The notes beneath the pieces are model-generated. The model ran no database searches and had not been told where the DNA came from. It saw only the letters and a list, made by a program, of their open reading frames with translations. Positions 1 to 64,000 of a stretch of 64,000 bases of DNA are shown here, one piece after another (position 1 is the first letter of the stretch; each line of letters opens with the position of its first letter). A program made the translations under genes and the position numbers. Source of the stretch: Candidatus Nealsonbacteria bacterium (GTDB taxonomy: Bacteria > Patescibacteriota > Minisyncoccia > Minisyncoccales > RBG-13-42-11); contig JAPLXL010000005.1 in assembly GCA_026396115.1 (NCBI GenBank), positions 137,316-201,315 on the forward strand, written 5' to 3'.

Positions 1-282
1 ATGGGTCCAATAGGAATAGGTTCTTTGGTTGCTCAAGCTGTTCAGATTGGAGTAAGTTATTTCCTTAATTTTATTGCCATAATTTCCATTTATCTTGCCG
101 TTTTTAATTTATTGCCCATACCGGCTTCGGATGGAGGCAGGTTATTGTTTCTCGGAATTGAAAAGATTAAGGGCAGTCCGGTAAATCAAAAAATTGAAGA
201 GAATATTACTGTCGGATTTTCTGTTTTATTGATTACATTAATGATTTGGGTCACCATTAAAGATATAGTAAGATTATTTTAA
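1..282 (+). CDS. C-terminal fragment of an RseP-like site-2 protease (M50 family), 5' truncated by the window edge
   Basis: Motif NLLPIPASDGG matches the conserved NxxPxPxLDGG of RseP/M50 zinc metalloproteases; flanking hydrophobic helices. Confidence 0.5.
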   Translation: MGPIGIGSLVAQAVQIGVSYFLNFIAIISIYLAVFNLLPIPASDGGRLLFLGIEKIKGSPVNQKIEENITVGFSVLLITLMIWVTIKDIVRLF

Positions 283-284
283 TT

Positions 285-1538
285 ATGCGACAATCACAAC
301 TTTTTACAAAAACAATTAAAGAAACGCCCAGGGAAGAAATTTCTGTCAATGCTCAACTTCTAATTCGCGCCGGTTTTATTGATAAGTTAATGGCCGGAAT
401 TTATTCCTATCTGCCTTTGGGATTTAGAGTTTTTAAAAAGATTGAAAATATTATTAGGGAAGAAATGAACAGAATCGGTGGACAGGAGGTTTTAATGCCG
501 GCTTTGCATCCCAAAAATTTATGGGAAAAAACTGACAGATGGCAATATCCTGAAATGTTTAAATTAAAAAATAGGGAAGGTAAAGATTATTCTTTAGGCT
601 GGACGCATGAGGAAATTATCACTCCTTTGGTTCAAAAATTTGTTAAGTCATATAAAGATTTGCCAGTTTTTGTTTATCAGATTCAAGATAAGTTTCGAGA
701 CGAATTAAGAGCAAAATCGGGATTGTTGAGGGGGGTGGAATTTATAATGAAAGACCTCTATTCTTTTCATAAGGACGAAAATGATTTGGATGAATATTAT
801 GAGAAAGTAAAAAGAGCTTATTTTAAAATTTTTCAAAGATGCGGAATAAAAAAACAGACCTTTTTGACTTTGGCTTCCGGCGGCGCTTTTTCAGATTATT
901 CTCATGAATTTCAGACGATCACTCCGGCCGGTGAAGATATAATCTATCTTTGCCAAAAATGCAAGATAGCAATTAACAAAGAAATCATTGAAAAAACAAA
1001 ATATCAATGTCCAAACTGCAAAAATAAAGAATTAAAAATTCATAAAGCCATTGAGGTCGGCAATATTTTTCAGTTAGGCGACAGATTTACCCGAGTCTTT
1101 GATTTTCAATTCCGGGACAGAGACGATAAAGAAAAATATCCGGTAATGGGATGTTATGGTATCGGTCCTGGCAGACTAATAGGTGCTATTGTAGAGGTTT
1201 CTCATGATGAAAAAGGGATTATTTGGCCGAAAGAAGTAGCCCCTTTCCAAATTCATTTAATTAAAATTGAGAATAATAAAAAACTTGAAAAAACAGCAGA
1301 AAAAATATATAAAGATTTACAGCAAAACAACATAGAAGTATTATATGATGATAGAGATAAGAGTCCCGGTGAAGAATTTGCCGAAGCCGATTTGATTGGA
1401 ATACCATATAGAATTGTGATAAGCGAAAGAACATTAAAGAATAATTGCGTGGAAATAAAAGAAAGAAGTCGAAAAAAAGCGAGTTTAATAAAAATGAACC
1501 GCTTACTACAATTTTTAAATTCAAAAGTCAATGTTTAG
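285..1538 (+). CDS. proS: prolyl-tRNA synthetase, minimal bacterial type without the INS editing domain, with an inserted CxxC...CxxC zinc ribbon
   Basis: Class II aaRS motifs (FRDELRAKSGLLRGVEFIMKDLYSFH), C-terminal anticodon-binding domain; zinc ribbon CQKCK...CPNCK. Confidence 0.85.
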   Translation: MRQSQLFTKTIKETPREEISVNAQLLIRAGFIDKLMAGIYSYLPLGFRVFKKIENIIREEMNRIGGQEVLMPALHPKNLWEKTDRWQYPEMFKLKNREGKDYSLGWTHEEIITPLVQKFVKSYKDLPVFVYQIQDKFRDELRAKSGLLRGVEFIMKDLYSFHKDENDLDEYYEKVKRAYFKIFQRCGIKKQTFLTLASGGAFSDYSHEFQTITPAGEDIIYLCQKCKIAINKEIIEKTKYQCPNCKNKELKIHKAIEVGNIFQLGDRFTRVFDFQFRDRDDKEKYPVMGCYGIGPGRLIGAIVEVSHDEKGIIWPKEVAPFQIHLIKIENNKKLEKTAEKIYKDLQQNNIEVLYDDRDKSPGEEFAEADLIGIPYRIVISERTLKNNCVEIKERSRKKASLIKMNRLLQFLNSKVNV

Positions 1539-2583
1539 CAAGTTTTTAAAATTATTTGCTGAAGATATTGCCATTGATTTGGGAACAGCCAATTCTCGTG
1601 TTTATGTTAGAGGCAGGGGAATAGTTATTACCGAACCCTCGGTAGTGGCCGTTAACCAAAAAACCGGTCAGATTTTGGCTATTGGTGAAGAAGCAAAAAA
1701 AATGGTAGGAAGGACTCCGGCCTATATTGTGGCAACCCGACCCCTGGTTTCCGGGGTTATTTCTGATTTTGAGGTAACCGAACAAATGCTCAGATATTTT
1801 ATTGAAAAAGCTCACAAAAAAAGATTTCTTTTAAATCCAAGACCCCGGGTTATTGTTGGCATTCCTTGCGGAGTAACTGAAGTTGAAAGAAAAGCGGTTT
1901 GTGACGCCACTAAAAATGCAGGAGCCAAAGATGTTTTTATTATTGAAGAACCGATGGCCGCAGCCCTTGGCTCTCGTCTACCTATTCAGGAGGCAGGAGG
2001 TAATTTTATTGTTGATATTGGCGGCGGGACAACTGATATTGCCGTAATTTCTTTAGGAGGAATAGTAATATCTAAAACTTTAAGAGTGGCCGGAGATAGA
2101 CTTAATCAAGATGTTATTCAATTTGCCCAAGACAAATATAAATTATTAATTGGAATAAGAACGGCAGAAATGATTAAAATCGGAATAGGATCAGCTTATT
2201 CCTTAAAGGAAAAGAAACAACTTCCAATGCGGGGCAGAAATTTGGTAACCGGTCTTCCTGAAGAAATTTTGGTTTCCAATGAAGACATTAAAACAGCTTT
2301 AGAAAAATCAGTAAAACAAATTGTTAAAGAAATAAAAACGGTTGTAGAAGAAACTCCCCCGGAGTTGCTAGCTGATATTATGGTTTCAGGGATTCAGATG
2401 GTAGGCGGAGGTTCTCTTTTGAAAGGATTAGCTACTTTGATTCAAAAAGAAACAAAAATTCCTACCAAAGTTATTGAAGATCCCACCACAGCTGTTGTCA
2501 GGGGAGCAGGAATGGTGCTTGAAAATCTTGATCAATTACAAGAGGTATTAGTTGAAATCGAAGATTTAGAGCTGCCAAAATAG
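1531..2583 (+). CDS. mreB: rod-shape determining actin homolog MreB
   Basis: N-terminal DLGTANSRVYV... and actin-fold phosphate/adenosine motifs (GGGTTDIAV). Confidence 0.85.
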   Translation: MFSKFLKLFAEDIAIDLGTANSRVYVRGRGIVITEPSVVAVNQKTGQILAIGEEAKKMVGRTPAYIVATRPLVSGVISDFEVTEQMLRYFIEKAHKKRFLLNPRPRVIVGIPCGVTEVERKAVCDATKNAGAKDVFIIEEPMAAALGSRLPIQEAGGNFIVDIGGGTTDIAVISLGGIVISKTLRVAGDRLNQDVIQFAQDKYKLLIGIRTAEMIKIGIGSAYSLKEKKQLPMRGRNLVTGLPEEILVSNEDIKTALEKSVKQIVKEIKTVVEETPPELLADIMVSGIQMVGGGSLLKGLATLIQKETKIPTKVIEDPTTAVVRGAGMVLENLDQLQEVLVEIEDLELPK

Positions 2584-2638
2584 GCGAAGAGGACTTCGTC
2601 CTCTTCTTTACCTTCGCCCGCCAAGGGCGGGCTCGGTA
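2584..2638. repeat. palindromic mini-element copy (intergenic, mreB-gatC)
   Basis: ggcgaagaggacttcgtcctcttctttaccttcgcccgccaagggcgggctcggta. Confidence 0.7.
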
Positions 2639-2639
2639 T

Positions 2640-2930
2640 ATGATTACAAAAAAAGAGTTGCGACGTATCGCAAAATTAGCCAGACTCAGTATAACCAAAG
2701 ATGAGGAAGAGAGGTTTACAAAGGAGCTTTCTTCGATTTTGAATTATGTTGAAAAGTTAAAAGAAGCAGATGTTTCCGGGGTTGAGCCAACCAGTCATCC
2801 ATTTGGTGTTGAAAACGTGATGAGGAGTGATAAAAATAAAAAATTTGCGAAGTCAAAAAAATTATTAGAATTGGCGCCGGAAACCAAAGACGGTTATTTA
2901 AAAGTAAAGTCAATCTTTGAAATAAATTGA
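2640..2930 (+). CDS. gatC: Asp/Glu-tRNA(Asn/Gln) amidotransferase subunit C
   Basis: Start MITKKELRRIAKLARLSITKDEEERFTKEL typical of GatC; lies immediately upstream of gatA. Confidence 0.8.
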   Translation: MITKKELRRIAKLARLSITKDEEERFTKELSSILNYVEKLKEADVSGVEPTSHPFGVENVMRSDKNKKFAKSKKLLELAPETKDGYLKVKSIFEIN

Positions 2931-3020
2931 AAATTTATTGAAAAGTGAAATGAATTGAAAATTCATTGAACTCAAAGGAGAAATGAATCGAAGATTCATT
3001 GAACTTTTAGAAGTTGGTTA

Positions 3021-4508
3021 ATGGAACTTACAAATCTCACCATCGCTCAAATACATCAGGGTTTAATAAAAAAAGATTTTTCTGCTTCTGAACTTTGTAA
3101 AACTTTTTTAGATAAGATTAAAGAAAAAAATAAGGAAATTTTTGCCTTTCTGCAGGTTTGCGAAGATTTAGCCTTATCAAAAGCAAAAGAGATTGATGAT
3201 ATGATTTTGGCGGGATACGAGATTCCTTTATTGGCCGGTGTACCTTCGGCTATCAAAGATAATATTTTAGTTGAAAATATTCCTTGTACGGCAGGTTCAA
3301 AAATCCTTGAAGATTATATAGCTCCCTATGATGCCAGAGTGGTTAAGAAACTTAAAGATCAAGGAGTGGTAATTTTAGGAAAAACCAATTTGGATGAGTT
3401 TGCCATGGGTTCTTCTACGGAAAATTCGGCTTTTGGACCGACTCGCAATCCCCTTGATTTAACCAGGGTTCCCGGCGGGTCTTCCGGTGGTTCGGCTGCG
3501 GCCGTGGCAGCCAGATTATCTGTTTTTACATTAGGTTCAGATACCGGAGGTTCAATAAGACAGCCTTCTTCTTTTTGCGGAGTAGTTGGTTTAAAACCAA
3601 CCTATGGCGCAGTATCACGTTATGGGTTAATTGCTTTCGCTTCTTCTTTAGACCAAATAGGCCCTATTGCCAAGACCGTAGAGGACTGCCAGATTGTTTT
3701 TAATGCCATAAAAGGTAAAGATGAAATGGATTCAACCAGTGTGGAGGTTTCAAAAATTGAAAATTATAGGTCAAAGAGGCGTGCCTCTTCTTCACCTCCG
3801 CTGCGGCGTTCGGTAATTGAAAATTTATGCATTGGTGTTCCTAAAGAATATTTTGTCAAAGGTATTAATCCTGAAGTGGAGAGGGTAATTAAGCTAGCAA
3901 TTAAAAAATATGAGGAGATGGGCGCTTATATCAAGGAAATTAGCTTACCGCACACAGAATATGCTTTACCTTGCTATGCCGTAATTTCTTGCCCCGAGGC
4001 CTCGGCAAATCTGGCAAGGTATGACGCCATTAAATATGGTGAAATAAAAAATAAAAAATTAAAAATAAAAAGTTTATTTGATTATTATTTAATTGCCAGA
4101 GGAGAAGGTTTTGGAGCAGAGGTAAGAAGAAGGATAATGTTGGGAACTTATGCCTTGTCTGCGGGCTATTACGAAGCTTACTATTTAAGAGCTCAAAAGA
4201 TAAGAACTTTAATAAAAAATGATTTTGAAAGAGCTTTTAAAGAAGTTGATCTAATTTTTGCCCCGGTTTCTCCTTTCTTACCGTTTAAAATTGGAGAAAG
4301 AATTAATGATCCTCTTTCAATGTATTTGTCTGATATTTATACTGTCTCTGTTAATTTAGTCGGATTTCCCGCTCTTTCTCTGCCAATAGGCAAAGCAGCC
4401 CCCCTTCAAAATGGTGGTGATGGGTTGCCGGTTGGCCTCCAAATTATTGGAAAACCTTTTGAGGAAGATAAAATTTTAGAAATAGGAAAATTATATGCCA
4501 GCAATTGA
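3021..4508 (+). CDS. gatA: Glu-tRNA(Gln) amidotransferase subunit A (amidase), with an in-frame mini-element insertion
   Basis: Amidase signature [37 protein letters not shown]; inserted peptide [15 protein letters not shown] is encoded by a repeat copy. Confidence 0.9.
3773..3815. repeat. mini-element copy, in-frame in gatA
   Basis: aaagaggcgtgcctcttcttcacctccgctgcggcgttcggta. Confidence 0.7.
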
Positions 4509-5025
4509 AAACTTTCCTGAAAGTTTAATATCATTTTTTATTTCTCCGTCTTTTACCGATTGGCTGTTAATTATTAAAATTATTTTTATAGTTTTGTCTT
4601 TGCTGTTCATCTGTTTTATTATTTTTGCGCTTATGAAAACTTCTTGGTTAAAGTTTCGTTTTTCATATGATGTAGTTGAACTTTTAACTTATCGACCGTT
4701 TGGAGTTAGAATAATGGAAAAAAGTTGGAAAAAAATTGCAGCAAGAATAGATACGGGCTTAGAGTCAGAATATAAATTGGCAGTAATTGAGGCGGATAAT
4801 ATGATGAATGATACATTAAAAAGAATGGGATATGGGGGAGAAAGTTTAGGGGAGAGGTTAGAAAAGTTAACCGCAGCCACTCTTCCTGATATTGAAGGAA
4901 TTAGAGAGGTCCATCAAGTCCGCAATAATATTATTCATGATCCTAATTATAAATTATCTTTGAATGATACAAGAAGATTGTTAGACATTTTTGAGAAAGC
5001 ATTTAAAGATTTGGAAGCTTTTTAA
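4495..5025 (+). CDS. hypothetical membrane protein (N-terminal transmembrane helices)
   Basis: Open frame with a hydrophobic N-terminus; no recognised family. Confidence 0.35.
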
Positions 5026-5060
5026 TCTTGATTTTTTTTAAAAATAGAATATAATGATAT

Positions 5061-5131
5061 CGCGGCGTGGAGGAGTAGTACCTTGCGAGGCCCATAACCT
5101 CGAGACCCCTGTGCAATTCAGGGCGCCGCAA
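5061..5131 (+). tRNA. tRNA-fMet (initiator, anticodon CAT), CCA not encoded
   Basis: Cloverleaf by hand-fold: acceptor CGCGGCG/CGCCGCA with a C1:A72 mismatch, A11:U24, and close overall similarity to the E. coli initiator tRNA pattern. Anticodon loop CCCATAA has C at position 33, which is unusual. Confidence 0.55.
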
Positions 5132-5139
5132 CAAATTTC

Positions 5140-5215
5140 GCCGGCGTAGCTCAGCGGTAGTAGCAGGGTCTTCATAAGGCCAAGGTCACAGGTTCGAGTC
5201 CTGTCGCCGGCACCA
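5140..5215 (+). tRNA. tRNA-Met (elongator, anticodon CAT; tRNA-Ile2 not excluded), CCA encoded
   Basis: Hand-folded cloverleaf: acceptor GCCGGCG/CGCCGGC, anticodon loop TTCATAA, T-arm ACAGG-TTCGAGT-CCTGT, 3' ACCA. Confidence 0.7.
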
Positions 5216-5216
5216 T

Positions 5217-5295
5217 GCGGGTGTAGCTTAGTCCGGTTAAAAGCGCTGCCCTGTCACGGCAGAGATCGTGGGTTCAAATCCCATCGCCCGCGCCA
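5217..5295 (+). tRNA. tRNA-Asp (anticodon GTC), CCA encoded
   Basis: Acceptor GCGGGTG/CGCCCGC, anticodon stem-loop CTGCC-CTGTCAC-GGCAG, T-arm GTGGG-TTCAAAT-CCCAT, 3' GCCA. Confidence 0.8.
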
Positions 5296-5300
5296 AATTT

Positions 5301-5328
5301 CCCTCCCATTTTGATGGGCGGGTTTTTT
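5301..5328 (+). terminator. intrinsic terminator after the tRNA array
   Basis: Hairpin ccctcccat-tttg-atgggcggg (9 bp, one mismatch) followed by a T6 run. Confidence 0.4.
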
Positions 5329-5352
5329 GTCCGGTTATCCCCAGTTTTCAAC

Positions 5353-5381
5353 TTGAAATCAGGATAAAATTAAGTTATAAT
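5353..5381 (+). promoter_or_regulatory. sigma70-like promoter for pheS-pheT (TTGAAA-17-TATAAT)
   Basis: TTGAAA at 5353-5358, 17-nt spacer, TATAAT at 5376-5381; ATG at 5394 gives a very short leader without an SD. Confidence 0.4.
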
Positions 5382-5393
5382 TAATATATAACT

Positions 5394-6416
5394 ATGACCA
5401 AAATGAATCTAAAATTACTCAAAAATCGGGCGAAGGAAGAGATAGAAAAAGTTAAAGATTTAAAAGAATTAAACGAGATTTTTAATAAGTATCTGGGTAA
5501 AAAAGAAGAGCTTGCTTTAATTTTGCGCTCTTTAGAAAGACTTCCCAAAACCAAAAGAATGAAGATCGGAAAGAGCGCAAATGAACTTAAAAATTTTCTC
5601 AAGATTGAGTTTGAGAAAAAATCTCAAGAAATAAAAGAAAAAATTCAGAAAGAAGCTGAAGAAAAAGAGTGGATTGACATTACGGTTCCGGGGGAAAAGC
5701 CTGTTTTGGGCCATTTGCATCCTTTAACCATTGCTAAAAGAAAAGTTGAAGAAATTTTTCAAGTAATGGGTTTTTCTATAATTGAGGGACCGGATATAGA
5801 AACAGAGTGGTATAACTTTGATGCCCTAAATATACCAAAAGAGCATCCGGCCAGAGATATTTGGGACACTTTCTATCTTAAAAATGGATTATTGTTGCGA
5901 ACTCACACCAGTCCGGTGCAGATTCGTCATATGGAAAAAAACAATCCTCCTTTAAGAATAATTGTTCCTGGAAGCGTTTTCAGGCACGAAGCAACCGATC
6001 CTTCCCATGAGTTCCAACATTATCAGATTGAAGGACTAATGGTTGATAAGAGAATTTCAGTAGCTAATTTAAAAGCCATTATCGGAGAGTTTTTCCGCAG
6101 ATTTTTTGAAAAAGACGTTAAGTTTCGATTAAAACCGGATTATTTCCCATTTACCGAACCCTCTTTTGATATTGGTATAAGCTGTGTTATATGCAACGGT
6201 AAAGGATGCTCTGTTTGTAAAAAAAGCGGTTGGCTTGAAGTGGCCGGAGCCGGCATGGTTCACCCCAATGTTTTTAAAGCTTCGGGTTTAATTCCCAAAG
6301 ATTGGCAGGGGTGGGCATTCGGTTTTGGCTTAGAAAGATTAGCTATGCTTAAATACAAAATTAACGATATCAGGTTATTTCGTTCCGGCGATTTAAGATT
6401 CCTCACCCAATTTTAA
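5394..6416 (+). CDS. pheS: phenylalanyl-tRNA synthetase alpha subunit (contains a C4 zinc ribbon)
   Basis: Class II motifs, FPFTEPSFD; zinc ribbon CVICNGKGCSVCKK. Confidence 0.9.
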   Translation: MTKMNLKLLKNRAKEEIEKVKDLKELNEIFNKYLGKKEELALILRSLERLPKTKRMKIGKSANELKNFLKIEFEKKSQEIKEKIQKEAEEKEWIDITVPGEKPVLGHLHPLTIAKRKVEEIFQVMGFSIIEGPDIETEWYNFDALNIPKEHPARDIWDTFYLKNGLLLRTHTSPVQIRHMEKNNPPLRIIVPGSVFRHEATDPSHEFQHYQIEGLMVDKRISVANLKAIIGEFFRRFFEKDVKFRLKPDYFPFTEPSFDIGISCVICNGKGCSVCKKSGWLEVAGAGMVHPNVFKASGLIPKDWQGWAFGFGLERLAMLKYKINDIRLFRSGDLRFLTQF

Positions 6417-6422
6417 AATTGT

Positions 6423-8636
6423 ATGGTATTTTCCTACAATTGGTTACAATCATTTTTTCAAAAAAGACTACCTACTCCTCAAAGATTAGCTGAGCTCTTG
6501 ACTCTTCACTTTGCTGAAGTTGAAGAAATAAAGAAGGTTGGTAGCGACTTTGCTTTAAATATTGATGTCAGGCCCAACCGGGCTTCCGATTGTTTTTCCC
6601 ATATGGGAATTGCCAGAGAAATTTCAGCAATTTGCGGTTTAAAATATCAGAATTTACCCAGTAAATTTAGAGAATTAAAAAACAAAAAAGCTAAAGATTT
6701 TGTTTCAGTAAAATTCAATGAATTTCCAATTCATTTCACCGTGGAGGTAAAAAATAAGAGAGCCTGCCCTCGCTACAGTGCCAAAGTAATCACTGACGTT
6801 AAAGTAGGTCCCTCACCAAAATGGATACAAGATAAATTAAAAGTCTGTGGTTTGAGACCGATCAATAATATTGTTGATATTGCTAATTATGTAATGCTGG
6901 AGACCGGTCAACCCCTACATGCTTTTGATGGTCAAAAGCTTGAAGGTAGAAAAATTATTGTCAGATTCGCCAAGGAAAGGGAAAAGATTATTACTCTGGA
7001 TGAAGAAAAGTATGATTTAGATGAAAATATTTTGGTCATCGCCGATGTTAAAAAACCAGTAGCCATTGCCGGAATTAAAGGCGGAAAACTTCCAGAAATT
7101 GATAAGAAAACAAAAATAGTGGTTTTGGAGTCAGCCAACTTTAATCCTCAAGTTATAAGAAAAGGTTCTAAAAAATTAAATCTCAAAACCGATGCTTCTT
7201 TAAGGTTTGAGCACGGCATAGATCCTAATCTGACAGAATTTGCAATAAATAGGGCAGCTTTTTTAATTCAAAAAATTGCTGAAGGTAAGGTTAGTTACGG
7301 ACTTGTTGATGTTTATAATAAAAAGGTTTTGCCGCAGAGAATCAAATTAGATTTAAATTATGTTGAGAAACTGCTCGGAGTAAAAGTTCCAAAAAAAGAA
7401 ATTAAAAACATTCTAAAAAAGCTGGGATTTCAATGTAAATCTACCAGAGATTCTTATGACGAAGAGGATAAATCCTCTTCTTTACCCTTCGCTGCGGCTT
7501 GGGTTATTGAGGTGCTGGTTCCGACTCGGAGATTAGATATAAGCATTCAGGAAGATTTAATTGAGGAGATAGGCAGAATTTATGGTTATGATAAAATTCC
7601 TTGTACTTCTCCAATATCTTCTTTGTTTCTGCCCCAAAAGAATTTAAATATTTTCTGGGAAGATTTTACCAAAAATATTTTAAAAGAAGCCGGATTTACT
7701 GAAGTTTATAACTATTCATTTTTTGGGGAAGAAGAAGCTAAACTTTTCGGATACCGAGCTTCCGAAGGAAGCGAGGGGGAAGAAAAGGACGAAGTCCTCT
7801 TCGCCCATAAAGAAGAAGAATTAATAGAAGTAGAAAATCCTTTAAGTCAAGAATATAAATATCTAAGGGCTAGTTTAATTCCTAATTTGTTAAAAAATGT
7901 TGAAAAAAATCAAAGATACTTTCCCGAAATGAAAATTTTTGAATTAGGAAAAATTTTCCAACCTCCCGAGCAACAGCGAAGGGGGAAGAAGAAGATTTAT
8001 CTTCTTCGCCCTCCGAAATCTGAAAATAGAATACTTGTTGGAGTAATTACAGGCGACGCTTTTTATGAAGTAAAAGGCGTAGTCGATTTACTTTTAAATA
8101 AATTAGGAATAGCTAATATTTGTAGGTATGATGAATATCCGAATGAATTAAAAAAATCAAAAACCTTCTGGCTACATCCACAAAAATGTGCTGAAATTAA
8201 GGTTGATCACCAAAAAATTGGTCTTTTGGGAGAAGTTTCTCCAAAAATTCTGAGCAGATTGGATATAAAAGAGAGAACGGTTTTGTTCGATATTGATTTT
8301 GAAAAACTTTCTCAATTGGCTTCAGAAGAACATGAATACCGGCCGATTTCTAAATTCCCGTCAGCCGTCAGAGATATAGCGGTTTTAGTCTCGAGAAATG
8401 TAAAAATAGCAGAAGTTCTAAATAAAATTTATGATACTGGCGGAAAGATAATTCGGGATGTTGACCTCTTTGATATTTACGAGGGAGAGGAGATTCCTGC
8501 AGGGAAAAAGAATTTGGCTTTTCATATAATTTATCAGGCCCAGGATCGAACCTTATCTTCGGAAGAGATAGATGAATTACAAAATAAAATAATTAAAATT
8601 CTGGAAAAAAATCCAGAGTGGACTGTGAGAAAATAG
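6423..8636 (+). CDS. pheT: phenylalanyl-tRNA synthetase beta subunit (short form), with three in-frame mini-element insertions
   Basis: B1, B3/B4 and FDX-like C-terminal domain pattern. Inserted peptides DEEDKSSSLPFAAAW, YRASEGSEGEEKDEVLFA and RRGKKKIYLLRPP are each encoded by a repeat copy. Confidence 0.85.
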   Translation: MVFSYNWLQSFFQKRLPTPQRLAELLTLHFAEVEEIKKVGSDFALNIDVRPNRASDCFSHMGIAREISAICGLKYQNLPSKFRELKNKKAKDFVSVKFNEFPIHFTVEVKNKRACPRYSAKVITDVKVGPSPKWIQDKLKVCGLRPINNIVDIANYVMLETGQPLHAFDGQKLEGRKIIVRFAKEREKIITLDEEKYDLDENILVIADVKKPVAIAGIKGGKLPEIDKKTKIVVLESANFNPQVIRKGSKKLNLKTDASLRFEHGIDPNLTEFAINRAAFLIQKIAEGKVSYGLVDVYNKKVLPQRIKLDLNYVEKLLGVKVPKKEIKNILKKLGFQCKSTRDSYDEEDKSSSLPFAAAWVIEVLVPTRRLDISIQEDLIEEIGRIYGYDKIPCTSPISSLFLPQKNLNIFWEDFTKNILKEAGFTEVYNYSFFGEEEAKLFGYRASEGSEGEEKDEVLFAHKEEELIEVENPLSQEYKYLRASLIPNLLKNVEKNQRYFPEMKIFELGKIFQPPEQQRRGKKKIYLLRPPKSENRILVGVITGDAFYEVKGVVDLLLNKLGIANICRYDEYPNELKKSKTFWLHPQKCAEIKVDHQKIGLLGEVSPKILSRLDIKERTVLFDIDFEKLSQLASEEHEYRPISKFPSAVRDIAVLVSRNVKIAEVLNKIYDTGGKIIRDVDLFDIYEGEEIPAGKKNLAFHIIYQAQDRTLSSEEIDELQNKIIKILEKNPEWTVRK
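7458..7504. repeat. mini-element copy, in-frame in pheT
   Basis: gacgaagaggataaatcctcttctttacccttcgctgcggcttgggt. Confidence 0.75.
7752..7806. repeat. mini-element copy (opposite orientation), in-frame in pheT
   Basis: taccgagcttccgaaggaagcgagggggaagaaaaggacgaagtcctcttcgcc. Confidence 0.75.
7986..8025. repeat. short mini-element copy, in-frame in pheT
   Basis: gcgaagggggaagaagaagatttatcttcttcgccctccg. Confidence 0.6.
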
Positions 8637-8640
8637 AATT

Positions 8641-10578
8641 ATGGTGCATAAACCAAAAACAACAAAAAAAGAGTCAACTTACGAGGCAAAAGACATTTAT
8701 GTCTTAGAAGGCCTTGAACCGGTCAGAAAAAGACCGGGAATGTATATTGGTTCCACGGGACCGGAAGGTCTTCATCATTTAATTTGGGAGTGCGTTGATA
8801 ATAGTTTAGATGAGGCAATGGCTGGCTACGCTAAAAACATTGAACTAATTCTTTTGCCCGGGAATAAAGTTAAAACAACTGATGATGGTAGGGGAATTCC
8901 AGTTGAAAAGCATCCTCAAACGAAAAAATCTGCCCTGGAAACGGTAATGACTACCCTTCATGCCGGAGCAAAATTCGGCGGTAAGGCCTATCAAGTAGCC
9001 GGCGGACTTCATGGGGTTGGAGTTTCGGTGGTTTGTGCTCTTTCAAAATGGATGAGAGTCGAAGTTTGTCGCAACGGTATCCGTCATTGGCAGGAATATG
9101 TGAGAGGAAAAGCCATAACAAAAGTAAAGAAAGGTGAAAGATGCAGACAAATCGGCACCTCGGTTTATTTTGAGCCTGACCCCGAAATTTTCAGCGATAT
9201 TAAATTTGATTTAAAGAAAATTTTAAATCATCTTCGTCAGCAGGCCTATTTAAGCAAAAAAGTAAAAATTATCGTTGTTGACCAGAGAGAAAAACCGGAC
9301 AAATCCTACACTTTTTATTTTGAGGGAGGACTTGCATCTTATGTTAAACATTTAACCAGGGGAGCAGTAAAACGTCATCCGAATATTTATTATGGTTCGG
9401 GAGAGAAAAATGGAATGTTGATTGAGTCCGCTTTTCAATATACCGAAGAATACGAATATTTTGAGGAAAGTTTTGCCAACAATATTTATACTGGCGAAGG
9501 CGGGACGCATTTAACCGGCTTTAGAACCGCCCTGACGAGAACTTTTAATGATTATGCTAAGAAAAATAGTCTTTTAAAGAATAACGATGACAATTTATCG
9601 GGAGAAGATGTCAGAGAAGGGTTTAGCGGCGTAATTTCGGTAAAATTGAAAGATCCTCAATTTGAAGGTCAAACAAAGGCAAAATTAGGAAATCAGGAGG
9701 CAAAAACAGCGGTTGAGACAATAGTTTCTGAAACCCTGTCAGATTTTTTAGAAAGAAATCCTCAAGACGCCCGGGCAATTATTGAAAAATGCATTCTTTC
9801 TTCAAGAGCCAGGAAAGCAGCCAAGGTTGCCAGAGACACTGTTTTAAGAAAAGGTATCTTGGAAGGATTAGCTTTGCCCGGTAAATTGGCTGATTGTACT
9901 TCAAAAAAACCGGAAGAATCAGAACTTTATATTGTTGAAGGGGAGAGTGCCGGAGGTTCAAGCCGCCAAGCCAGAGATAGAAGGTTTCAGGCGATTCTGC
10001 CTTTGAGAGGAAAAATTTTAAATGTTGAGAGGGCACGATTGGATAAGATTTTGTCTTCAAAAGAAATAAGGTCTTTAATCATTGCTTTAGGAACAGCGAT
10101 CGCCGAAGATTTTAATATAAAAAAAGCCAGATATCATCGGATTATCATAATGACTGATGCCGACGTTGATGGTTCGCATATCAGGACTCTTCTTTTAACT
10201 CTTTTTTACCGTTATTTTAGACCTCTTATTGAAGCAGGTTTTTTATATATCGCCCAACCGCCTCTTTATCGTATTCAGGTCGGGAAAAAAATAGAATATG
10301 CTTATAGCGAGGAAGAAAAAAATAAAATTTTAGAAAAAATAAAAAAAGAAAGGACAATTGGTTTATCTCTTCAAAGATATAAAGGTTTGGGAGAAATGAA
10401 TTCCGACCAGTTGTGGGAAACTACCATGAATCCGGAAAAAAGAGTGTTTTTGAAAGTAAATATTGAAGAAGCGAAAGAAGCGGATAGAATTTTTGATATT
10501 TTAATGGGAGATGAAGTTCTGCCTCGAAAGAAATTTATCCAAGCACACGCTAAGAAAGTCAAGAATTTAGACGTGTAA
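8641..10578 (+). CDS. gyrB: DNA gyrase subunit B (ParE not excluded)
   Basis: GHKL ATPase motifs (YVLEGLEPVRKRPGMYIGST, IWECVDNSLDEAMAGY), Toprim EGESAGG, PLRGKILNVE, C-terminal tail. Confidence 0.75.
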   Translation: MVHKPKTTKKESTYEAKDIYVLEGLEPVRKRPGMYIGSTGPEGLHHLIWECVDNSLDEAMAGYAKNIELILLPGNKVKTTDDGRGIPVEKHPQTKKSALETVMTTLHAGAKFGGKAYQVAGGLHGVGVSVVCALSKWMRVEVCRNGIRHWQEYVRGKAITKVKKGERCRQIGTSVYFEPDPEIFSDIKFDLKKILNHLRQQAYLSKKVKIIVVDQREKPDKSYTFYFEGGLASYVKHLTRGAVKRHPNIYYGSGEKNGMLIESAFQYTEEYEYFEESFANNIYTGEGGTHLTGFRTALTRTFNDYAKKNSLLKNNDDNLSGEDVREGFSGVISVKLKDPQFEGQTKAKLGNQEAKTAVETIVSETLSDFLERNPQDARAIIEKCILSSRARKAAKVARDTVLRKGILEGLALPGKLADCTSKKPEESELYIVEGESAGGSSRQARDRRFQAILPLRGKILNVERARLDKILSSKEIRSLIIALGTAIAEDFNIKKARYHRIIIMTDADVDGSHIRTLLLTLFYRYFRPLIEAGFLYIAQPPLYRIQVGKKIEYAYSEEEKNKILEKIKKERTIGLSLQRYKGLGEMNSDQLWETTMNPEKRVFLKVNIEEAKEADRIFDILMGDEVLPRKKFIQAHAKKVKNLDV

Positions 10579-10633
10579 TATATAGTTCTTAGCGTGTCGA
10601 AAAGAGCTTTAGCTCGCAAAAAAGGTTAAAAAC

Positions 10634-10662
10634 CTTGACGTTTAGCCATCTTTCGGTTAACA
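10634..10662 (+). promoter_or_regulatory. candidate promoter for secE-nusG-rplK (TTGACG-17-TAACAT)
   Basis: cttgacgtttagccatctttcggttaacat upstream of secE. Confidence 0.3.
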
Positions 10663-10670
10663 TTTGAAAC

Positions 10671-10871
10671 ATGAACATAGCAAATATTCCAAACAAAGTC
10701 ATCACTTTCTTAAAAGAGGTTAGGATGGAAATGAGAAAAGTTAATTGGCCGACCAAAGAAGAAACCATAAAATATACTTTGATTGTTATTGGAATTTCGG
10801 TTGTTGTGGCTATATTTTTGGGTGGCTTTGATATTTTATTCACCACCTTACTGGAGAGGTTTGTAATCTAA
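10671..10871 (+). CDS. secE: preprotein translocase subunit SecE
   Basis: FLKEVRMEMRKVNWPTKEETIKYT plus a single C-terminal TM; classic secE-nusG-rplK order. Confidence 0.8.
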   Translation: MNIANIPNKVITFLKEVRMEMRKVNWPTKEETIKYTLIVIGISVVVAIFLGGFDILFTTLLERFVI

Positions 10872-10915
10872 AGAGCGAGCCCGTAAGGGCGAGCGATTAA
10901 TTTTGTATTACCACT

Positions 10916-11461
10916 ATGCCCAAACAGCAAATTTCTCAAGACAGAAATTGGTATGTTCTGCACACTTATTCCGGTTATGAGGATGCCGTGGCCAAAGCTT
11001 TAAAACAAAGAGTTGAGTCTTTGGATATGGAAGATAAAATTTTTAACGTTATTGTTCCTAAAGAAAAAAAGATTAAAATTAAAAATGGTAAAAGAAAAAC
11101 GGTCGAAGAAAAAGTTTATCCGGGTTATGTCTTGGTAGAAATGATTGTTACTGACGATAGTTGGTACGTGGTAAGAAACACCCCAAATGTTACGGGGTTT
11201 GTGGGAGCAGGGACAACGCCTGTTCCGGTTTCTAAAGAAGAAATTGAAAATTTAAAAAAACGAATGATGGGAGAAGAGCCCCAATATAAGATAGAAGCGA
11301 AAATAGGCGACTTGGTAAAAATTATTGATGGACCCTTTAAAGATTTTGATGGCAAGATTTCCGAGATTGACCAAGAGCGGGGAAAGATTAAAGTGTTGGT
11401 CAATATATTTGGCAGGGATACTCCCGTTGAGCTGGATTCATTACAAATAAAGAAGTTGTAA
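10916..11461 (+). CDS. nusG: transcription termination/antitermination factor NusG
   Basis: NGN domain (WYVLHTYSGYE) and C-terminal KOW (GDLVKIIDGPFKDFDGKI). Confidence 0.85.
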   Translation: MPKQQISQDRNWYVLHTYSGYEDAVAKALKQRVESLDMEDKIFNVIVPKEKKIKIKNGKRKTVEEKVYPGYVLVEMIVTDDSWYVVRNTPNVTGFVGAGTTPVPVSKEEIENLKKRMMGEEPQYKIEAKIGDLVKIIDGPFKDFDGKISEIDQERGKIKVLVNIFGRDTPVELDSLQIKKL

Positions 11462-11467
11462 AAAAAC

Positions 11468-11887
11468 ATGGCAAAAAGAGTAAAAGCAATCGTAAAACTT
11501 CAAATTAAAGCTGGTCAGGCAACGCCTGCTCCGCCGGTTGGCCCGGCTTTGGCTCAGTACGTGAATATATCCGAATTTTGCCAAAGATTTAATGACGCCA
11601 CAAAAAATAATCAGGGCTTTACAGTCCCGGTTGAAATTAAGGTCTATGAAGATAGAACTTATGATTTTGTATTAAAACAGCCGCCGGCTTCTGAATTATT
11701 GAAAAAAGCAGCCGGTATTGAAAAGGGTTCGGGAGAGCCGAATAAAACAAAGGTGGCCAAAATAACCAAAGCCCAACTCAGAGAAATAGCCAAGACCAAA
11801 ATGCCCGATTTAAATGCAACTGACCTTGAAAGTGCAATGAAAATTATTGAAGGCACCGCTCGCAATATGGGAATAACTATTGAGTAA
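11468..11887 (+). CDS. rplK: 50S ribosomal protein L11
   Basis: [30 protein letters not shown]... N-terminus typical of L11. Confidence 0.9.
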
Positions 11888-11889
11888 TT

Positions 11890-12435
11890 ATGCCAAGGAT
11901 ATCAAAAGAAGAATACTATTTAAATATTGCCAAAGAAGTTGCCGAGAGGTCAACCTGTTTTAGAAATAAAGGCGGAGCAATTATTGTTAGGGGAGATCAA
12001 ATTGTGGCTACAGGTTTTATCGGCGCACCCCGAAAAACAAAAGATTGTTTTGAAAGGGGAGAATGCTTAAGAGACAAATTAAAAATTCCCCACGGCAGGA
12101 ATTATGAAATCTGTCGCTCGGTGCACGCGGAGCAAAATTGCATAATCAACGCAGCAAGAGCAGGAGTTACTTTATTTGGTGGAGACATTTATATTTACTG
12201 TAAAAATCCAAAAGACAACATAAAAAGAGATAGTTTTCCTTGTTTTATTTGTAAAAAAATGATTATTAATTCTGGCTTAAATAGAGTAATTTGCTCAACT
12301 AAAACCGGTGAGATAAAAATATTTCAAGTAGAAGATTGGGTTAAAGAGTGGCAGGAAAAAGACATTTTGGATGATAAATTTCAATTCGGAAAAGATTTAA
12401 ATTTGAAAGAAAATTTTAAAGATGATTTGGGATAA
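11890..12435 (+). CDS. dCMP deaminase (ComEB/CDA family zinc deaminase)
   Basis: HAEQNCIINAA and PCFICKKMI zinc-ligand motifs; occupies the position where rplA is normally found. Confidence 0.75.
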   Translation: MPRISKEEYYLNIAKEVAERSTCFRNKGGAIIVRGDQIVATGFIGAPRKTKDCFERGECLRDKLKIPHGRNYEICRSVHAEQNCIINAARAGVTLFGGDIYIYCKNPKDNIKRDSFPCFICKKMIINSGLNRVICSTKTGEIKIFQVEDWVKEWQEKDILDDKFQFGKDLNLKENFKDDLG

Positions 12436-12488
12436 AAAATTCAAAAATAAAATAGTTCTTTAAATTTAAGAAGAAGGAGGGAAAAAAG

Positions 12489-13067
12489 ATGAAAAAAGTG
12501 AAAAAGCGAGGATGGATTGAAGTTGTTACTGGTCCGATGTTTTCGGGCAAGAGCGAGGAGCTGATCCGCCGCTTGGTACGGGCCCAGATAGCCCGTCAGA
12601 AGGTTCAGGTCTTCAAACATTCAGCCGATGATCGTTATTCGCCTGACGAATTAGTAGTCCACCCCGGGGTTATTCGTCATGAGGCAATAGCGGTCCCAAA
12701 TGCAAGAACCTTGTTAGAGTTGGCTGATCCTGACACCGATGTCGTGGCTATCGATGAGGCTCAGTTTTTTGGCGGTGATCTTCCTGAAGTCTGTAACGAA
12801 CTGGCCGATAGAGGTATCCGGGTGATCGCAGCCGGGCTAGACATGGACTTTCGCGGTGAGCCCTTTGGGCAAATGCCAATTATTTTAGCCATAGCCGAAA
12901 AGGCGGATAAACTTTCGGCTATTTGTGTAAAATGCGGAGAACCGGCTACCCGTAGTCAACGCCTGATTAATGATCATCCGGCTTCTTATGATGACCCGAT
13001 TATTGTTGTAGGAGCTAAAGAAATGTACGAAGCCCGTTGTCGTCATTGTTATAAAGTGAAAAAATAA
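12489..13067 (+). CDS. tdk: thymidine kinase; markedly GC-rich relative to its neighbours, with its own AAGGAGG RBS
   Basis: P-loop [14 protein letters not shown] and a C-terminal zinc ribbon (CVKCG...CRHC); the codon usage and GC differ visibly from the flanking genes. Confidence 0.85.
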
Positions 13068-13073
13068 AAAAAA

Positions 13074-13107
13074 TGGCCAACCTTGTATGGTTGGCCAATT
13101 TTTTTTT
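13074..13107 (+). terminator. intrinsic terminator after tdk
   Basis: tggccaacc-ttgtat-ggttggcca hairpin followed by a T9 run. Confidence 0.6.
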
Positions 13108-13125
13108 ATATGGTATTATATTTTA

Positions 13126-13842
13126 ATGAGAAAGAATCCTTATCCAGGAAAACTTATTGTTTTGGAAGGATTGGACGGTTCTGGTAAATCTACCCAAACG
13201 AATTTATTAATTTCTCATTTAAAAAAGGAGGGATATAAAACTGCGATAATAGATTTTCCCCAATATGGAACAAAATCGGCTGGTCTTATAGAAGAATATT
13301 TAAATGGAAAATATGGTTCGGCATTGGAGGTGGGACCTTATCGGGCTTCTATCTTTTATGCCTGCGATCGCTACGATGCTTCTTTTAAAATAAGAAAATG
13401 GTTAAAAGAAGGAAGAATAGTTATTTCTGATAGATATGTTGCTTCAAATATTGGCCATCAAGGGGGAAAAATTAAAAATAAAGAAGAAAGAAAAACATTT
13501 TTGAAATGGTTATATAATCTTGAATATAATATTTTTGGCATTCCAAAACCTGATATTACTTTTCTTTTAAAAACTTCTCCCAAATTAGCTCGAGAAATGG
13601 CGCCAAAAATAACAGACAAAAAGAAAAAGAAAAAAAGAATTGCCTATTTAGGAAGTAAAACAAGAGATATCCATGAAAGTGATTTAAATCATTTAACCAA
13701 AGCCCTTAATTCTTATTTAGAAACAGCCAAAGAATTTCCAAAAGAATTTAAAATGATAGAATGCATGAAAAATAACAAATTCATACCTCCGGAAATAATT
13801 CATCAAGAAATTATTAAAATTGTAAACAGTAAATTAAGATAA
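13126..13842 (+). CDS. tmk: thymidylate (dTMP) kinase
   Basis: LIVLEGLDGSGKSTQTNLL P-loop and DRY motif (ISDRY); the start was moved to the internal Met to clear the tdk terminator. Confidence 0.8.
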   Translation: MRKNPYPGKLIVLEGLDGSGKSTQTNLLISHLKKEGYKTAIIDFPQYGTKSAGLIEEYLNGKYGSALEVGPYRASIFYACDRYDASFKIRKWLKEGRIVISDRYVASNIGHQGGKIKNKEERKTFLKWLYNLEYNIFGIPKPDITFLLKTSPKLAREMAPKITDKKKKKKRIAYLGSKTRDIHESDLNHLTKALNSYLETAKEFPKEFKMIECMKNNKFIPPEIIHQEIIKIVNSKLR

Positions 13843-13847
13843 ATAAA

Positions 13848-14501
13848 ATGGCAGAGATTTTAAAAAACGCAGGCAGTCATCGGATTTTGGCGATAATGGC
13901 GGGAATTGATGGTAAAAATTCTTTGCAATTGATTGAAGTAGCCGGGCGGACGGCTTATCAGAGCAGAGATAAGATTACTGACGAGTCAGCAGTCAGATTT
14001 GTAAAAATGCTTAGAGATAGGGGTCATGAAAGCGTTCTTGAACACTCTTGTATGACAGTGGAGTTTAACGATGTTTGCCGGGGTTTTACTCACGAGCTGG
14101 TTCGCCACAGAATTGCGGCTTTTACCCAGGAATCAACCCGCTATGTTGATGAAAGTAATTTCAGGGTAGTTGTTCCGCCGGACAAAGACCCCGATGAAAA
14201 AATAGTAGAATTGGATTTTCCAGATGGTACGAAAATAAAAATTTCCTTTCGAGAATGGATGGAATTAAACGAACAGATGTATCAAGGATTAAGAAAAGCA
14301 AATTGGGTTGCTCAAGATGCTAGACAGGTTCTGCCCATTGGTATTAAATCGCAAATTGTAATGACAGCCAATTTTCGGGAGTGGCGGCACGTTTTTAAAC
14401 TAAGAACCACCCCCAATGCTCACTGGGAAATTCGTCGGGTGATGACAAATCTTTTGAACGATGTTAAACAGCGAATACCGGTGATATTTGATGATCTTTA
14501 A
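13848..14501 (+). CDS. thyX: flavin-dependent thymidylate synthase ThyX
   Basis: ThyX signature RHRIAAFTQESTRY (RHRxxxxxxxSxRY). Confidence 0.8.
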   Translation: MAEILKNAGSHRILAIMAGIDGKNSLQLIEVAGRTAYQSRDKITDESAVRFVKMLRDRGHESVLEHSCMTVEFNDVCRGFTHELVRHRIAAFTQESTRYVDESNFRVVVPPDKDPDEKIVELDFPDGTKIKISFREWMELNEQMYQGLRKANWVAQDARQVLPIGIKSQIVMTANFREWRHVFKLRTTPNAHWEIRRVMTNLLNDVKQRIPVIFDDL

Positions 14502-14516
14502 ACAGAAATCAAAAAA

Positions 14517-15842
14517 ATGAAACTTTCTAAAACCGATCTTAAAATTTACGTTTTAATCAAAAAAGAAATTCAGCGCCAAAAAGATGGCTTGGTTTTGATT
14601 CCTTCGGAAAATTACGCCAGCCCGGCCGTACTCTCTAGCATGGGTACGCCTTTAAGCAATAAGTATTCCGAAGGTTATCCAAAAAAGCGATATTACGGCG
14701 GCAATGAATTTATTGACCAAATTGAACAAATTGCTATTGACCGGGCAAAAAAATTATTTAAAGCAGAACATGCCAACGTTCAACCGCATTCCGGTTCTCA
14801 GGCAAATGCCGCAGTCTATCTGGGTTTATTAAATTACCGCGATAAAATTTTGGGAATTGATTTGTCAGCCGGCGGACATTTGACTCACGGCTCTCCGGTT
14901 AATTTTTCGGGTAAATTATATAAATTTGCTTATTATGGAGTTAATCCAAAAACAGAAAGGGTTGACTTGAAAGAAGTAGAAAAAATCGCCCTCAAGTTTA
15001 AGCCAAAGCTAATTATTATCAGCACTACTTCTTATTCAAGGACCCTTAATTTTAAGGCCTTCCGAAAAATTGCCGATAAAGTTGGAGCTTACTTGATGGC
15101 AGACATTGCCCATATTGCCGGTTTGGTGGTAACCGGTCTTCATCCTCACCCTTTTCCTTATTGCGATGTGGTTACCACCACCACTCACAAAACCTTAAGA
15201 GGCCCTCGTGGCGGATTAATATTGTCTAAAATCAAAGATAGATTGGATGCAAAAGGAAAACTCAATTTAGCTCAAAAAATTGATAAAGCTGTTTTTCCGG
15301 GGACGCAGGGAGGACCCTTAGATCATGTTATTGCTGCCAAAGCCGTTTGCTTTTTGGAAGCAATGAAACCTACTTTCAAAAAATATCAAAAGCAGATACT
15401 TATTAACGCCAAAGCTATGGCTGATGAATTCATAAAACAGGGGATAAGAGTGGTTAGCTGTGGCACAGACAACCATTTAATGGTCATCGACGTTTCTCCT
15501 TTTGGAGACAGTTCTAAAAGAATCCAGGACGAATTGGATAAAGTTGGAATTTATGTTAATCGCAACTCCATTCCGTTTGATAAAAGACCGCCCTATAATC
15601 CTTCGGGCATCAGATTGGGATCACCGGCCATTACCAGCCGGGGATTAAAAGAAAAAGAGTGCCGATATATTGTGCGACTGATTGTCAGATTAATAAAAAA
15701 TATTAACAACCAAGAAATTAAAAACCGAGCCCCACGTCAGTGGAGCGAAGGTGGAAAAGAGAACGAAGTTCTCTTTGACATAAAAAAAGAAGTTAGCAGA
15801 ATTACAAAAAAATTCCCCATCTATGCGGATTTTCAATGGTAA
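14517..15842 (+). CDS. glyA: serine hydroxymethyltransferase
   Basis: PLP-binding region TTTTHKTLRGPRGG and overall SHMT architecture. Confidence 0.9.
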   Translation: MKLSKTDLKIYVLIKKEIQRQKDGLVLIPSENYASPAVLSSMGTPLSNKYSEGYPKKRYYGGNEFIDQIEQIAIDRAKKLFKAEHANVQPHSGSQANAAVYLGLLNYRDKILGIDLSAGGHLTHGSPVNFSGKLYKFAYYGVNPKTERVDLKEVEKIALKFKPKLIIISTTSYSRTLNFKAFRKIADKVGAYLMADIAHIAGLVVTGLHPHPFPYCDVVTTTTHKTLRGPRGGLILSKIKDRLDAKGKLNLAQKIDKAVFPGTQGGPLDHVIAAKAVCFLEAMKPTFKKYQKQILINAKAMADEFIKQGIRVVSCGTDNHLMVIDVSPFGDSSKRIQDELDKVGIYVNRNSIPFDKRPPYNPSGIRLGSPAITSRGLKEKECRYIVRLIVRLIKNINNQEIKNRAPRQWSEGGKENEVLFDIKKEVSRITKKFPIYADFQW

Positions 15843-16746
15843 AAAAGAAGCTGAAAAAATCTTATTGGATTTAGGAAAAAGAATATCTAAAGAAAAACTT
15901 AAGCCTAAATTAGCCGTAATCCTGGTTGGCGAGGATAAAGCATCGAGGCTCTACATAAAATTAAAAAGAAAAGCGGCCAAAAAAATTAGTATAAAATTAG
16001 TTCTTTATAAGTTCAAAGAAGCCACAGTAGAAGAAAAAATTATTCAAAAAATAAAAACTTTAAACAATAATTCTTCAATTCATGGAATTATTGTTCAATT
16101 ACCTCTTCCTAAAAAATTCAACCAGAATAAAATTGTCGGGGCGGTAAATCCCAAAAAAGACGTTGACGGTTTTCAAAAAAACGGTTGGTTTCTGCCGGTA
16201 TTGCCTTCGGCAATTTTATTTACTATTAAAAAGGCAATGAAAACATCTTTCAAAAAAAAGAAGGTCGTGGCACTGGTAAATTCAAAGATTTTCGGGCAAA
16301 GGCTTAAATCTTTTTTTAAAAAAGAGGGAATAGAATTAGATTATATTTTAAGGAAAAAGCATTCTTTTACCGAGCTTCCGAGGGAAGCGAGCTCGAAGAA
16401 CATTCATTCTTCTCGACCCTTCGCTGCGACTCGGGTAGATGAAGAAGAAGATTTTATCTCTTCGACTTTTGAAAATAAAAATAAATTGAAAAGGGCAGAT
16501 ATTATTATTACAGTTTTGGGTTCCCCCAATGCAATTTGGGGTGATATGATAAAGAAGAAGGCAATTTTAATTGACGCCGGCATTAGTAAAATTGCAGCAA
16601 AAAAAGTGGTTGGCGACGTAAATAGAGAAAGCGTAAAAGAAAAAGCAGCTTTCTTAACTCCGGTACCAGGCGGCATCGGCCCCTTAACGGTCGCTTTATT
16701 ATTAAAAAACGTTTATTATGCGGCAAAATATAGCCAAGTTAATTGA
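15823..16746 (+). CDS. folD: bifunctional methylene-THF dehydrogenase/cyclohydrolase FolD, with an in-frame composite mini-element insertion
   Basis: N-terminal KLKPKLAVILVGEDKASRLYIKLKRKAAKK and C-terminal TPVPGGIGPLTVALLLKN; the inserted ~33-aa segment FTELPREASSKNIHSSRPFAATRVDEEEDFISS is a repeat copy. Confidence 0.8.
   Translation: MRIFNGKKEAEKILLDLGKRISKEKLKPKLAVILVGEDKASRLYIKLKRKAAKKISIKLVLYKFKEATVEEKIIQKIKTLNNNSSIHGIIVQLPLPKKFNQNKIVGAVNPKKDVDGFQKNGWFLPVLPSAILFTIKKAMKTSFKKKKVVALVNSKIFGQRLKSFFKKEGIELDYILRKKHSFTELPREASSKNIHSSRPFAATRVDEEEDFISSTFENKNKLKRADIIITVLGSPNAIWGDMIKKKAILIDAGISKIAAKKVVGDVNRESVKEKAAFLTPVPGGIGPLTVALLLKNVYYAAKYSQVN
16368..16466. repeat. composite mini-element (about 2 units), in-frame in folD
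   Basis: ttaccgagcttccgagggaagcgagctcgaagaacattcattcttctcgacccttcgctgcgactcgggtagatgaagaagaagattttatctcttcg. Confidence 0.7.
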
Positions 16747-17416
16747 CCAAACATTTCTTAAGAAAGGAGCAACTGAGGAAGAAATAAAAAAGGTTTGCCA
16801 GGAAACAAAGGAATACGATTTTCGGGGTTTTTGTATTTTCCCGGAATATACAAAATTAGCCAAAGAATTTCTTAAAGACACCGATATTAAGGTTACGACC
16901 TTGATAGATGAGCCAACCGGCGCCAGTTTGCACGAAGAAAGGATTAAAATGGTAAAGAAAGCTAAAGATGAGGGTTCCGACGAAGTTGATGTGGTAATGA
17001 AAATAGATGATTTTAAGAATGGAAAATACGACGAGGTTTTAAATGATTTAAAAGAAATCTGCAAGATTCTGCCGGTAAAAGTAATTATTGGTTCAGGTTA
17101 CCTGACTGACGAAGAAATTAAAAAGGCATCGGAAATTGTTAAGGTCTCGGGAGCAATTTGCGTAAAAACTGCCACTATAAACGATCCTTTGGACCGGTCG
17201 GAGTTGCCGGAAAAGGCAAAACATATCAGGATTATGAAAGAATCGGCCCCCGGTTTATTGGTTAAAGCGGCGGGCTCCATCAGAAATTTGCAGGACTTGG
17301 AAATGATGGTTGCCTCGGGAGCTGATATTATAGGCACCAGTTCCGGAGTTGAAATAGCAAATGAGGCAACAGAAAAAGAAACAAAAGCAACAAAAGACGG
17401 CAGATTAGTTGAATAA
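16718..17416 (+). CDS. deoC: deoxyribose-phosphate aldolase
   Basis: LIDQTFLKKGATEEEI..., catalytic Lys region CVKTATI, GADIIGTSSG. Confidence 0.75.
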   Translation: MRQNIAKLIDQTFLKKGATEEEIKKVCQETKEYDFRGFCIFPEYTKLAKEFLKDTDIKVTTLIDEPTGASLHEERIKMVKKAKDEGSDEVDVVMKIDDFKNGKYDEVLNDLKEICKILPVKVIIGSGYLTDEEIKKASEIVKVSGAICVKTATINDPLDRSELPEKAKHIRIMKESAPGLLVKAAGSIRNLQDLEMMVASGADIIGTSSGVEIANEATEKETKATKDGRLVE

Positions 17417-17431
17417 AATTAAAACATAGTC

Positions 17432-18037
17432 ATGAAACTCTTAATTGCCAGTCATAATCCTGCCAAAGTAGAAGAGTACAAACATTATTTATCCGATTTA
17501 CTATTAGAGTTTATCTCTCTATCCGATTTAAATATCAAAGAAGAAGCGCCAGAAGATGGCAAGACCTTCAAAGAAAACGCAGTAAAAAAAGCCAAATTTT
17601 ACCATAAATTAACCGGCTTGCCGGTGATTGCTGATGACGGTGGATTAATGATAGATGTTTTAAACGGTGCCCCGGGCGTAAAAAGCCGACACTGGTTAGG
17701 TTATAAAATGACTGATGAAGAGATGATTCAGTCTGTAATTGAGAAGATGAAAGATATTCCAGAAGGCAAAAGAACTTGTCATTTGGTTGGGGTATTAGCT
17801 TTAGTAATGCCCGATGGCAAAATTCATACCCAATGGGCACAAATTGACGGGGTAGTAGCTCAGATACCGACCGGAAAAAGATTGAATGGTTATCCTTATC
17901 GCTCATTTTTTTACCTGCCAGAATTTAAAAAATTCTATCTTGAATTAACTGATAAAGAACACGAGCAAATGAATCACCGGAAAATTGCTTTATTAAAATT
18001 GAAGCCATATTTATTAAAATTAGTTAACGGATATTAA
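17432..18037 (+). CDS. rdgB: non-canonical purine NTP pyrophosphatase (Ham1/RdgB, ITPase)
   Basis: MKLLIASHNPAKVEEY, ADDGGLMIDVLNGAPGVKSRHW. Confidence 0.8.
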   Translation: MKLLIASHNPAKVEEYKHYLSDLLLEFISLSDLNIKEEAPEDGKTFKENAVKKAKFYHKLTGLPVIADDGGLMIDVLNGAPGVKSRHWLGYKMTDEEMIQSVIEKMKDIPEGKRTCHLVGVLALVMPDGKIHTQWAQIDGVVAQIPTGKRLNGYPYRSFFYLPEFKKFYLELTDKEHEQMNHRKIALLKLKPYLLKLVNGY

Positions 18038-18040
18038 CAT

Positions 18041-19693
18041 ATGTATAAACCAATTATCGGCCTGGAAACCCACGTAGAATTAAATACAAAAACAAAGATG
18101 TTTTGTTCTTGTCCGAACGATCCTGATGAAAAAAGGCCTAATGTTAATATCTGTCCGACATGTACTGCGCAACCGGGGACGCTTCCTGTGATAAACGAAG
18201 AGGCAGTAAAAAAGGTAATAAAAACCGGTTTAGCTTTAAATTCTCAAATTCCCGAATACTCCAAATTTGACAGAAAGAATTATTTTTATCCCGATTTACC
18301 AAAAGGTTATCAGATTTCTCAATTGTATCAGCCTCTCTGCAAGGAGGGATTTTTGGAAATTGATGGAAGAAAAATTAGGATAAGAGAGGTTCATTTAGAA
18401 GAAGACACTGGCAGATTAGTTCACCCCGAAGGTGCAGACTATTCTTTGGTTGATTTTAATCGCGCCGGGATTCCTTTAATGGAATTGGTTACCGAGCCCG
18501 ACATTACTTCAGCCAAAGAAGCAAGAAAGTTCGCTGAAACCCTGCATTTAATTTTGCACTATCTTGATGTTTCCGATGCCGATATGGAAAAAGGCCAAAT
18601 GCGAGTGGAGGTTAATATTTCTCTTACCGAACTTTCGCGCAGCGAAAGCGAAGGTGAAGAAGAGGATTTATCCTCTTCGTCCACCGAGCTTCCGTTTACG
18701 GAAGCGAAGGTGAAGAAGAGTACGAAGAAAAGTTTTTCTTCTTTCGTCTCGTCTTCGACTCGACGAACGAAGTTCTCTTCGCCCAGCAAAAATGAAAAAT
18801 TGGGCACAAAAGTTGAAATTAAAAATTTAAATTCTTTTCGGACAGTAGAGCGAGGGATTGATTACGAAATTAAGCGGCAGACGGAATTGCTGGAATCCGG
18901 CAAAAAGATTGTTCAGGAAACGCGCGGCTGGGACGATGTTAAAGGAATAACCGTCAGTCAAAGAGAAAAAGAAGAAGCTCATGATTATAGATATTTTCCC
19001 GAGCCGGATTTGCCGCCGCTTCATTTTTCAAAAGAATTTGTTCAAAAAATTAAATCTGAAATTCCGGAGCTTCCCACCCAAAGAAGGGAGCGCCTTAAAA
19101 AAGAATATGGTTTATTGGACAAAGAGGCTGAAATTTTTGTTTATCATAAAAATTTAGGAGAATATTTTGAAAAAGTAGTATCCGAACTGCCGCCCAATCT
19201 GTCACAGGAAAAACTTTCAAAACTAATTAAACTCACCTCTAATTATTTAATTTCCGACTTGCAGGGATTATTAAAAGGACAATCGGTTACCGAGCGAAGC
19301 GAGGTGAAGAAGAGGGCAAAGCCCTCCTCGCCTGACGCCAAGAACTTTTTAATTACTCCGGAAAATTTCGCTGAATTCATCACCTTAATCTACGATGGAA
19401 AAATTTCCAGTAAGATTGCCAAAATGGTGCTCTTGGAAATGTTTAAAATCGGAGCCGACCCTTCAAATATTATTGAAGAAAAGGGATTAACTCAGATTAC
19501 CGACAAAACCGAGATTGAAAAAATTATTGAAGAGGTGATTAATAATAATCCAAAACCGGTAGAGGATTACAAATCAGGAAAAGAAACCGCTTTCCAATTT
19601 TTAGTTGGCCAAATAATGGCAAAATCAAAAGGAAAAGCCAATCCTCAAATCGTAAATAGACTCTTAAAGGAAATCTTGACAAAAACAAAATAA
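18041..19693 (+). CDS. gatB: Asp/Glu-tRNA amidotransferase subunit B, with two in-frame mini-element insertions (one ~55 aa composite)
   Basis: GLETHVELNTKTKMFCSC N-terminus and C-terminal YqeY-like domain; the inserted low-complexity segments ([32 protein letters not shown]...; TERSEVKKRAKPSSPDAK) are repeat copies. Confidence 0.9.
   Translation: MYKPIIGLETHVELNTKTKMFCSCPNDPDEKRPNVNICPTCTAQPGTLPVINEEAVKKVIKTGLALNSQIPEYSKFDRKNYFYPDLPKGYQISQLYQPLCKEGFLEIDGRKIRIREVHLEEDTGRLVHPEGADYSLVDFNRAGIPLMELVTEPDITSAKEARKFAETLHLILHYLDVSDADMEKGQMRVEVNISLTELSRSESEGEEEDLSSSSTELPFTEAKVKKSTKKSFSSFVSSSTRRTKFSSPSKNEKLGTKVEIKNLNSFRTVERGIDYEIKRQTELLESGKKIVQETRGWDDVKGITVSQREKEEAHDYRYFPEPDLPPLHFSKEFVQKIKSEIPELPTQRRERLKKEYGLLDKEAEIFVYHKNLGEYFEKVVSELPPNLSQEKLSKLIKLTSNYLISDLQGLLKGQSVTERSEVKKRAKPSSPDAKNFLITPENFAEFITLIYDGKISSKIAKMVLLEMFKIGADPSNIIEEKGLTQITDKTEIEKIIEEVINNNPKPVEDYKSGKETAFQFLVGQIMAKSKGKANPQIVNRLLKEILTKTK
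18625..18785. repeat. composite mini-element (about 3 units, ~160 bp), in-frame in gatB
   Basis: Contains accgaactttcgcgcagcgaaagcgaaggtgaagaagaggatttatcctcttcg, then accgagcttccgtttacggaagcgaaggtgaagaagag, then degenerate repeats. Confidence 0.7.
19287..19333. repeat. mini-element copy, in-frame in gatB (second site)
   Basis: taccgagcgaagcgaggtgaagaagagggcaaagccctcctcgcctg. Confidence 0.65.
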
Positions 19694-19774
19694 AATGATA
19701 TAGTTCTTTCTATAGTCAGTTCTTTTTATTTCTAAAATATTTTATATTAAGAAAAGAAAAAGGAGGAAGAAAAG

Positions 19775-20173
19775 ATGAAAAAAAGGGAGAGGAGAATAGA
19801 AATTCTGCCGCATCCAAACGATGCGTACGGATTTCTAGTTGTTTTTCCTTTTATCAAAAGGAAAAACGCCAAGGAAGAGGTAGAAGAAATTCGAAAAATG
19901 GTTATGGTGGATTTACTGGAGCGAAAGTATCTACCAAAACCGACCGAGGTTGAGAAACGAGATGGATTATATTGTTTTTTGGTCGCAGTTAAAGAATCGC
20001 GATCAGAGTTACTGGAAGATTTGAAACAGGCCTTGAATAGAGCTTTGGAAAGAAAAGTAAAAAAAGTTTACTGGGGCGAGATTTCCATCAAACAGGCTCA
20101 ACATCTGGCCCAAAAAGGGTTTGCCGTGTTATGCGATGGCGACAAAAAATTATCTATTCTTGAGAGAGAATAG
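19775..20173 (+). CDS. hypothetical protein with canonical AAGGAGG RBS and slightly elevated GC
   Basis: ORF only; no family recognised. Confidence 0.35.
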   Translation: MKKRERRIEILPHPNDAYGFLVVFPFIKRKNAKEEVEEIRKMVMVDLLERKYLPKPTEVEKRDGLYCFLVAVKESRSELLEDLKQALNRALERKVKKVYWGEISIKQAQHLAQKGFAVLCDGDKKLSILERE

Positions 20174-20185
20174 ATAATTAAAAAA

Positions 20186-20224
20186 GGAGGGAAGACTGAA
20201 TTCAGTTTCCCCTCCTTATTTTTT
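20186..20224. terminator. bidirectional intrinsic terminator between the convergent ORF 19775-20173 and miaB-miaA
   Basis: Long hairpin ggagggaagACTGAATTCAGTttcccctcc flanked by an A-run (5') and a T-run (3'). Confidence 0.5.
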
Positions 20225-22256
20225 CCAAAAACGCTTTTGTTAGTTTTTCAGCCTTCTTGTAATTTTTAAACCAATGAATGCGGTCATCTTTCTTAAACCA
20301 GGTTAATTGCCTTTTGGCGAAATGTTCAATTTCTTTTTGAAGGAGATTAATCATTTCGTCGTATTCCAATTTTTTTTGAAGATATTGCGCGATGAAACGA
20401 TATTCCAAGCCAAATTCTTCAAGTCGTTTCCAGAAAATTCCTGCTTTGCGGAGTTTTTTTACTTCCTCAATCATTCCTTCCCCTTTTAATCTTCTTAAAA
20501 GTCGTTTATTTATTAGTTTTTTCAATTCTTCTTTTTCTTTTTTAATTCCTAACATTAAAACAGGATAGGGAAGAGGATTTTTTTTGGAAACAGGCACCGG
20601 TTTTTTTGTTTTAATCACAATTTCCAAAGCCCTGATTAATCTTCTTCTGTTGTTCTTATCAATTGTTTTTGCCCTTTTTGGGTCAAGTTTTTTCAATCTA
20701 TTAAAAAGCTCATCCGTGCTTAGTTGTTCGAGATTCGATCTCAATCGCCAATCTGGTTTTACTTCGGGGATGACTATTCCGTCTAATACGGCTTGAATAT
20801 AAAATCCAGTTCCCCCGCACAAAATCGGAATTTTTCCTTTCTTAAAAATTTTATTTATTGTTTTAATTGCCAGCTTTTTGTATTGAACAACAGTAAATCT
20901 TCTTTTTGGACTGGCTACATCTAAAAGATAATGTGAGATATTCTGCATTTCTTTTTTGGTTATTTTGCCGGTACCGATATCCATTCCTTTATAAACTTGC
21001 CTTGAATCAGCTGAAATTACTTCTCCATTGAATTTTTTGGCTAATCTTACTGCTAATTCCGATTTTCCTGAGGCAGTGGGCCCTAGAATAACAATCAATT
21101 TTTTCAATGGACTAACTCCGGGTTTTATATCGTTGGGTTTTTCAGCATATTGTTGAATTATTTCTCTTAATATTTTTTCTCTTTTCTTTTTTTCTATTAA
21201 AGGGACACTGTCTTTCATTTTGAAAGCGGCGGTTCCCGAACGAGGGGAGTATTTGGAAATATAAGCCCAGTCAAATTTATTTTTTTTGAATAATTTTACC
21301 GTATTCCGGAACTGTTTTTTGGTTTCTCCGGGGAATCCGACAATTGCATCTGTTGAAAGTTTAACTGGCGTGATTTTGGCCCGTATTTTTTTGACCAGAT
21401 TTTTATATTCTTTTACAGAATAATTTCTGTTCATTTTTCTTAAAATTTTGTCATCCCCGGACTGGACAGGCAAATTTATATATTTTCCGAATTTTTTACA
21501 ATTAACTAAAGTATCAATCAGTTCATCGGAAAAATTACTGGGGTGAGGAGAGGTGAAAAGAATTTTAAAATCACCGGGAATATCATCAGTCATTTTTAAA
21601 AGTTTAGCAAAATTAATTTTGGGATTGGTAGGCGAAGAGGATATATCCTCTTCTTCACCCTTCGCTGCGGCTCGAGTAGGTGATTGATAATCATTAACAT
21701 TTTGGCCCAAAAGCCAAATCTCTTTGAAGCCATTTTTTACTGCGTTTTCTACTTCCTTTAAAATTTCTTTATGGTCGCGGCAAACTAGAGGTCCTCGCAC
21801 AAATGGAACAACACAATAAGAGCAGAAATTATTGCAGCCATTAGAAATAGGAACAAAAGCCATCGATTTTTCTCGGTATTTAGTCAAAGAGCTAAAATCC
21901 TTTTCTTTACCCTTCGTTGCGGCTCGGGTTGGTGAATACTTTAATAAATCTTTAAACTTTAAAATTTGATCAAATCCCTTAGCAAATTTTTGTCTATCTT
22001 TTTTTAAAATACAACCCGTGAGAATAGTTTTAAGTTTTGGTTTTTTGTTTTTAAGCGTTTTAAATTTGTGTAATAATCCATAAACCCTATCCACTGCCGA
22101 TTGTCTGACAGAACACATATTAACCAGAATCAAATCCGCCCCATCTTTTTTTGGGGCCTCTTTATAGCCCTTTCTTTCTAAAGCAACAGCAATCCGCTCA
22201 GAATCAGCTTTATTCATCTGGCAGCCGTATGTAATTATAAAATATTTACCCTGCAT
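20202..22256 (-). CDS. fusion protein: MiaB-like radical-SAM methylthiotransferase (N-terminal ~385 aa, TRAM domain absent) fused to tRNA dimethylallyltransferase MiaA (C-terminal ~300 aa); two mini-element insertions in the MiaB part
   Basis: N-terminus MQGKYFIITYGCQMNKADSE (UPF0004) and radical SAM CNNFCSYCVVP; C-terminus LIVILGPTASGKSELAVRLAKKFNGEVISADSRQVYKGMDIGTGK (MiaA P-loop). Inserts encode SPTRAATKGKEKDFSS and SPTRAAAKGEEEDISSSPT. Confidence 0.75.
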   Translation of the reverse strand: MQGKYFIITYGCQMNKADSERIAVALERKGYKEAPKKDGADLILVNMCSVRQSAVDRVYGLLHKFKTLKNKKPKLKTILTGCILKKDRQKFAKGFDQILKFKDLLKYSPTRAATKGKEKDFSSLTKYREKSMAFVPISNGCNNFCSYCVVPFVRGPLVCRDHKEILKEVENAVKNGFKEIWLLGQNVNDYQSPTRAAAKGEEEDISSSPTNPKINFAKLLKMTDDIPGDFKILFTSPHPSNFSDELIDTLVNCKKFGKYINLPVQSGDDKILRKMNRNYSVKEYKNLVKKIRAKITPVKLSTDAIVGFPGETKKQFRNTVKLFKKNKFDWAYISKYSPRSGTAAFKMKDSVPLIEKKKREKILREIIQQYAEKPNDIKPGVSPLKKLIVILGPTASGKSELAVRLAKKFNGEVISADSRQVYKGMDIGTGKITKKEMQNISHYLLDVASPKRRFTVVQYKKLAIKTINKIFKKGKIPILCGGTGFYIQAVLDGIVIPEVKPDWRLRSNLEQLSTDELFNRLKKLDPKRAKTIDKNNRRRLIRALEIVIKTKKPVPVSKKNPLPYPVLMLGIKKEKEELKKLINKRLLRRLKGEGMIEEVKKLRKAGIFWKRLEEFGLEYRFIAQYLQKKLEYDEMINLLQKEIEHFAKRQLTWFKKDDRIHWFKNYKKAEKLTKAFLEKIRRGN
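21631..21682. repeat. mini-element copy, in-frame in miaB-miaA
   Basis: ggcgaagaggatatatcctcttcttcacccttcgctgcggctcgagtaggtg. Confidence 0.75.
21903..21934. repeat. partial mini-element copy, in-frame in miaB-miaA
   Basis: ttctttacccttcgttgcggctcgggttggtg. Confidence 0.6.
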
Positions 22257-22400
22257 TTATTTACTCTTAAAGTTAAAAGTGCCTTAGGTTTTTTGAAGAA
22301 ATTTCAATTTATTTACCTAAAGCACTTTTTTGGTTCCCCTACTGAGGTTTTTTTCTTTTTTTGGTCTTTTAGATTTTTTCTTTCTCATTTTCTATCTCCT

Positions 22401-22742
22401 TTAATTAGTTTCTATTTTCCAGACATCTTCTGAATAGTTTTGTTTTATATCTTGAAGAAAAGACCTAAGGGCTCCCTCGTAGCACAATTCAATGTTTTTT
22501 AGATCAATCTCTTCTCTTTTTTTGGAATGTTTTTTGTCATTGCCATTGCCATATTTGTCTTCAAATATATCGAGCGGCGTCCTGAAACTGCTGAGCATTT
22601 TAATATACTTCTCTCGGATTTCTTTCCACCATTTAGAATACTCTTTGGGAGGAGAAGCCCGAGCGTTAAAGATCTCTGAATTAAATTTTTCTCCTTTGCA
22701 TGTCCATTTCGTCTTGAGCAGAATGTTCCATCTTATATCCAT
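22401..22742 (-). CDS. hypothetical protein
   Basis: ORF only. Confidence 0.3.
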   Translation of the reverse strand: MDIRWNILLKTKWTCKGEKFNSEIFNARASPPKEYSKWWKEIREKYIKMLSSFRTPLDIFEDKYGNGNDKKHSKKREEIDLKNIELCYEGALRSFLQDIKQNYSEDVWKIETN

Positions 22743-22816
22743 CTGATTTCACCTCCTTTTGTTCAGCAGACTTTTTTCCTCAGTAGAAGGTTTTTAAAAG
22801 AACTCAAATTTATTCA

Positions 22817-22869
22817 TTTACCGAGCTTCCGAAGGAAGCGAAGGTGAAGAAGAATAAATATTCTTCGCC
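22817..22869. repeat. mini-element copy (intergenic)
   Basis: ttaccgagcttccgaaggaagcgaaggtgaagaagaataaatattcttcgcct. Confidence 0.75.
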
Positions 22870-22897
22870 TGTTATATTATACTACCTTTAGTGTATT

Positions 22898-24526
22898 TTA
22901 ATGTATTTCCTCTTTTTTCTCCTTTAAGAAATATCTCCATTGTTCTAAAAATTCTATAAATATCTCAAAAGGCAAGTCCACCAAAGCGCTGAAAAAAACA
23001 GCTATGGCGTTATATTTTTTCCATTTATTTGACAGCCATTGGCCCAAACCAACAATCGGCAAAAATAAAATATCAAAAATAAAACTGAAAAATCCGGCTT
23101 TCTTTTCTTCAACCGTAAGCTCTTCTCCTCTGTTTCTGATTGCCAGTCCGGCAAAAGCAACTAAGGCCACAGATATAAGATTAATAACCATTGAGGTTGG
23201 TGGGAATTTGGCCCATTCAAAAATTGCCACTATAACTCCTATTGAAACTGAGGCTCCTATAAGATATAAAAGAGCGATAAAAAATTTAACCAAAGAACCT
23301 CTTTTTTTAGGAACTTTTATTTCGTAAATATCGGTTTTTTCTGTTTTATAGATAATTTTCATTGTTTCAAGCAATACTATTTCTAAATTACTTTTTGAGG
23401 GGGGCTTGATTGTTGCTACCAAAAGAAACATTAAAAAAGTTGATTCTAAAATATCTACAACTATGGTCAGGGGCGAAAAAGTCCTGCCAGTCATTTTAGC
23501 TAAGGGAATTTCTAAAACATAAAGAGCAGCAATATTGGTTAGAAAAATAGATAAAGTAGAGTAAACGGCTGCCCTGAAAAGGCGTTGTTTTAACGTAGAC
23601 GATCTTTTATTATAAGCTTTTTTAATTGATTCTTCTAAATCTTCCGGTTTGGAAATTTTCTCATAAATTTTTGCCGGGTTTTCTCCAGAGATTAAGATGT
23701 CTCCCAATAACAAATAAGGAGTATCATATCTTTCGCAGATTTTATAAAACTTGTCTTTTAAATGGTGGTTTAATTCTTTTTCTAAACTTTCCCAGATTGA
23801 AAAAATATTTTGAGCTATTTCGTGAAGTTTTGCGGTTGGGAGATCGGCCCACTGCCCTTCCCTCTTTTTCAAAAGATGATAAGTAATTATTGGTGAATCC
23901 AATTTAAAAAGAGCTCTTTGGACGGCAATATAAATTTGTCTGTTCTTTTCTTCTTCTGTCATTCCTCCAATTGAAATTACTCCTTGTTGTACTCTTATTT
24001 TATCTATCATTGATTCTGTCATGTAATCAATCAGATCTCTTTCTTTGTGAGAAGGAGAAAGAATTTCTTCGATTTCACAAGCAGTAATACTGAGCAGCCA
24101 ATTATAAAGTTGCATCTTCTGTTTTTCAGAACCCTTCGCTATCGCTCGGGAAGATGATGGGTTATTTTCTAAAATGTAAATATATTTGTTTAATATTTTT
24201 TCAACATCGCCAATTTTCGTTTCTTCTATGTTGTCGTTGGGAAAATGACCTCCTCTGATTAATTCCAAAATAAGGGGTTCTGAAATATTTTTTCCTTCTT
24301 TTGCCAAAAGAAATCTCCGTTTTAAAGTTCTGGCAATAGCCCCCCTTTTCATTAAATGTTCTTCTTGCCAATCAACAATTGCTCTTAATTTTTCGTAAAA
24401 TTCGGCAACTCTTGAAGCGACTTCATCAACGTGAATAAAGGACACATTTTCTTTCTTTTCAAGAGATTGGTACCAAGCTTGATATTTTTGAATTAATTTT
24501 TTAGTTGATTGAGAAATTTCCGGCAT
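22898..24526 (-). CDS. hypothetical protein with a soluble N-terminal half and a multi-TM C-terminal half; one mini-element copy inside
   Basis: Hydrophobic helices in the C-terminal ~230 aa; no recognised family. Confidence 0.4.
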   Translation of the reverse strand: MPEISQSTKKLIQKYQAWYQSLEKKENVSFIHVDEVASRVAEFYEKLRAIVDWQEEHLMKRGAIARTLKRRFLLAKEGKNISEPLILELIRGGHFPNDNIEETKIGDVEKILNKYIYILENNPSSSRAIAKGSEKQKMQLYNWLLSITACEIEEILSPSHKERDLIDYMTESMIDKIRVQQGVISIGGMTEEEKNRQIYIAVQRALFKLDSPIITYHLLKKREGQWADLPTAKLHEIAQNIFSIWESLEKELNHHLKDKFYKICERYDTPYLLLGDILISGENPAKIYEKISKPEDLEESIKKAYNKRSSTLKQRLFRAAVYSTLSIFLTNIAALYVLEIPLAKMTGRTFSPLTIVVDILESTFLMFLLVATIKPPSKSNLEIVLLETMKIIYKTEKTDIYEIKVPKKRGSLVKFFIALLYLIGASVSIGVIVAIFEWAKFPPTSMVINLISVALVAFAGLAIRNRGEELTVEEKKAGFFSFIFDILFLPIVGLGQWLSNKWKKYNAIAVFFSALVDLPFEIFIEFLEQWRYFLKEKKEEIH

Positions 24527-24529
24527 AGA

Positions 24530-26308
24530 TTATTTAATTTTAGCTAAAAATTTGTTTAATTTCATCAAACCAATATCTCCTTCTCCCCTTTTTCTTATTC
24601 TAACCGATTTTGTTTCTAATTCTTTATCTCCAACTACCAGTAAATAGGGGATTTTTTGAATTTCTCCTTCCCGGATTTTTCTTGAAACGGTTTCATTTTC
24701 ATCTTTTATAACATTGCGAATTTGCCCGAATTTACCACTAATTTCACTAATTTTTTTTGAAACCTCTCGAGCGTATTTTTCGTGTTTTGAACCCACCGGA
24801 ATAATCCAGATTTGTTCGGAAGAAAGCCAAAAGGGCAGAGCGCCGGAATAATATTCAAGTAAAACCCCAATAAATCTTTCCAGGGAGCCCAAAAGGGCGC
24901 GGTGAATCATGATTGATCTTTGTTTTTCTCCTTTTTTATTGATATAGTTGACATCAAATCTTTCTGGCAAATTAAAGTCAACTTGAATTGTGGTGCATTG
25001 CCATTCTCTTTCTAAAGCGTCTTTAATTTTTATATCAATTTTCGGACCGTAAAATGCGCCACCACCTCTATCAACTTCGTATTTCAAATTCAGTTTTTCT
25101 AAAGCGTATCTCAGAGAATTTTCGGCTTTTTTCCAAATTTTTGGATTCCCTACATATTTTTCAGGTTGAGTAGAAAGATAAACATTAAGTTCTTTGAAGC
25201 CAAATGTTTTCAATATTTTAAAAGTCAATTTAAGGGCTGAGACAAGTTCATCGGAAAGTTGTTCTGGAGTACAAAAGATATGAGCATCGTCTTGGCTTAT
25301 CTGTCTTACCCGGACCAAGCCGTGTAATGTTCCCGATTTTTCATAGCGATAGACCGTTCCCATTTCAGTATAACGCAGAGGCAGATTTTTATAACTTCTA
25401 ATTTTGGTTTTGTAAATAGCAATATGAAAAGGACAATTCATCGGCTTTATTTGATAATCATCTTTTTCTTCTTTGCCGATTTCTGCCATATGAATAGGAG
25501 GCATCATATTCTCTTTATAAAAATCAGTATGCCCCGAAACTTTCCAAAGATTTAATTTGGCTATATGAGGAGTATCTACCAATTGATAACCATTTTTCAA
25601 ATATTCATCTAAAGCGTAATCCATAATAATTTTCTTTAATAATGCTCCTTTGGGGTGCCACAAAATCAATCCCGGTCCGATATTTTCATCGATATGAAAT
25701 AAATCCAATTTTTGGCCTAAAATTCGGTGATCTCTTTTTTCGGCTTCAGCTTCTTTTGAAAAATGATTTTGCAATTCTTTTTTGGTTTGAAAAGCAATTC
25801 CGTAGATTCTGGTCAGCATCAAGTTTTTTTCGGAACCCCTCCAGTATGCTCCGGCAATTTTAGTTAATTTAAAAGCATCCGGATTAATTTCTTTTGTAGA
25901 TTTCAGATGAGGTCCCAAACATAAATCAATAAATTTTCCAGATTCATAAACAAATATGGGTTGCTTGGCTAAGCTAGGCGAAGAGAACTTCGTTCTCTTC
26001 TTCACCTTCGCTTCTTGCGGAAGCTCGGTGAGCAATTCTAATTTATAGGGTTGATTCTTGAATATCTTTTTAGCTTCGGATTTGGTAATAATTTTCTTTT
26101 TAAAGACAATATTCTGTCTTATGATTTCTTTCATTTTCTTTTCAATTTTTGGTAGATCTTCAGGCGCGACGCTTTTTGACAAATCAAAATCGTAGTAAAA
26201 CCCATTTTCAATTGCAGGCCCAATACCAAACTTGGTTCCGGGATATAATTCCTGGACCGCAGCAGCTAAAATATGGGCAAGGGAATGACGAATAGTTTCA
26301 ATTTTCAT
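24530..26308 (-). CDS. thrS: threonyl-tRNA synthetase (lacks the N-terminal TGS domain), with an in-frame mini-element insertion
   Basis: HSLAHILAAAV editing-domain zinc motif, class II catalytic core, C-terminal anticodon-binding domain; insert VKKRTKFSSPSLAKQ. Confidence 0.85.
   Translation of the reverse strand: MKIETIRHSLAHILAAAVQELYPGTKFGIGPAIENGFYYDFDLSKSVAPEDLPKIEKKMKEIIRQNIVFKKKIITKSEAKKIFKNQPYKLELLTELPQEAKVKKRTKFSSPSLAKQPIFVYESGKFIDLCLGPHLKSTKEINPDAFKLTKIAGAYWRGSEKNLMLTRIYGIAFQTKKELQNHFSKEAEAEKRDHRILGQKLDLFHIDENIGPGLILWHPKGALLKKIIMDYALDEYLKNGYQLVDTPHIAKLNLWKVSGHTDFYKENMMPPIHMAEIGKEEKDDYQIKPMNCPFHIAIYKTKIRSYKNLPLRYTEMGTVYRYEKSGTLHGLVRVRQISQDDAHIFCTPEQLSDELVSALKLTFKILKTFGFKELNVYLSTQPEKYVGNPKIWKKAENSLRYALEKLNLKYEVDRGGGAFYGPKIDIKIKDALEREWQCTTIQVDFNLPERFDVNYINKKGEKQRSIMIHRALLGSLERFIGVLLEYYSGALPFWLSSEQIWIIPVGSKHEKYAREVSKKISEISGKFGQIRNVIKDENETVSRKIREGEIQKIPYLLVVGDKELETKSVRIRKRGEGDIGLMKLNKFLAKIK
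25977..26031. repeat. mini-element copy, in-frame in thrS
   Basis: ggcgaagagaacttcgttctcttcttcaccttcgcttcttgcggaagctcggtga. Confidence 0.75.
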
Positions 26309-26353
26309 AAACCGAGTTTTTATTTATAAAAACGAAGGTGGAGAAGAGATACA

Positions 26354-29300
26354 TTAATTTTCTTTTATATCTAATATCTCTTCGATTTCCTCGCAGATTA
26401 TCTTTGGTACTCCATCTCTAGAATCCAACCTGCCGGAAACTATAACAATTTTATTTTCTTGAAAAACGGCAGGATTTTTTTCAATTACGCCTGGAAAAAC
26501 AACCACTTCAATTTTACTGTTTAAATCTTCCACATTAACAAAGAGCATTGGTTGGCCATTTCTGGTAATTATTTTCTTAATCTTAGAGATAATCCCACCG
26601 ATTTTAATTTTAATATTTTGTCTAAAGTTGTTATTTACAATTTCTGATATGGAAACAACTTTTTTTGCCAAAATTTTTTCAAAACCATTTAAAGGATGAG
26701 AACTGATAAACAGTCCCAACAATTCTTTTTCCCAGGTTAATCTCTCTTTTTCTGAGGCCGGAGTAGAAGCAGCAAAATGAATTTTATTGTTAAAATCCGT
26801 TTTATCAAACAATCCTCCTTGACCGTTAGTTTTTGTTTTTTGATTTTCTCTGGAATATTCTAAAAGTTTTTCTGAATTGGACAACAATTGATTTCTTTCT
26901 GCCATTTTATCAAAAACACCGGCTTTAATTAAACTTTCCAGGGATTTTTTATTAAGGTCTCTGGAATTAATTCTGGAAATAAAATTTTCAATTGAGGCAT
27001 ACGGCCCCTTTACCTTTTTTTCTTTAACTATTACTTCCACGATATTAGACCCAACATTTTTAATTGCTGACAAGCCAAAGCGAATTTGATTCTTTTTGGG
27101 AACTACGCTGAAAAAAGTAAAACTTTCGTTTATATCGGGCGGCAGAACGACAATACCCATTTTTTTGCATTCTTCGATCAAAACGGCAATTCTTTCCACA
27201 TCATTTCTCTCTGAAGTCAAGAGAGATGACATAAATTCTACCGGATAATGGGCTTTCAAGTAGGCTGTTTGATAAGCAATGGTGGCATAGGCACAACTAT
27301 GGCTTCGGTTAAAACCGTATTGGGCAAAAGGTAATACCCATTCCCAAATCTTTTGGGCCGTTTCTTTTTTAATACCATTTTTAATCATTCCGTTAATTAA
27401 TTTTTCTTTTTGTTCCAATAGTAAAGATTTTATTTTTTTGCCAATAGCTTTCCTTAAAACATCGGCTTCCGAAAGAGTAAATCCAGCCAATTCCTGGGCA
27501 ATTTTCATTACCTGCTCCTGGTAAATACAGATTCCGTAAGTATTTTCTAAAATTGGCTTTAGTTTTGGATGAAGATATTCAACTCTTTGCTTTTTGTGCT
27601 TTCTGGCAATGTAATCTGGAATTAATTGGATGGGACCGGGTCGGTAAAGAGCAACCATGGCAATAATGTCTTCAAATTCGGTTGGCCTTAATTGTTTTAA
27701 ATATCGCTGAACCCCTGCTGACTCCAATTGAAATACTCCTACCGTTTCCCCTTTTTGTAAAAGCTTATAAATCTTTTTATCGCCAGAAGGGATATCTTCA
27801 ATATTAATATTAATTCCGTGAATGACGTAAATTCGAGCCAACGTGTTTTCAATAATGGTTAAATTCTTTAATCCCAAAAAATCCATTTTTAAAAGGCCCA
27901 AGTCCTCAATTGAATGCATTTCATACTGGGTGACAATAGATTGGTCGTCTTGGGTTGGATGTTGGAGAGGAACAATCTCGTCCAAAGGAGTATTTGATAT
28001 GACAACACCGCAAGCATGAGTAGAGGCATGTCGGGCAACCCCTTCTAATTTTTTTGCCGCATCAATTAATTTTCTAGCTTGTTGATCGGACTCGTATAAA
28101 GAGCGAAATTCTGCCACTCTTTTCATGGTCTCATCCAGGGTCATGCCAAAAGGAATCATTTTAGCAAGCTGGTCGCAGTAAGAATATTTATAGTTCATGA
28201 CTCTCCCTACATCTCTGATTACGGCTCTGGCAGTCATGGTGCCGAAAGTAATAATTTGAGCTACCTTGTCTTTGCCGTATTTTTGGACAACATAATTTAT
28301 TACTTCATTTCTTCTTCTGTCGGCGAAATCCAAATCAATATCGGGGAGTCCGGCAACCCGACCGGGATTCAAAAATCTTTCAAATAAAAGATTATATTTT
28401 ATCGGGTCAATATTGGTTATATTCAAAACATAAGCTACCAAAGAACCTCCCACAGAACCGCGGCCGGGACCAGTGACAATTCGGTTTTCTTTTGCCCAGT
28501 TGACAAAATCCTGGACAATTAAAAAATAAGAGGCAAATCCGGTCTGTTTAATTACGGAGAGTTCGTAATTCAATCTTTCAACAACTTCTTTGTTTGGTTT
28601 TTCTCCAAATTTTTCTTTTAAACCCTTTTGACAAAGTTTTTCTAAATATTCTTCCGGTTCCTCTCCGCTTGGCACTGCAAATTGGGGAAGCTTAATCTTG
28701 CCTAATTCAAACTGGAAATTGCAAAGATCGGCGATTTTTTGGGTATTCTCAATTGCTTCTGGTAAGTCTTTAAAATCTTCAATCATTTTTTCCTTACTCT
28801 TCATTGAAAAGTCGTCGATTTTTAAAGTTAATCTTTCCGGATCATTGGGGGCAGATCCCGTATTAATCAGCATTAAAATATCTTGAGCTTCAGCGTCCTC
28901 AGATTTTAAATAATGAACATCATTGGTAGCGACCAAAGGAATTCCCAATTTTTTTGAAAACGAGACTAAAACATCGTTTACTTTTTTTTGTTCTTTGATA
29001 TTAGGATGGTGTTGTAGTTCTAAATAAAAATTATCTTTGCCAAAAATTTCTTGATATTTTAAAGCTAATTCTTCCGCCTCTTTGATTTTTTTTGCTAAAA
29101 TAAATTGGGGAATTTTTCCCTGAACACAAGCAGTCAGGGCGATTAGTCCTCGACTGTGTTGTTTTAGCAGTTCTTCGTCAATCCTCGGTCTATAATAAAA
29201 ACCCTCCAGATGGGCCCTTGTTATAAGTTTGACTAAATTTCTGTATCCCTCTTCGTTTTTAACGAGCAAAATCAGATGGTATCTTTTGTCGTCAATATTA

Positions 29301-29536
29301 GGTCTTTTATCAGACATTTTTTCAAGAGCCACATATACCTCGCAGCCGATAATCGGTTTTATTCCTTTTTCTACTGCTCTTTTATAAAACTTCACAGCCC
29401 CATAAATATTTCCGTGGTCGGTAATGGCTAAAGAATCCATGCCTAATTCCTTTACGTAATCTAAAAGTTCATCTATTTTTGGCAGACCGTCCAATAAGGA
29501 GTAGTGGGAGTGGACGTGAAGATGGGTAAATTTCAT
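26354..29536 (-). CDS. dnaE: DNA polymerase III alpha subunit
   Basis: PHP domain HLHVHSHYSLLDG, polymerase core and OB fold. Confidence 0.9.
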   Translation of the reverse strand: MKFTHLHVHSHYSLLDGLPKIDELLDYVKELGMDSLAITDHGNIYGAVKFYKRAVEKGIKPIIGCEVYVALEKMSDKRPNIDDKRYHLILLVKNEEGYRNLVKLITRAHLEGFYYRPRIDEELLKQHSRGLIALTACVQGKIPQFILAKKIKEAEELALKYQEIFGKDNFYLELQHHPNIKEQKKVNDVLVSFSKKLGIPLVATNDVHYLKSEDAEAQDILMLINTGSAPNDPERLTLKIDDFSMKSKEKMIEDFKDLPEAIENTQKIADLCNFQFELGKIKLPQFAVPSGEEPEEYLEKLCQKGLKEKFGEKPNKEVVERLNYELSVIKQTGFASYFLIVQDFVNWAKENRIVTGPGRGSVGGSLVAYVLNITNIDPIKYNLLFERFLNPGRVAGLPDIDLDFADRRRNEVINYVVQKYGKDKVAQIITFGTMTARAVIRDVGRVMNYKYSYCDQLAKMIPFGMTLDETMKRVAEFRSLYESDQQARKLIDAAKKLEGVARHASTHACGVVISNTPLDEIVPLQHPTQDDQSIVTQYEMHSIEDLGLLKMDFLGLKNLTIIENTLARIYVIHGININIEDIPSGDKKIYKLLQKGETVGVFQLESAGVQRYLKQLRPTEFEDIIAMVALYRPGPIQLIPDYIARKHKKQRVEYLHPKLKPILENTYGICIYQEQVMKIAQELAGFTLSEADVLRKAIGKKIKSLLLEQKEKLINGMIKNGIKKETAQKIWEWVLPFAQYGFNRSHSCAYATIAYQTAYLKAHYPVEFMSSLLTSERNDVERIAVLIEECKKMGIVVLPPDINESFTFFSVVPKKNQIRFGLSAIKNVGSNIVEVIVKEKKVKGPYASIENFISRINSRDLNKKSLESLIKAGVFDKMAERNQLLSNSEKLLEYSRENQKTKTNGQGGLFDKTDFNNKIHFAASTPASEKERLTWEKELLGLFISSHPLNGFEKILAKKVVSISEIVNNNFRQNIKIKIGGIISKIKKIITRNGQPMLFVNVEDLNSKIEVVVFPGVIEKNPAVFQENKIVIVSGRLDSRDGVPKIICEEIEEILDIKEN

Positions 29537-29558
29537 GGTATTGTATAAGTATATTACG

Positions 29559-30209
29559 ATGCAAAAAATTTTACAAGAAGAGAGAAAATTGTGGAAAAAA
29601 GGATTTAAAAGAGTAGTTTGTTTGGATGAAAGTGGGAGGGGACCTTTGGCGGGACCGGTTCTTGCCGCCGCCGTGAAATCGGATTTCTCGTTATTAAAAA
29701 ATTTTAGTAAATTCGATTTCGTTCATATCAAAGATTCAAAAAAATTAACGCCAAAAAAGCGAAAAGAATTTTACAAGATTTTAACGAAACATCCGAACAT
29801 AGAGTGGGGGATAGGCAGGGTTTCAGAAAAAGTAATTGATAAAATTAATATAAAAAATGCTGCTGAATTGGCGATGGAGAAAGCTTTAAGAAATCTGGAA
29901 AAGAAAATCAAAAAGAGAGCGGATTTTTTAATAATTGATGGTAATCAATTAAAAAACTATAAACTAAAAACTAAGAAATATAAACTGATAGTAAAAGCTG
30001 ATGAAAAAGTTTTTTCCTGCATGGCATCCGGAATCATTGCCAAAGTTACCCGTGACAGGATAATGCAGAACTACCATAAAAAATATCCTTGTTATGGTTT
30101 TAACCAACACAAAGGTTATCCAACTAAATATCATATTAAAATGCTTAAAAAACATGGCCCTTCAAAAATTCACAGAAAAACTTTTGGTCCATTGAAAAGA
30201 TTTTTTTAA
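29559..30209 (+). CDS. rnhB: ribonuclease HII
   Basis: VVCLDESGRGPLAGPVLAAAV catalytic motif. The start was taken at the internal Met to avoid overlapping the dnaE start; 29535 is also possible. Confidence 0.75.
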   Translation: MQKILQEERKLWKKGFKRVVCLDESGRGPLAGPVLAAAVKSDFSLLKNFSKFDFVHIKDSKKLTPKKRKEFYKILTKHPNIEWGIGRVSEKVIDKINIKNAAELAMEKALRNLEKKIKKRADFLIIDGNQLKNYKLKTKKYKLIVKADEKVFSCMASGIIAKVTRDRIMQNYHKKYPCYGFNQHKGYPTKYHIKMLKKHGPSKIHRKTFGPLKRFF

Positions 30210-30238
30210 TATGCTATTATTTTTCTATTACCACATTT

Positions 30239-30529
30239 ATGGGTGTTCCAAAACAAAAACATACTAAGTCAAGAAGAAATAAGCGCCGGATGCATATTTT
30301 CGCTAAAGCGCCGGCTTTGAATAAATGTCCAAAATGCGGAAGACCGGTTTTGTCCCACACGGTCTGTTCTAATTGCGGATATTATAAAGGAATGGAAGTG
30401 ATTGATGTTTTAAAAAAATTGACTAAAAAAGAGAAAAAACAAAGAGAGAAAGAAATTGCAGCAAAAGAAAAAGAAGAAAAGGGGGCAGAGAAAAAACCGT
30501 TAAGCTGGCAAGGACTGTCTAAAAAATAA
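30239..30529 (+). CDS. rpmF: 50S ribosomal protein L32 with a Lys/Glu-rich C-terminal extension
   Basis: MGVPKQKHTKSRRNKRR... and CPKCG...CSNCG zinc ribbon. Confidence 0.8.
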   Translation: MGVPKQKHTKSRRNKRRMHIFAKAPALNKCPKCGRPVLSHTVCSNCGYYKGMEVIDVLKKLTKKEKKQREKEIAAKEKEEKGAEKKPLSWQGLSKK

Positions 30530-30538
30530 TTCAAAACT

Positions 30539-30970
30539 ATGGCTAGTCGTCATCTATTAAGGTCCATTGCCATGCAGTCTCTTTATGAGTGGGATTTTTC
30601 AGGCAAAAAAGGGGACTTAGAAAAAATTATTAAAAAAAACACTGAAGAATTCGGGCCGGAATTAGAAGATACGAGTTTGGTCTGGCAGATAATTACCGGC
30701 GTCGTAAAACACCTGTTTAGCATTGATAAGATTATTGAAAAAGCAGCTCCCGAATGGCCGATTGACCAGATTACTATTGTTGATAGAAACATTTTAAGAA
30801 TCGGCCTTTATGAATTATTGTATGCAGATAAAGCCGAGGTCCCTCCGAAAGTGGCCATAAACGAAGCCATTGAATTGGCCAAATCATTTGGAGGAGAAAG
30901 TTCGGGAAAGTTTGTTAATGGTGTCTTGGGAACAGTCTATAAAGAATTAGAAAAAAATAAAACAAAATGA
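30539..30970 (+). CDS. nusB: transcription antitermination factor NusB
   Basis: [17 protein letters not shown] start typical of NusB. Confidence 0.8.
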
Positions 30971-31656
30971 TTGATTTTTCAGAACTTGAAAAGAAGTTAG
31001 GATTAAAATTTAAAAAAAAGGATTTGTTGGTCCAGGCATTTTGCCACCGTTCTTATTTGAACGAAAATCCAAATTCTAATTTAGAACAAAATGAAAGATT
31101 GGAATTCCTGGGCGATGCGGTTTTGGAGCTGATTGTTACGGAATATCTTTTTGAAAAATATCCAAAGAAACCGGAAGGGGAATTGACCAACTGGCGAGCC
31201 GCCTTGGTTAATGCTAAAATGCTTTTAGAAACTGCCAATGAATTAGGACTTAACGATTATTTGCTTCTTTCAAAAGGAGAAAAAAAAGAAACCGGCAAGG
31301 CAAGGCAATATATTTTAGCCGATACTTTTGAGGCTTTAATAGGTGCTGCTTATCTTGATTTGGGATACAAAAAATGTCGAGATTTCATTAAAAAGAATTT
31401 AATTATAAAATTACCGGAAATTATTGAAAAAGGTCTTTTTAAAGATACCAAATCCCGCTTTCAGGAAGAAGCCCAGGAAAGAAGTGGCGTTACTCCTACC
31501 TACAAAGTTATGAAAGAATGGGGCCCGGATCACTTCAAGCACTTTATTGTCGGAGTTTTTCTTAACAAAGAATTAGTGGCTGAGGGCGAAGGGTCTTCAA
31601 AACAGGAAGCTGAAGTTGAAGCATCTAAAAACGCTTTGGAAATTAAGGGGTGGTAA
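30967..31656 (+). CDS. rnc: ribonuclease III
   Basis: RNase III signature [13 protein letters not shown] plus a C-terminal dsRBD. Confidence 0.85.
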
Positions 31657-31662
31657 AATTAT

Positions 31663-32076
31663 ATGTTAGTAATCAGATTTTTAAGAACCGGCAAAAAAAA
31701 TCAACCATCATTTAAGCTCGTGGTTGTTGAAAAAACCAGATCGTCAACTTCCGGCCGCTTTGTGGAACAGGTTGGCTTTTATAATCCTTTGACAAAAGAA
31801 AAAGTTTTCAAGGGAGATAGAATTAAATATTGGCTTTCGGTCGGGGCTCAACCTTCAAATACGGTTTATAATTTATTGGTTTCAGAGAAAATTGTCTTGG
31901 GCAAAAAAATTCCAAAACACAAAAAATCAAAAAAGGAAGTCCCCGGAGGAGAACAAGTTCCCCACGAGGCAAACAATTCTCCTACGGGGCAGGCAAAAAA
32001 GGAAAAAGAGAAAACTACCCCGAAAATCCCAATCCAAGAAAAGCCGAAAGAAGAAAAGGTCAAAAATCCAGAATAA
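31663..32076 (+). CDS. rpsP: 30S ribosomal protein S16 with a Lys/Glu-rich C-terminal extension
   Basis: MLVIRFLRTGKKNQPSFKLVVVEKTRSSTSGRFVEQVGFYNP. Confidence 0.85.
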   Translation: MLVIRFLRTGKKNQPSFKLVVVEKTRSSTSGRFVEQVGFYNPLTKEKVFKGDRIKYWLSVGAQPSNTVYNLLVSEKIVLGKKIPKHKKSKKEVPGGEQVPHEANNSPTGQAKKEKEKTTPKIPIQEKPKEEKVKNPE

Positions 32077-32078
32077 AA

Positions 32079-32107
32079 TAATGGCAGCAGACTGCCATTA
32101 TTTTATT
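32079..32107 (+). terminator. intrinsic terminator after rpsP
   Basis: taatggcag-caga-ctgccatta hairpin followed by a T-rich run. Confidence 0.55.
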
Positions 32108-32156
32108 ATCTTTAGTTGAGTTTATCGAACTGTTGACTACTATTTCGATTCATTTC

Positions 32157-32215
32157 TTGTTATAATATTATAACAAACCAAAGGTTTGGCATATCAAAAT
32201 TTATTTTGCTATAAT
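32157..32215 (+). promoter_or_regulatory. 20-bp perfect palindrome TTGTTATAATATTATAACAA plus an extended -10 (TGcTATAAT) just upstream of the surface-protein gene cluster
   Basis: Palindrome at 32157-32176 (perfect match for all 20 bp); TGnTATAAT at 32207-32215; ATG at 32223. Confidence 0.4.
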
Positions 32216-32222
32216 ACATATA

Positions 32223-34805
32223 ATGCAAAAGAAACTCACAAAATTTATTGTTATCTTTTGTTTATTTTTGCTTTTTCTGTTTCTCTCTTTAACTACCCAA
32301 GTCGCAGTGCAGGGTGAAGAAGAGAATTTATTCTCTTCGCCCGCTTTGGCTCAAGAAAGTAAATTAGAGGTTGAATATCCGGAAATCAAAGGAATAAAAC
32401 CGGAAACGGTGACAACCGAACTGCCGGAATATGTAAGATATGTCTTTAATTTTAGCATAATAATTGCGGGTTTAGTTCTTTTTGGAGCTTTAATTTACGG
32501 AGGAGTAAAATATTTAACCTCAACCGGCAACCTGCCTGCTCTGATAGACGCCAGAGAGCAAATTTTGGCAGCTTTTTTGGGAATAATAATTTTACTTTCT
32601 TCTTATATAATTTTAACCACTATTAATCCCCAGTTAATAGTTTTTAATCTTCCCGAACTTGAAAAAGCAGAAATATTATGTAGAAATGATGATGACTGCC
32701 TCGGAGATCTTATATGTATAGAAGAAAAATGTGTTGAAGCACCCTGCGAGAAAGACGAAGATTGTCCGGGTTTTCCGGACTATGTTTGCAAATTACCAGA
32801 GGGAGTCTGCGTTTATGAAGGAAAGACTTTGATTGTTTATGAAATTCCTTTAGGCCGAATAATTGACGAAGGAGTCTGGGAGGAAGATAGGACTAAAGAA
32901 ACGGAAGATTTAATTAAAGATTTTGAAAAATTTCTTAAAGAGGAAATAAAAGTAAATCCAACTTTTAATCAGATTGCTGATTTGAATAAATATTTAAAGA
33001 CCTTGACAGAGGAATGCCAATGCGGTAATTTGGATGCTTTTTGTACCAAACCCTGGGAATGGAGTATGTCGATTGGTTGCAGCGGAGATCCTTGTAAAGA
33101 AAAACTAGAGGGGACAATCGGAGGCATTGTAGTCGGTGAAAAAACCACCAGAGAAAAAATGGAAGATGTTTTGAAAATCAATGAAGAAAAGATGAAAAAA
33201 CTTTTGGAGTTTTTAGAGAAAATCAAAGAAAAGAAAACGGTCTTCGAAAATCAACTGAATAAATTCTCCAAAGGGTTGGAAGATGCAATGGATTGTCTAA
33301 AACAAAGTAGGGAGTTATACACTTTCAAGGAGCATTTAGCTAGGGTTCAATATTATGAAGATCTTGGCTGGAACGTAAAGATCGTACAGGGTATTTTAGA
33401 AGCAAAAGCGGACCCCTTTACTTTTTACTGTTCGGTTGGAGGACCAATAATGGATTATCCCTATTTGTCGGAAATAGAATTTTCTCCGGAAGAATTCGAA
33501 TCTGTCGAAATTCCGGAGAAACTAGAAAAGCCGGAACCAATAAGCTGTCCGATTGGGATTCCAATAAGTGTAATTTTAGAACAAAGTGGCGGATTAGGAG
33601 TGGCACTGATTAACAAAATGGATGGATTAATTTATTGGATAGACGAGATGAATAAAGAAATCAGAAATATGGCTGATTTCGTTTCTCAATGCAACGAGCA
33701 AAATTGCAAAATTAATTGCGCCTGTATCCCGAATCCTTGCTTTGGTAGTCTATTACCCTGGTGTTTGTTTTTTTCTCCTGCATCTCGCTGTCTTCAGGCA
33801 ATTGGTCAATGCAGCGGTGATCCCTGTCCTTACCCGGAAATTGGAGAAACCTCAGAAAAAATTAAAAAAAATGAAGATGAGATTTTTTTACTTTTAGAAG
33901 AAATAAAAGAAATCTTCCCCAAAGTCAATGAAATTGTGAAAGTAGGCACGGAAGATGCTCTAGACCTGAAAGACATAACCTGGGCAGTTGAATTCTGTTC
34001 CGGTCCTGTGACTGAAACAGAACCACCGACCTGGTTTATGTCAGATTGTTCAATGGCTCTGGGAAGTTATGGGCCGGGCGGTCAAGTAATCGGCGATTGT
34101 CATCCCTGGGATTTCTTTTGTTGTACTCAGTCAAAAGAAGCTTTGAGGGAGGTACCTTCTTTGCCTCCGACGCTTCGAAAACTGGGACCTCGTGTTGGCC
34201 CGGAAGGTCCGGAAGAACCCACGCCTTCAGAATTAGCTAAAAGTTCAATTCCGGCAATGTCTTCGCCGCCTCTCAAGACAGGCGAAGTTAGCTGTCTAAA
34301 ACAGAGCGATCCTCGTTGGGGAAACAAATTATTTGGTCCTTGCCCGCCAGGCGGTACTTATACTGACGCAGGTTGCGGACCTTCTTCTTTAGCAATGGCA
34401 ATTAGTTATTTTCAAAACAAAGAAATTCTTGTTGATACAATCGGGGAAAAAATTGTTGAAAAAGGTTTAAGAAATTGCGACAGCGGCTCAAGCCCTAGCA
34501 TAATGACAGTTATTCCGTCACTATATGGATTATCTTCATATGAAATTAAACCGTTTGCCTTTGAAAACTGGAAAGAAGAAGTAAAGAAATGCTTTGATGA
34601 AGGAGGGTTAATTACTGCTCTAATGGCTGGCCCCAGTAAGTTTACTGCAGGCAGCGGACATTTTATAGCGCTAACTGACATAACCGATGATTATGCTTAT
34701 ATTACGGTAAATGATTCATCCAAAAGAATCTGCCCCAGACAGGAGTTATTAAAAGATGTTTTTAAGTTCAAAAAACAACCGGGTATTTGGTGTATAAAAA
34801 AATGA
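32223..34805 (+). CDS. large secreted/membrane-anchored Cys-rich protein: signal peptide, VirB2/TrbC-like two-helix pilin-like domain, Cys-rich modules, C-terminal C39-like cysteine peptidase domain
   Basis: N-terminal signal peptide; TTELPEYVRYVFNFSIIIAGLVLFGALIYGGVKYLTSTGNLPALIDAREQILAAFLGIIILLSSYIILTTINPQL has two TM helices; the C-terminus carries ...DAGCGPSSLAMAISYF... and ...GSGHFIALTDITDD... (C39-type Cys/His motifs). A mini-element copy is inserted near the N-terminus. Confidence 0.5.
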   Translation: MQKKLTKFIVIFCLFLLFLFLSLTTQVAVQGEEENLFSSPALAQESKLEVEYPEIKGIKPETVTTELPEYVRYVFNFSIIIAGLVLFGALIYGGVKYLTSTGNLPALIDAREQILAAFLGIIILLSSYIILTTINPQLIVFNLPELEKAEILCRNDDDCLGDLICIEEKCVEAPCEKDEDCPGFPDYVCKLPEGVCVYEGKTLIVYEIPLGRIIDEGVWEEDRTKETEDLIKDFEKFLKEEIKVNPTFNQIADLNKYLKTLTEECQCGNLDAFCTKPWEWSMSIGCSGDPCKEKLEGTIGGIVVGEKTTREKMEDVLKINEEKMKKLLEFLEKIKEKKTVFENQLNKFSKGLEDAMDCLKQSRELYTFKEHLARVQYYEDLGWNVKIVQGILEAKADPFTFYCSVGGPIMDYPYLSEIEFSPEEFESVEIPEKLEKPEPISCPIGIPISVILEQSGGLGVALINKMDGLIYWIDEMNKEIRNMADFVSQCNEQNCKINCACIPNPCFGSLLPWCLFFSPASRCLQAIGQCSGDPCPYPEIGETSEKIKKNEDEIFLLLEEIKEIFPKVNEIVKVGTEDALDLKDITWAVEFCSGPVTETEPPTWFMSDCSMALGSYGPGGQVIGDCHPWDFFCCTQSKEALREVPSLPPTLRKLGPRVGPEGPEEPTPSELAKSSIPAMSSPPLKTGEVSCLKQSDPRWGNKLFGPCPPGGTYTDAGCGPSSLAMAISYFQNKEILVDTIGEKIVEKGLRNCDSGSSPSIMTVIPSLYGLSSYEIKPFAFENWKEEVKKCFDEGGLITALMAGPSKFTAGSGHFIALTDITDDYAYITVNDSSKRICPRQELLKDVFKFKKQPGIWCIKK
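32302..32350. repeat. mini-element copy at the N-terminus of the 860-aa surface protein
   Basis: gggtgaagaagagaatttattctcttcgcccgctttggc. Confidence 0.6.
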
Positions 34806-37687
34806 AAAAATATTTTTTGAAAAAAAAGATTATAATTCTCTTTTCAATAATAATAACGGTAGTTTTAATCGCCGGCCTTTTCATTGTTTTTGATTTTAAT
34901 TTAGAAAATTTAACAGTTAAAAAAGGCATCCAAATGACTAAAAATAAAGCCCGAATTTTTGCCCAAGAAATCTCTCTTTCTTTTATGCCTCGTTTTCCTC
35001 AAAGATTGATGTATTTAGCCGGAGAAATGACAATCCTTACCCAGAACCTGGTTAATTTTAACGAAAAATTGAATGAACTTACAGAAGAATGTGGTTGTCA
35101 ATATGCCGAATCGCAATGTCAACAGAGTAAAATCTTGGGAGTCCAAGTAGGATGCAAACCCGGAAAGATTAAAACTTTTAGCGACCCTTGCCCCCATAGA
35201 GAAGAGATTGAAGACAGGCAATTAGATATCCAGATGAAAATAGAACAATTTTCTTATTTACAAAAATTACTCAAAAAAGAAATGGAGGTAGGATTGGAAA
35301 AAGAATTAAAAACTTTAAGGCCGGAAGTGGCTGAAGAATTAAAAGATAATTTAAATAAACTTCTTGAGTTAAATCAAGACGCTATTCTTTCGGCCTCATC
35401 TACCTACCCTTTACCTCTTCAATGTACGGCTGACAAATGCCAAGCCCAATGTCAACAGGGATCCAGTTTCAGCCTGAAGGCTTGTCTCAATCCCGGTGAG
35501 CAAAAACCAATGGAAGCGATATTTGAAGCCGGAGTGGGTTTGAATGATTTAGAACTCGGCGAAATAGGAATTAAAAATATCAATTTAGGATTACCGGAAG
35601 AAATTGAATTAAAAGACCTGGCTGAACTTTCTTCATTCACTATTTCTTTGCCAAGCGTTAATATCACTTTTCCTGAAATTACAATTGCTGAGTTTCAAGC
35701 AGGAGCATCTCTCGATCTTTCCGGCCGACCTATTATCTTCAATCCACCTTCACCAACAATTCCTCAGCCACCCTTATTGGAGTTATCCTGTCCAAAATTG
35801 CCGCCCTATGAACCATCCACTTTTTCCCAAACTTCCTTAGCCCAAACAATTGGTGATTTTCCGTTTAGGACGTTAGGCTGTGGCTGTTCTCCTAGTTGGT
35901 CAATTACTGTGGAAGAAGAGTCCGTAGATTATGTTGACGTTGAGTGGTATTTTCAAACTTTTTCCTGGTTATCGGAAAAATGTCAGGAGTTGCCGGGAAT
36001 GGAAGACCAGGGAATTCCAACTGAGAAAATTGAAAAATGTTTTGACCAGGAAAATGTCCATTTGACTATTATTCAAGAATGCGATGATTTTTGGGCAAAT
36101 TATAACCCTGAATCTCCGCCGCCTATTCCGCCAATTTGCAATGCTCTGGGACCGTCTTCTTCGGCAACTCAAATACAACAAGAATGTCAAAATTTATTTG
36201 AACAAGAAGGAGAATCCGCTCCTTCAAATTGCAACCTAAGCGTTTTAAAAGAAAAATGCGAGCAATTAAAAGATGAAGGAATAGAAGAAACTCCTGAGCC
36301 TTGTAAGTTTTTACCCCTCTTTACCGGTCAATTTCCTTCTCCGGACTCTTATGAATTTTCCGGTTCGCCCCAGTTTTCCCCAACCCAAACAATTGCCGAT
36401 TTTCCGCTTAGTATGTTGGGCTGTCCTGCATCTCCTCCCACTCTTCCCAAAATTATTTTTCCTAAAATAGTCATTCCTGATATTAAACTACCACATATTA
36501 AGTTTTGGCCCTTTTTTGATATTAAACTGCCTAATTTTATTTTTGAAGATTTGATTCTGCCTGATTTAGACCTCTGCGATTTAGATAACTGCGCCAATAT
36601 CTTTCCTGATTTAAAATTTCAATTGCCGTATCTTGATATACCGCAAATTATTGTTCCTTCCATTCAACTGCCGGACATCAGCGCTAATATTTCGGGCGTA
36701 GGAGTGATTAAAGTTCCTTTGCCGAGAGTTGAACTTAGCGAAATTGAATATCCGGTTATTTCTTTAAATTTTCTTCAATCATTTAATTTAGGCAATCTTA
36801 TTACTCCGGAATTAGAACTGCCAAGAATTGAATTGCCCCGGCCAAAAGTTCATTTTGCCTTCAAAAGTCTTAATATTGATTTCTTCAATATTCTTTTAGG
36901 ATTGATTGGTCAATTTCTTCCTATTCCATCGGGATGTATCGGCTTTGATTTCCATATAATTCCTCTCTCGATTATTTTTCCTGATTTTTATTTTACCTGG
37001 CCTGCTTTTCCGAGAATTCCAGAAATCCCTTTTTGCGAGAACATAAATGACTTTTGTCAAAAGGCGAAAACCAATTTGAAAGAAGTAACCGATAAAGTCA
37101 AAGAAATAGAAAACCTAGCCAATACAACTTTCCAAAATGAAATTCAGTCAAAACTTAATCTGGCGGCTCAAGAAATAAATCAAACATTAGCCAATGCTAT
37201 TGGAGAACAACTAAATCAGCGCAGCCAAACAATAATAGACGAGATAGAAAAACATATTCAGCTTAACGCAAAAATAGAAGCCGGGGTTTTGAAAATCCCA
37301 CCGCTTTCGATTGAAATGCCAGATATAGAAGTTCCGACTATTTCCTTGTCTGAGATAACCGGTTTGCCGGATAAAATCACTATTCCCTGGCCAGAGAGCT
37401 TGAAAAAAATTATTCTTGAAAAAGAAATAACCTATAAACTCCCGACTATATCTTTAGATAAGCTCAGTTATGAGAAAGAGATTTCAATTAAAATCCCCGG
37501 TTTTCAGATGCCTTCGCTAACAGTTACTTTAGGCTCGCTTCTTAATTATCCTTCTTGTGAAAGCCAGCCGCCTTCTGGCAGCAATCCTTGTCCTACCGGT
37601 CAAATTCAGCAGAAGCTTGAGGAGATTAAACAAGTTAAAGGTGAAATAGAAGAAACTTCCAAAAAGATAATTAATATATTAGAATGA
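34802..37687 (+). CDS. giant N-terminally anchored Cys-rich protein sharing a TEEC-x-C...GC-x-G...DPC module with the preceding protein; degenerate LP-rich repeats in the distal half
   Basis: One N-terminal TM helix; NEKLNELTEECGCQYAESQCQ...GCKPG...DPCP parallels LTEECQCGNLDAFC...GCSGDPC of the upstream gene; the start overlaps the upstream stop (ATGA). Confidence 0.45.
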   Translation: MKKYFLKKKIIILFSIIITVVLIAGLFIVFDFNLENLTVKKGIQMTKNKARIFAQEISLSFMPRFPQRLMYLAGEMTILTQNLVNFNEKLNELTEECGCQYAESQCQQSKILGVQVGCKPGKIKTFSDPCPHREEIEDRQLDIQMKIEQFSYLQKLLKKEMEVGLEKELKTLRPEVAEELKDNLNKLLELNQDAILSASSTYPLPLQCTADKCQAQCQQGSSFSLKACLNPGEQKPMEAIFEAGVGLNDLELGEIGIKNINLGLPEEIELKDLAELSSFTISLPSVNITFPEITIAEFQAGASLDLSGRPIIFNPPSPTIPQPPLLELSCPKLPPYEPSTFSQTSLAQTIGDFPFRTLGCGCSPSWSITVEEESVDYVDVEWYFQTFSWLSEKCQELPGMEDQGIPTEKIEKCFDQENVHLTIIQECDDFWANYNPESPPPIPPICNALGPSSSATQIQQECQNLFEQEGESAPSNCNLSVLKEKCEQLKDEGIEETPEPCKFLPLFTGQFPSPDSYEFSGSPQFSPTQTIADFPLSMLGCPASPPTLPKIIFPKIVIPDIKLPHIKFWPFFDIKLPNFIFEDLILPDLDLCDLDNCANIFPDLKFQLPYLDIPQIIVPSIQLPDISANISGVGVIKVPLPRVELSEIEYPVISLNFLQSFNLGNLITPELELPRIELPRPKVHFAFKSLNIDFFNILLGLIGQFLPIPSGCIGFDFHIIPLSIIFPDFYFTWPAFPRIPEIPFCENINDFCQKAKTNLKEVTDKVKEIENLANTTFQNEIQSKLNLAAQEINQTLANAIGEQLNQRSQTIIDEIEKHIQLNAKIEAGVLKIPPLSIEMPDIEVPTISLSEITGLPDKITIPWPESLKKIILEKEITYKLPTISLDKLSYEKEISIKIPGFQMPSLTVTLGSLLNYPSCESQPPSGSNPCPTGQIQQKLEEIKQVKGEIEETSKKIINILE

Positions 37688-37702
37688 AATAATAAAAAAC
37701 TT

Positions 37703-39049
37703 ATGCAGAGAAAGACAACTTTGAATAAATATTTTTTTCTCATCCTAATTTTATTTTTATTTTTTTTGTTAAGTGATTTTGCTTTGGCTAAGAAATGTAC
37801 AACCGATGCTGAGTGCGCGCCGGCAAGATGTGTAGATGAAAAATGTGTTAAGACCTTAGAGATTGTTTATCCTAAGGTTCCCGGAGCTACTGCCACTCCA
37901 GAAACCGTTGCCACCGGCTTGCCAGAATACGTCAATTATATTTTCCGATTTGCGGTTATTGTCATTGGCTTAATAATTTTTGGTGTTTTGGTTTACAACG
38001 GCGTTATTTATTTGACCTCAGTCGGGGATCCATCCAAAATGACTGATGCCAGAACCGGAATTTTTGCCGGTTTTTTAGGGGCAATTATTTTGCTTTCAGC
38101 TTATCTCATCTTTAATACTATTAATCCTCAATTAACTATTTTAAAAATGGAAGAAGTCCCTGCTCTCAAACCCATCGTCTTCCCAGGCATTTATATTTGC
38201 GCCAATAAGGTAGATGATATAGAAGGAGTTCTCAATAAATACCTTCAAGGTGATCGAGTTGAAGCTGTCGAAGAGCTCCGAAAAATAATAGAGGATAAAA
38301 TCTGCCTAAAAGCTAATTTCTCCGGCAATTTCGAGAATTTTGAAGTGAGTGCGAATAACAATACTTTTTTTGTCATTCCAGCTGAAGAGTCAAAATATGA
38401 TTCCGATAAAGCAACAACCACAACTAAATATGTGTCTAAATATGGATTAATTTTACACGAAAAAGATAATTTTAGCGGCAGATGTTTTCTCGCATTCCAA
38501 GAAAATGATAAAATATATGCATCATCATCTAAAGAAGAATTTAAGCCAATTTCCGGAAATTTTGATAAGTTACCCTCAGATTTCAAAGCCAGATCATTTA
38601 CTCTTTTTAAAGAACCTGACCCTGAACCGGCTCCTGCTGCCCAAGGAGTAATCTTATATAATTGTCTTAGTTATGACCAAACGGGGTGCGCAAAAGATGT
38701 TACGCTTAAAGAAGCTCCTTTCAATACAGGAGGCGCTGATATGAGACAGGTTACGAAAAGTGGACTGGGAGAATTAGCCCAAAATACCCGTTCAGTTAAA
38801 ATTGATCCCAAAGGTTCTTTCTTGGCTCTCCTTTATGAGAAGGACGATTTTGAAGGTAAATGTGAAGTAATTTCTAGCAATGTTGTTGACCTTACCCAAC
38901 ATCCTATTGGTCGTTGTCCGACTGACCTTGCGGGAGCTGGCTGCAATGTTATAGGAATTTGGATTTATAGTCTAGGAGGTCTGCTATCCAACCCTTATTG
39001 TCAGCCCTGTATTCAATCAATGACTGTAATTAAGGGACTAAGACTCTAA
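37703..39049 (+). CDS. secreted protein with a second copy of the VirB2/TrbC-like two-helix domain and a Cys-knot-like N-terminus
   Basis: Signal peptide; CTTDAECAPARCVDEKC; TVATGLPEYVNYIFRFAVIVIGLIIFGVLVYNGVIYLTSVGDPSKMTDARTGIFAGFLGAIILLSAYLIFNTINPQL is paralogous to the domain in the 32223 gene. Confidence 0.45.
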   Translation: MQRKTTLNKYFFLILILFLFFLLSDFALAKKCTTDAECAPARCVDEKCVKTLEIVYPKVPGATATPETVATGLPEYVNYIFRFAVIVIGLIIFGVLVYNGVIYLTSVGDPSKMTDARTGIFAGFLGAIILLSAYLIFNTINPQLTILKMEEVPALKPIVFPGIYICANKVDDIEGVLNKYLQGDRVEAVEELRKIIEDKICLKANFSGNFENFEVSANNNTFFVIPAEESKYDSDKATTTTKYVSKYGLILHEKDNFSGRCFLAFQENDKIYASSSKEEFKPISGNFDKLPSDFKARSFTLFKEPDPEPAPAAQGVILYNCLSYDQTGCAKDVTLKEAPFNTGGADMRQVTKSGLGELAQNTRSVKIDPKGSFLALLYEKDDFEGKCEVISSNVVDLTQHPIGRCPTDLAGAGCNVIGIWIYSLGGLLSNPYCQPCIQSMTVIKGLRL

Positions 39050-39054
39050 TTAAG

Positions 39055-40548
39055 ATGAAAAAAAATTATTTTTATCTCCTAATTTTAACTCTTCTTTTTC
39101 TTCTTTTTCCTTTGCCAACTTTTGCCCAATGGACATTCATCCGGGATGCTCTTTTGTTTCTTCCCACCTTGGCAATTGCTGCTATTTTGGCTTTTGTTAT
39201 TTTTCTTAGCGGAGGAATTACTTGGTTAGTGGGTGCAATTCTTAATTGGGTAATCAGCCCCGGGTTTGTCAGTTTAAGTTATACCAGAATTGATGGCCCA
39301 AATCCCAATCCAATAATTGGAATGGGATTAAACATTACCCAAAGTTTTGTTAATTTGGCTCTGGTGGTTATTTTGGTTGTTATTGCTCTTTCCATTGCCC
39401 TGCGATTGGGTGAATACGGCAGTAAAAAAATCTTTGCCAAGCTGCTTATTATTGCCTTATTGGTTAACTTTGCTCCGGTTCTTGTTGGCTTAATAGTTGA
39501 TGCTTCAAATATTGTCATGAACTATTTTTTAAATGCAATTACAGAAGGAGCAATGGATATTGGTTCTCAGGTTTCAGATTTTAGCGCTGGCATTGCGAAA
39601 GTTATTGGGGGGGCTGGCGGCAACATTATGAGCAGATTGGGATTAGTGATGCAGGGGATTACCCAGATTATAGTCAACCTGTCCATGGCTTTTGCTTTTT
39701 TACTTTTTGCCGCTCTTTTCTTGATGAGATATGTAGTCATCTGGACTTTAACTATTTTATCTCCCCTGGCTTTTGTTGCTTGGATTTTACCCGGCACTAA
39801 AAAGCTTTGGAATATGTGGTGGAATCAGCTTATTCAATGGTCAATTATTGGTATTCCCATTGCCTTTTTTCTCTATTTAGGTCTCAATAGTTTTTCCTAT
39901 CTTAGGTCTGCTTTCGTTAGCAATCTTGAAATGCCGGGCATGGAACCGGCAACTGTTGGTTTTTTAAACGAAATTTTCCCTTTTTTCGTTATCATTGTCT
40001 TCCTTATTTTAGGCTTTGCCATCGGTCTTCAAACCGGAGCAATGGGAACTAAGGCAGTGATTAAAGGATTTCAAGCCGCTAATAAAACAGCTCAAAAAAC
40101 AACATTAAAAGCCATCGGACGCGGAACAGCGGCAGTCGGAATGGCAGCCGGAGGAGCGGCAGCCGTAAGTGCTGTTGGAAAGATGCAGAGAACATATACA
40201 GCTGGAAGAGCAAAAGGCCTTTCACCGATAAAAGCGACGGGTGAAGCGGTAAAAAGACAGTGGCAAAGAAGAACGTGGCCGGCAATAAAACAGACGGGGC
40301 AAGTGATAAAAACAACATTAACAACAAAAGCAGGAGCAAAAGCAGGAGCAAAAGCAGGATGGTCTAAGGGGGTGGCTGCCGGAAAAGGAACTTGGTCTGC
40401 TGTTAAGGATATTGCCAAACAAACAGCAATCGCAGGAGCAGTCGCAGGGGGAATAATGAAGAAAAAATCACCAACTCATTGTCCATCTTGTGGAGGCGCT
40501 GCTCCGGCCGGAGCAAGTTTCTGCCCTCATTGCGGAGCTAATTTTTAA
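39055..40548 (+). CDS. polytopic membrane protein (VirB6/TrbL-like topology) with a Lys/Ala-rich tandem-repeat tail and a C-terminal CxxC...CxxC zinc ribbon
   Basis: Signal-like N-terminus plus at least six hydrophobic helices; tail KAGAKAGAKAG is encoded by a 3x9-bp tandem repeat at 40327-40358; ends HCPSCGG...FCPHCGANF. Confidence 0.4.
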   Translation: MKKNYFYLLILTLLFLLFPLPTFAQWTFIRDALLFLPTLAIAAILAFVIFLSGGITWLVGAILNWVISPGFVSLSYTRIDGPNPNPIIGMGLNITQSFVNLALVVILVVIALSIALRLGEYGSKKIFAKLLIIALLVNFAPVLVGLIVDASNIVMNYFLNAITEGAMDIGSQVSDFSAGIAKVIGGAGGNIMSRLGLVMQGITQIIVNLSMAFAFLLFAALFLMRYVVIWTLTILSPLAFVAWILPGTKKLWNMWWNQLIQWSIIGIPIAFFLYLGLNSFSYLRSAFVSNLEMPGMEPATVGFLNEIFPFFVIIVFLILGFAIGLQTGAMGTKAVIKGFQAANKTAQKTTLKAIGRGTAAVGMAAGGAAAVSAVGKMQRTYTAGRAKGLSPIKATGEAVKRQWQRRTWPAIKQTGQVIKTTLTTKAGAKAGAKAGWSKGVAAGKGTWSAVKDIAKQTAIAGAVAGGIMKKKSPTHCPSCGGAAPAGASFCPHCGANF

Positions 40549-40566
40549 AACTTCGTAAAATTATTT

Positions 40567-41043
40567 ATGTCAGAAGAATTTGAAATTCAAAAACTAAAAA
40601 GCGAATACCCGGAATTTTTTGAGCAGGTTTCTCCTGAATTTTTGGAGTTTATTTTTTCTGAAGAAACCTCTTCTAAAATTGCCGAGATTTGTTTGGAAAA
40701 CGGAATAGAAGACGAAGAAAAAATTGAAAAAATTGCTTACCGGGTTACCTTGGCTCTGTTAGAGCAAGTACCAAAAGAAAACTTAACTGAAGTCCTTGAA
40801 AAAGGAGTTGAAATAGATTTTGAAACCGCCGAAAAAATCTCTATTGAGATTAAACAGCTTATCTTTTCACAAATTCCAGAAACTCAACCAAAAGAAATTC
40901 AAAAAGAAGAGGATCAAATAGAAGAAGATGAGATAGAAGAAGATGAACTAACTCAACCGGAAAAACCGTCTCCTCCGGTGACGGAAAAAGAAGAACCTGA
41001 AAAGCCCTCAAAAAAAGATGTTTACCGAGAGCCTGTTGGATAA
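40567..41043 (+). CDS. acidic (Glu/Asp-rich) hypothetical protein
   Basis: ORF only; C-terminal EEDQIEEDEIEEDELTQPEKPSPP. Confidence 0.3.
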   Translation: MSEEFEIQKLKSEYPEFFEQVSPEFLEFIFSEETSSKIAEICLENGIEDEEKIEKIAYRVTLALLEQVPKENLTEVLEKGVEIDFETAEKISIEIKQLIFSQIPETQPKEIQKEEDQIEEDEIEEDELTQPEKPSPPVTEKEEPEKPSKKDVYREPVG

Positions 41044-41088
41044 ATAAAAAGGGAATGACTACTGTCATTCCCTCTAAAAAGCAAACAA

Positions 41089-42258
41089 CTACTTCTTTTT
41101 CTTTTTATGCCTCTTTCTCTGTTTTTTTAGTGTTTCTAGGGCTTCTCGAGCACTTTTCATTACTCTTTCTGTCTCTGGGCTTAATGGTTTTTCTGCATTT
41201 ACTTCTTCTTCTTTTGGTTCTTGTTCTGATTCACCACCCGGTATCCTCTTCCAAGCTCCGATTAGATTAAGAAAAGCTCCTTCCATTCCAGTTGCCCCAG
41301 GCGTTTCAATCCTAAGGTAAGATCTTTGTTCCATTGAAAGTTTTGTCATTGTATTGTCTACAATGGGTTGATGTTTTTGGTAGAAAACTTGGGGATCCGC
41401 CCTGAACTCTGCCTGGACCTCTTCCTCTTTTCTTCCTTCGGCTCTCGTCACCGCTAAAATCACAGTTCCCATTATTTCCTCAGCTCTACCAGCTGCCCTC
41501 ATCTCCTGTTCTTTTTTAGCAGCTCCTGCTTTCTGATATTCCGGTGATAATCCAATGCTTTTAATGTCTATTCCTTGTTTCGCAATTTGCAGCCCCCATT
41601 TAGGAAGAGTTTCTTGAATTAATTTTTCGTCTTTTAACCCAACGATTCCTTCCCCTCCTTCCCAGAGAGTTTCACTTTTACCTTTCAAAGCGATAAATTC
41701 ATCTACTGTCAACATGCTAACTCTCGCCCTCATAAGAGCGTCTATTCTGGCAAGGACATCTTCCAGAGGAGTCGGAGGAGCAATAAAGAGAAACAGAAAA
41801 GGATTCAATATCCGCATCGTTATCAATATCTCAATATCCAGCGGAATTCGTTCTGGAGGTAGGGTCTCTACCTTAAAAATTTTTGTCCAGTAAACCGCTG
41901 GTTTCAACATTACATGTCTAAGCTCTTCATCGTGAAACTGTGGTTTCTCAATTTTCTCTCCTACTTCCTCTACCCGGCGTAGATCGGTCCATCTTAAAGG
42001 ATATTTATAGATTTTATAAAAGGGCCATAAATAAACATACAAGCCACCAAAAATTTGACCATAAAGCTTACTTTCTTTTTTTTTCTTCTTCTCTTTTTTC
42101 CTCCAAATATTCCATTCAACATCCATCCAATGATTTTCCCATTGGAAGATAATTTTATAGAAAGCGCCCGCCTTCATCAGCGCCTGGGCTGTCCCTTCTT
42201 TTACAATAGTGAACCTGACAAACAAAAAAAATACTCCTAATAATATTAACCATTCCAT
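41089..42258 (-). CDS. SPFH/band-7-like membrane protein with a poly-Lys segment and basic C-terminus
   Basis: N-terminal TM then IVKEG...; later VETLPPERIPLDIEILITMRILNP and WGLQIAKQGIDIKSIGLSPEYQKAGAAKKEQE resemble SPFH core motifs. The family assignment is tentative. Confidence 0.35.
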   Translation of the reverse strand: MEWLILLGVFFLFVRFTIVKEGTAQALMKAGAFYKIIFQWENHWMDVEWNIWRKKEKKKKKESKLYGQIFGGLYVYLWPFYKIYKYPLRWTDLRRVEEVGEKIEKPQFHDEELRHVMLKPAVYWTKIFKVETLPPERIPLDIEILITMRILNPFLFLFIAPPTPLEDVLARIDALMRARVSMLTVDEFIALKGKSETLWEGGEGIVGLKDEKLIQETLPKWGLQIAKQGIDIKSIGLSPEYQKAGAAKKEQEMRAAGRAEEIMGTVILAVTRAEGRKEEEVQAEFRADPQVFYQKHQPIVDNTMTKLSMEQRSYLRIETPGATGMEGAFLNLIGAWKRIPGGESEQEPKEEEVNAEKPLSPETERVMKSAREALETLKKQRKRHKKKKK

Positions 42259-42438
42259 TTTCCTTTCACCTCCAATATAGTTTTTAAAGGGCTTTCCTCA
42301 AAGAAAACCCTCCTTTTCCTTGATAATTTACTTATATCACAATATAATATTTTTGTCAAATTTCTTGACATTGTGTTTTTCTTTGATTCTATTTGTGCTA
42401 AAATTAAAAAAGTAGTAAAATAATAAGTAGATAAAATT

Positions 42439-42747
42439 ATGCCCGTTGAAGCTGTTATCCCTAAGAAAAAAGGCGGTTGGTTTCAGAAAATTCCTACCGA
42501 AATTTTTTTATCGCCCGGCGGAATGATTTTGATTTTTTTTGCCCTTATAATTGAAATTATTGATTGGATTCCGCTTCCTTTTGTTGACCAAATATGGGAA
42601 CTACCATTGGAAATAGGTTTCATTGTTTTATTAGTTATAATAGTTAAAGATATCTCCTGGAAATCTTTAGTTATTCCTTTTATTATTGAACGCATTCCCA
42701 TAATAAGCGATATTGTTCCCACTTGGCTTATAAAAATGTTTGCCTGA
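42439..42747 (+). CDS. small two-TM membrane protein
   Basis: ORF with two hydrophobic helices. Confidence 0.3.
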   Translation: MPVEAVIPKKKGGWFQKIPTEIFLSPGGMILIFFALIIEIIDWIPLPFVDQIWELPLEIGFIVLLVIIVKDISWKSLVIPFIIERIPIISDIVPTWLIKMFA

Positions 42748-42768
42748 AGGATCGGACTTGACAAATTT

Positions 42769-42935
42769 TAAAAATAAATTACAATTTGACATAGTAGCAA
42801 TTAAGATGTGCCGCGTCTCCGAAAATCTGAAAAGGGAGATAGGCTGATCCGCCTCAGCTTTGAAGCTTCGGCGGGCAAGAAGGTCGGCGCTACTAGCAAA
42901 GATTAATTATCAGTAATTGTCTAAATCCAGAAAGA
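42769..42935 (+). promoter_or_regulatory. candidate promoter (TTGACA-16-TACAAT) and GC-rich structured leader upstream of khpA-trmD
   Basis: TTGACA at 42769-42774, TACAAT at 42791-42796; the leader contains the hairpin ccgcctcagctttgaagcttcggcgg, which is conspicuous in an AT-rich genome. Confidence 0.3.
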
Positions 42936-42938
42936 ACT

Positions 42939-43250
42939 ATGACTGAAACAAAAGGAAACGATAAAGAATTCCTTGAGTATTTAGTGAAGGCTTTAGTTGA
43001 TAACCCAGAAGATGTCAAAATCGACCGCAAGGTTGATGAAATGGGAGTTTTGCTTTCTTTGAAAGTGAACTCCGAAGATATGGGTCAGATTATCGGCAAA
43101 GCCGGTTCTACTGCCAGAGCAATTAGAGGTTTGGTTCGAATTGTCGGTCTTAAAAATCACGCCAGAGTGAATTTGAAGATCGAAGAACCGGAAGGTGGCA
43201 GAGAAACTCGAGAAATAAAAACAGAATCTATTGAAGATTTAAAGTTGTAA
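42939..43250 (+). CDS. khpA: KH-domain RNA-binding protein KhpA (UPF0109), copy 1, with a C-terminal extension
   Basis: LVKALVDNPEDVKIDRKVDEMGVLLSLKVNSEDMGQIIGKAGSTARAIRGLVRIVG; classic position between rpsP and trmD. Confidence 0.7.
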   Translation: MTETKGNDKEFLEYLVKALVDNPEDVKIDRKVDEMGVLLSLKVNSEDMGQIIGKAGSTARAIRGLVRIVGLKNHARVNLKIEEPEGGRETREIKTESIEDLKL

Positions 43251-43305
43251 ACTAAAAGTTTACAATTGCTCGAAGACCGTGCTATTATTGATAGTGCGGT
43301 TTTCG

Positions 43306-43379
43306 TTTACCGAGCTTTCACGGATGAAAGCGAAGGTGAAAATGAAGGCAAACTTCGCAGAAGGAAAACTTCATCGCCT
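43306..43379. repeat. mini-element copy immediately upstream of the trmD start codon
   Basis: tttaccgagctttcacggatgaaagcgaaggtgaaaatgaaggcaaacttcgcagaaggaaaacttcatcgcct. Confidence 0.6.
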
Positions 43380-44039
43380 ATGATAACATTTGACATTATT
43401 ACCATTTTTCCCAAGATTTTTGATTCTTATTTGAGAGAATCCTTTATAAAAAAAGCAATAGTCAAAGGCTTGCTTAAAATTAACATTCATAATTTAAGAG
43501 ATTGGGCAAAAGACCGCCACAAAACCGTTGATGATAGGCCATTTGGCGGCGGGTTGGGAATGGTCTTAAAGATTGAACCAATATATAAAGCCATAAAGGC
43601 TTTGAAAAAATCCAAAATTATTTTATTTACGCCGAGGGGAAAGAAATTTAATCAAAAAATGGCTTATCAGTTTTCCAAATTAAAGCAGATAATTATTATT
43701 TGCGGCCGTTATGAAGGAGTTGATGAAAGAGTGGCAAAAAAAATAGCCGATGTTGAGCTATCAATAGGCGATTATGATTTAATGGGCGGAGAGTTGCCGG
43801 CTATGGTGGTTATGGAGACAATAGCCAGATTAATCTCCGGAGTTCTTGGAAAGCCCGAATTATTAAAAGAAAGAATTACCAAAGAAAAGGGCTTTATTGA
43901 GTATCCTCAATATACCAGACCGGAGGTTTTTTCGCCCAAAAAAGGAGTAAAATGGCACGTGCCGAAAGTTTTGGTTTCCGGAAATCATAAAAAAATTGAA
44001 GAATGGCGGGAAAAACACCAAAAAATCATTGGGGAATAA
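43380..44039 (+). CDS. trmD: tRNA (guanine37-N1)-methyltransferase TrmD
   Basis: MITFDIITIFPKIFDSY start and SPOUT knot motifs. The longer frame starting at 43266 is open only because a mini-element copy lies immediately upstream. Confidence 0.85.
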   Translation: MITFDIITIFPKIFDSYLRESFIKKAIVKGLLKINIHNLRDWAKDRHKTVDDRPFGGGLGMVLKIEPIYKAIKALKKSKIILFTPRGKKFNQKMAYQFSKLKQIIIICGRYEGVDERVAKKIADVELSIGDYDLMGGELPAMVVMETIARLISGVLGKPELLKERITKEKGFIEYPQYTRPEVFSPKKGVKWHVPKVLVSGNHKKIEEWREKHQKIIGE

Positions 44040-44070
44040 GAAAATTTGTGATAAAATAATTAAATACCGA

Positions 44071-44115
44071 AATGAATCGCAGTTCATTGAAGGTTGAAAT
44101 AAATCAAAGATTCAT
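44071..44115. promoter_or_regulatory. two tandem 7-5-7 palindromes (AATGAAT-N5-ATTCATT family) immediately upstream of tRNA-Tyr
   Basis: gaaatgaatcgcagttcattgaa and a degenerate gaaataatcaaagattcattgaa; the same motif occurs at 2921-3000 and 54027-54045. Confidence 0.5.
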
Positions 44116-44120
44116 TGAAT

Positions 44121-44205
44121 CGGGTGCGTGGTGGAGTAGCTAACACACCACTCTGTAAAAGTGGCGCCTTCGGGCTTCGCAGGTGCAATTCCTGCCGCAC
44201 CCACC
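44121..44205 (+). tRNA. tRNA-Tyr (anticodon GTA), type II with long variable arm, CCA encoded
   Basis: Acceptor GGGTGCG/CGCACCC, anticodon stem-loop CCACT-CTGTAAA-AGTGG, 14-nt variable arm, T-arm GCAGG-TGCAATT-CCTGC, 3' ACCA. Confidence 0.75.
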
Positions 44206-44282
44206 ATAAAAATTTAAAATTAAAAATTAAAAAAGAAGAAAAGAAAAAGGAGGCAAAAGGGAAAAATATCGCCGAGGGACTT

Positions 44283-44311
44283 GACAAGGAAAAATGAATA
44301 TGCTATGATAT
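44283..44311 (+). promoter_or_regulatory. sigma70-like promoter (TTGACA-17-TATGAT) inside the tRNA-Tyr-adjacent island
   Basis: cttgacaaggaaaaatgaatatgctatgat. Confidence 0.35.
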
Positions 44312-44616
44312 AAATATTAATGAGAAATAGATAGTTCTTACAAATTAAATAAGATAAAAACAATTTCGAGGAGAGAGTCGCAATTGTTTTAAGTCAATTT
44401 TGTAAAAACCATTGGTTATTAAATTTAGTGACCAGAAATATTGTAAAAGGCGACTCTTCCAGAGCCGTCTTTTACTTTTTAAGCACCTTCAAATTAAATA
44501 TGGAGAAACCTCTTTTCTGCCACTGCATTTGGGAATATTGATATGTTCTCAGTTGCGGTGGCAGAAAAAAAGAAAGAAAAAAAATCCGCCCTCGGGCGGA
44601 AAAAGGAGGAAAAGAA

Positions 44617-45822
44617 ATGAAAAGGAAGATTGATATGCGATTTGGTGGAGGATACAATACAATTTTGTATTCTGCCAGGAGAAACTGTTTCTTTGCCTAT
44701 GAGCAGGAAGCAGTGGAAATTCATTCTAAATACGGGGGGAGGCAGTATTACTCCTCTCGAACTGGGTTGAGTGGTGCCGGTTTTCTCGAAGTTGATCCGA
44801 TCAACAATGATTTGATCCAGTTCGGGTATTACCGGACAGATGCGATGAGCGAACAGCGAATAGAGACAGTTCATACTGTCAATGGTTGTCCAGTATTTGG
44901 TTATGCCCCGATTATCTCGCATGGGGGAATTGACCAAAACGCACCGTTTGTACTCGCGGACGGTAGGAAAGTGGCGTTTGTCCATGCCTGCGATGTTCGT
45001 GATACCATTCTTAAATGGGAAGGGATTAAGGGCAAGGAAATCGAGTTGAACTATTATGATCACTACGGTCATAAAGAGAAACTCACTTTCCAGTTTTACA
45101 ATCCTGACCATTTCAGAGAAGTGAGGGCAAGCCGTTTCGTAGACTTACGAGGTCCTCGCCTAGAGGCAAAGGCAGTCCAACTCGAAGAGTTGGAAAGCGT
45201 CTTTGCTCGTCAGCTTTCCATTTCAAAAGAGATGGAAAGCGAGCGCTGGTTTCACATCAATGCCGATGGAATATTCGACATGATGTGGGAAGAGGACCCT
45301 CGTCAAATCGTCGGCGAAATCGTACCAGGATGGTACGGCGAAGGCAATGGTCTCTACTGGCGACGTGGTCGCAACGGCGTGAAAGTTTTCATGGAGATTA
45401 AAAGGTCTTCCTTGAATGGCGGGAAATATGTCGTTAATGGCAAAACTTCCGAGTTTATCGACTACGAGCAGAACTTTTCCATCTTGGAATGGTTCAGCAA
45501 GGACATTGATGCGTGGAAGAAACACTTCGTCGCGCAAGTGACGAAGAAAACACGCATGGACTACGTATATGCCTGCCAGTGTGTGGGCATAAATACTTAT
45601 GAGTTGATGAAACAACATCCGGATGTCCGAGTCTGTCTCCAAGATTCACTTGATGTTGGCAACTGTCGCCCGGCATCAGAGGAATTCGTCGAGCAATATA
45701 AAATCAAGCTCGATGAGGACGGATACACTGCCATAAAGACATTGCTAGAAAATCCGAACATCGACGAGATGTTGCGGAATTTCAACTTTCAGAAGACAAT
45801 CCACTACAAACTAGTGGATTAA
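44617..45822 (+). CDS. orphan hypothetical protein, compositionally foreign (clearly GC-richer than its surroundings), preceded by a GC hairpin and an AAGGAGG RBS
   Basis: 401-aa ORF with no motif I recognise; GC and codon usage differ from flanking housekeeping genes. Confidence 0.45.
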   Translation: MKRKIDMRFGGGYNTILYSARRNCFFAYEQEAVEIHSKYGGRQYYSSRTGLSGAGFLEVDPINNDLIQFGYYRTDAMSEQRIETVHTVNGCPVFGYAPIISHGGIDQNAPFVLADGRKVAFVHACDVRDTILKWEGIKGKEIELNYYDHYGHKEKLTFQFYNPDHFREVRASRFVDLRGPRLEAKAVQLEELESVFARQLSISKEMESERWFHINADGIFDMMWEEDPRQIVGEIVPGWYGEGNGLYWRRGRNGVKVFMEIKRSSLNGGKYVVNGKTSEFIDYEQNFSILEWFSKDIDAWKKHFVAQVTKKTRMDYVYACQCVGINTYELMKQHPDVRVCLQDSLDVGNCRPASEEFVEQYKIKLDEDGYTAIKTLLENPNIDEMLRNFNFQKTIHYKLVD

Positions 45823-46020
45823 TAATTAATCAAGGCGCTAACTGTCTTATTAGAGTTTTCGTAAGCCACCGAATGAAAATTTTAATGAAAAGTTAGTTGG
45901 TGAGATCTGTTATTAACAGATGGCCTTGACTCACCGTAAAACAAAAAGGATGCACTTATATGAAGGAGGTAAGAGTTTACTTATCAAAAGTTTACTCATT
46001 ATAATACTCTTCCTCCTTCA

Positions 46021-46062
46021 ATCTCCCAAGTTCAGAATTAAGATTCTGGATTTAGGAGATTG
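46021..46062 (+). repeat. 42-bp direct repeat, copy 1 (atcTcccaagttcagaattaagattctggatttaggagattg) with internal palindrome CAGAAT-TAAG-ATTCTG
   Basis: 41/42 identity with 46522-46563. Confidence 0.8.
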
Positions 46063-46108
46063 GAAAAAAGAAAGAAAAGAAATAAAAAGAAGAAAGGAGG
46101 TGTTTTAA

Positions 46109-46474
46109 GTGGAAAAGTTCGGTTTAAAAGCCGAAAAGTGGATAATATCTATTTTGAAAAGCAACGGGTTCTCAGTGATAAAATCGAGTGATATAGAGGA
46201 TCTAATTTTCAAAGTAGATTTCTGGATTCAGCACGATAATTACTGGATTCCAGTTCAGTTCTCGGTGGATAAGGAGGCGATTATTAGTTGGAAGGGGACT
46301 AATTCACTTCGACTGGGAATTGTTCCTATGTGGATAGATGGGAACAAGCTCAGGAGGGCTTTTGAAGATGAGGATGGGATAGAGTTAATTAAGGAGTTCT
46401 GGAATCGTGTAGAACAGATTATAGAAAATTGTTCTATAAAGCGATTTCAAACTCCAAACTGGAGTTGCGCTTAA
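46109..46474 (+). CDS. hypothetical protein carried on a cassette flanked by 42-bp direct repeats (GTG start, AAGGAGG RBS)
   Basis: ORF followed by the terminator-like hairpin ggggaactcaaattgcacacaatgagttcccc, then the second DR. Confidence 0.35.
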   Translation: MEKFGLKAEKWIISILKSNGFSVIKSSDIEDLIFKVDFWIQHDNYWIPVQFSVDKEAIISWKGTNSLRLGIVPMWIDGNKLRRAFEDEDGIELIKEFWNRVEQIIENCSIKRFQTPNWSCA

Positions 46475-46521
46475 CCAGATCACTAAAGGGGAACTCAAAT
46501 TGCACACAATGAGTTCCCCTA

Positions 46522-46563
46522 ATCCCCCAAGTTCAGAATTAAGATTCTGGATTTAGGAGATTG
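46522..46563 (+). repeat. 42-bp direct repeat, copy 2
   Basis: 41/42 identity with 46021-46062. Confidence 0.8.
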
Positions 46564-46938
46564 TTCCGAGTTTCAGAAAGATAAAATTTAACATAGAGGA
46601 AATAAAATGTTAGGATTTTAAATGGGTTTTTCTTCAGAGAGCTGTCAGTAAGTTCTAGCCCCTCCCCCCGGAGATGGCTACCAAGCTAGATCGGACATTA
46701 GTTCTGAAGACTGGCGAATTTCGCCAAAATCTCTCTCATTGTCTTCTAAAAATTGATGTTTGTATCATCCTAGCGCTTGCTGATAGCTTCTTGGAGAAAA
46801 ATATTGACATATTTAAAAAAAAGAGTAAAATAAAAGACAGCTTGGCAGAGCCAGGCAAAATAGTCGATTTTCTGGATTTCAGAAAGAGAGAATCGCAGAA
46901 TTAAAGGTCGGAAGAATTTTTAGTTTTATTAGTTTTAC

Positions 46939-47280
46939 TTGTTAAAATTAACACTTATGGCAAAAGCAACTATTGACAAAGAATTTCTTGAATACATTAT
47001 TAAAGGCCTAGTTGACTACCCCGATGATGTAAAAGTTGAAAGAAAAGTTGACGAGATGGGTGTTTTGCTCAGTTTGAAAGTCAACTCCGAAGATATGGGT
47101 CAGATTATCGGAAAGGAAGGTTCAACTGCTCGGGCAATAAGAAACCTTATTAGAATTGTAGGTCTCAAAAATCATGCCCGGGTTAACTTAAAGATTGAAG
47201 AACCAGAAGGCAGAGTAGCTGAAGTAAGAAAAGCTCCTGCCCGAAAGAAAGAAAGCGATTTGGATAGTTTAAATCTTTAA
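46939..47280 (+). CDS. khpA: KhpA paralog (copy 2) with a different C-terminal extension
   Basis: VDEMGVLLSLKVNSEDMGQIIGK is identical to copy 1, but the DNA carries many synonymous differences (an old duplicate or xenolog). Confidence 0.65.
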   Translation: MLKLTLMAKATIDKEFLEYIIKGLVDYPDDVKVERKVDEMGVLLSLKVNSEDMGQIIGKEGSTARAIRNLIRIVGLKNHARVNLKIEEPEGRVAEVRKAPARKKESDLDSLNL

Positions 47281-47354
47281 GTCTAAGGTTTACATCAAGA
47301 GAAAGCGGTGCTACTATGAAAAGGTGGTACCGTTTTTTCGTATCTCTATTATTA

Positions 47355-47427
47355 GCCTGGGTAGCTCAGTTGGCAGAGCACGTCTTTGGTAAAGACGAGG
47401 TCGCCGGTTCAATCCCGGCCTCAGGCT
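47355..47427 (+). tRNA. tRNA-Thr (anticodon GGT), CCA not encoded
   Basis: Acceptor GCCTGGG/CTCAGGC, anticodon stem-loop CGTCT-TTGGTAA-AGACG, T-arm GCCGG-TTCAATC-CCGGC. Confidence 0.75.
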
Positions 47428-47485
47428 CCCGAGCGATAGTAAAGAGGAGAGAAGAGAATTTATCCTCTACGAACTCATAAAAAAT

Positions 47486-47653
47486 ATGGCTACAAAAAAG
47501 AAACCATTTATTAAACTTCAGTGCAAAGAGTGCAAAAGAATTAATTATTTTACCCGAAAATCTAAGCAAAAAAAAGCTGAGAGAAAGTTGGAATTTAAAA
47601 AGTTTTGTAAATGGTGCAGAAAAAATACCATCCATAAGGAATCGAAAAGATAG
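47486..47653 (+). CDS. rpmG: 50S ribosomal protein L33 (missed by the ORF track because it is under 60 aa)
   Basis: MATKKKPFIKLQCKECKRINYFTRKSKQKKAERKLEFKKFCKWCRKNTIHKESKR: CxxC...CxxC zinc ribbon typical of L33. Confidence 0.8.
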   Translation: MATKKKPFIKLQCKECKRINYFTRKSKQKKAERKLEFKKFCKWCRKNTIHKESKR

Positions 47654-47662
47654 ATAAATAAA

Positions 47663-47734
47663 GGGGGCGTGGTGAAATGGCTATCATAGGAATCTCCAAA
47701 ATTTCTGTTTCAGGTTCGAATCCTGGCGCCCCCG
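47663..47734 (+). tRNA. tRNA-Trp (anticodon CCA), CCA not encoded
   Basis: Acceptor GGGGGCG/CGCCCCC, anticodon stem-loop GGAAT-CTCCAAA-ATTTC, T-arm TCAGG-TTCGAAT-CCTGG. Confidence 0.7.
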
Positions 47735-47750
47735 CTTCTTTATAAACAAT

Positions 47751-49298
47751 ATGAACAAAAAGATAATTTTAATAATCATTATCATTATTTTGGTAACCTT
47801 TGGCGTTTATCGAGTTTTTTTAAAAGAAAAAAAACCTGAGTTTAATTTGATTGAGGTGGTTCGGGGAGACATCGTCCAAGAAATTTTTGAAAGCGGCCAA
47901 GTTGGAAGGGGAGAAAAAATAAACCTTATCTTTGAAAACGCCGGAAAAATTGAAAAAATTTATGCCGGGGTGGGCGATGAGGTTAAGGCTGGCCAGGAAT
48001 TGGCAAAGCTGGACACCAGCAATCTTTATATTCAGCTTCAGGATGTTCAAACCGGCCTTGAATTAGCTCAACTAAACTTAAATAAGTTATTGGCCGGTGC
48101 CGGTCCGGAAGAAATTAAAATTACTGAAACCCAACTGGAAAACGCCGAAATTACCTTAGGGATTGCCAAAGAAAATTTAAAAAATAGCTATGAAACAGCC
48201 ATAACTGTTTCAGATGGTTCTTATCCTCAAATTTATAACGCTCTAGATTTTGTAAAAGAATTTGTCGGAGAATACATTAATATCTATGACGAAGACGGTA
48301 GAACAATAATGCGTGCCAGAGATGAAATAGAAAGAGCAGAAGCGGAAGCAAAACTTTATTTAGGGATTGCAAAAAATAATTTAAACAATGATAAAAATAT
48401 TGAAACTGCTCTTTTAATAATGAAAAACTCTCTTGAGACAGCTTTTGACAGCTTAGAAACAATCCGTGAAATTGCCGATAAATCAGCTATTTATCGAGAA
48501 AGAGTTTCGGCAGCTGACAAGGCTTCTTTGGATACCCTGAAAACAAATATTAATGGAGCCCTGACTAATGTTATTGGCGTCCAACAAACAATCTCTTCAA
48601 TGAAATCAAACGTTGAGACGGCGCAAACAAAACTTCAAGAGGCTGAGAGCCGTTTAGATTTAATCAAAGCCGAAGTCCGCCAAGTGGATATTGATTTGTC
48701 TGAAGCCCAGATAAGACAAGCTCAAACCCGGGTACAATTTTACGAAAATCAAATTCAGCAATCAAAACTTATCAGTCCGGCTGCCGGCAAAATCATTGAA
48801 ATTAAAAAGAGAATCGGGGAATTGGTTCAGCCGACCTCGCAGGACGTTGTCATCGTTGTTTTGCCCATCGCCCCTTATGAAATAAAAGTAGACATTTACG
48901 AGGAAGACGTGATTGAAATAAGCGTCGGCAATTCGGTTGAAATTACTTTGGTTGCCTTTCCGGATAAAAAAATTGAAGGGAGGGTTATCTCAATAAGTCC
49001 GGCAGAAAAAATAGTTGACGGCGTGGTTTATTATGAAACAACTATTGGTTTTGAAGAAATGCTCAAGGCGATAAAGCCCGGCATGACCGCAGACGTTATT
49101 ATTCAAGCTGATTTAAAAGAAAATGTTCTGATTATTTCCAGAGATGCAATTCAAGAAAAAGATGACAAAACAATAGTTGAAGTTTTTAAAAATGGGCAGA
49201 TTCAGGAAAGAGATATTGAAATTGGATTGAGGGGGAGCAACGATATGGTAGAAGTGCTTTCCGGTCTTGAAGAGGGAGAAAAAGTAATTCAAAGATAG
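47751..49298 (+). CDS. HlyD-family periplasmic adaptor / membrane-fusion protein (MacA-like)
   Basis: N-terminal TM, long coiled-coil hairpin region, lipoyl/beta-barrel motifs (ISPAAGKIIEIKKRIGELV; GMTADVIIQ). Confidence 0.7.
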   Translation: MNKKIILIIIIIILVTFGVYRVFLKEKKPEFNLIEVVRGDIVQEIFESGQVGRGEKINLIFENAGKIEKIYAGVGDEVKAGQELAKLDTSNLYIQLQDVQTGLELAQLNLNKLLAGAGPEEIKITETQLENAEITLGIAKENLKNSYETAITVSDGSYPQIYNALDFVKEFVGEYINIYDEDGRTIMRARDEIERAEAEAKLYLGIAKNNLNNDKNIETALLIMKNSLETAFDSLETIREIADKSAIYRERVSAADKASLDTLKTNINGALTNVIGVQQTISSMKSNVETAQTKLQEAESRLDLIKAEVRQVDIDLSEAQIRQAQTRVQFYENQIQQSKLISPAAGKIIEIKKRIGELVQPTSQDVVIVVLPIAPYEIKVDIYEEDVIEISVGNSVEITLVAFPDKKIEGRVISISPAEKIVDGVVYYETTIGFEEMLKAIKPGMTADVIIQADLKENVLIISRDAIQEKDDKTIVEVFKNGQIQERDIEIGLRGSNDMVEVLSGLEEGEKVIQR

Positions 49299-49342
49299 TC
49301 GAAGAACGTTTGTTCTTCTCCACCCTTCGCTGCGGCTCGGGT
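49299..49342. repeat. mini-element copy (intergenic, HlyD - ABC ATPase)
   Basis: tcgaagaacgtttgttcttctccacccttcgctgcggctcgggt. Confidence 0.75.
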
Positions 49343-49353
49343 GAGAAAAGTTA

Positions 49354-50058
49354 ATGTCAGGGCCAATTATTAAATTAGAAAATATCTGGAAGATTTATCA
49401 ATTGGGAAAAGTAGAACTTCCTGCCTTAAGAGGCGTAGACCTGGAGATTGCTCCAGGTGGTTTTGTTAGTATTATGGGTCCTTCGGGCTCTGGCAAGTCA
49501 ACCCTTCTGAATATGATTGGAGCTTTGGATTTTCCAACCAAAGGCAAGGTTTATTTAAAGGGTAAAGACATTTCTTTGTTTTCAGAAGACGAATTATCTC
49601 AATTAAGAGGAAGAACGATTGGTTTTGTCTTCCAGGAATTTAATATTTTGCCTAACCTTACCGCCTTAGAAAATGTTATGCTGCCAATGGTTTTTCAAGG
49701 TGTATTATCGGAAGAAAGAAAAAAAAGAGCCGAAGAACTGTTAATTTCGGTGGGTTTAAAAGATAGAATTTTTCATCAGCCGGCTGAATTATCCGCTGGC
49801 GAAAGGCAGAGAGTAGCCATAGCCAGAGCTTTTGCCAATGACCCGGAAATGGTCATTGCCGATGAACCCACCGGCAACTTAGATTCGATTACCGGTAAAA
49901 AAATAATGGAGATTTTAACGGATTTTCACCAAAAACAAGGAAAGACCATTGTGGTGGTAACTCATGATCCGAATATTGCAAACTACAGCGAAAAAATTGT
50001 AAATATTAAAGACGGTCAAATAATTATTAACGATAAACAATCAGCCGAAGTTTTATGA
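49354..50058 (+). CDS. ABC transporter ATP-binding protein (MacB/LolD/FtsE-like)
   Basis: Walker A GPSGSGKST, ABC signature LSAGERQRVAIARA, Walker B VIADEPTGNLD. Confidence 0.85.
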   Translation: MSGPIIKLENIWKIYQLGKVELPALRGVDLEIAPGGFVSIMGPSGSGKSTLLNMIGALDFPTKGKVYLKGKDISLFSEDELSQLRGRTIGFVFQEFNILPNLTALENVMLPMVFQGVLSEERKKRAEELLISVGLKDRIFHQPAELSAGERQRVAIARAFANDPEMVIADEPTGNLDSITGKKIMEILTDFHQKQGKTIVVVTHDPNIANYSEKIVNIKDGQIIINDKQSAEVL

Positions 50059-51281
50059 GTGAAATAAACGAATATTTCAAAATAGCTTTAAGAAATCTCA
50101 AGACCAGGTCTTTGAGGAGTTGGCTGACTATTTTAGGTATTGTCATTGGTATTTTTTTAGTTATTAGTTTACTTTCTTTAAGTGAGGGGATTAAAAAAGC
50201 TATTAATCAGCAGTTGGAGACCATGGGCGGAGATATGATTATGGTTATGCCCGGCAGCGAAGAAAACTTAATGGGGATGATGATGGGCGGGGAAGTGTTA
50301 GAGAGGGAAGATATTATGGCCATAGAGAAAACAAAAGGAGTTGAGAATGTTTTAATCATGTCTTATCGAGGAATTGTAGTCAGATATAAAGAAGAGGCGA
50401 AAATGGTATTTTTAACCGGACTGCCCTGGGATCAAGGATTGGAAATTCTGGAGAAATTTCAGGGTTGGAGTTTATCTGAAGGCAGATGGCCTGTTCCCGG
50501 GAAAAGGGAGGTTATAGTCGGCAAGCAATGGATTATTGATATATTTAAGGAAAAAGTCAGGGTAGATGAAGAAATAGTTATGAAAGGAAGAAAGTTTAAA
50601 GTAATAGGGATATTGAATTCTCTTGGCAATAAATCGGATGATAGTAATATTTATTTAGATATAGGTCTTTATCAGGATTTAACCGGAGAAAAAAGAGGTT
50701 CGGCCAGAGTGGCTATGGTAAAAATTGAAGAAGGATTGTCTGCCGATAAGGTAGCCCAAGACCTAAAAGAGAGTCTTCAAAAAACAAGAAAGAGAAGATT
50801 CGGAGAAGATACGGCTGATTTTGCTGTTGTCACTTCTGAAAAAATCATGGGCATAACAAACAATGTTTTAGGTATTATTCAATCTGCCATTATATTTTTT
50901 GCCAGTATTGCTATTCTTGTTGGTGGAATTGGTATAACAAATACAATGTTTACTTCTATTCGTGAAAGGACAAGAGAAATAGGCGTTATGAAGGCGATTG
51001 GTGCCAAAAATTCAACTGTTCTGACGATTTTCTTAATTGAAGCAGGAATCATTGGCTTGGTAGGAGGTGCCGGAGGCATAATATTGGGAATTATTTGTGC
51101 AAAGATTATTGAATTATATTCGCAGGCCAATCCTTTGTTTTACTTTTCTGTTTCTGTATCACCGGGTTTAATTTTATTCGGTTTAACATTTTCACTTTTT
51201 GTCGGCTGTTTCGCCGGATTTCTTCCGGCCAGGCAAGCGGCTAGATTGAAGCCGGTAGAAGCTTTAAGGAGATATGAATAA
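50055..51281 (+). CDS. ABC transporter permease, FtsX/MacB family with a large periplasmic domain
   Basis: One N-terminal TM, periplasmic domain, three C-terminal TM helices (FtsX fold). Confidence 0.75.
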   Translation: MSEINEYFKIALRNLKTRSLRSWLTILGIVIGIFLVISLLSLSEGIKKAINQQLETMGGDMIMVMPGSEENLMGMMMGGEVLEREDIMAIEKTKGVENVLIMSYRGIVVRYKEEAKMVFLTGLPWDQGLEILEKFQGWSLSEGRWPVPGKREVIVGKQWIIDIFKEKVRVDEEIVMKGRKFKVIGILNSLGNKSDDSNIYLDIGLYQDLTGEKRGSARVAMVKIEEGLSADKVAQDLKESLQKTRKRRFGEDTADFAVVTSEKIMGITNNVLGIIQSAIIFFASIAILVGGIGITNTMFTSIRERTREIGVMKAIGAKNSTVLTIFLIEAGIIGLVGGAGGIILGIICAKIIELYSQANPLFYFSVSVSPGLILFGLTFSLFVGCFAGFLPARQAARLKPVEALRRYE

Positions 51282-51774
51282 AGAAATTATAAAATACCCA
51301 AACCCGATATTGAGGAAGAAGTCCGAGGAGATGAAGGAGGTGACCGAAGATATAAAAAAATTTGGCCAAGATATGATTCAAACAATGATGGAAAAAGATG
51401 GCATAGGTTTGGCCGCTCCTCAGGTTGGAGAATTAAAAAGAATAATTGTGGTTTATCCTATTCGGGAAAGATCTCTTGAAGAAAAAGCAAAAAGAACACC
51501 TCAAGTTTTTATTAATCCTAAAATAATAAAAAAGAGTAAAGAGACTATAATTGATGAAGAAGGTTGTTTGAGCCTTCCCGAACTTTTTTTGAAAATAAAA
51601 AGAGCAAAAGAAGTTGAAATTGAAGCATTGAATGAAAGAGGAGAAAAAATTAAAATAAAAACCGAGGGTCTGCCGGCCAGAGTTTTCCAGCACGAAATTG
51701 ACCACTTAGACGGAATATTATTTATAGACAGAATTTCTTTTTTCCAAAAATTATGGCGCTTGTTGAAGAGTTAA
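51274..51774 (+). CDS. def: peptide deformylase
   Basis: GIGLAAPQVG, EGCLSLP and QHEIDHLDG motifs. Confidence 0.85.
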   Translation: MNKEIIKYPNPILRKKSEEMKEVTEDIKKFGQDMIQTMMEKDGIGLAAPQVGELKRIIVVYPIRERSLEEKAKRTPQVFINPKIIKKSKETIIDEEGCLSLPELFLKIKRAKEVEIEALNERGEKIKIKTEGLPARVFQHEIDHLDGILFIDRISFFQKLWRLLKS

Positions 51775-52367
51775 TTAAAGAAGGATGGTTGAAGACGCCA
51801 GAGGTAATTTCGGCCTTTAAAAAAATCAAAAGGGTTGATTTTTTGCCGGAAGACCTTAAAGATTTGGCCGAATTAAATGAAGCCCTGCCTATTAATTACG
51901 GCCAGACAATTTCCCAGCCCCTGGTTGTTGCTTTTATGCTGGAATTGTTGGAGCCAAAAAAAGGAGAGAAGATTTTGGATATTGGCTCGGGTTCCGGCTG
52001 GACTTCGGCTCTTTTAGGAGAAATTGTTGGACAAAAGGGAAGGGTTATAGCCATTGATATCGTTCCCGAGTTGAAGGAGTTTGGAAAAAAGAATGTTGGG
52101 AAATATAATTTTGTAGAGAAGGGGATTGTAGAATTTATTTGTGCCGACGGCTCCAAGGGTTATGAAAAAGAAGCGCCGTTTGATAAAATTTTAGTATCGG
52201 CGACCGCAATCAGAATCCCTGATTCTTGGAAAAAACAGTTAAAAGTTGGAGGAAGAATTGTCACGCCGATAAACTCCTCAATCTGGCTTTTTATAAGAAA
52301 GAGCGAAACAGAATTTGACCAAATCGAATACCCCGGCTTTATTTTCGTGCCGCTTATTGAGAAGTAA
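51753..52367 (+). CDS. pcm: protein-L-isoaspartate O-methyltransferase
   Basis: QTISQPLVVAFMLELL...ILDIGSGSGWTSALL SAM-binding motif. Confidence 0.8.
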   Translation: MALVEELIKEGWLKTPEVISAFKKIKRVDFLPEDLKDLAELNEALPINYGQTISQPLVVAFMLELLEPKKGEKILDIGSGSGWTSALLGEIVGQKGRVIAIDIVPELKEFGKKNVGKYNFVEKGIVEFICADGSKGYEKEAPFDKILVSATAIRIPDSWKKQLKVGGRIVTPINSSIWLFIRKSETEFDQIEYPGFIFVPLIEK

Positions 52368-52371
52368 AAAT

Positions 52372-53427
52372 ATGAGGAAGCGTTTATTTTTTATTATCTT
52401 AATAATTATGATTGCTGCGATTTCTTTCTGGTTGATTTTTTTGCCAACAGAATCTTTCTCCAAAAAAGAGGTAATTTTTAGCGTGGAAATAGGAGAAGGG
52501 TCAAAAGACATTGCCCTGAACTTGGCAAAAGAAAATTTGATAAGATGGGCGTCAATGTTCAGAGTTTATGTTATGGTAAGAGGAATTGCCGGAGACCTTA
52601 AAGCCGGCCAATACCTATTGTCTCCTTCAATGAATATTCCCCAGATAGCAGAGAAACTTTTTAAGGGCGATGTAATAAAAGAAAAAATTACCATAATTGA
52701 GGGGTGGAGTTTGAGAACCATCGGTTTTTATTTTGAAGACAGGGGAATGTTCCAGGCCGAAGAAGTTTTGGACATGGCTGCCAAAGATTTTTCTGACGAG
52801 TTTGACTTTTTGAAAGATAAGCCAAAGAATTTAGGGTTGGAAGGTTATCTTTTCCCCGACACCTATGAGATAAGAAAAAATGAGAGTTTGGAAAATATCG
52901 TCAAAAAAATGCTAAGCAATTTTGACAGGAAATTAACATCCGATTTAAAGGAAGAAATCAAAAGGCAGCAAAAATCAATTTTTGAAATAGTGACAATGGC
53001 CAGCATCTTGGAAAAAGAAGTCAGAACTGTTGAGGATAAAAAGATTGTCTCCGGAATTTTCTGGAAAAAAATCAATAATGGTGAGCCGTTATATAGTTGT
53101 GCGACAATAGCTTATATTTTAGGAAGAGAAAATTGGACGTTCGAAGAAGATGAATCTTCTTCTCTCTCCCGCGTTGGCGCTTGGACGTTCGAAGAAATGA
53201 GAAGAGAAATTGCTTCGGGAAAAGATATTGATTCGCCTTATAATACATATAAATATCAGGGTCTTCCTCTGGGTCCCATTTCCAACCCCGGGCTTGAAAG
53301 CATAATGGCTACAATCTATCCCGAAGAGAGCGATTACCGGTATTATTTATCCACTCCTGAAGGAGAAACTATTTTTAGTAAAACCTTGGAAGAGCATAAT
53401 ATAGCCAAGGCAAAATATTTTGAGTAG
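52372..53427 (+). CDS. mltG: endolytic murein transglycosylase MltG (YceG-like), carrying a mini-element insertion flanked by a 16-bp target duplication
   Basis: N-terminal TM and YceG domain; the insert peptide EDESSSLSRVGA lies between duplicated WTFEE segments. Confidence 0.75.
   Translation: MRKRLFFIILIIMIAAISFWLIFLPTESFSKKEVIFSVEIGEGSKDIALNLAKENLIRWASMFRVYVMVRGIAGDLKAGQYLLSPSMNIPQIAEKLFKGDVIKEKITIIEGWSLRTIGFYFEDRGMFQAEEVLDMAAKDFSDEFDFLKDKPKNLGLEGYLFPDTYEIRKNESLENIVKKMLSNFDRKLTSDLKEEIKRQQKSIFEIVTMASILEKEVRTVEDKKIVSGIFWKKINNGEPLYSCATIAYILGRENWTFEEDESSSLSRVGAWTFEEMRREIASGKDIDSPYNTYKYQGLPLGPISNPGLESIMATIYPEESDYRYYLSTPEGETIFSKTLEEHNIAKAKYFE
53133..53195. repeat. degenerate mini-element copy in mltG flanked by a perfect 16-bp direct repeat (TTGGACGTTCGAAGAA)
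   Basis: ttggacgttcgaagaa-gatgaatcttcttctctctcccgcgttggcgc-ttggacgttcgaagaa. Confidence 0.7.
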
Positions 53428-53490
53428 GCGAAGAGGATAAATCCTCTTCTTCACTTTCACTTTCACTTTCGCTACGCGAAAGCTCGGTAA
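53427..53490. repeat. mini-element copy ending at the DJ-1 start codon, containing a (CACTTT)3 micro-expansion
   Basis: ggcgaagaggataaatcctcttcttcactttcactttcactttcgctacgcgaaagctcggtaa. Confidence 0.75.
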
Positions 53491-54036
53491 ATGCCAAACT
53501 TACAAGAGAAAAAAATTGCGATAATCATTGCCTTTCGGGATTTTCGGGACGAAGAATATTTTACTCCAAGAGAAATTTTAGAGAAAGCCGGGACTGAAAT
53601 AAAAACCGTCTCAAACAAAATTGGAACTGCTATTGGCGCCGATGGGGGAGAAGTTGAGATTGACTTTTTAGTTTCTGAATTAAATTCGGCTGATTTTGAT
53701 GCAGTGATTTTTATTGGCGGGTCGGGATGCCTGAAAAATCTTGATAATGAAGATTCATACAAGATAGCGAGAGAAGCGGTCTCTCAAGATAAAGTTCTGG
53801 GAGCTATTTGTATTGCGCCAACAATTTTAGCCAAAGCCGGAGTCCTGTCCGGCAAAAAAGCGACGGTCTGGACAAGCCCGATGGATAAGTCAGCCGTTAA
53901 AATTTTAAAAGACAATGGAGCGGTTTTTGAGGATAATCCGGTGGTGGCAGACGGAAAAATTATTACGGGTTCTGGCCCTGAATCCGCCGAAGAATTTGCC
54001 ATGAAAATCATTGGACTCGAAGGTGAAATGAATTGA
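53491..54036 (+). CDS. DJ-1/PfpI family protein (class I glutamine amidotransferase-like)
   Basis: FDAVIFIGGSGC...AICIAPTILAKAGVLSGKKATVW nucleophile-elbow pattern. Confidence 0.75.
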   Translation: MPNLQEKKIAIIIAFRDFRDEEYFTPREILEKAGTEIKTVSNKIGTAIGADGGEVEIDFLVSELNSADFDAVIFIGGSGCLKNLDNEDSYKIAREAVSQDKVLGAICIAPTILAKAGVLSGKKATVWTSPMDKSAVKILKDNGAVFEDNPVVADGKIITGSGPESAEEFAMKIIGLEGEMN

Positions 54037-54080
54037 AAATTCATTGAGCTCTTGACAGGAATTTAAATTGATATAATATT
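54027..54080 (+). promoter_or_regulatory. 7-5-7 palindrome AATGAAT-TGAAA-ATTCATT abutting the -35 of the rplJ promoter (TTGACA ... TAATAT)
   Basis: Palindrome at 54027-54045 overlaps the stop of the upstream gene; TTGACA at 54053-54058; TAATAT at 54075-54080 (16-nt spacer). Confidence 0.45.
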
Positions 54081-54087
54081 AAAACAT

Positions 54088-54195
54088 ATCCGCAGACAAC
54101 AGGTAGCTTATTGAGCGTAAAACCTGTCTAGGAAAAATACACGGGTCCGACTCGTGCAAATTGGTTGTCTGCGGGAAACGCAGATTTTTTATTAC
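54088..54195 (+). ncRNA. putative ribosomal protein L10 (rplJ) autoregulatory leader
   Basis: About 110-nt 5' UTR with a long-range stem ccgcagacaacc...ggttgtctgcgg and an internal hairpin, directly upstream of rplJ. Confidence 0.4.
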
Positions 54196-54199
54196 CACC

Positions 54200-54712
54200 A
54201 TGGCATTGAATAAGGCGCAAAAACAAAAAATAATTGATGACTTAAAAGATAAAATTGCCAGACAAAAAGCAATGGTTTTAGTTGGCATTACCGGCTTGAA
54301 AGTAAAAGACATTTCCGATTTAAGAAAGAAATTAAAGGCAAATGATGGCAATCTGAAAGTGGCTAAAAAAACCTTAATAGAAAGAGCTTTCAAGGAGAGC
54401 AAATTAGAATTTGATAAAAACAAATACAAAGAGGAAGTAGCTCTAGCTTTTGGTTTTAAAGATGAAATTTCTCCGGCAAAAATCGTTTATCAATTCGGTC
54501 TCGCCAGCGGAAATCTGAAAATTTTGGCCGGATTTCTTGAAGGAAAATTCAAAGAGGCGGAAGAAATAATTGCTTTAGCCCAGCTTCCGGCAAAAGAAGA
54601 GCTTTTGGCAAAATTGGTGCGGAGCATAGCTTCGCCAATTTCGGGATTAGTCAATGTTTTACAAGGAAACATTAAAGGTCTGATAACTGTTTTGGCAAAA
54701 GCCAAAACGTAA
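54200..54712 (+). CDS. rplJ: 50S ribosomal protein L10
   Basis: MALNKAQKQKIIDDLKDKIARQKAMVLVGITGLKVKDISDLRKKLK; the start was chosen at the Met after the leader. Confidence 0.85.
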   Translation: MALNKAQKQKIIDDLKDKIARQKAMVLVGITGLKVKDISDLRKKLKANDGNLKVAKKTLIERAFKESKLEFDKNKYKEEVALAFGFKDEISPAKIVYQFGLASGNLKILAGFLEGKFKEAEEIIALAQLPAKEELLAKLVRSIASPISGLVNVLQGNIKGLITVLAKAKT

Positions 54713-54720
54713 ATTTTTAA

Positions 54721-54780
54721 TTACCGAGCTTTCGCGTAGCGAAAGCGAAGGTGAAGAAGAGGACGAAGTCCTCTTCGCCA
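54721..54780. repeat. mini-element copy (intergenic, rplJ-rplL), near-consensus
   Basis: ttaccgagctttcgcgtagcgaaagcgaaggtgaagaagaggacgaagtcctcttcgcca. Confidence 0.8.
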
Positions 54781-54796
54781 TCTAATTTTTAAACTT

Positions 54797-55252
54797 ATGA
54801 CAGAAGAAAAAAAAGAAGAAAAAAAAGAAGAAAAAAAGGAAGAAGTTAAAGAAGTGAAGATTCCGGAAAAGTTCAAAAAACTGGTTGATGAGATTGGAAA
54901 AATGTCAGTTTTAGATTTGGCTGAATTGGTTAAGGTTTTGGAAAAGAAATTCGGAGTATCGGCCGCAGCTCCGGTAGCTGCAGTTCCTACCGCTCCCGCT
55001 GCTGGCCCTGCTGCTTCGGCTGCTGAAGAAAAAAGCGTCTTCAATATTGAATTGACAGTTGTTGGTGATAAAAAGATTGAAGTGATTAAAGTAGTTAGAG
55101 ATATTGCTGGCAAAGGATTGAAAGAAGCCAAGGATTTAGTTGACGCTGCAGCTTCAAGCCCTCAAATGGTGAAAGAAAACGTCAAGAAAGAAGAAGCAGA
55201 GGATATGAAAAAGAAGTTTGAGGCAGCCGGCGCCAAAGTGGAATTGAAGTAA
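54797..55252 (+). CDS. rplL: 50S ribosomal protein L7/L12
   Basis: Ala/Pro-rich hinge ([19 protein letters not shown]) and C-terminal [20 protein letters not shown]...KVELK. Confidence 0.9.
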
Positions 55253-55329
55253 ATAAATATAATAAGAGAACGGGGTAGATTAAAACCCCGTTTTCTTTTA
55301 GTATTAACTTGGATTTTACGTTGAACTTG

Positions 55330-55358
55330 TTGACAACTTTAAATTTTAAATTTATTAT
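55330..55358 (+). promoter_or_regulatory. sigma70-like promoter (TTGACA-17-TATTAT) for the MazG-like gene
   Basis: tgttgacaactttaaattttaaatttattat; the predicted +1 coincides with the start of the 27-bp direct repeat. Confidence 0.4.
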
Positions 55359-55362
55359 AAAG

Positions 55363-55390
55363 TTGCAAATTTTGTCGGAAACATACGATA
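55363..55390 (+). repeat. 27-bp direct repeat, copy 1 (ttgcaaattttgtcggaaacatacgata) at the 5' end of the MazG-like transcript
   Basis: 21-bp identical core aaattttgtcggaaacatacg shared with 55759-55786. Confidence 0.75.
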
Positions 55391-55416
55391 CATAAATAGA
55401 CGAAGAAGTGAAAAAT

Positions 55417-55755
55417 ATGAAACTAAACGAATATCAAAAACTTTGTAAAAGAACTGCCAAGAAATTCAACAGTAAAGAAAAAGAGATATTCACTTTGGGT
55501 CTGGGAATTGCAGGAGAATCAGGGGATGTCGCTGGTTGTATTAAAAAGACGTTTTCACATGGCGATAATCAAAAGAATGGAATAAGAGAGAATTTAGGCG
55601 ATACCATGTGGTACGTGGCGATGATTTGCGATTTCTTCGGTTGGAAGTTAGAGGATATTATGAAGGAAAATATTGAAAAGCTTAAAAAAAGACACCCCAA
55701 AGGTTTTTCTGAAAAAACTGCCAAAAAGGACAAGAGAAAAGACTGGAATGAATAA
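55417..55755 (+). CDS. MazG-like NTP pyrophosphohydrolase (small all-alpha type); alternative GTG start at 55408
   Basis: EYQKLCKRTA...LGLGIAGESGDVAG...LGDTMWYVAMICDFFGW resembles the MazG/HisE-like EExxE/D and WY motifs. Confidence 0.55.
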   Translation: MKLNEYQKLCKRTAKKFNSKEKEIFTLGLGIAGESGDVAGCIKKTFSHGDNQKNGIRENLGDTMWYVAMICDFFGWKLEDIMKENIEKLKKRHPKGFSEKTAKKDKRKDWNE

Positions 55756-55758
55756 ATA

Positions 55759-55786
55759 TTGTAAATTTTGTCGGAAACATACGGTA
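55759..55786 (+). repeat. 27-bp direct repeat, copy 2, upstream of upp
   Basis: ttgtaaattttgtcggaaacatacggta. Confidence 0.75.
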
Positions 55787-55787
55787 G

Positions 55788-55835
55788 TCGAAGAGATAAA
55801 TCTCTTCTTCACCTTTCATTGCGATTCGGGTACAT
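55788..55835. repeat. mini-element copy (intergenic, upstream of upp)
   Basis: gtcgaagagataaatctcttcttcacctttcattgcgattcgggtaca. Confidence 0.65.
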
Positions 55836-55876
55836 AAAGAAAATTAGTTCTTTTAATTAAAAAGGAGGTGATAGAT

Positions 55877-56503
55877 ATGGGTGTCTATGTAATTAAACAT
55901 CCCTTAGTAGTGGACAAAGTTAATACGCTCAGACGTATTAAACTCAGCACAGAGGAATTCCGAGAAACTTCTAAAGAGTTAACGACTTTACTGATATATG
56001 AAGCTACCCGGGATTTATGCTTAAAAAAGAGAAGAATCAAGTATTGGTTGGGTTACGGAAGTTTTTCTTTTCTGCCCGGTAAGAAACTTGTCATAATTCC
56101 TATCTTGAGAGCTGGAATTGGAATGCTAGCAGGCGCATTTCAAATTACTCCTGGACTAAAGGCAGGATTTATCGGACTTTACCGAGACCATCAGACATTA
56201 AAGGCTATCCAGTATTATGTGAATCTGCCAAACAAAATGAATGAAAAAATAGCTTTTATTTTAGATCCAATGTTGGCTACGGGGAATAGCTTGGTGGCAG
56301 CCGTAAATATTGTTAAAGGTGCGGGCTGTAAAGATATCCGGGCGATCTGCTTTGTAGCTGCTCCTGAGGGATTAAAACAGCTGACAAAAAAACATCCAGA
56401 CCTAAAAATTTACGTAGCGGCAATAGATGAAAAGTTAAATGACATTGGTTATATTGTCCCCGGTCTAGGGGATGCCGGAGATAGGATGCTCGGAGTCAAA
56501 TGA
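55877..56503 (+). CDS. upp: uracil phosphoribosyltransferase (AAGGAGG RBS, moderately elevated GC)
   Basis: VIKHPLVVDKVNTLR...ILRAGIGM...ILDPMLATGNS PRPP-binding motif ...YIVPGLGDAGDRMLG. Confidence 0.85.
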   Translation: MGVYVIKHPLVVDKVNTLRRIKLSTEEFRETSKELTTLLIYEATRDLCLKKRRIKYWLGYGSFSFLPGKKLVIIPILRAGIGMLAGAFQITPGLKAGFIGLYRDHQTLKAIQYYVNLPNKMNEKIAFILDPMLATGNSLVAAVNIVKGAGCKDIRAICFVAAPEGLKQLTKKHPDLKIYVAAIDEKLNDIGYIVPGLGDAGDRMLGVK

Positions 56504-56560
56504 ATTAATTAATATAAAACAAAAAAGAGGGTTAAATTTATTTTCTAACCCTCTTTTTAT

Positions 56561-57049
56561 TTATTTTTCTTTTGGAATAAGATTCTCAAAAGGAAATTTC
56601 ACCCAGACCTTCCCTATTTTCTTTACAATGAAATCCGGTTTAAATTCAGAACCGGATTTCTCAAAAATCACAGCTGTTGAAAGTTTTTCTATTTTTTCTC
56701 CATATTTCTTTTTTAAGAAACGAACTGATTCCTTAAGTGTTCTTCCGGAATCTACTAAATCATCTGTTAAAAGACACCGTTTGCCGATGCTTTTAGTCGT
56801 CATTACTAAATTCCTTGAAAAGATTATAGTTTCTTCCTTAGAACGCCTATTGTAACTCTGAGCAGCCATAACAGCTAAGGGAATATCTCCTAATCCGAAA
56901 CTGAAAAATAAACCAGGTACAGTTCCTCCTCTTGATATTCCAATTACCATGTCAAATTCTTCTCCAGAACGACGAACTTTTTCTAACAGTTTTCGCAATA
57001 GTTCTATGTATTTTTTCCAGGAAATCTTTATCTCCTTTTTTGTTTTCAA
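56561..57049 (-). CDS. type I phosphoribosyltransferase (purine PRTase-like)
   Basis: PRPP motif CLLTDDLVDSGRTL; about 160 aa. Confidence 0.55.
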   Translation of the reverse strand: MKTKKEIKISWKKYIELLRKLLEKVRRSGEEFDMVIGISRGGTVPGLFFSFGLGDIPLAVMAAQSYNRRSKEETIIFSRNLVMTTKSIGKRCLLTDDLVDSGRTLKESVRFLKKKYGEKIEKLSTAVIFEKSGSEFKPDFIVKKIGKVWVKFPFENLIPKEK

Positions 57050-57075
57050 AGTTCACACCTCCTTTTTTGAAAATA

Positions 57076-58005
57076 TTAACCAAATAATTTTCCTTGATTG
57101 TTTAATTTGATTTTCTTCCTCTGCCGGCTTTCTCGCTCCTGAACAACTGGCCTTATTTTTTTAAAAGCATCTTCCATGGCCCGATAAATTCTGTCTTTTC
57201 TCCCTTCCTCTAAATACTTTGACAATTTAGCTAAACGCTGAATTTCCCGGGACTTTACTCTTTTTAGATAAGGCATAACTTTTATGGATAAAAGTCCGGC
57301 CAAAAGATTGTTTTTGCCTCCGGAAATTTCACTGACGATTCGCTTTAATCTTTCGTTTTTTACTCCTTCTTGCAGTTCCTTTAAAAATTTAGCTAGTCTT
57401 TGATAAACCAAGACAAAAATCCTCTCTATTCTAAGCTTTTCCTCAATCAATTTCCGGGTTCTTAATATTATCCCCCAATTTATTTCTTCAATTTCATTTA
57501 ATCTTTCGAATAAATCAACCGTAGCTTTACTAGTTTCAATTGGCACTTTTCCAGATTTTCCCCCCTTTTTATTCTTAAGCGGTGGTATCTGCTTCAATCT
57601 TGTTTGGGCTTTTGCTTTAAATTTATTGGTCACCCGACCAATTTCTGCCTGACATTTTTGAAAAGATAAGCGAATAGAGTATTGTTCTGCTTGGCTTAGT
57701 TCCTGGGGCTCTAAAAATTTAGCAGTAACTTCTTGAAGGATTTTGATTACTTTACTTAATTCCTGAATCTCTCCTGGCAGGAGCAGCTTTTCTTTTCCAA
57801 TTTGAACACTCAATCCCTGATATTGATCAATTATGTGTGTTCCTTGCCTTATGGCATCATTAATATCCTGGAGAACATTTTCAATTGAATTTGGTTTTTC
57901 GCCCCAAAAAATTCGTAGCTTCCCTTCTTTATCAACTAAGATTTTCCGGCTGATTCTCTGAACTATTTCAAAATCAACTTTCAAGTTCTTCATTTTAATC
58001 ATCAC
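57076..58005 (-). CDS. hypothetical protein, co-directional with and upstream of the PRTase
   Basis: ORF only. Confidence 0.3.
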   Translation of the reverse strand: MMIKMKNLKVDFEIVQRISRKILVDKEGKLRIFWGEKPNSIENVLQDINDAIRQGTHIIDQYQGLSVQIGKEKLLLPGEIQELSKVIKILQEVTAKFLEPQELSQAEQYSIRLSFQKCQAEIGRVTNKFKAKAQTRLKQIPPLKNKKGGKSGKVPIETSKATVDLFERLNEIEEINWGIILRTRKLIEEKLRIERIFVLVYQRLAKFLKELQEGVKNERLKRIVSEISGGKNNLLAGLLSIKVMPYLKRVKSREIQRLAKLSKYLEEGRKDRIYRAMEDAFKKIRPVVQERESRQRKKIKLNNQGKLFG

Positions 58006-58055
58006 CTTCCTTAAATAATATTTTTTAAAAAACTGATATTAACTATAAAAGATAT

Positions 58056-58718
58056 TTGGCTAATTGTCAATTTTTTGATAGAATAAAATATATGACAACC
58101 TATACGTTTATTGATGCTTCAAATCTTTTTTATGGCGGAGAGAAAAGCTTGGGATGGAAAATAGATTATCAAAAACTTCTCAACTATTTGAAAGAGAAGT
58201 ATTTGATATCCAAAGCTTTGTATTTCGGTGGGGTTGAAATACGTAATTTTGAATTTAACTACCTTGAAAATGAAACAGTTCCTATTTATGAACTTGAAAA
58301 ATATTTAGTCGACGTAATTAAAAATAAAGCAAATAAATTAAACGAAGCAGAATTATTACTTATCGGGCGCCATTTGCAAAGAGTGCGTTTTTACTTGAAG
58401 TTAAAAGAATTTGGTTATGAATTACATCTTAAGCCGGTAAAATTATATGAACAAGAAGATGGAACAACAAGAAGGAAAGCCAATTGTGATGTTGAGATGA
58501 CTTTCTATCTAATGAAAGAGAAAGATAATTTTGACCGCGCTATTATTTTATCTGGCGATGGGGACTTCTTGCCAGTTTTAAAGCATTTAAGAAATCAAGG
58601 GAGAGAAATTATTATATTAGCCCGTGGTCCACGAACCGCAAAAGAGATACGCCAATTCGCTGCTGCTAAGTTCAGAGATTTTGAATATTTGAAATATAGA
58701 TTAAAGTACGAAGAATAA
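58056..58718 (+). CDS. NYN-domain (LabA-like, PIN-related) protein
   Basis: FIDASNLFYGG...CDVEMTFYLM...ILSGDGDFLPVL pattern of acidic residues typical of NYN/LabA nucleases. Confidence 0.6.
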   Translation: MANCQFFDRIKYMTTYTFIDASNLFYGGEKSLGWKIDYQKLLNYLKEKYLISKALYFGGVEIRNFEFNYLENETVPIYELEKYLVDVIKNKANKLNEAELLLIGRHLQRVRFYLKLKEFGYELHLKPVKLYEQEDGTTRRKANCDVEMTFYLMKEKDNFDRAIILSGDGDFLPVLKHLRNQGREIIILARGPRTAKEIRQFAAAKFRDFEYLKYRLKYEE

Positions 58719-58904
58719 AATTCTTCGCCATCTACGCTAACGCTTGATAATGGAAGAAAAGTAAAAGGAGCGGACTCATATAGAATCCACTCCACGTTTA
58801 GTGGCTTTATATTAGCAGTTTAATAAAAGCTTGTCAAGAGATTATAGCATCTGGACATCTAATATAAATTCTTTGTTGAAAGAAGCTTTAACTTAAAAAT
58901 CAAA

Positions 58905-58946
58905 AACAAGTTTGAAGCGGCCGGCGCAAAAGTGGAATTGAAGTAG
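58905..58946 (+). pseudogene. relic of the rplL 3' end (~88% identical over 42 bp to 55211-55252)
   Basis: aacaagtttgaagcggccggcgcaaaagtggaattgaagtag versus aagaagtttgaggcagccggcgccaaagtggaattgaagtaa. Confidence 0.4.
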
Positions 58947-59021
58947 AAATTCTGTTAAACTAAAATAGTTTCTGATTAAAAGGTTGAAATTTTGTTAAGG
59001 GTATAAAAATAATTTTAAAAA

Positions 59022-59573
59022 ATGAAAAAAATTTTTAGTATTATTCTTGGTTTAGCGGTTTTATTTAGTATTTTATCCTTGCCAGTTGCGACCCGAGCGG
59101 TTTCCAGCACCTCATCGGCGCAGGAATTCATTACTTCTCTTCAGGAGCAAATTACCAGATTAAGGGCCCAAGTTACAGATTTAAATGTTCAATTAGAATC
59201 ATTAAGACAAGCAAAGGGCGAAGTAAAAGAAACGGCAAAAGATGTAAAAGGAACGCTTCAACTTATAAAACAGTTGAGAGTAGGCATGACCGGAGATGAT
59301 GTTAAAATATTACAGGAATTCCTGGCTACCGACCCCGAAGTTTATTCTGAAGGTCTTATCACCGGTTATTTTGGTCCTATGACAGAAAGGGCGGTTCAAA
59401 AACTTCAAAAAAGAATGTGTCTTGACCAAGTGGGGAATGTGGGGCCAAAAACAATGTGGAGAATAAATGAGTTGCTTACAGAAGGAGCGGGTTCTTCAGG
59501 CAAAGTTCCACCGGGACTTTTAAGGGCGCCCGGTATCCAGAAAAAACTTTGCGCAACCTCAACCCCGCAGTAA
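59022..59573 (+). CDS. secreted protein with a coiled-coil N-terminal region and a peptidoglycan-binding (PGBD1-like) domain
   Basis: Signal peptide; MTGDDVKILQEFLATDPEVYSEGLITGYFGPMTERAVQKLQK matches PG_binding_1 repeats. Confidence 0.55.
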   Translation: MKKIFSIILGLAVLFSILSLPVATRAVSSTSSAQEFITSLQEQITRLRAQVTDLNVQLESLRQAKGEVKETAKDVKGTLQLIKQLRVGMTGDDVKILQEFLATDPEVYSEGLITGYFGPMTERAVQKLQKRMCLDQVGNVGPKTMWRINELLTEGAGSSGKVPPGLLRAPGIQKKLCATSTPQ

Positions 59574-59746
59574 GCTCCTCTGATTAGGTCAGTAAACTTA
59601 AAATAGGTAGGACATATAGACATACAGAGGGTAGGACATTTATCAATTGACTTGACCTATCTTATTAATAAGCGTACAATAGAAAATCAATTCAGTGCTA
59701 AAAATTACTGAAATAAAAAACAAAGTTAAGATTAAATATTTTTTTT

Positions 59747-60979
59747 ATGGAAACCAATCCTAATGATTACTATAAAAACATTGAGAATCAATTGGCTCAG
59801 CAATTGGAGCCTTCCGTTATTAAATTTCTTGATTACGTCGTTGAGCATGCCTACAGCCTGAGAGCTTCTGATATTCATCTTGATCCCGTAGAGGAGGGAT
59901 TAAAAATTAGATTTCGGGTTGACGGAGTCTTACAGGATATTTACACTTTTCACCAAAACATTCATTCTGAAGTGGTTTCCAGAATAAAAATCCTTTGCGG
60001 TTTACGGACCGACGAACATCAGGCGACCCAGGATGGTCGATTTACCGATTATATTGGAACAACAAAGCCAATAGATATTAGAGTTTCCATTGTTCCAACA
60101 TATCACGGCGAAAATGCAGTTCTTCGTTTACTTGCCGATAAAGTTGAGCAATTTACTTTAGAAACTTTGGGATTTGGTGAAGATAATGTTTTGAAAATTG
60201 ATAAAGCCATACGCAAGCCCTGGGGTATGATTTTAGCTACCGGTCCTACGGGTTCGGGAAAAACCACAACACTCTATACTCTTATAAAATTACTCAACAA
60301 CAAAGACGTATCGATTATTACTATCGAAGACCCAATAGAATATGATATTAAAGATGTTAGTCAAATTCAGGTGAATCCCCGAACCAATCTGACTTTTGCT
60401 AAAGGCCTTCGCTCCATTATACGTCAAGACCCCAATATTATTATGGTGGGTGAAATTCGGGATTTTGAAACAGCAAGTTTAGCTGTAAATACCGCCCTAA
60501 CCGGTCATCTTTTGCTTTCCACCATTCATACTACTGATGCAGTTACTACCATTGTTCGCCTGCTTGATATGAAAATAGAATCATTTTTGATCGCTTCAAC
60601 CGTGAATTTAGCCATTGCCCAGCGATTAGTTCGGAAAATTTGCAATCATTGTAAGGTTTCCCACAAGATAACCAAAGCTGAATATCAAAGCTTATCTGGC
60701 ATAATACCCGCGAAACTTTTAGAAAAAGCGGAGAATTTCTATCGGGGGAAGGGCTGTCCTGAGTGCAACCAAACTGGCTACCAGGGGCGGATCAGTATCA
60801 ATGAAGTTTTGGTAACTAACGATGCCATTAGAGAAGCTATCTTGCGGCGCGAGTCATCAAATAAACTAAAGCAAGTTGCTATTGACAATGGGATGACTAC
60901 AATGCTTGAAGACGGTTTTCAAAAAGCTCTAAAGGGAATAACTACCATTGAGGAGGTTTTAAGAGTAATCAATGAATAA
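59747..60979 (+). CDS. pilB: type IV pilus assembly ATPase (PilB/GspE family, short form)
   Basis: Walker A GPTGSGKTTTLY, Asp box, His box, CxxC...CxxC tetracysteine (CNHC...CPEC). Confidence 0.85.
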   Translation: METNPNDYYKNIENQLAQQLEPSVIKFLDYVVEHAYSLRASDIHLDPVEEGLKIRFRVDGVLQDIYTFHQNIHSEVVSRIKILCGLRTDEHQATQDGRFTDYIGTTKPIDIRVSIVPTYHGENAVLRLLADKVEQFTLETLGFGEDNVLKIDKAIRKPWGMILATGPTGSGKTTTLYTLIKLLNNKDVSIITIEDPIEYDIKDVSQIQVNPRTNLTFAKGLRSIIRQDPNIIMVGEIRDFETASLAVNTALTGHLLLSTIHTTDAVTTIVRLLDMKIESFLIASTVNLAIAQRLVRKICNHCKVSHKITKAEYQSLSGIIPAKLLEKAENFYRGKGCPECNQTGYQGRISINEVLVTNDAIREAILRRESSNKLKQVAIDNGMTTMLEDGFQKALKGITTIEEVLRVINE

Positions 60980-62051
60980 GAAAAAATTTTCATTTTCATT
61001 TTCAAATCGCTTCTCATCTCATGAGAAAGAACTTTTTGTTAAGCGCCTTTCTTTTTTATTGAAAGCCGGCATTCCGATTTTACAGGGCTTAACAATGATT
61101 AAAGAGCAGACGCGTTCGAATAAACAGAAAAAAGTTATTGAAAGTTTAATGAATAGTGTTGCCAACGGTCGATCGCTTCATGCCAGCCTTAAACGCTTTA
61201 GAAATATTTTTGGCGATTTTATAATTAATATCATTCGTATTGGGGAAAATACCGGGCTTTTACATCAAAACTTAAATTATTTAGCTGAAGAGTTAAAAAA
61301 AAGAAGATTGCTTAAACGTAAGATAATTGGAGCGCTTGTCTATCCTATTTTTATTGCCGTGACCACGATTGGCATCACCACCATGCTCATTGTTTTTGTT
61401 TTCCCCAAGATTTTGCCTATTCTCAAAAGCTTGAATGTTCCTTTGCCCATTACTACAAGATTTCTTATTAGCTTGAGCGGTTTTTTAACAAACTATGGTT
61501 TTTATGTGTTGGGTGGCCTGATAGTTTTTAGTGCAGGAATATTTTTTATATCAAAATTGCCTAAGGTACGTCTTTTTATTGATATTCTTATACCTTCAAT
61601 TCCAATCATCGGGCAAATTTTGCAAAATTATCACCTTGTTAATATTTGTCGTACCTTAGGTTTGCTTTTGAAAAGCGAGGTGACTCTGAATGAAGGAATA
61701 AAAATAACAGCTGAGACGACATCCGATATGGTTTATAAAAAAATGCTTGGAAAGATGAGAGAAAATATTTTAAAAGGAAAAAAAGTTGCCGATCAGTTTG
61801 AAAATTATCCTCGCTTTTTTCCTATATTAATTACGCAAATGTTGGCAGTTGGGGAAACAACCGGTGATTTAAGCGGTTCACTCCTTTATCTGGCGGAATT
61901 TTACGAAACAGAAGTTGATGAAATGACTAAAAATCTGTCTAATATCCTGGAGCCGCTTTTGATGATATTTATGGGAACCATAGTGGGTTTTGTGGTTATT
62001 TCAATTATTACGCCGATATATGGGGTTACCCAACATCTCAATGTTAGATAA
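60972..62051 (+). CDS. pilC: type IV pilus platform protein (PilC/GspF family)
   Basis: Two GspF repeats and three TM helices. Confidence 0.8.
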   Translation: MNKKKFSFSFSNRFSSHEKELFVKRLSFLLKAGIPILQGLTMIKEQTRSNKQKKVIESLMNSVANGRSLHASLKRFRNIFGDFIINIIRIGENTGLLHQNLNYLAEELKKRRLLKRKIIGALVYPIFIAVTTIGITTMLIVFVFPKILPILKSLNVPLPITTRFLISLSGFLTNYGFYVLGGLIVFSAGIFFISKLPKVRLFIDILIPSIPIIGQILQNYHLVNICRTLGLLLKSEVTLNEGIKITAETTSDMVYKKMLGKMRENILKGKKVADQFENYPRFFPILITQMLAVGETTGDLSGSLLYLAEFYETEVDEMTKNLSNILEPLLMIFMGTIVGFVVISIITPIYGVTQHLNVR

Positions 62052-62559
62052 ATCTCGCACCAATTTTCAAGAAAAAGATGCTGGGTTTACATTGATTGAA
62101 ATTATCGTTGTGATGTCGCTGCTGGCGGCTATCGGCGCTTTGACGGCTTTTGCTAATTTTGATGTCTGGCGCGGCTATACTTTCCGCGGGGAATGCGATT
62201 TGTTGATTTCGGTTTTACAAAAAGCGCGCAGCCAGAGCGTCAACAATATTTGCTTGGGGAGCAGTTGCACTGATGGCCGACCGCACGGCGTATATATTCA
62301 AAGCGATAAATACACCATTTTCCAGGGAAGTGACTGGGACCATCGCGACGTTGCAATAGACGAAGATTTTGAAGCCAACAGTAAGGTTAGTAGCGCCAGC
62401 AGCACAATCAGCGAAGTTGTTTTCAGCCAGCTTTCAGGCGATGCCAGCTTCCCGCAAAGCCCCGGTCTGATAGAAGGCAAAATTATTTTAAACGAAATTG
62501 ACGGTTTCCATTCCGAAACTATTTCCATCAACAATGAAGGAAGAATTGATTATCAATAA
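62041..62559 (+). CDS. type IV prepilin / pseudopilin (class III signal peptide)
   Basis: MLDKSRTNFQEKDAG|FTLIEIIVVMSLLAAIGA prepilin peptidase cleavage motif. Confidence 0.7.
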   Translation: MLDKSRTNFQEKDAGFTLIEIIVVMSLLAAIGALTAFANFDVWRGYTFRGECDLLISVLQKARSQSVNNICLGSSCTDGRPHGVYIQSDKYTIFQGSDWDHRDVAIDEDFEANSKVSSASSTISEVVFSQLSGDASFPQSPGLIEGKIILNEIDGFHSETISINNEGRIDYQ

Positions 62560-64000
62560 ATCTTGTTCGGGATTTTCTACCTTGGAAATGCTGATAGCTA
62601 TGGCTATTTTAATTATGGTTATCTCAGCCGTGATTTTGGTTTCATTCGGCAGTCAGTCAATGCTCATTGACAGTCAAACCAACAGCGAAGCTTTAAATAA
62701 AGCCCAGGAACTTTTAGAAGAGGTGCAAGCTTTGGCAAGAAAGGATTATAAATTGGTAAATCCAGTAGCTACAATCACCGACGGCATATATCAAAAAAAA
62801 ATTGACGTTGAAACGCAGCCGGATTTTTTTACCAAAAAAGTGACCGCCACGGTTTCCTGGCTTGGTGAACACAATCGGAATTTAAATGTTCAGCTTTCGG
62901 CACTGGTCACCAACTTCAACAACGCCGTTGGCGGCGACACTTGCGATTCGGTGTTACGAGACAACACTGGCGCTACTAACGCCGATGTTTGGAAAACCCC
63001 GCAAGTCAAAAATTCTATCACTGATTTTGCTCAACTGGCTGGTGTTTCGGGCATTTATCCGATTACAGACATAGACGCGTATAAAGGCAAGCTTTATATA
63101 ACCACAAACAATAGTAGCGAAAATCAAAGCACTTTTTTTGTTTTCGACATTACTGATCCTACAAATCCAGTTTTGGATCACGGCGGCACTGATAAAATAG
63201 ATAATGATAGCGATAATAATAGCGGATTGAATGCGGTGGCAGTGGCAGAAAATGCCAGTGGTAATGGAAAAATCTATGCTTTTGTGGCGAATGCCAGTGG
63301 CGTTTCCGTAGGACAATTACAAATTATAGAGGTAAGCGTAAGCCCTCCTCAAGTTGTAGCCACTTATCCAATGCCAGGCGTGACCAGTACTAGTAGTAGT
63401 CAAGGAGTGGGCAACAGTATTTTTTATAAAGACGGTTTTGTTTATTTAGGCCTGAAGGCAACAGGTCCTGGGAACGGTCCAGAATTTCACATTATTGACA
63501 TGCATGATTTTCTAGCTAATCCAACCAACCCTAACCTTATTCACTACGCTGATTCATATTCAATTGGCGACGATATCAACGCTATTTACGTAAAAGGAAA
63601 TTATGCTTATTTAGCAACGTCTGACAGCCAGGAGTTGATTGTTTTGAATGTCAGTAACCCTACCGATATCTCGACTGGCAGCCCCGTTTGGGGCTACGAT
63701 GCCGCTGGTGGCGGCAACGGAAAAAGTTTATATTTGGTGGGCGATACTTTATCTTTGGGCAGAACATTTCCTTCATCTGGACCGGAATTTTATATTTTAA
63801 ACAATACTGACCCGACTAATATTCCCGTCAATAATCCTGATCCGCCATCACCATATCCCTACACCCAAAGTATCGGTAGCAGCGTAGATGGATTGGTAGT
63901 GCGAGCCGGGTTGGATACCGTTGTCCCGTCAACCTTGCATAATTTAGCTTTTTTTCTGACCTCAAGTAATTTTCAACTTTGGGATATTACCAATTTATCC
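62534..64000 (+). CDS. large prepilin-like protein (3' truncated by the window edge) with an extended C-terminal, possibly beta-propeller-like domain
   Basis: MKEELIINKSCSG|FSTLEMLIAMAILIMVISAV prepilin motif followed by more than 450 aa of repeat-like sequence; not in the ORF track because it lacks a stop. Confidence 0.5.
   Translation, partial: MKEELIINKSCSGFSTLEMLIAMAILIMVISAVILVSFGSQSMLIDSQTNSEALNKAQELLEEVQALARKDYKLVNPVATITDGIYQKKIDVETQPDFFTKKVTATVSWLGEHNRNLNVQLSALVTNFNNAVGGDTCDSVLRDNTGATNADVWKTPQVKNSITDFAQLAGVSGIYPITDIDAYKGKLYITTNNSSENQSTFFVFDITDPTNPVLDHGGTDKIDNDSDNNSGLNAVAVAENASGNGKIYAFVANASGVSVGQLQIIEVSVSPPQVVATYPMPGVTSTSSSQGVGNSIFYKDGFVYLGLKATGPGNGPEFHIIDMHDFLANPTNPNLIHYADSYSIGDDINAIYVKGNYAYLATSDSQELIVLNVSNPTDISTGSPVWGYDAAGGGNGKSLYLVGDTLSLGRTFPSSGPEFYILNNTDPTNIPVNNPDPPSPYPYTQSIGSSVDGLVVRAGLDTVVPSTLHNLAFFLTSSNFQLWDITNLS

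Follow-up and report, generated by a model that had tools for sequence, protein, structure and literature searches.

A probable envelope module of a Patescibacteria-type type IV secretion system at the rpsP-khpA junction of a Candidatus Nealsonbacteria contig

Introduction

What do the seven intact genes (32223-42747) encode that form a 10.7-kb block separating rpsP from khpA on a contig of Candidatus Nealsonbacteria (Patescibacteria), and how did they come to lie at this place? We analyzed the 64-kb stretch of DNA that contains them (hereafter the window) together with a comparison set of 80 related genome loci. Chromosomal type IV secretion systems (T4SSs) of Patescibacteria were described in 2023-2025. 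According to the accessible text of these reports, the systems have pilin arrays and usually lack a relaxase, and a Saccharibacterium, the one species tested, cannot grow as an epibiont without its system (PMC10633639; PMC12102498; PMC12857230). The block is probably the envelope module of the organism's own chromosomal T4SS of this type. We show to which families the genes belong, that these families are linked to virB4 in relatives, and where the locus lies and how it varies; assembly, wall cleavage and host contact are inferred. The conjugation-like function put forward in a preliminary description of this DNA is unlikely, because a relaxase and a coupling protein are absent and publications speak against conjugative activity of T4SSs of this clade.

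Gene content and borders of the block

All seven non-housekeeping ORFs that had been described between rpsP and khpA were present (Table 1). For B, the ATG at 34802 is a likelier start than the TTG; it gives a protein of 961 aa and overlaps the stop codon of A as ATGA. The 3' end of rpsP is at 32076, and the terminator ascribed to this gene was found as a hairpin, which was also present 3' of rpsP in the related locus L002 (77% identity across positions 32038-32107). The right border, previously set at 42938, had to be moved to approximately 42750, because the DNA from 42753-42758 onward, where homology to the window begins, also occurs in relatives lacking the block. It is the khpA promoter and leader (AGTAGC...GAAAGGTCG.GCTACT), conserved across approximately 60 loci. 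An Rfam scan of the block borders revealed no RNA family.

Table 1. Features of the block and its flanks, in window coordinates
Feature	Coordinates	Strand	Description
rpsP intrinsic terminator hairpin	32072-32107	+	16-bp stem, then T-run; left edge of block
Perfect palindrome, 20 bp	32157-32176	.	TTGTTATAATATTATAACAA; operator possible, or chance
Promoter-like site upstream of A	32186-32215	+	TTGGCA-18-TATAAT, TG-extended; 11/12 matches
A	32223-34805	+	860 aa, 38 Cys
B	34787-37687	+	966 aa from TTG, 28 Cys
C	37703-39049	+	448 aa
D	39055-40548	+	497 aa, ~7-8 hydrophobic segments, pI 10.2
E	40567-41043	+	158 aa, acidic, soluble, pI 4.2
E/F hairpin terminator	41048-41075	.	12-pair stem, between convergent genes E and F
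F	41089-42258	-	389 aa, membrane-anchored SPFH/Band 7 protein
Promoter-like site upstream of G	42320-42348	+	TTGATA-17-TATAAT; 11/12 matches
G	42439-42747	+	102 aa, small membrane protein, 2-3 hydrophobic segments; right end of block
khpA promoter and leader	42755-42938	+	TTGACA-16-TACAAT (42758-42785); conserved; outside block
khpA	42939-43250		Pfam and NCBIfam
trmD	43266-44039		Pfam and NCBIfam

Both block junctions were recovered from near-identical strains in independent assemblies of three other datasets (ENA ERZ27247703, JGI 3300047201, Logan SRR20698646) and were also present in L002, which rules out an assembly artefact or chimera. The block genes look functional and are under purifying selection, since dN/dS values relative to a sister strain were 0.21 (A), 0.27 (B) and 0.36 (C) and every ORF was intact.

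The separate promoter region attributed to the block was identified as a promoter-like site whose -10 box ends 7 nt 5' of the ATG of A. Given this spacing, the operon mRNA is probably leaderless. Most of 11 relatives have a -10-like box 5-9 nt ahead of the same ATG. The 20-bp palindrome highlighted in the preliminary description exists, and is one of only two perfect palindromes of this length within the 64 kb, but it is not conserved: no counterpart was detected upstream of A in the 11 relatives, and its reading as a conserved operator was dropped for this reason.

Proteins A, B and C

Protein A consists of a signal peptide, a VirB2-like T4SS pilin hairpin (approximately residues 48-146), a Cys-rich helical/beta middle region (approximately 150-650) and a C39-like cysteine peptidase domain (688-832). 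The peptidase, already suspected at the end of one of the proteins, was well above threshold in Pfam (Peptidase_C39_2, 32.8 bits, cutoff 24), the profile (PF13529) aligning over positions 2-142 of 143. This protein also holds the motifs GCGPSSLAM (residues 716-724) and GHFIAL (residues 812-817), which we take to be the catalytic dyad context of papain-like peptidases. An AF2 model placed helices at residues 67-99 and 104-134 and gave a pLDDT of 75-97 for the middle domain; the C39 domain was poorly modelled. C-terminal domains in the family of A comprised ten C39_2, two M23, two NlpC/P60 and one M74, so that four types of wall hydrolase occupy the same position in different homologues. A LAS-type zinc peptidase (SxHYGG...D...H) was considered for the majority C-terminal domain of this family; this remains a guess, which neither Pfam nor PDB sequences support.

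Protein C has a signal peptide, a T4SS pilin hairpin (residues 73-140) and a predicted 300-aa C-terminal extracellular domain. The N-terminal two-helix domain is common to A and C (53% identity over 101 aa, E 4e-31), and its assignment as a T4SS pilin held: C exceeded the cutoff of PF18895 (T4SS_pilin, 28.1 versus 26.6 bits), and this model, for which A itself scored below threshold (16.7 bits), was matched by 32 of the 46 members of the family of A (E<=0.001). Neither A nor C matched PF04956 (TrbC/VirB2), which was found in just one of 46 relatives of A (E 6e-4), and C had a weak match (E 0.0012) to NF045849, a pilin-like family of a Mycoplasma ICE.

Protein B is Cys-rich and extracytoplasmic, with an N-terminal membrane anchor. 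Part of it is paralogous to A, but it is a fold orphan; no fold match to A or B was detected in PDB. Profile searches against PDB sequences with D, B, C, F and the alternative C-terminal domain of the family of A gave only low-complexity or chance matches, and PHROGs yielded no useful match, only a weak tape-measure similarity to the coiled coil of B.

Proteins D, E, F and G

Protein D is polytopic in the membrane and probably VirB6/TrbL-like; its tail is basic and rich in Ala and Lys, and it ends in a zinc ribbon, in the manner of an "extended VirB6". Among its 333 homologues, precomputed matches to PF19590 were present in many and to PF04610 in one. The proposed likeness to VirB6/TrbL was borne out at the level of the family, as PF04610 (TrbL) was matched by 8 of 28 aligned members (best E 4e-10); the window's own D gave nothing against TrbL at E<=0.01 and matched only zinc-ribbon models. 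D shares 35-65% identity with its family, through which its homology to VirB6/TrbL is suggested by transitivity. The family profile did not match PrgH of pCF10.

Family searches (Pfam, NCBIfam and PHROGs) found no match for E and no known family for G. By tblastn, E had matches at the cluster position in 25 of the 80 related loci, where it lies directly 5' of prgI. Protein F, described from the outset as an SPFH-like protein on the opposite strand, scored above the cutoff of PF01145 (Band_7; 26.6 versus 23.6 bits, residues 72-260). Its matches occurred in 24 of the 80 loci, each time on the strand opposite D, and F is a recurrent neighbour of the VirB6-like gene. Comparison of G with six homologues showed high conservation, with 45-72% identity and 24 invariant columns.

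The ksgA-linked cluster in related genomes

The block had been described as accessory. Its genes do not amount to foreign cargo, as the same families constitute the standard ksgA-side T4SS cluster, with prgI-trsD-virB4, in most related genomes. Of the 69 loci whose upstream flank spans 1.5 kb or more, 63 had ksgA adjoining the cluster, and the usual gene order was D-F-E-prgI-trsD-virB4-G-pilins, so that the PrgI and TrsD genes both lie between E and G. VirB4 was present in 26 of the 40 loci having at least 9 kb downstream of D. The ORFs between E and G in two loci (L020 and L053) matched PrgI, the N-terminus of TraC_F_IV (weakly) and P-loop_TraG/AAA_10; taken together, these matches point to a VirB4. 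In the related clusters virB4 is followed directly by G and then by pilin genes, and G was placed after virB4 in L020, L017, L004, L005 and L008.

Occupancy and history of the rpsP-khpA junction

The window and two other species genomes have the module at the rpsP-khpA junction without prgI-trsD-virB4. One of them, L002, shows the full order rpsP-A-B-C-D-F-E-G-khpA-trmD-HlyD-ABC-FtsX-def, and L009 contains dnaE-rnhB-L32-nusB-rnc-rpsP-A-B-C-D..F. As had been presumed, relatives do not all carry these genes at this site: of the 42 related metagenome loci in which rpsP and khpA are both present, not one has the block. The gap measured no more than 1 kb in 28 of them, and in the other 14 it was filled with different DNA (1-7.2 kb). 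Among the genes sampled from five of these filled gaps are those for PlsY, for an MBL-fold protein and for an alpha/beta hydrolase. A tblastx search for block remnants in five empty sites (L088, L117, L090, L104 and L085) returned short matches (E 1.6e-5 or weaker) that were read as low-complexity. In a neighbor-joining tree of rpsP, khpA and trmD, the window paired with empty-site L088 (84% bootstrap) and L002 with empty-site L117 (77% bootstrap). Because the closest housekeeping relatives have empty sites, the junction is a polymorphic hotspot.

We propose that the ancestral location of the module is beside ksgA, along with prgI-trsD-virB4; in this lineage the module, minus the ATPase part, resides at the rpsP-khpA junction. 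It is also conceivable, albeit improbable, that the block is an envelope module additional to a complete T4SS cluster retained at ksgA, and that it entered the hotspot by recombination; it would bring in other pilins, another hydrolase and another VirB6, and one VirB4 would serve both modules. The interleaving of block presence and absence among closest relatives and the unrelated cargo at this junction in other genomes are consistent with an added module, as is uneven divergence from the sister strain (dS 0.06-0.07 for A and B, 0.15 for C and 0.22 for D); in addition, pilin gene arrays and VirB6 paralogues belong to T4SS biology in the accessible text of PMC12102498. However, a pattern-limited search gave only one D-like locus per assembly for L002 and L009, a weak counterargument because of this limit and because the assemblies are MAGs. 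The block also holds single-copy-looking E, F and G, which normally flank virB4, a content more in keeping with a moved cluster than with an added one.

Secretion ATPases and mobility genes

In agreement with the preliminary description, no VirB4-type ATPase was detected in the window. A tblastn search of the 64 kb with two VirB4 proteins from related loci was negative (VirB4 is 64-78% identical among loci), PrgI and TrsD likewise had no tblastn match, and Pfam scans of all ORFs of at least 300 aa, leaving out an obvious dnaE, showed no VirB4, VirD4 or relaxase families. The sole secretion ATPase found was a T2SSE protein, encoded beside a T2SSF gene (59747-62051) in a type IV pilus-like arrangement. 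A surface system that stands alone without its ATPase, having lost VirB4 and relying on Sec alone or on another motor, e.g., this T2SSE (59747-60979), is a very improbable reading of the block. Such a system could account for the lack of prgI-trsD-virB4 in the window and L002 at exactly the place where relatives have them, and purifying selection on the genes is compatible with it. Nevertheless, 14 of 40 related loci also have no virB4 within 10 kb, this gene is displaced by 8 kb in L004, L005 and L008, VirB4 is widespread in Patescibacteria according to the accessible text of PMC12102498, and the T2SSE gene is paired with T2SSF in the fashion of type IV pili.

Least credible of all is the insertion of a conjugative or mobilisable element, now intact or a remnant, in the rpsP operon. 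It would explain why genes of T4SS type sit at a place that looks like an insertion and is empty in relatives. However, the block has no replication gene, and Pfam scans of the block and of the window's large ORFs showed no integrase, relaxase or coupling protein. There are no direct or inverted border repeats, the block resembles its flanks in GC content, and throughout the clade these genes belong to the chromosomal core next to ksgA. Recombination through the conserved flanking genes, rather than a mobile-element integrase, probably accounts for gain and loss of the block at this junction.

Proposed function

As the envelope module of a chromosomal T4SS, the block could work as follows. Genes A-B-C-D-E would be transcribed as one unit from the promoter-like site upstream of A, and F and G would be under their own promoters. 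Protein D may serve as a membrane platform or channel, whose patch of membrane F (SPFH) would scaffold. A and C would be exported by Sec and held in the membrane by their pilin hairpins, where they may remain; alternatively, a VirB4 ATPase whose gene lies outside the window might extract them or build them into a polymer. Coupling to this ATPase is assumed, because VirB4, PrgI and TrsD are absent from the 64 kb. In either case, the large C-terminal domains of A and C would be displayed outside the cell. The papain-like (C39-type) peptidase of A is predicted to cut, most likely, peptidoglycan peptides, either doing the job of VirB1/PrgK on the cell's own wall or attacking the wall of a host. 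The C-terminal domain of C is a possible adhesin, and B, a disulfide-rich paralogue of the stalk module of A, may be a further extracellular structural part.

The fusion of pilin domains with swappable peptidoglycan-hydrolase domains points to wall attack or remodelling as a core activity. In addition, surface and ATPase modules can be separated, and close relatives differ in whether the core-gene junction carries the surface module, as expected of a host-specificity determinant. A more far-reaching idea, about which we are doubtful, is that the pilin hairpin is a portable anchor or export handle that mounts interchangeable wall-degrading warheads (C39-like, M23, NlpC/P60 and M74) and adhesin domains on the surface structure of this essential T4SS, the main job of which would be cutting into the host wall, with the warhead module exchanged between strains by recombination at the core-gene hotspot as a determinant of host range. 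The unannotated partners B, E, SPFH protein F and G form a conserved set. The classification of the system is unchanged by these findings; vague "T4SS-like genes" become testable parts.

Comparison with known systems

The preliminary description had considered a novel surface-filament system alongside a type IV secretion-like one; the type is that of the already described Patescibacteria T4SS (PMC10633639, PMC12102498, PMC12857230), which is related to monoderm MPF-FATA conjugation machines yet also has VirB2-like pilins. As far as the accessible text of these sources goes, the Patescibacteria systems (Southlakia epibionticum SEML1_0006-0019; Quinonero-Coronel et al. 2025) share with the block PF18895 pilins, have a VirB6 homologue and a wall hydrolase with probable counterparts in D and A, and are likewise chromosomal and without relaxase or coupling protein (PMC12102498, PMC10633639). 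Functional knowledge of them comes from Saccharimonadia, a class other than that of the window organism. In the window's relatives, such systems are linked to ksgA, PrgI, TrsD and a monoderm-type VirB4, whereas the block is split from virB4-prgI-trsD and set between rpsP and khpA, and its "pilins" are fusions of 448 and 860 aa rather than small subunits. The searched text of PMC12102498 and PMC10633639 contained no mention of B (966 aa), SPFH protein F, E or G.

Gram-positive MPF-FATA systems (pCF10 Prg/Pcf and pIP501 Tra) resemble the block in having a monoderm envelope with no outer-membrane core; their membrane-anchored multidomain wall hydrolase (PrgK/TraG-like role) and VirB6-like polytopic protein (PrgH) have probable counterparts in A and D. 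Unlike the block, they have no pilins and possess a relaxase and a coupling protein; hhalign comparison of families A, B, D, E, F and G with every pCF10 Prg/Pcf protein (PrgA-PcfC) gave nothing above 20% probability. VirB2/TrbC pilins (PF04956) and Mbov_0395 of the Mycoplasma ICE (NF045849) have, like A and C, a signal peptide followed by a two-helix hydrophobic hairpin. In A and C, however, the hairpin occupies just the N-terminal 100 aa of far larger proteins, which fall outside PF04956. Rickettsiales T4SSs are similar to the block in that their genes are scattered over several chromosomal islands and VirB6 has large hydrophilic extensions (PMC2653234, PMC12857230), but they belong to an unrelated lineage with an unrelated envelope and have multiplied VirB6 genes, in contrast to the single VirB6-like D with its Lys/Ala-rich tail and zinc ribbon. 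The system type is already known; new here are the fusions of pilin and hydrolase domains, protein B as a fold orphan with kinship to A, and the placement of the module apart from prgI-trsD-virB4.

Organization of the rpsP-khpA block

All seven ORFs that the preliminary description had placed between rpsP and khpA (A-G in the table) were found, and all were intact. Genes outside this block formed an ordinary housekeeping set, with tRNA synthetases, gyrB, nusG, thymidylate metabolism, dnaE, rnhB, nusB, rnc and rpsP upstream, and khpA, trmD, tRNAs, an HlyD/ABC/FtsX exporter, def and pcm downstream. GC content of the block (0.33-0.42) was inside the range of the remaining window (0.31-0.44). A through E were close-set genes, with the likely start codon of B sharing ATGA with the stop of A, and G had its own promoter-like site. 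The palindrome reported upstream of A exists but is not common to relatives. Directly before A, the window and most of 11 relatives (loci L002-L014) had a TATAAT/TAAAAT box 5-9 nt 5' of the start codon, and this -10 box was kept regardless of which gene stands upstream. Its short distance from the ATG suggests that the mRNA of the A-led operon is probably leaderless and that its first gene is translated without a leader.

Features of the block and of other regions of the window
Feature	Position	Strand	Length	Remark
MiaB/MiaA-like ORF	20202-22256	minus	684 aa	UPF0004, Radical_SAM, IPP transferase
ORF	22898-24526	minus	542 aa	no Pfam or PHROG match
rpsP end	32076
rpsP terminator	32072-32107
Palindrome	32157-32176		20 bp
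-10 box and ATG of A	32211-32225
A	32223-34805	plus	860 aa	pilin domain, Peptidase_C39_2
B	34787-37687	plus	961-966 aa	start likely ATG 34802
C	37703-39049	plus	448 aa	pilin domain
D	39055-40548	plus	497 aa	polytopic
E	40567-41043	plus	158 aa	acidic
Hairpin	41048-41075			after E, before minus-strand F
F	41089-42258	minus		SPFH/Band 7 protein
G	42439-42747		102 aa
khpA 5' region	42755-42938			promoter and leader
khpA start	42939
tRNA-Tyr to tRNA-Thr/Trp interval	44207-47353			ORFs of 401 and 121 aa
ORF	57076-58005	minus	309 aa	no Pfam or PHROG match
T2SSE-T2SSF pair	59747-62051		410 and 359 aa

Relationship to the T4SS of Patescibacteria

Scanning for the D family with one genome per species yielded 80 loci, and tblastn was then run with the window proteins and proteins from those loci. 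The shared order in relatives was ksgA, D, F (minus strand), E, a PrgI-family protein, a TrsD-like protein (~212 aa), VirB4 (~598 aa; P-loop_TraG, AAA_10), G and pilin-domain genes, with A-B-C standing between ksgA and D in one sub-clade. ksgA adjoined the cluster upstream in 63 of the 69 loci with enough flank, and VirB4 was inside the locus in 26 of the 40 having at least 9 kb downstream. A T4SS of Patescibacteria was described by Wang et al. 2023 (PMC10633639) and reviewed in PMC12857230; in the survey of Quinonero-Coronel et al. 2025, VirB2-like pilins were found using PF18895, together with VirB6, PrgI and TrsD, the T4SS was linked to ksgA and dnaA, and relaxases were generally absent (PMC12102498). 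The cluster is the T4SS of PMC10633639 and PMC12102498. The preliminary description had therefore read the set of proteins correctly in essence, but for a system that is not new.

Pilin-domain proteins and their partners

C matched the Pfam T4SS_pilin family (PF18895) above the curated cutoff and A matched it under the cutoff, and the pilin domains of the two were 53% identical over 101 residues. In the family of A, 32 of 46 members likewise matched PF18895, and in the AlphaFold model of A helices 67-99 and 104-134 formed the anticipated hairpin behind a signal peptide. The C-terminal end of A is a Peptidase_C39_2 domain, and the catalytic domain at this end swaps between family members: C39_2 (10 proteins), Peptidase_M23 (2), NlpC/P60 (2) or M74, a murein endopeptidase (1). 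About 30 members had another conserved C-terminal domain, for which no identification was obtained. It is possible that the C39-like domain of A processes leader peptides; because M23, NlpC/P60 and M74, all of which cleave peptidoglycan peptides, occupy the equivalent place, it is most simply read instead as a wall hydrolase held by the pilin hairpin. Such a putative hydrolase would be a counterpart of VirB1, or of PrgK/TraG of Gram-positive T4SS.

B, E and G had no match in Pfam, NCBIfam or PHROGs, and B had none among PDB sequences. Profile-profile comparison related B to A (97.3% probability, E 1.7e-11), the similarity spanning the membrane helix and a Cys-rich module, LTxxCxC...GDPCPxR. 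The model of B was confident (pLDDT 77), yet had no specific structural relative, and the family of B was small: of 1.84 billion representatives, 97 reached E<=1e-30. Residues ~545-690 of B form a proline-rich beta repeat region (PKIIFPKIVIPDIKLP...); giant proteins (5000-6900 aa) of the representative protein library contained this region 20-46 times. D was 100% identical to an NCBI protein of a Candidatus Nealsonbacteria MAG (Patescibacteria, Paceibacteria-type), and alone matched only zinc-ribbon models, at its C-terminus. Within its family (333 matches), 8 of the 28 members aligned had a TrbL/VirB6 match (best E 4e-10); precomputed PF19590 matches were also numerous.

Compared with sister strain L163, dN/dS was 0.21 (A), 0.27 (B) and 0.36 (C), and no frameshifts were observed. 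Amino-acid identity to L163 was 97% for A and B, 90% for C and 78% for the N-terminus of D, which also had higher dS; this uneven divergence hints at a mosaic history within the operon.

Separation from VirB4

The module was located between rpsP and khpA only in the window and in two related loci, L002 and L009. Synteny between L002 and the window was unbroken from rpsP to pcm, and both junctions were repeated in sister strains from three independent datasets. The window and L002 lacked prgI-trsD-virB4 at the usual place between E/F and G, and none of the three was seen in L009, whose contig stops just past F. No VirB4 was found in the 64 kb, and this absence is real given that VirB4 is so strongly conserved (64-78% identity between loci). 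Its separation as such is not rare: virB4 was missing within 10 kb in 14 of 40 loci, and three loci (L004, L005 and L008) had the G-virB4-trsD unit inverted, 8 kb downstream. Less likely than a block served by a distant motor are three rival readings: a second, extra module, a system that works without an ATPase, and a remnant of a conjugative element.

In two loci, the VirB4 gene was matched in two pieces ~2 kb apart (L017:14845-18621 and L075:15080-18838), with the break near residue 258-262, which suggests an intein, intron or inserted element. The window also contained, ~17 kb away from the T4SS module, a T2SSE-family ATPase with a T2SSF platform protein immediately after it; this pair begins a cluster of type IV pilus/T2SS-like kind.

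Occupancy of the rpsP-khpA junction

A trmD metagenome scan identified 80 related loci, 42 with both rpsP and khpA. The order dnaE-rnhB-L32-nusB-rnc-rpsP was kept upstream wherever the contig reached, and the T4SS block was present in none of the 42; the rpsP-khpA gap was at most 1 kb in 28 loci and 1-7.2 kb, filled by other DNA, in 14. Genes were sampled from five of these 14 gaps; PlsY, an MBL-fold protein and an alpha/beta hydrolase were among them, beside several small ORFs that matched nothing in Pfam. The larger gaps also contained conserved non-coding stretches. Gaps of 1-2 kb without ORFs of at least 100 aa (L085:7134-9150, L088:2985-4075, L082-L084, L090, L131, L137 and L147) carried blocks of ~100-130 nt with 79-89% identity between loci, candidates for a repeat or for an unknown non-coding RNA.

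The right border of the block was sharp, as homology to relatives with an empty site began 6-11 nt past the stop of G, at the khpA promoter/leader. In a neighbour-joining tree built on rpsP, khpA and trmD, the window paired with empty-site locus L088 (84% bootstrap) and L002 with empty-site locus L117 (77%), and these four and L116 formed one clade (88%). Because the window and L002 each pair with an empty-site locus, occupancy is, on this tree, polymorphic among close relatives, and at least two events would be needed. At their left junctions the window and L002 share one rpsP terminator hairpin, which favours a single origin with later losses or exchange by recombination. Neither border repeats nor an integrase was found at the block, and we infer recombination via the conserved flanks as the most economical mechanism; natural competence of Patescibacteria has been described (PMC10633639).

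The khpA 5' region was conserved in ~60 related loci and consisted of a promoter (TTGACA-N16/17-TAnAAT) and a leader (5' AGTAGC ... variable hairpin(s) ... GAAAGGTCG-nGCTACT 3') whose outer hexamers could pair. It had no Rfam match and may be a structured RNA leader for the khpA-trmD operon. Further downstream, the tRNA-Tyr to tRNA-Thr/Trp interval was richer in GC (0.43) than the rest of its neighbourhood, and its ORFs had no significant Pfam or PHROG match; it is a second variable spot, because in syntenic L002 trmD and the HlyD gene are ~500 bp apart. Elsewhere in the window, two enzymes that act one after the other in tRNA-A37 modification appear to be fused in the 684-aa ORF, which combines MiaB-like domains with a MiaA domain.

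Working model and comparison with known systems

Beyond the observed family membership, linkage and locus history, we infer assembly, enzymology and host contact as follows. In the most likely model, D would make the membrane platform, with F as a scaffold of the membrane patch; Sec would insert the hairpins of the two pilin-domain proteins, A and C, and a distant VirB4/PrgI/TrsD motor would handle these hairpins. The large C-terminal domains of A and C and the disulfide-rich B would form the extracellular part, which may contact, and probably cut, a cell wall; E and G would be conserved accessory parts. The preliminary observation stands, and its interpretation holds in large part, but for a known system: the locus is best described as a split, relocated and polymorphic module with giant pilin-fusion proteins, a variant of the known T4SS.

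Follow-up and report, generated by a model that had tools for sequence, protein, structure and literature searches.

T4SS loci of Patescibacteria are known to carry essential arrays of VirB2-like pilins (PMC10633639, PMC12102498, PMC12857230). A total of 441 VirB2-like pilin arrays have been reported (PMC12102498), and Ca. Southlakia epibionticum ML1 possesses an essential six-pilin array. PF18895 (T4SS_pilin) is the "VirB2-like pilin" family of these systems (PMC12102498, PMC12857230), and in cultured Paceibacterales its members rank among the most strongly expressed genes without a known function (PMC10936435). Subunits of VirB2-type pili have both termini on the outside, and their assembly has been modelled as taking place on a VirB6 pentamer (bioRxiv 10.64898/2025.12.18.695078).

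In this study, we analyzed a 64,000-nt stretch of DNA, referred to here as the window, from a MAG of Candidatus Nealsonbacteria, an uncultured ultra-small bacterium (GCA_026396115.1, contig JAPLXL010000005.1, positions 137,316 to 201,315, forward strand; GTDB Bacteria; Patescibacteriota; Minisyncoccia; Minisyncoccales; RBG-13-42-11). Five genes, A-B-C-D-E, form a tight operon at 32223-41043: A and B overlap, the other genes lie 5-18 bp apart, and a terminator-like hairpin stands on either side; upstream lies rpsP, whose identity was confirmed by a Ribosomal_S16 match. With a probability of about 0.7 for the reading as a whole, our analyses suggested that the operon encodes the envelope-facing part of a Patescibacteria T4SS, in which A and C are surface proteins borne on paralogous VirB2-like T4SS_pilin (PF18895) hairpins, A with a peptidoglycan-type endopeptidase and C with two crystallin domains. 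The layout is as follows:

32072..32107, no strand: terminator-like 16-bp palindromic hairpin 3' of rpsP (pattern scan only), the operon's upstream boundary
32186..32215, forward: promoter-like site TTGGCA, 18 nt, TG-TATAAT, 11/12 matches (consensus match only), shortly 5' of gene A
32223..34805, forward: gene A, 860 aa, NCBI MCX6759523.1 'C39 family peptidase'
34802..37687, forward: gene B, 961 aa from ATG 34802 (the ORF listing begins at TTG 34787), its start overlapping the A stop
37703..39049, forward: gene C, 448 aa, NCBI MCX6759525.1 'pilin' (27 residues shorter in the NCBI call)
39055..40548, forward: gene D, 497 aa, polytopic membrane protein, divergent VirB6/TrbL homologue
40567..41043, forward: gene E, 158 aa, small acidic soluble protein
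41048..41075, no strand: terminator-like hairpin separating convergent genes E and Band_7 (pattern scan only), the operon's downstream boundary
41089..42258, reverse: SPFH/Band_7 membrane protein, 389 aa, convergent with the cluster (Pfam E 7e-6)
42439..42747, forward: 102-aa membrane ORF with no assigned function; homologues adjoin pilin-domain arrays elsewhere (L008, L017, L025, L031)

The position of the Band_7 gene is kept in the related loci L001, L003, L005, L041, L043 and L044, and no PrgI likeness of the 102-aa ORF was found by BLAST.

The initial annotation had proposed, from two peptide stretches, that A and C share a duplicated two-helix domain. Both stretches were located in the translated ORFs 32223-34805 and 37703-39049, and BLASTP bore out the paralogy with a single strong local alignment of A 48-146 and C 52-152 (54/101 identical, 53%, E 4e-31). 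All of the shared motifs, LE-x-YP, LPEYV-Y-F-F, YLTS-G, DAR and INPQL, fall inside this alignment, and since the similarity thus spans non-hydrophobic motifs, it is more than transmembrane composition. The described signal peptide and two hydrophobic helices were likewise recovered: hydropathy gave an N-terminal signal-like segment and two hydrophobic segments in both proteins, and the AlphaFold2 models placed long helices at 69-99 and 104-134 in A and at 75-105 and 110-139 in C (pLDDT >90 in C). The hairpins are located as follows:

32364..32660, forward: A residues 48-146, VirB2-like (PF18895) hairpin, comprising LE-x-YP, helix 1, YLTS-G..DAR loop, helix 2 and INPQL
37856..38158, forward: C residues 52-152, VirB2-like (PF18895) hairpin, paralogue of A's

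Searching the six-frame translation of the 64 kb with the domain profile returned exactly these two copies (E ~1e-45 each; next match E 0.1). Nine positions are invariant (A numbering: L48, E49, Y52, P53, G94, G120, N135, P136 and L138), and the net charge is +0.7 in the loop and negative in the flanks. Among 40 A-type and 45 C-type orthologues, identity was 57% within type and 47% between types, and the nearest neighbour of every hairpin was of its own type, which indicates that the duplication is ancient.

C exceeds the PF18895 gathering threshold (28.1 vs 26.6 bits; 32.1 for the domain alone), whereas A falls under it (16.7 bits). PF18895 nevertheless matched 28/28 diverse family hairpins (down to 5e-12), 23/25 A-type orthologues and 66/74 array ORFs, and NCBIfam NF045849, a pilin-like conjugal transfer protein of Mycoplasma ICEs, matched 27/28 hairpins (best E 6.7e-9, below its cutoff). 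By contrast, Pfam TrbC cross-matched only 1/25 and 1/74 relatives, no significant profile similarity to the sequences of solved pilins was found, and Foldseek searches with the models of A and C returned no pilin match. Against the Agrobacterium VirB2 clade, hhalign gave a probability of 0.7%, which could be taken to mean that the pilin similarity is transmembrane composition only and that the domain comes from an unrelated two-TM family; however, in a control a VirB2 profile likewise missed other solved conjugative pilins, so that this comparison lacks power. Weak, scattered matches to Htr2, T6SS_Burk_ExIF, tetraspanin, CrcB and similar entries point the same way, but they are few and weak beside the PF18895 and NF045849 results, and the T4SS gene neighbourhood is conserved, so that we regard such an origin as barely credible. 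The VirB2/TrbC-like reading of the initial annotation is supported by the PF18895 family and by the gene neighbourhood (VirB6/TrbL here, VirB3 and VirB4 in relatives), not by a match to the Agrobacterium VirB2 profile.

As had been suggested, the hairpin is not a free pilin and precedes large extracytoplasmic regions in both A (860 aa, 38 Cys) and C (448 aa, 14 Cys). In A, the signal peptide and T4SS_pilin hairpin are followed by two small Cys knots, then by a helical, Cys-rich middle that is conserved, and finally by a papain-fold peptidase of C39-like type; in C, a 4-Cys knot (32-48) lies between signal peptide and hairpin, and a linker leads on to two beta-gamma-crystallin domains. The ectodomain features are:

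32820..34172, forward: A residues ~200-650, region rich in Cys and conserved in the family, long helices at 309-360, 448-488 and 537-572
34284..34802, forward: A residues 688-860, Peptidase_C39_2/papain-like domain (Pfam E 1.2e-7), putative catalytic Cys718 (34374-34376) and His813 (34659-34661)
38186..39046, forward: C residues 162-448, ectodomain, containing two Greek-key domains of the beta-gamma-crystallin type (LHEKDNFSG and LYEKDDFEG as signatures)

An enzyme module, one of the examples of cargo named by the initial annotation, was found in A; the cargo of C is a crystallin-like module. For the peptidase domain, the best Foldseek match was the PeiR pseudomurein endoisopeptidase (8z4n, E 1.7e-5), together with the C39-like 3erv (E 6.6e-4), and the GCGP[ST]S and GH[FY]I motifs carrying the Cys and His are kept in most C39_2-type orthologues. 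Other orthologues of A hold NlpC/P60, M23, M74, C70, SLT_3 (lysozyme-like) or a LAS-type HxH motif at the same position, and this interchange of hydrolase modules points to a putative peptidoglycan hydrolase at the C-terminus of A. Because bacteriocin leader peptides are processed by C39-like domains as well, the cell wall is a predicted substrate of A. The middle region of A showed no known fold and no PDB match in a structure search of the model, and a weak 'LTEEC-C ... GC ... DPC' module is common to it and B. The modelled C ectodomain (pLDDT mostly >90 over residues 161-400, falling toward the C-terminus) consists of two beta-gamma-crystallin domains: Foldseek matched Protein S (1nps, E 3.6e-4), flavollin (3hzb), clostrillin and gamma-crystallins with probability 1.0, and the Pfam Crystall match was marginal (E 0.036).

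The remaining genes encode a single-pass protein, a platform candidate and a small soluble protein. B has one N-terminal TM helix followed by a large Cys-rich, Pro-rich ectodomain without a Pfam or PDB match; its placement between two pilin-domain genes is conserved, with orthologues in L001, L004-L007 and L011. D has a tail rich in Ala, Gly and Lys and, at its C-terminus, a zinc ribbon (residues 473-497), and 5/20 members of its family match PF04610 TrbL (best 8.4e-6), with TrbL_3 in orthologues. E, in which Pfam found no known domain, conservedly adjoins D and in relatives also PrgI/VirB3.

Long pilin-domain genes are present in 35/37 related genome loci, in arrays of 2-4 in most and with D and E homologues nearby in most, whereas only 7 of the 86 pilin-domain ORFs across these loci are short. 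In most sampled relatives the hairpin forms the first ~100 residues of proteins of 320-1480 aa with hydrolase, crystallin or unknown ectodomains, and some proteins hold 2-4 hairpins in tandem. Hairpin plus ectodomain is the usual form in this clade. The unusual use of a pilin fold proposed by the initial annotation is accordingly upheld as regards the fusion to large ectodomains, of which no description was found in the literature searched, but it is not peculiar to this genome.

No VirB3, VirB4 or coupling protein was found within the 64-kb window, and the gene set does not adjoin them here, unlike in 5/6 long related contigs, where it adjoins PrgI/VirB3, a TraC-like gene and VirB4, with the full A-B-C-D order in L001, L042 and L043, a variant order in L003 and a rearrangement in L044. 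This separation, shared with L041, and the lack of T4SS-related annotation in most fused ectodomains would suit a hairpin that now serves surface proteins simply as an export signal and two-pass anchor in the membrane, with A and C never touching the T4SS. Yet L001, L004-L007 and L041-L043 retain the order A-B-C-D, and in most of the 37 loci a D homologue is close to the long pilin-domain genes. Both end motifs and the loop motif are also strongly conserved, which would be superfluous in a plain anchor. Pilin and other T4SS genes are, moreover, essential for epibiotic growth in S. epibionticum (PMC10633639), and we consider simple anchoring quite unlikely.

Under the main reading, the signal peptide would export A and C, which would insert with both ends outside and the short positive YLTS-G..DAR loop on the cytoplasmic side; the proteins do show the topology features, and the orientation is what we infer. 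A VirB6-type platform, presumably D, may then recruit the hairpin and thereby hold A and C at the T4SS or build them into a stalk or short pilus. Their C-terminal domains would lie on the outer face, since both termini point outward in VirB2-type tubes. There, A might cut cell-wall peptide links in its own wall or the host's, the job of VirB1/PrgK-type hydrolases, as suggested by its domain identity and the swapping of hydrolases, and C could be a stable binding or spacer module, again from domain identity. B would contribute a Cys-rich ectoprotein and E a small acidic protein.

A stronger form of this reading, which does not contradict it, has the hairpins extracted from the lipid bilayer and polymerised, by themselves or together with a short major pilin from another locus, into a VirB2-type tube with hydrolase and crystallin domains on its outer surface; if true, the pilus would bring enzymes to the host wall. 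The N-out/C-out topology, the flexible linker of ~19 residues after INPQL, the termini of VirB2-like subunits outside the tube (bioRxiv 10.64898/2025.12.18.695078), the adjoining VirB6-like D and the short free pilin-domain ORFs within 10 kb in some related loci agree with such a pilus, and the tandem hairpins suggest side-by-side packing. However, no short free pilin was found in the window (domain profile, six-frame, 64 kb), the arrangement has no characterised precedent, and by our own estimate a tight helical lattice would become crowded if each subunit bore 300-700 aa, which counts against the main reading as well. To our knowledge, all characterised VirB2-like pilins are small. We judge a decorated pilus unlikely, though worth weighing.

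C-terminal trimming of TrbC in RP4 offers an analogy for another possibility, in which cleavage after INPQL would yield a pilin of ordinary size and release the enzyme or crystallin part as a free secreted protein. Conservation is highest at INPQL and at the N-terminal LE-x-YP, which stand at the domain ends, and the models show a low-confidence linker after the hairpin. INPQL is nevertheless retained where one hairpin meets the next in tandem proteins, and also in a 133-aa, apparently free pilin that ends ~10 residues after it, so that a structural helix cap fits better than a cleavage site; no dedicated maturation peptidase was seen in the operon, and such processing appears improbable.

Compared with known systems, the two domains of C resemble microbial beta-gamma-crystallins (Protein S of Myxococcus, clostrillin, flavollin) in their Greek keys and Y/F-x4-F-x-G signature, but they are fused to a T4SS pilin hairpin, and no canonical N/D-N/D-x-x-S/T-S motif for calcium binding is apparent on visual inspection. 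A resembles the membrane-anchored VirB1-like hydrolases of Gram-positive T4SS, namely PrgK of pCF10, TraG of pIP501 and TcpG as a T4SS-locus product with an N-terminal membrane anchor and extracytoplasmic, modular peptidoglycan-hydrolase domains that vary between systems (the activity of A being predicted). It is anchored, however, by a pilin-type hairpin where they have a single TM helix, its catalytic module is C39-like/papain-fold instead of SLT plus CHAP, and a conserved Cys-rich region of 450 aa separates anchor and enzyme. With VirB2/TrbC/TraA of Gram-negative T4SS and PrgF of the Gram-positive plasmid pCF10, A and C share a signal peptide ahead of two long hydrophobic helices, a short, charged loop on the cytoplasmic side, outside termini (the orientation here being the probable one) and a virB6 neighbour; sequence-profile similarity is undetected, though those pilins miss each other too, and mature A and C are 4-8 times larger. 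The closest likeness is to the Patescibacteria VirB2-like pilin arrays, in Pfam family (PF18895), phylum and genes adjoining VirB6, VirB3 and VirB4 (the latter two in relatives), and the 53% identity of A and C is at the upper end of the published range, which reaches 54%. The published pilins are treated as small, with length and fused domains unmentioned, whereas here the hairpin starts much longer proteins.

Our analyses suggest that proteins A and C, each of which begins with a pilin-type two-helix hairpin, are representatives of type IV secretion system (T4SS)-linked hairpin proteins presenting hydrolase or crystallin ectodomains, and we assign this general picture a probability of about 0.7. 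We take as established the family membership, the features of the two-helix topology, the operon with a VirB6-like gene, the T4SS linkage in relatives and the types of ectodomain. A and C are encoded in a five-gene operon (A-E) in which genes are spaced 5-18 bp apart, save for B, whose start codon overlaps the stop codon of A.

Features of the A-E operon and its immediate surroundings in the window.
32072-32107 and 41048-41075, terminator-like hairpins flanking A-E (pattern match only)
32186-32215, strong promoter-like site (pattern match only)
32223-34805, plus strand, gene A, 860 aa
34802-37687, plus strand, gene B, about 961 aa (TTG start at 34787 according to the ORF lister)
37703-39049, plus strand, gene C, 448 aa
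39055-40548, plus strand, gene D, 497 aa
40567-41043, plus strand, gene E, 158 aa
41089-42258, minus strand, SPFH/Band_7 gene, convergent to A-E
42439-42747, plus strand, 102-aa membrane ORF after the Band_7 gene

Housekeeping genes surround the operon (dnaE, rnhB, rpmF, nusB, rnc and rpsP upstream; khpA and trmD downstream), and the G+C content of the region is 34-41%. In the NCBI annotation, A appears as "C39 family peptidase", C as "pilin", D as "zinc ribbon domain-containing protein" and E as "hypothetical protein". There, C (MCX6759525.1) comprises 421 aa, 27 residues fewer than the ORF starting at 37703; because the shorter model drops a signal peptide that is kept across the family alignment, translation more probably begins at the ATG at 37703. 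The 102-aa membrane ORF was rejected as a PrgI/VirB3 candidate, as it showed no similarity in the comparison and no Pfam match.

The initial annotation had described the N-terminal domains of A and C as paralogs, each consisting of a signal peptide and two hydrophobic helices, and both points were borne out. Residues 48-146 of A and 52-152 of C are 53% identical (BLASTP, E 4e-31), the quoted stretches are present, and hydropathy analysis indicated a signal-like N-terminal stretch plus a pair of hydrophobic segments in each protein. AlphaFold2 predicted two long helices in C (75-105 and 110-139, pLDDT above 90) and likewise in A (69-99 and 104-134). The proposed check for further paralogs, run on the window with the domain profile, found the A and C copies only. 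Among relatives, hairpin identity was 57% within A- or C-type and 47% between types, and the nearest neighbour was of the same type for 85/85 hairpins, A-type and C-type being separate orthologous groups; judged from these sequences, the A/C duplication is old. The loop, with the motif YLTS-G..DAR, carries a net charge of +0.7 and both flanks are net negative, so that an N-out/C-out orientation is predicted by the positive-inside rule; VirB2-type pilins are also N-out/C-out (bioRxiv 10.64898/2025.12.18.695078). In addition, small 4-Cys knots (C-x5-C-x4/5-C-x4-C) adjoin the hairpins, two after the hairpin in A (residues 153-196; 32679-32810) and one before it in C (residues 32-48; 37796-37846), with a weak mutual alignment (E 0.2) and a weak Pfam Nodulin_late match.

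With regard to family assignment, C passed the 26.6-bit gathering threshold of PF18895 (T4SS_pilin) with 28.1 bits over its full length and 32.1 bits when the domain was scored by itself; A, the domain of which is 53% identical to that of C, remained under the threshold (16.7 bits, E 0.0078). PF18895 was matched by 28/28 diverse hairpins, 23/25 A-type orthologues and 66 of the 74 pilin-domain ORFs from 35 genomes, and the hairpin family comprises 9,342 clusters at 50% identity (E 1e-3 or better). PF04956 was matched by 1/25 and 1/74 relatives (E about 7e-4). Furthermore, 27 of 28 hairpins matched nearly the whole of the NCBIfam model NF045849 (Mbov_0395, a Mycoplasma ICE pilin-like conjugal transfer protein), with a best E of 6.7e-9 and 22.7 bits for the C domain. 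Among the matches listed, all scored under the curated cutoff of 40 bits, so that we rejected membership in NF045849 and regard the hairpin as related only; at the level of sequence, these matches are an independent tie of the hairpin to monoderm T4SSs.

The description of the domain as VirB2/TrbC-like holds with respect to the T4SS_pilin family, the topology and the VirB6-like neighbour. Alignment of the hairpin profile with a profile of 28 Agrobacterium-type VirB2 sequences (query sequence confirmed against PDB 8cue) gave an hhalign probability of 0.7%; as a control, the VirB2 profile found no other solved conjugative pilin either, which shows that this comparison lacks power. We therefore base the term "VirB2-like" on the topology, the family assignment and the gene context. 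A profile of the 28 hairpins found no pilin among all PDB sequences, the best matches being spurious (E 0.07 or worse), and no match to the hairpin turned up among 72,556 plasmids (tblastn). Foldseek searches of the PDB with the full A and C models recovered crystallin and peptidase domains only, with no known fold for the hairpins or the middle region of A. We attributed the weak matches to Htr2, T6SS_Burk_ExIF, tetraspanin, CrcB and Nodulin_late to composition, either transmembrane or Cys patterns. The hairpins were also rejected as type IV pilins (PilA-type, T2SS/T4P), for the G/FxxxE prepilin-peptidase site is missing and the domain comprises two helices, with a signal peptide of the Sec type.

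The C-terminal part of A (residues 688-860) is a Peptidase_C39_2 domain (Pfam, E 1.2e-7), the best structural matches of which were pseudomurein endoisopeptidase PeiR (Foldseek, E 1.7e-5) and then a C39-like peptidase. The Cys motif GCGP[ST]S (C718) and the His motif GH[FY]I (H813) are kept in most C39_2-type orthologues and both are intact in A. Across the A family the hairpin and the Cys-rich middle are conserved and the C-terminal module varies, with C39_2 in 10 members, NlpC/P60 in three, M23 in two, C70 in two, M74 in one and SLT_3 in one, and a further group carrying the LAS-type motif SAHYGG...HxDHIH. Since unrelated wall-hydrolase modules are swapped at one position, there is good indirect evidence that the task of the A family is cell-wall cutting. 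The middle region of A (about 200-650) consists of long helices with many Cys residues, and searches of PDB sequences with the A-family profile, as well as with the single-transmembrane, Cys-rich ectoprotein B, returned nothing. A module with the pattern helix, LTEEC-C, GC, DPC occurs twice in this region (A 251-296, 32973-33110; A 469-540, 33627-33842) and once in the N-terminal region of B (74-140 in the lister's numbering, 35006-35206), with BLASTP E of 0.001 and 0.13. In two related loci (L008 and L025), a pilin hairpin and a B-like segment are joined directly.

In C, residues 162-448 were predicted to form two beta-gamma-crystallin domains, with high model confidence over most of the length. 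Foldseek gave a probability of 1.0 to 1nps, 3hzb, 3so0 and gamma-crystallins, the best E being 3.6e-4 for 1nps and 7.2e-4 for 1m8u and the others ranging from 1.2e-3 to about 1e-2. The signatures LHEKDNFSG and LYEKDDFEG are present, and the Pfam Crystall match reached an E of 0.036 only.

It had further been proposed that the hairpin anchors very large proteins and that this use is unusual. The fused proteins are real, but fusion is usual in the relatives sampled: a median of about 320 residues follows the hairpin in the 234 single-domain relatives retrieved, and only 7/86 pilin-domain ORFs in genome loci are short, in a sample that leans towards kin of A and C and to which alone the fused share applies. 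Most "pilins" in the Paceibacteria-type loci sampled are N-terminal hairpins of large surface proteins. Twelve proteins among the relatives retrieved carry tandem hairpins, 2-4 per polypeptide. Database proteins of this build are P0056-P0063, P0077, P0143, P0149, P0162, P0185 and P0194, including two with four hairpins each (P0060, 618 aa; P0061, 612 aa), and the N-terminal LE-x-YP and terminal INPQL motifs are kept in each hairpin. The ectodomain could in principle be released by cleavage after INPQL, a reading that we consider quite unlikely, as INPQL is retained at the inner boundaries of the tandem proteins and also in an apparently free 133-aa pilin.

As for the genomic context, PF04610 was matched by 5/20 D-family members (best E 8.4e-6) and TrbL_3 by D orthologues, by which D is identified as a divergent VirB6/TrbL protein. 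D also bears a long Ala/Gly/Lys-rich low-complexity tail followed by a CxxC...CxxC zinc ribbon (residues 473-497; 40471-40545), which was found in one other of the 20 D-family members scanned and in the L043 orthologue outside that set; in L003, a small opposite-strand ORF with faint zinc-ribbon matches lies directly downstream. No VirB3, VirB4, PrgI or TraC-like gene was found within the 64-kb window. T4SS core genes (PrgI, TraC-like, VirB4) stand beside an A-E-type gene set in 5/6 related long contigs.

Gene order in the six related long contigs.
L001 and L043, A-B-C-D-E-(Band_7)-PrgI/VirB3-TraC-like-VirB4
L042, same order as L001 and L043, without Band_7
L003, other genes replace B, extra genes between D and PrgI, locus ends within the TraC-like gene
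L044, rearranged, A-like and pilin genes coming after D and VirB4
L041, window-like, A-B-C-D-Band_7 and then housekeeping genes

More broadly, long pilin-domain genes occurred in 35/37 Patescibacteria genome loci, mostly in arrays of 2-4, with D and E homologues nearby in most of the 37; these loci came from a contig profile search with the family alignment, A alone as query having found none. Patescibacteria T4SS loci have been published as often lying near the replication origin, and L044 is in agreement, its T4SS/pilin genes (2673-13539) lying within about 2 kb of rnpA-yidC-dnaA (dnaA at 15812-17161).

In the window, rpsP (S16) and khpA-trmD are separated by a 10.7-kb cluster of A-E, Band_7 and the 102-aa ORF (31663-44039). 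In many bacteria rpsP, khpA and trmD form one contiguous operon. In relatives, the cluster comes after rsmA (RrnaAD) and a gene of the LysM-M23 or LysM-CHAP type and runs on into VirB3 and VirB4; it follows that the locus was moved or split in this lineage. The convergent placement of Band_7 beside the pilin/VirB6 cluster is conserved in many Patescibacteria loci, and the encoded membrane protein, which has a Lys-rich tail at its C-terminus, may be a membrane-microdomain scaffold for the T4SS. Elsewhere in the window, a T2SSE ATPase (59747-60979) and a T2SSF platform protein (60972-62051) of the type IV pilus/T2SS, 19 kb downstream, are a pilus system separate from the T4SS-type hairpins. Two ORFs had no Pfam match (22898-24526, minus strand, 542 aa; 44617-45822, plus strand, 401 aa), and a 684-aa ORF (20202-22256, minus strand) joins a MiaB-like part (UPF0004 and radical SAM) to MiaA (IPP transferase), so that two enzymes acting in succession in tRNA-A37 modification are fused.

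In the mechanism that we propose, A and C would be exported by Sec and inserted N-out/C-out, the D platform would recruit the hairpin, and the C-terminal domains would face outwards from the machine or from its stalk or pilus; A may there act as the hydrolase of VirB1/PrgK type, and C may provide a stable module for binding or spacing. In a stronger version of this picture, the hairpins might be true polymerising VirB2-type subunits, the shaft of a T4SS pilus or stalk covalently carrying hydrolase and crystallin-like or adhesin modules. We regard this as unlikely; if true, it would mean an enzyme-carrying pilus by which epibiotic bacteria cut a path to the host membrane, and the tandem proteins of 2-4 hairpins would be pre-linked pieces of one lattice. 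That the hairpin is an anchor only appears quite unlikely. The findings raise the possibility that the pilin hairpin works as a docking or assembly tag by which enzymes and binding modules are recruited to the machine.

In the only genetically tractable member of the Patescibacteria, epibiotic life requires the T4SS. A, with its interchangeable wall-hydrolase modules, offers a concrete candidate for the missing hydrolase. Published work already covers the Pfam family, the Patescibacteria T4SS and the pilin arrays, and C is already annotated as a pilin by NCBI. PF18895, together with PF04956, has been used to call "VirB2-like pilins" in Patescibacteria (PMC12102498), an essential pilin array has been reported for Ca. 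Southlakia epibionticum (PMC10633639, PMC12857230), and PF18895 proteins belong to the function-unknown genes with the strongest expression in cultured Paceibacterales (PMC10936435). VirB1 homologues have been published as associated with virB4 mainly in Paceibacteria, and some A-type proteins may already be counted among them with the pilin hairpin unremarked. The literature searched treats hairpin proteins as small pilins and does not mention fusion to large ectodomains; the pilin-array counts in it mix very different proteins.

Compared with known systems, A and C resemble VirB2/TrbC pilins in the signal peptide, the two transmembrane helices, the short charged loop predicted to be cytoplasmic and the termini predicted to be outside. 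They differ in size, the mature pilin subunit having about 50-150 aa, whereas A has 860 aa, C 448 aa and the orthologues 410-900 aa. The domain of A that is C39_2 by sequence may correspond to the peptidoglycan-hydrolase domain of T4SS hydrolases of the VirB1/PrgK/TraG type. With beta-gamma-crystallins, C shares the predicted paired Greek-key fold and the Y/F-x4-Y/F-x-G signature.

What the first reader, a model, noticed from the sequence alone, without database searches (positions are those of the whole stretch)
34293..34805. C39-like papain-fold cysteine peptidase domain at the C-terminus of the 860-aa surface protein
The last ~170 residues contain SCLKQSDPRWGN..., TDAGCGPSSLAMAISYF and GSGHFIALTDITDDYAYI. 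These are a Gln, a Cys in a CG-x-S/A-x-LAM context, and His and Asp with the spacing typical of Peptidase_C39-like (bacteriocin-processing / transglutaminase-like) domains. On a secreted protein that also carries a pilin-like anchor, this suggests a surface-displayed protease or a processing peptidase for other components of the cluster.
Basis: partly seen in the sequence, partly recalled or inferred. Interest (0 to 1): 0.55.

Follow-up and report, generated by a model that had tools for sequence, protein, structure and literature searches.

The report
Pilin-anchored C39-like wall-cutting peptidase module
The C-terminus of this 860-aa secreted protein from a Patescibacteria (CPR) genome really is a papain-fold C39-like cysteine peptidase, but its context shows it is an exchangeable cell-wall-hydrolase cassette on a type IV secretion pilin-like stalk protein, not a bacteriocin-processing protease.

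Summary
Residues 688-832 of the 860-aa ORF (32223..34805, +) match Pfam Peptidase_C39_2 above its curated cut-off. An AlphaFold2 model (pLDDT 84) has a papain-like fold.

The interpretation needs changing. There is no PCAT-type ABC transporter, no double-glycine leader ORF and no PF03412 match. The protein consists of a Sec signal, a VirB2-like pilin hairpin, a roughly 500-aa Cys-rich stalk ending in NFFCC, a Pro-rich linker and the enzyme. It opens a conserved five-gene Patescibacteria module that includes a VirB6-like protein. In relatives this module lies next to VirB3/TraC-like/VirB4.

In orthologues the same C-terminal slot holds M23, M74, NlpC/P60, M23+SLT_3, an uncharacterised His/Asp domain, or nothing. 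Two near-identical loci (VirB4 96% identical) differ by a clean M23-to-C39_2 cassette replacement.

The closest folds are a pseudomurein endoisopeptidase and phage tail lysins or endolysins. The best reading, at confidence about 0.6, is a pilin-tethered peptidoglycan peptidase of the T4SS-like apparatus. Whether it cuts the cell's own wall or the host's is unresolved.

The domain itself is ordinary. The pilin-hydrolase cassette architecture was not described in the literature I could search.

The parts
32223..34805 (+). Complete gene for the 860-aa protein: signal peptide, VirB2-like pilin hairpin, Cys-rich stalk, Pro-rich linker, C39_2 peptidase.
   Evidence: ORF list. 55 homologues, all from Patescibacteria where a source names them.
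32223..32315 (+). N-terminal hydrophobic signal-peptide-like segment (aa 1-31).
   Evidence: Hydropathy scan. The cleavage site is inferred.
32355..32642 (+). VirB2/TrbC-like T4SS pilin domain (aa ~45-140) with two TM helices (aa 70-98 and 112-136).
   Evidence: Pfam T4SS_pilin scores 16.7 bits, below the gathering cut-off. The segment is 50% identical over 114 aa (E=5e-34) to the paralogue at 37703..39049, which passes the cut-off. Homologues pass the cut-off. TM segments.
32643..34124 (+). Cys-rich extracellular scaffold (aa 141-634, 30 Cys) ending in the conserved NFFCC motif (aa 631-634).
   Evidence: Cys counts. Sixteen invariant or nearly invariant Cys across 45 homologues. Several homologues end 4-7 residues after FFCC.
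34125..34289 (+). Pro/Ser/Glu-rich linker (aa 635-689).
   Evidence: Sequence. Model pLDDT is below 60 for the first ~20 residues of the modelled segment.
34290..34802 (+). Peptidase_C39_2 papain-fold domain (aa 690-860). This is the finding itself.
   Evidence: Pfam, alignment, AF2 model, Foldseek against PDB and BFVD, PDB profile search.
34302..34304 (+). Gln694, invariant, a candidate oxyanion-hole residue.
   Evidence: Invariant column. The role is inferred.
34374..34376 (+). Cys718, the predicted catalytic nucleophile.
   Evidence: Invariant. It lies at the N-terminus of helix 48-61 of the model. It aligns with the GC/CG motif of 3ERV and PCAT C39 domains.
34659..34661 (+). His813, the predicted catalytic base.
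   Evidence: Invariant. It lies at the start of strand 143-150 of the model. It aligns with the HF.V motif of C39 structures.
34713..34715 (+). Asp831, the predicted third triad residue (in VNDSS).
   Evidence: Invariant. It aligns with the (N/A)DP motif of the C39 domains.
34802..37687 (+). Gene 2 of the module: a 961-966-aa membrane-anchored Cys-rich protein. Its ATG overlaps the TGA of gene 1 (ATGA).
   Evidence: ORF. Overlap. Orthologues follow the scaffold gene directly in L001, L002, L004-L007 and L011.
37703..39049 (+). Gene 3: a 448-aa T4SS_pilin-domain protein with a ~300-aa C-terminal domain.
   Evidence: Pfam T4SS_pilin scores 28.1 bits, above the cut-off. Synteny.
39055..40548 (+). 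Gene 4: a 497-aa polytopic membrane protein, VirB6/TrbL-like, with a C-terminal zinc ribbon.
   Evidence: At least six TM segments. It is 55% identical over 332 aa to the L002 gene that carries a weak TrbL_3 hit. Zinc-ribbon hits.
40567..41043 (+). Gene 5: a 158-aa conserved protein that precedes PrgI/VirB3 in related loci.
   Evidence: Homologues in 19 loci. In L002 it sits directly upstream of PrgI, TraC-like and VirB4.

Best explanation
The domain is the enzymatic head of a pilin-tethered cell-wall hydrolase that belongs to the T4SS-like pilus apparatus of Patescibacteria. The protein is exported by Sec. It is held in the membrane, or built into a pilus, by a VirB2-like two-helix hairpin. 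That topology puts the remaining ~720 residues outside the cell. These comprise a disulfide-rich stalk of about 500 aa, a flexible Pro-rich linker, and a C39_2 papain-fold peptidase (Cys718/His813/Asp831, with Gln694). I propose that the peptidase cuts peptide stems or cross-links of peptidoglycan. It would do this either locally in the cell's own wall, to let the apparatus through (a VirB1-like role), or in the wall of the host cell at the contact site, as phage tail lysins do. Shown here: the fold, the conserved catalytic residues, the topology, the gene-cluster membership, and the exchangeability of this module with recognised peptidoglycan hydrolase families. Inferred: the substrate (peptidoglycan), incorporation into a pilus, the disulfide bonding, and which wall is attacked.
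For: 1. Fold and active site: Pfam C39_2 above cut-off; invariant Q/C/H/D; confident papain-fold model; catalytic residues align with solved C39-type structures.
2. Topology: signal peptide plus a pilin hairpin 50% identical to a bona fide T4SS_pilin paralogue.
3. Cluster: the five-gene module 860/966/448/497/158 is syntenic in L001, L002, L004-L007 and L011. Gene 4 is VirB6/TrbL-like. In L002 and many other loci PrgI(VirB3), TraC-like and VirB4 follow. 29 of the 55 genome loci have a VirB4 hit within the fetched flanks.
4. Cassette slot: the scaffold ends at NFFCC. Homologues either stop there or add C39_2 (9 proteins), NlpC/P60 (5), M74 (1, E=1e-7), M23 (2, E down to 1e-24; one also has SLT_3), or an unknown His/Asp domain.
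5. Other pilin fusions: pilin-C39_2 and pilin-M23(+SLT_3) fusions also occur without the stalk (L014, L022, L046; L015, L021).
6. Natural swap: L015 and L022 are syntenic (VirB4 96% identical, TraC-like 94%). The pilin-fusion gene, one gene downstream of virB4, is 69% identical over 350 aa. Its tail is then unrelated: M23 (E=5e-32) in L015 and C39_2 (E=9e-13) in L022. DNA homology resumes in the next gene.
7. Phylogeny: a scaffold NJ tree puts C39_2 bearers in two separate clades, so the module was acquired more than once.
8. Structural neighbours: the best PDB match is pseudomurein endoisopeptidase PeiR (E=8e-7). The best viral matches are segments of a tail tape measure protein and of phi29-type 'morphogenesis protein 1 hydrolase' proteins, cyanophage 'lysozyme' proteins and a Gordonia phage endolysin.
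9. Literature: a mycobacteriophage LysA domain (N5) matches the B. anthracis C39-like peptidase (PMC3314691). PF13529 is listed among lysin and peptidoglycan-hydrolase domains (PMC10541714). Most Patescibacteria with VirB2 lack a recognisable VirB1 (PMC12102498).
Against: No C39_2 protein with biochemically proven peptidoglycan activity was found in the searchable literature. One C39-like archaeal protein was reported to have glycosidase-like rather than peptidase activity (PMC13642728). The most frequent alternative module in the slot (the SAHYGG...D...HxH type) has no Pfam, PDB-sequence or Foldseek match, so it cannot be counted as a wall hydrolase. PHROGs and NCBIfam give no hit for the domain. 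The 64-kb window has no VirB4, PrgI or TraC-like gene, so the link to a T4SS in this genome rests on synteny in relatives. The Cys-His geometry was not measured. NlpC/P60 assignments for several homologues fall below Pfam's cut-off.
Confidence: 0.6

Rival explanations
1. Protein-processing protease. The C39_2 head trims or matures other components of the cluster, for example by removing the large C-terminal domains of pilin-domain proteins such as the 448-aa paralogue, or it releases itself by cutting the linker.
For: C39-type peptidases are classically protein or peptide processing enzymes. The profile aligns with PCAT/LahT peptidase domains. The cluster encodes pilin-domain proteins with long extensions that might need trimming. 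The frequent alternative tail of unknown function leaves room for non-wall roles.
Against: M74 murein endopeptidase, SLT_3 lysozyme-like and M23 modules in the same slot do not fit a pilin-maturation role. The clean M23-to-C39_2 swap in near-identical loci argues for a shared substrate. Many orthologues have no tail at all although the rest of the scaffold is kept.
Confidence: 0.17
2. Bacteriocin or double-glycine-leader processing C39 peptidase.
For: Distant sequence and fold similarity to PCAT1, ComA and LahT peptidase domains. Some related pilin-C39_2 proteins (L005, L046) also touch PF03412.
Against: This protein has no PF03412 hit at E<=1. The domain is C-terminal on an exported stalk, not N-terminal and cytoplasmic on an ABC transporter. 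No strict GG-leader ORF lies in 26-46 kb; two loose matches fall inside other genes. No PCAT is present in the window.
Confidence: 0.02
3. Contact-dependent toxin or effector head. The protein is a polymorphic-toxin-like weapon whose variable C-terminal domain is delivered to kill or lyse the neighbouring cell rather than to build the apparatus. This overlaps with the 'host wall' branch of the best explanation.
For: The pattern of a conserved N-terminal carrier plus rapidly exchanged C-terminal enzymatic cassettes is the hallmark described for polymorphic toxins (PMC3482391, listed; the content is from my own knowledge). The structural neighbours are phage tail lysins.
Against: No small immunity-type gene follows the tail. 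The next gene is the same conserved ~900-1200-aa protein whatever the tail type, with gaps of 0-60 bp or overlaps. The pilin hairpin would keep the protein attached.
Confidence: 0.12
4. Non-catalytic or non-peptidase C39-like domain, for example a binding module or a glycosidase-like activity.
For: A C39-like archaeal protein was reported to lack peptidase activity and to hydrolyse beta-galactoside analogues (PMC13642728).
Against: Cys, His and Asp are invariant across very divergent members (24-31% identity), which argues for a retained thiol-protease mechanism. The reported archaeal protein has Asn in place of Asp, whereas this family keeps Asp.
Confidence: 0.07

Closest known systems
Pfam Peptidase_C39_2 (PF13529), e.g. 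B. anthracis putative C39-like peptidase, PDB 3ERV
   Same: HMM match above the gathering score. Papain fold. Conserved Gln...GC(G)...H...D pattern. The family profile hits 3ERV at E=2e-5.
   Different: Per PMC10318531, C39_2 members are mostly single-domain peptidases. Here the domain is the C-terminal head of an 860-aa pilin-anchored stalk and carries six extra Cys. No physiological substrate is established for the family.
VirB1-like peptidoglycan hydrolases of monoderm conjugative T4SS (PrgK of pCF10, TraG of pIP501, CwlT of ICEBs1)
   Same: Membrane-anchored, extracellular and modular combinations of wall hydrolase domains (SLT, CHAP, NlpC/P60, M23) encoded with VirB3/VirB4/VirB6-type genes (PMC12102498; details of CwlT from my own knowledge). 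This is the same proposed job.
   Different: The anchor here is a VirB2-like pilin hairpin followed by a ~500-aa Cys-rich stalk. The catalytic domain is C39_2, not CHAP or SLT. There is no sequence homology to the VirB1/TrsG/CD419 profiles, which is why such proteins are not counted as VirB1 in PMC12102498.
Phage virion-associated lysins and endolysins with C39-like domains (phi29 gp13-type proteins, tape-measure lytic domains, mycobacteriophage LysA N5 domain)
   Same: These are the best viral structural matches. The LysA N5 domain matches the B. anthracis C39-like peptidase. Both share the logic of an enzyme carried on a filament that breaches a wall from outside, and of modular cassette exchange.
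   Different: This is a cellular, chromosomal gene in a T4SS-like cluster. No phage genes are nearby and there is no PHROG hit.
Peptidase C39 domain of bacteriocin ABC exporters (PCAT1, ComA, LahT)
   Same: Same clan and fold, and the catalytic Cys/His/Asp can be aligned.
   Different: No PF03412 hit, no ABC transporter fusion and no GG-leader substrates. The location is extracellular rather than cytoplasmic. The Gln lies 24 residues, not 6, before the Cys.
Pseudomurein endoisopeptidases PeiR/PeiW/PeiP (archaeal virus lysins)
   Same: Top PDB structural match (8z4h, E=8e-7, TM ~0.55). They are papain-type Cys peptidases that cut a wall peptide cross-link (PMC4592898).
   Different: Only 18% identity and no sequence-level hit. 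They target pseudomurein of methanogens and have different accessory domains.

Membership tests
Peptidase_C39_2 (PF13529), clan CA papain-like | Sequence score above Pfam's gathering threshold | tested here: met
   32.8 bits against a cut-off of 24, E=1.2e-7, aa 688-832 covering HMM positions 2-142 of 143.
Peptidase_C39_2 (PF13529), clan CA papain-like | Papain-like alpha+beta fold with the nucleophile Cys at a helix N-terminus and His on a beta-strand | tested here: met
   AF2 pLDDT 84. C718 is the first residue of helix 48-61 and H813 starts strand 143-150. Foldseek gives probability 1.00 to 3ERV, PCAT1, staphopain and PeiR.
Peptidase_C39_2 (PF13529), clan CA papain-like | Conserved catalytic Cys, His and Asp/Asn, plus Gln | tested here: met
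   Q694, C718, H813 and D831 are invariant in 18 sequences at 24-31% identity. They align to the corresponding motifs of solved C39-type structures.
Peptidase_C39_2 (PF13529), clan CA papain-like | Cys-His juxtaposition in 3-D (dyad distance) | not testable with these tools
   Model coordinates are not exposed to scripts.
Peptidase C39 (PF03412) bacteriocin-processing domain of PCAT exporters | PF03412 match | tested here: not met
   No PF03412 hit at E<=1 for this protein.
Peptidase C39 (PF03412) bacteriocin-processing domain of PCAT exporters | N-terminal fusion to an ABC transporter | tested here: not met
   The domain is C-terminal on a pilin/stalk protein. No ABC exporter lies in the module.
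Peptidase C39 (PF03412) bacteriocin-processing domain of PCAT exporters | Linked double-glycine leader peptide genes | tested here: not met
   A pattern scan of all small ORFs in 26-46 kb found no strict match. Two loose matches lie inside other genes.
VirB2/TrbC-like T4SS pilin (PF18895) for the N-terminal anchor | Pfam match above cut-off | tested here: inconclusive
   16.7 bits, below the 26.6 cut-off. The segment is 50% identical (E=5e-34) to the paralogue at 37703..39049, which scores 28.1 bits. Orthologues P0006 and P0048 pass the cut-off.
VirB2/TrbC-like T4SS pilin (PF18895) for the N-terminal anchor | Signal peptide followed by two hydrophobic helices joined by a short loop | tested here: met
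   Hydrophobic segments at aa 1-31, 70-98 and 112-136.
VirB2/TrbC-like T4SS pilin (PF18895) for the N-terminal anchor | Polymerisation into a pilus | not testable with these tools
   Needs microscopy or biochemistry.
T4SS-associated (VirB1-like) cell-wall hydrolase | Encoded within a T4SS gene cluster | tested here: inconclusive
   In the window the gene is linked to a pilin paralogue and a VirB6-like gene, but there is no VirB4, VirB3 or TraC-like gene in 64 kb. Orthologues and other pilin-C39_2 fusions lie next to VirB3/TraC-like/VirB4 (L002, L005, L014, L022).
T4SS-associated (VirB1-like) cell-wall hydrolase | Carries a recognised peptidoglycan hydrolase domain | tested here: inconclusive
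   C39_2 is not a proven peptidoglycan hydrolase family. It is replaced by M23, M74, NlpC/P60 or SLT_3 in orthologues and resembles phage lysins in fold.
T4SS-associated (VirB1-like) cell-wall hydrolase | Homology to VirB1/TrsG/CD419 profiles | not tested
   CONJScan profiles are not available here. No SLT or CHAP hit in Pfam.
T4SS-associated (VirB1-like) cell-wall hydrolase | Peptidoglycan-degrading activity | not testable with these tools
   Needs zymography or muropeptide analysis.
Polymorphic toxin systems | Variable C-terminal toxin domain on a conserved carrier | tested here: met
   Five or more tail types on one scaffold, and a clean cassette swap.
Polymorphic toxin systems | Cognate immunity gene immediately downstream, co-varying with the toxin | tested here: not met
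   The next gene is the conserved ~900-1200-aa protein whatever the tail type, with overlaps or gaps of 60 bp or less.

The most novel reading that the evidence does not exclude
The exchangeable C-terminal heads (C39_2, M23, M74, NlpC/P60, SLT_3, and the unknown His/Asp domain) on VirB2-like pilin proteins are wall-breaching tips of the essential Patescibacteria T4SS-like pilus. Their rapid cassette turnover would track the cell-wall chemistry of the host that each episymbiont parasitises. That would make them host-range determinants analogous to phage tail lysins. It would also supply the VirB1 function that published surveys report as missing from most Patescibacteria.
Probability: 0.2. Interest if true: 0.8.

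Novelty: new variant of a known kind. Interest (0 to 1): 0.5.

Why it matters
Patescibacteria (CPR) make up a large share of bacterial diversity. Most appear to live attached to host cells. In the one genetically tractable species, their T4SS-like system and pilin arrays are essential for that lifestyle (PMC10633639, PMC12102498), but what the system does is unknown. A published survey found that most genomes with VirB2-like pilins lack a VirB1 wall hydrolase. [quoted passage not shown] The analysis here shows that in many lineages wall-hydrolase modules, including this C39_2 domain, are fused directly to pilin-domain proteins and are swapped like cassettes. This offers a concrete and testable candidate for how these cells get an apparatus through their own wall or a host wall. 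It also gives the poorly characterised C39_2 family a probable substrate class.

Tried and rejected
1. A single-sequence phmmer search of the domain against PDB sequences gave only a spurious 0.19 hit. A profile was needed.
2. NCBIfam and PHROGs gave no hit for the domain.
3. I tried to identify the commonest alternative tail (the SAHYGG...D...HxH type). I suspected a LAS/M15-like zinc peptidase from the motif. It had no Pfam hit among 13 members at E<=10 and no PDB profile hit at E<=10. Its AF2 model has pLDDT 75.6 with a poor core around the motif, and Foldseek found no match with E<=0.001. A database search shows only that it is also fused directly to small T4SS pilins. The LAS idea is therefore unconfirmed and I did not use it as evidence.
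5. I looked for VirB4, PrgI and TraC-like genes in the window by tblastn and found none.
6. I looked for GG-leader peptides and found none.
7. I checked whether the S. epibionticum T4SS locus holds a C39 protein. There is no 'C39' in the supplementary tables, and the pilins listed there are small.
8. A literature search for YvpB (a Bacillus C39_2 protein) gave nothing informative.
9. A polymorphic-toxin reading was considered, but no immunity gene is present.
Full report
OBSERVATION

The window holds an 860-aa ORF at 32223..34805 (+). The three quoted motifs lie at aa 690-701, 714-730 and 810-827, which is 34290-34703. Pfam Peptidase_C39_2 (PF13529) matches aa 688-832 with E=1.2e-7 and 32.8 bits, against a gathering cut-off of 24. 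It covers HMM positions 2-142 of 143. The isolated domain gives E=2.3e-8.

I aligned the domain with nine family members and eight distant membrane-anchored C39_2 proteins at 24-31% identity. Q694, D696, W699, C718, H813 and D831 are invariant in that alignment.

An AlphaFold2 model of aa 671-860 is confident (pLDDT 84, pTM 0.82). Cys718 opens the long helix and His813 opens a beta-strand, which is the papain arrangement. Foldseek against the PDB returns only papain-fold cysteine peptidases at probability 1.00:
- pseudomurein endoisopeptidase PeiR (E=8e-7);
- the B. anthracis 'putative C39-like peptidase' 3ERV;
- the phytochelatin-synthase-like Alr0975;
- PCAT1 and ComA peptidase domains;
- staphopains.

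A profile of the family hits 3ERV (E=2e-5) and the LahT/PCAT C39 domains. The Cys, His and Asp columns line up with their GC, HF.V and DP motifs.

First, the conserved acidic residue is D831 in VNDSS, not an Asp in TDITDD. Second, the conserved Gln lies 24 residues before the Cys, whereas in the PCAT1 chain a Gln lies 6 residues before it.

THE PROTEIN AS A WHOLE

Hydropathy gives an N-terminal signal-like segment (aa 1-31) and two TM helices (aa 70-98 and 112-136). This hairpin scores below the cut-off on Pfam T4SS_pilin (16.7 bits). It is, however, 50% identical (E=5e-34) to the N-terminus of the 448-aa protein at 37703..39049, which passes the cut-off. Orthologues also pass it.

After the hairpin the protein continues as follows:
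- a stretch of about 500 residues with 30 Cys, of which 16 are invariant or nearly invariant in 45 homologues, ending in NFFCC at aa 631-634;
- a Pro-rich linker at aa 635-689;
- the peptidase.

With a cleaved signal peptide and a two-helix hairpin, everything after residue ~140 is extracellular. That fits the high Cys content.

GENOMIC CONTEXT

Upstream are housekeeping genes: dnaE, thrS, a MiaB-MiaA fusion and, by their sequences, rnhB, rpmF, nusB, rnc and rpsP. Downstream on the same strand are:
- a 966-aa membrane-anchored Cys-rich protein whose ATG overlaps the stop codon of the 860-aa gene (ATGA);
- the 448-aa pilin paralogue;
- a 497-aa polytopic membrane protein;
- a 158-aa protein.
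An SPFH/Band_7 gene then follows on the other strand, and after it trmD.

All homologues whose source names the organism come from Patescibacteria/CPR MAGs. The five-gene order is conserved in L001, L002, L004-L007 and L011. The 497-aa protein is 55% identical over 332 aa to the L002 gene that carries a weak TrbL_3 (VirB6-like) hit. In L002 the homologue of the 158-aa gene is directly followed by PrgI (VirB3-like), a TraC-like gene and a VirB4-type ATPase. 29 of the 55 species-representative loci have a VirB4 hit within the fetched flanks.

This matches the published description of the Patescibacteria T4SS, which is related to monoderm conjugation systems but has added VirB2-like pilins (PMC12102498). 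That system is essential for epibiotic growth in Southlakia epibionticum (PMC10633639). The window itself has no VirB4, PrgI or TraC-like gene in 64 kb. As in L001, the module here is separated from them.

WHAT THE PEPTIDASE DOES: COMPARATIVE EVIDENCE

The scaffold ends at NFFCC. Nine homologues stop 4-7 residues later. The others add a tail of 190-245 aa. The tails fall into these types:
- C39_2 (nine proteins);
- NlpC/P60 (five proteins; some fall below Pfam's cut-off, while P0034 and P0039 are flagged in the precomputed table);
- Peptidase_M74, the MepA murein endopeptidase family (P0037, E=1e-7, above the cut-off);
- Peptidase_M23 (P0042 at E=1e-24 and P0044 at E=2e-15), with an additional SLT_3 lysozyme-like domain in P0042;
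- a frequent module with invariant S-x-H-Y-G-G...D...H that matches nothing known.

Pilin domains are also fused to C39_2 or to M23(+SLT_3) without the long stalk: L014, L022 and L046 for C39_2, and L015 and L021 for M23. All were confirmed with Pfam.

The sharpest case is L015 against L022. The two loci are syntenic, with VirB4 96% and the TraC-like protein 94% identical. The pilin-fusion gene lies one gene downstream of virB4. It is 69% identical over its first 350 residues (78% at the DNA level). The tails are then unrelated: M23 (E=5e-32) in L015 and C39_2 (E=9e-13) in L022. DNA homology resumes in the next gene. This is a clean cassette replacement of a bona fide peptidoglycan endopeptidase family by C39_2.

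A neighbour-joining tree of scaffolds, which is rough and has no support values, places C39_2 bearers in two separate clades. The window's clade is nested among bearers of the unknown module. In addition, the window's C39_2 domain is no closer to the other Patescibacteria subtype (24-27% identity) than to Firmicutes-type C39_2 proteins (26-30%). Both points suggest repeated acquisition.

Independent support comes from structure. The best viral (BFVD) matches of the model are segments of a tail tape measure protein and of phi29-type 'morphogenesis protein 1 hydrolase' proteins, phage 'peptidases', cyanophage 'lysozymes' and a Gordonia phage endolysin. These names are automatic annotations.

In the literature, the mycobacteriophage LysA N5 domain matches the B. 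anthracis C39-like peptidase by HHpred (PMC3314691). PF13529 is also listed among lysin and peptidoglycan-hydrolase domains (PMC10541714).

Several checks fail:
- there is no PF03412 hit;
- there is no ABC exporter in the module, and the only transporter genes are a HlyD/MacB-type set at 47.7-51.3 kb;
- there is no strict double-glycine leader among small ORFs between 26 and 46 kb;
- the domain is extracellular and C-terminal, rather than cytoplasmic and N-terminal.

A pilin-maturation role cannot be excluded. It does not, however, explain replacement by the M74, M23 and SLT_3 modules.

BEST EXPLANATION AND ITS LIMITS

The domain is most likely a peptidoglycan peptidase displayed on a pilin-anchored stalk of the T4SS-like apparatus (confidence about 0.6). 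Functionally this corresponds to the VirB1-like hydrolases of Gram-positive conjugation systems such as PrgK and TraG, which PMC12102498 describes as often not detectable in Patescibacteria.

The evidence does not say whether it opens the producer's wall or the host's. Two points favour a target-wall role. First, the fast cassette turnover and the structural resemblance to phage tail lysins. Second, separate LysM-M23 genes lie beside many related clusters. One point favours a self-wall role: the precedent of VirB1, PrgK and CwlT.

The weak points are these:
- I found no C39_2 enzyme with proven wall activity;
- one archaeal C39-like protein was reported to behave as a glycosidase (PMC13642728);
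- the commonest alternative tail is of unknown function;
- the T4SS ATPase is not in this window.

NOVELTY

The C39_2 assignment itself is routine. NCBI already names homologue P0012 'C39 family peptidase'. The architecture does not appear in the papers I could search:
- PMC12102498 reports that most Patescibacteria genomes with VirB2 lack VirB1 and does not mention fusions;
- the S. epibionticum tables contain no C39 entry;
- the only other paper that mentions PF18895 does not discuss fusions.

By architecture I mean a VirB2-like pilin plus a Cys-rich stalk plus an exchangeable wall-hydrolase head, as the first gene of a conserved T4SS-associated module.

I rate the finding a new variant of a known kind: a T4SS-associated wall hydrolase with a new carrier and a new catalytic family. 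Interest is moderate.

Noticed in passing
P0006, P0003, P0007 etc. (C-terminal ~160 aa); P0104-P0161; L002:8280-8765: An uncharacterised Cys-rich domain with invariant S-x-H-Y-G-G...A-x-D...H (an HxH-like end) is the commonest tail on the scaffold. It is also fused directly to small (~270-295 aa) T4SS_pilin proteins across Patescibacteria. It has no Pfam, PDB-sequence or Foldseek match, and its AF2 model has pLDDT 75.6 with a disordered core. The motif resembles LAS/M15 zinc peptidases, but that is unconfirmed.
   Followed up: partly
L015:9806-11434 versus L022:9803-11449: Two near-identical Patescibacteria T4SS loci (VirB4 96% identical) differ by a clean replacement of the C-terminal module of the pilin-fusion gene: M23 in one and C39_2 in the other. 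DNA homology stops at the junction and resumes in the next gene.
   Followed up: yes
window 20202..22256 (-): A single 684-aa ORF combines a MiaB-like part (UPF0004 plus Radical_SAM) with a complete MiaA (IPPT) domain. This would be a fusion of two consecutive tRNA-A37 modification enzymes.
   Followed up: no
window 34802..34805: The ATG of the 966-aa gene overlaps the TGA of the 860-aa gene (ATGA), which suggests translational coupling. The TTG at 34787 listed by the ORF finder is probably not the real start.
   Followed up: partly
window 34787..37687 (+): The 966-aa neighbour shares a short Cys motif (L-N-x-x-L-x-x-L-T-E-E-C-x-C...G-C...D-P-C) with the stalk of the 860-aa protein (E=0.001). 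It also has a weak PHROG 'tail length tape measure' hit (E=1e-4), which may only reflect coiled-coil composition.
   Followed up: partly
window 39055..40548 (+): The VirB6/TrbL-like polytopic protein is shorter than its orthologues (497 aa against 650-750 aa). It ends in a zinc-ribbon motif (aa 473-496).
   Followed up: no
window 37703..39049 (+): The pilin paralogue has a Cys-rich N-terminal peptide before the hairpin (weak 'late nodulin' hit). It also has a ~300-aa C-terminal domain with a faint beta/gamma-crystallin hit, so this 'pilin' too carries a large extracellular load.
   Followed up: no
window 41089..42258 (-); L001:19692-20891: An SPFH/Band_7 gene on the opposite strand directly follows the module in the window and in L001, the two loci where VirB3/VirB4 are not adjacent.
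   Followed up: no
L002:4278-5390, L005:7694-8839, L006:7303-8403, L007:7632-8924, L011:7780-9000 (all -): A separate M23 gene (LysM-M23 in L002) sits upstream on the opposite strand of many related clusters, often next to ksgA. My small local M23 HMM found no such gene in the window.
   Followed up: partly
P0056-P0096: The nearest non-Patescibacteria relatives of the domain are ~326-aa proteins with an N-terminal TM anchor, a helical region (ALANNPEMADFV motif) and a C39_2 domain. They form a large, apparently uncharacterised family, with up to 400 member sequences per cluster.
   Followed up: no
window 5061..5295 (+): Two tandem tRNA-Met genes are followed by tRNA-Asp.
   Followed up: no
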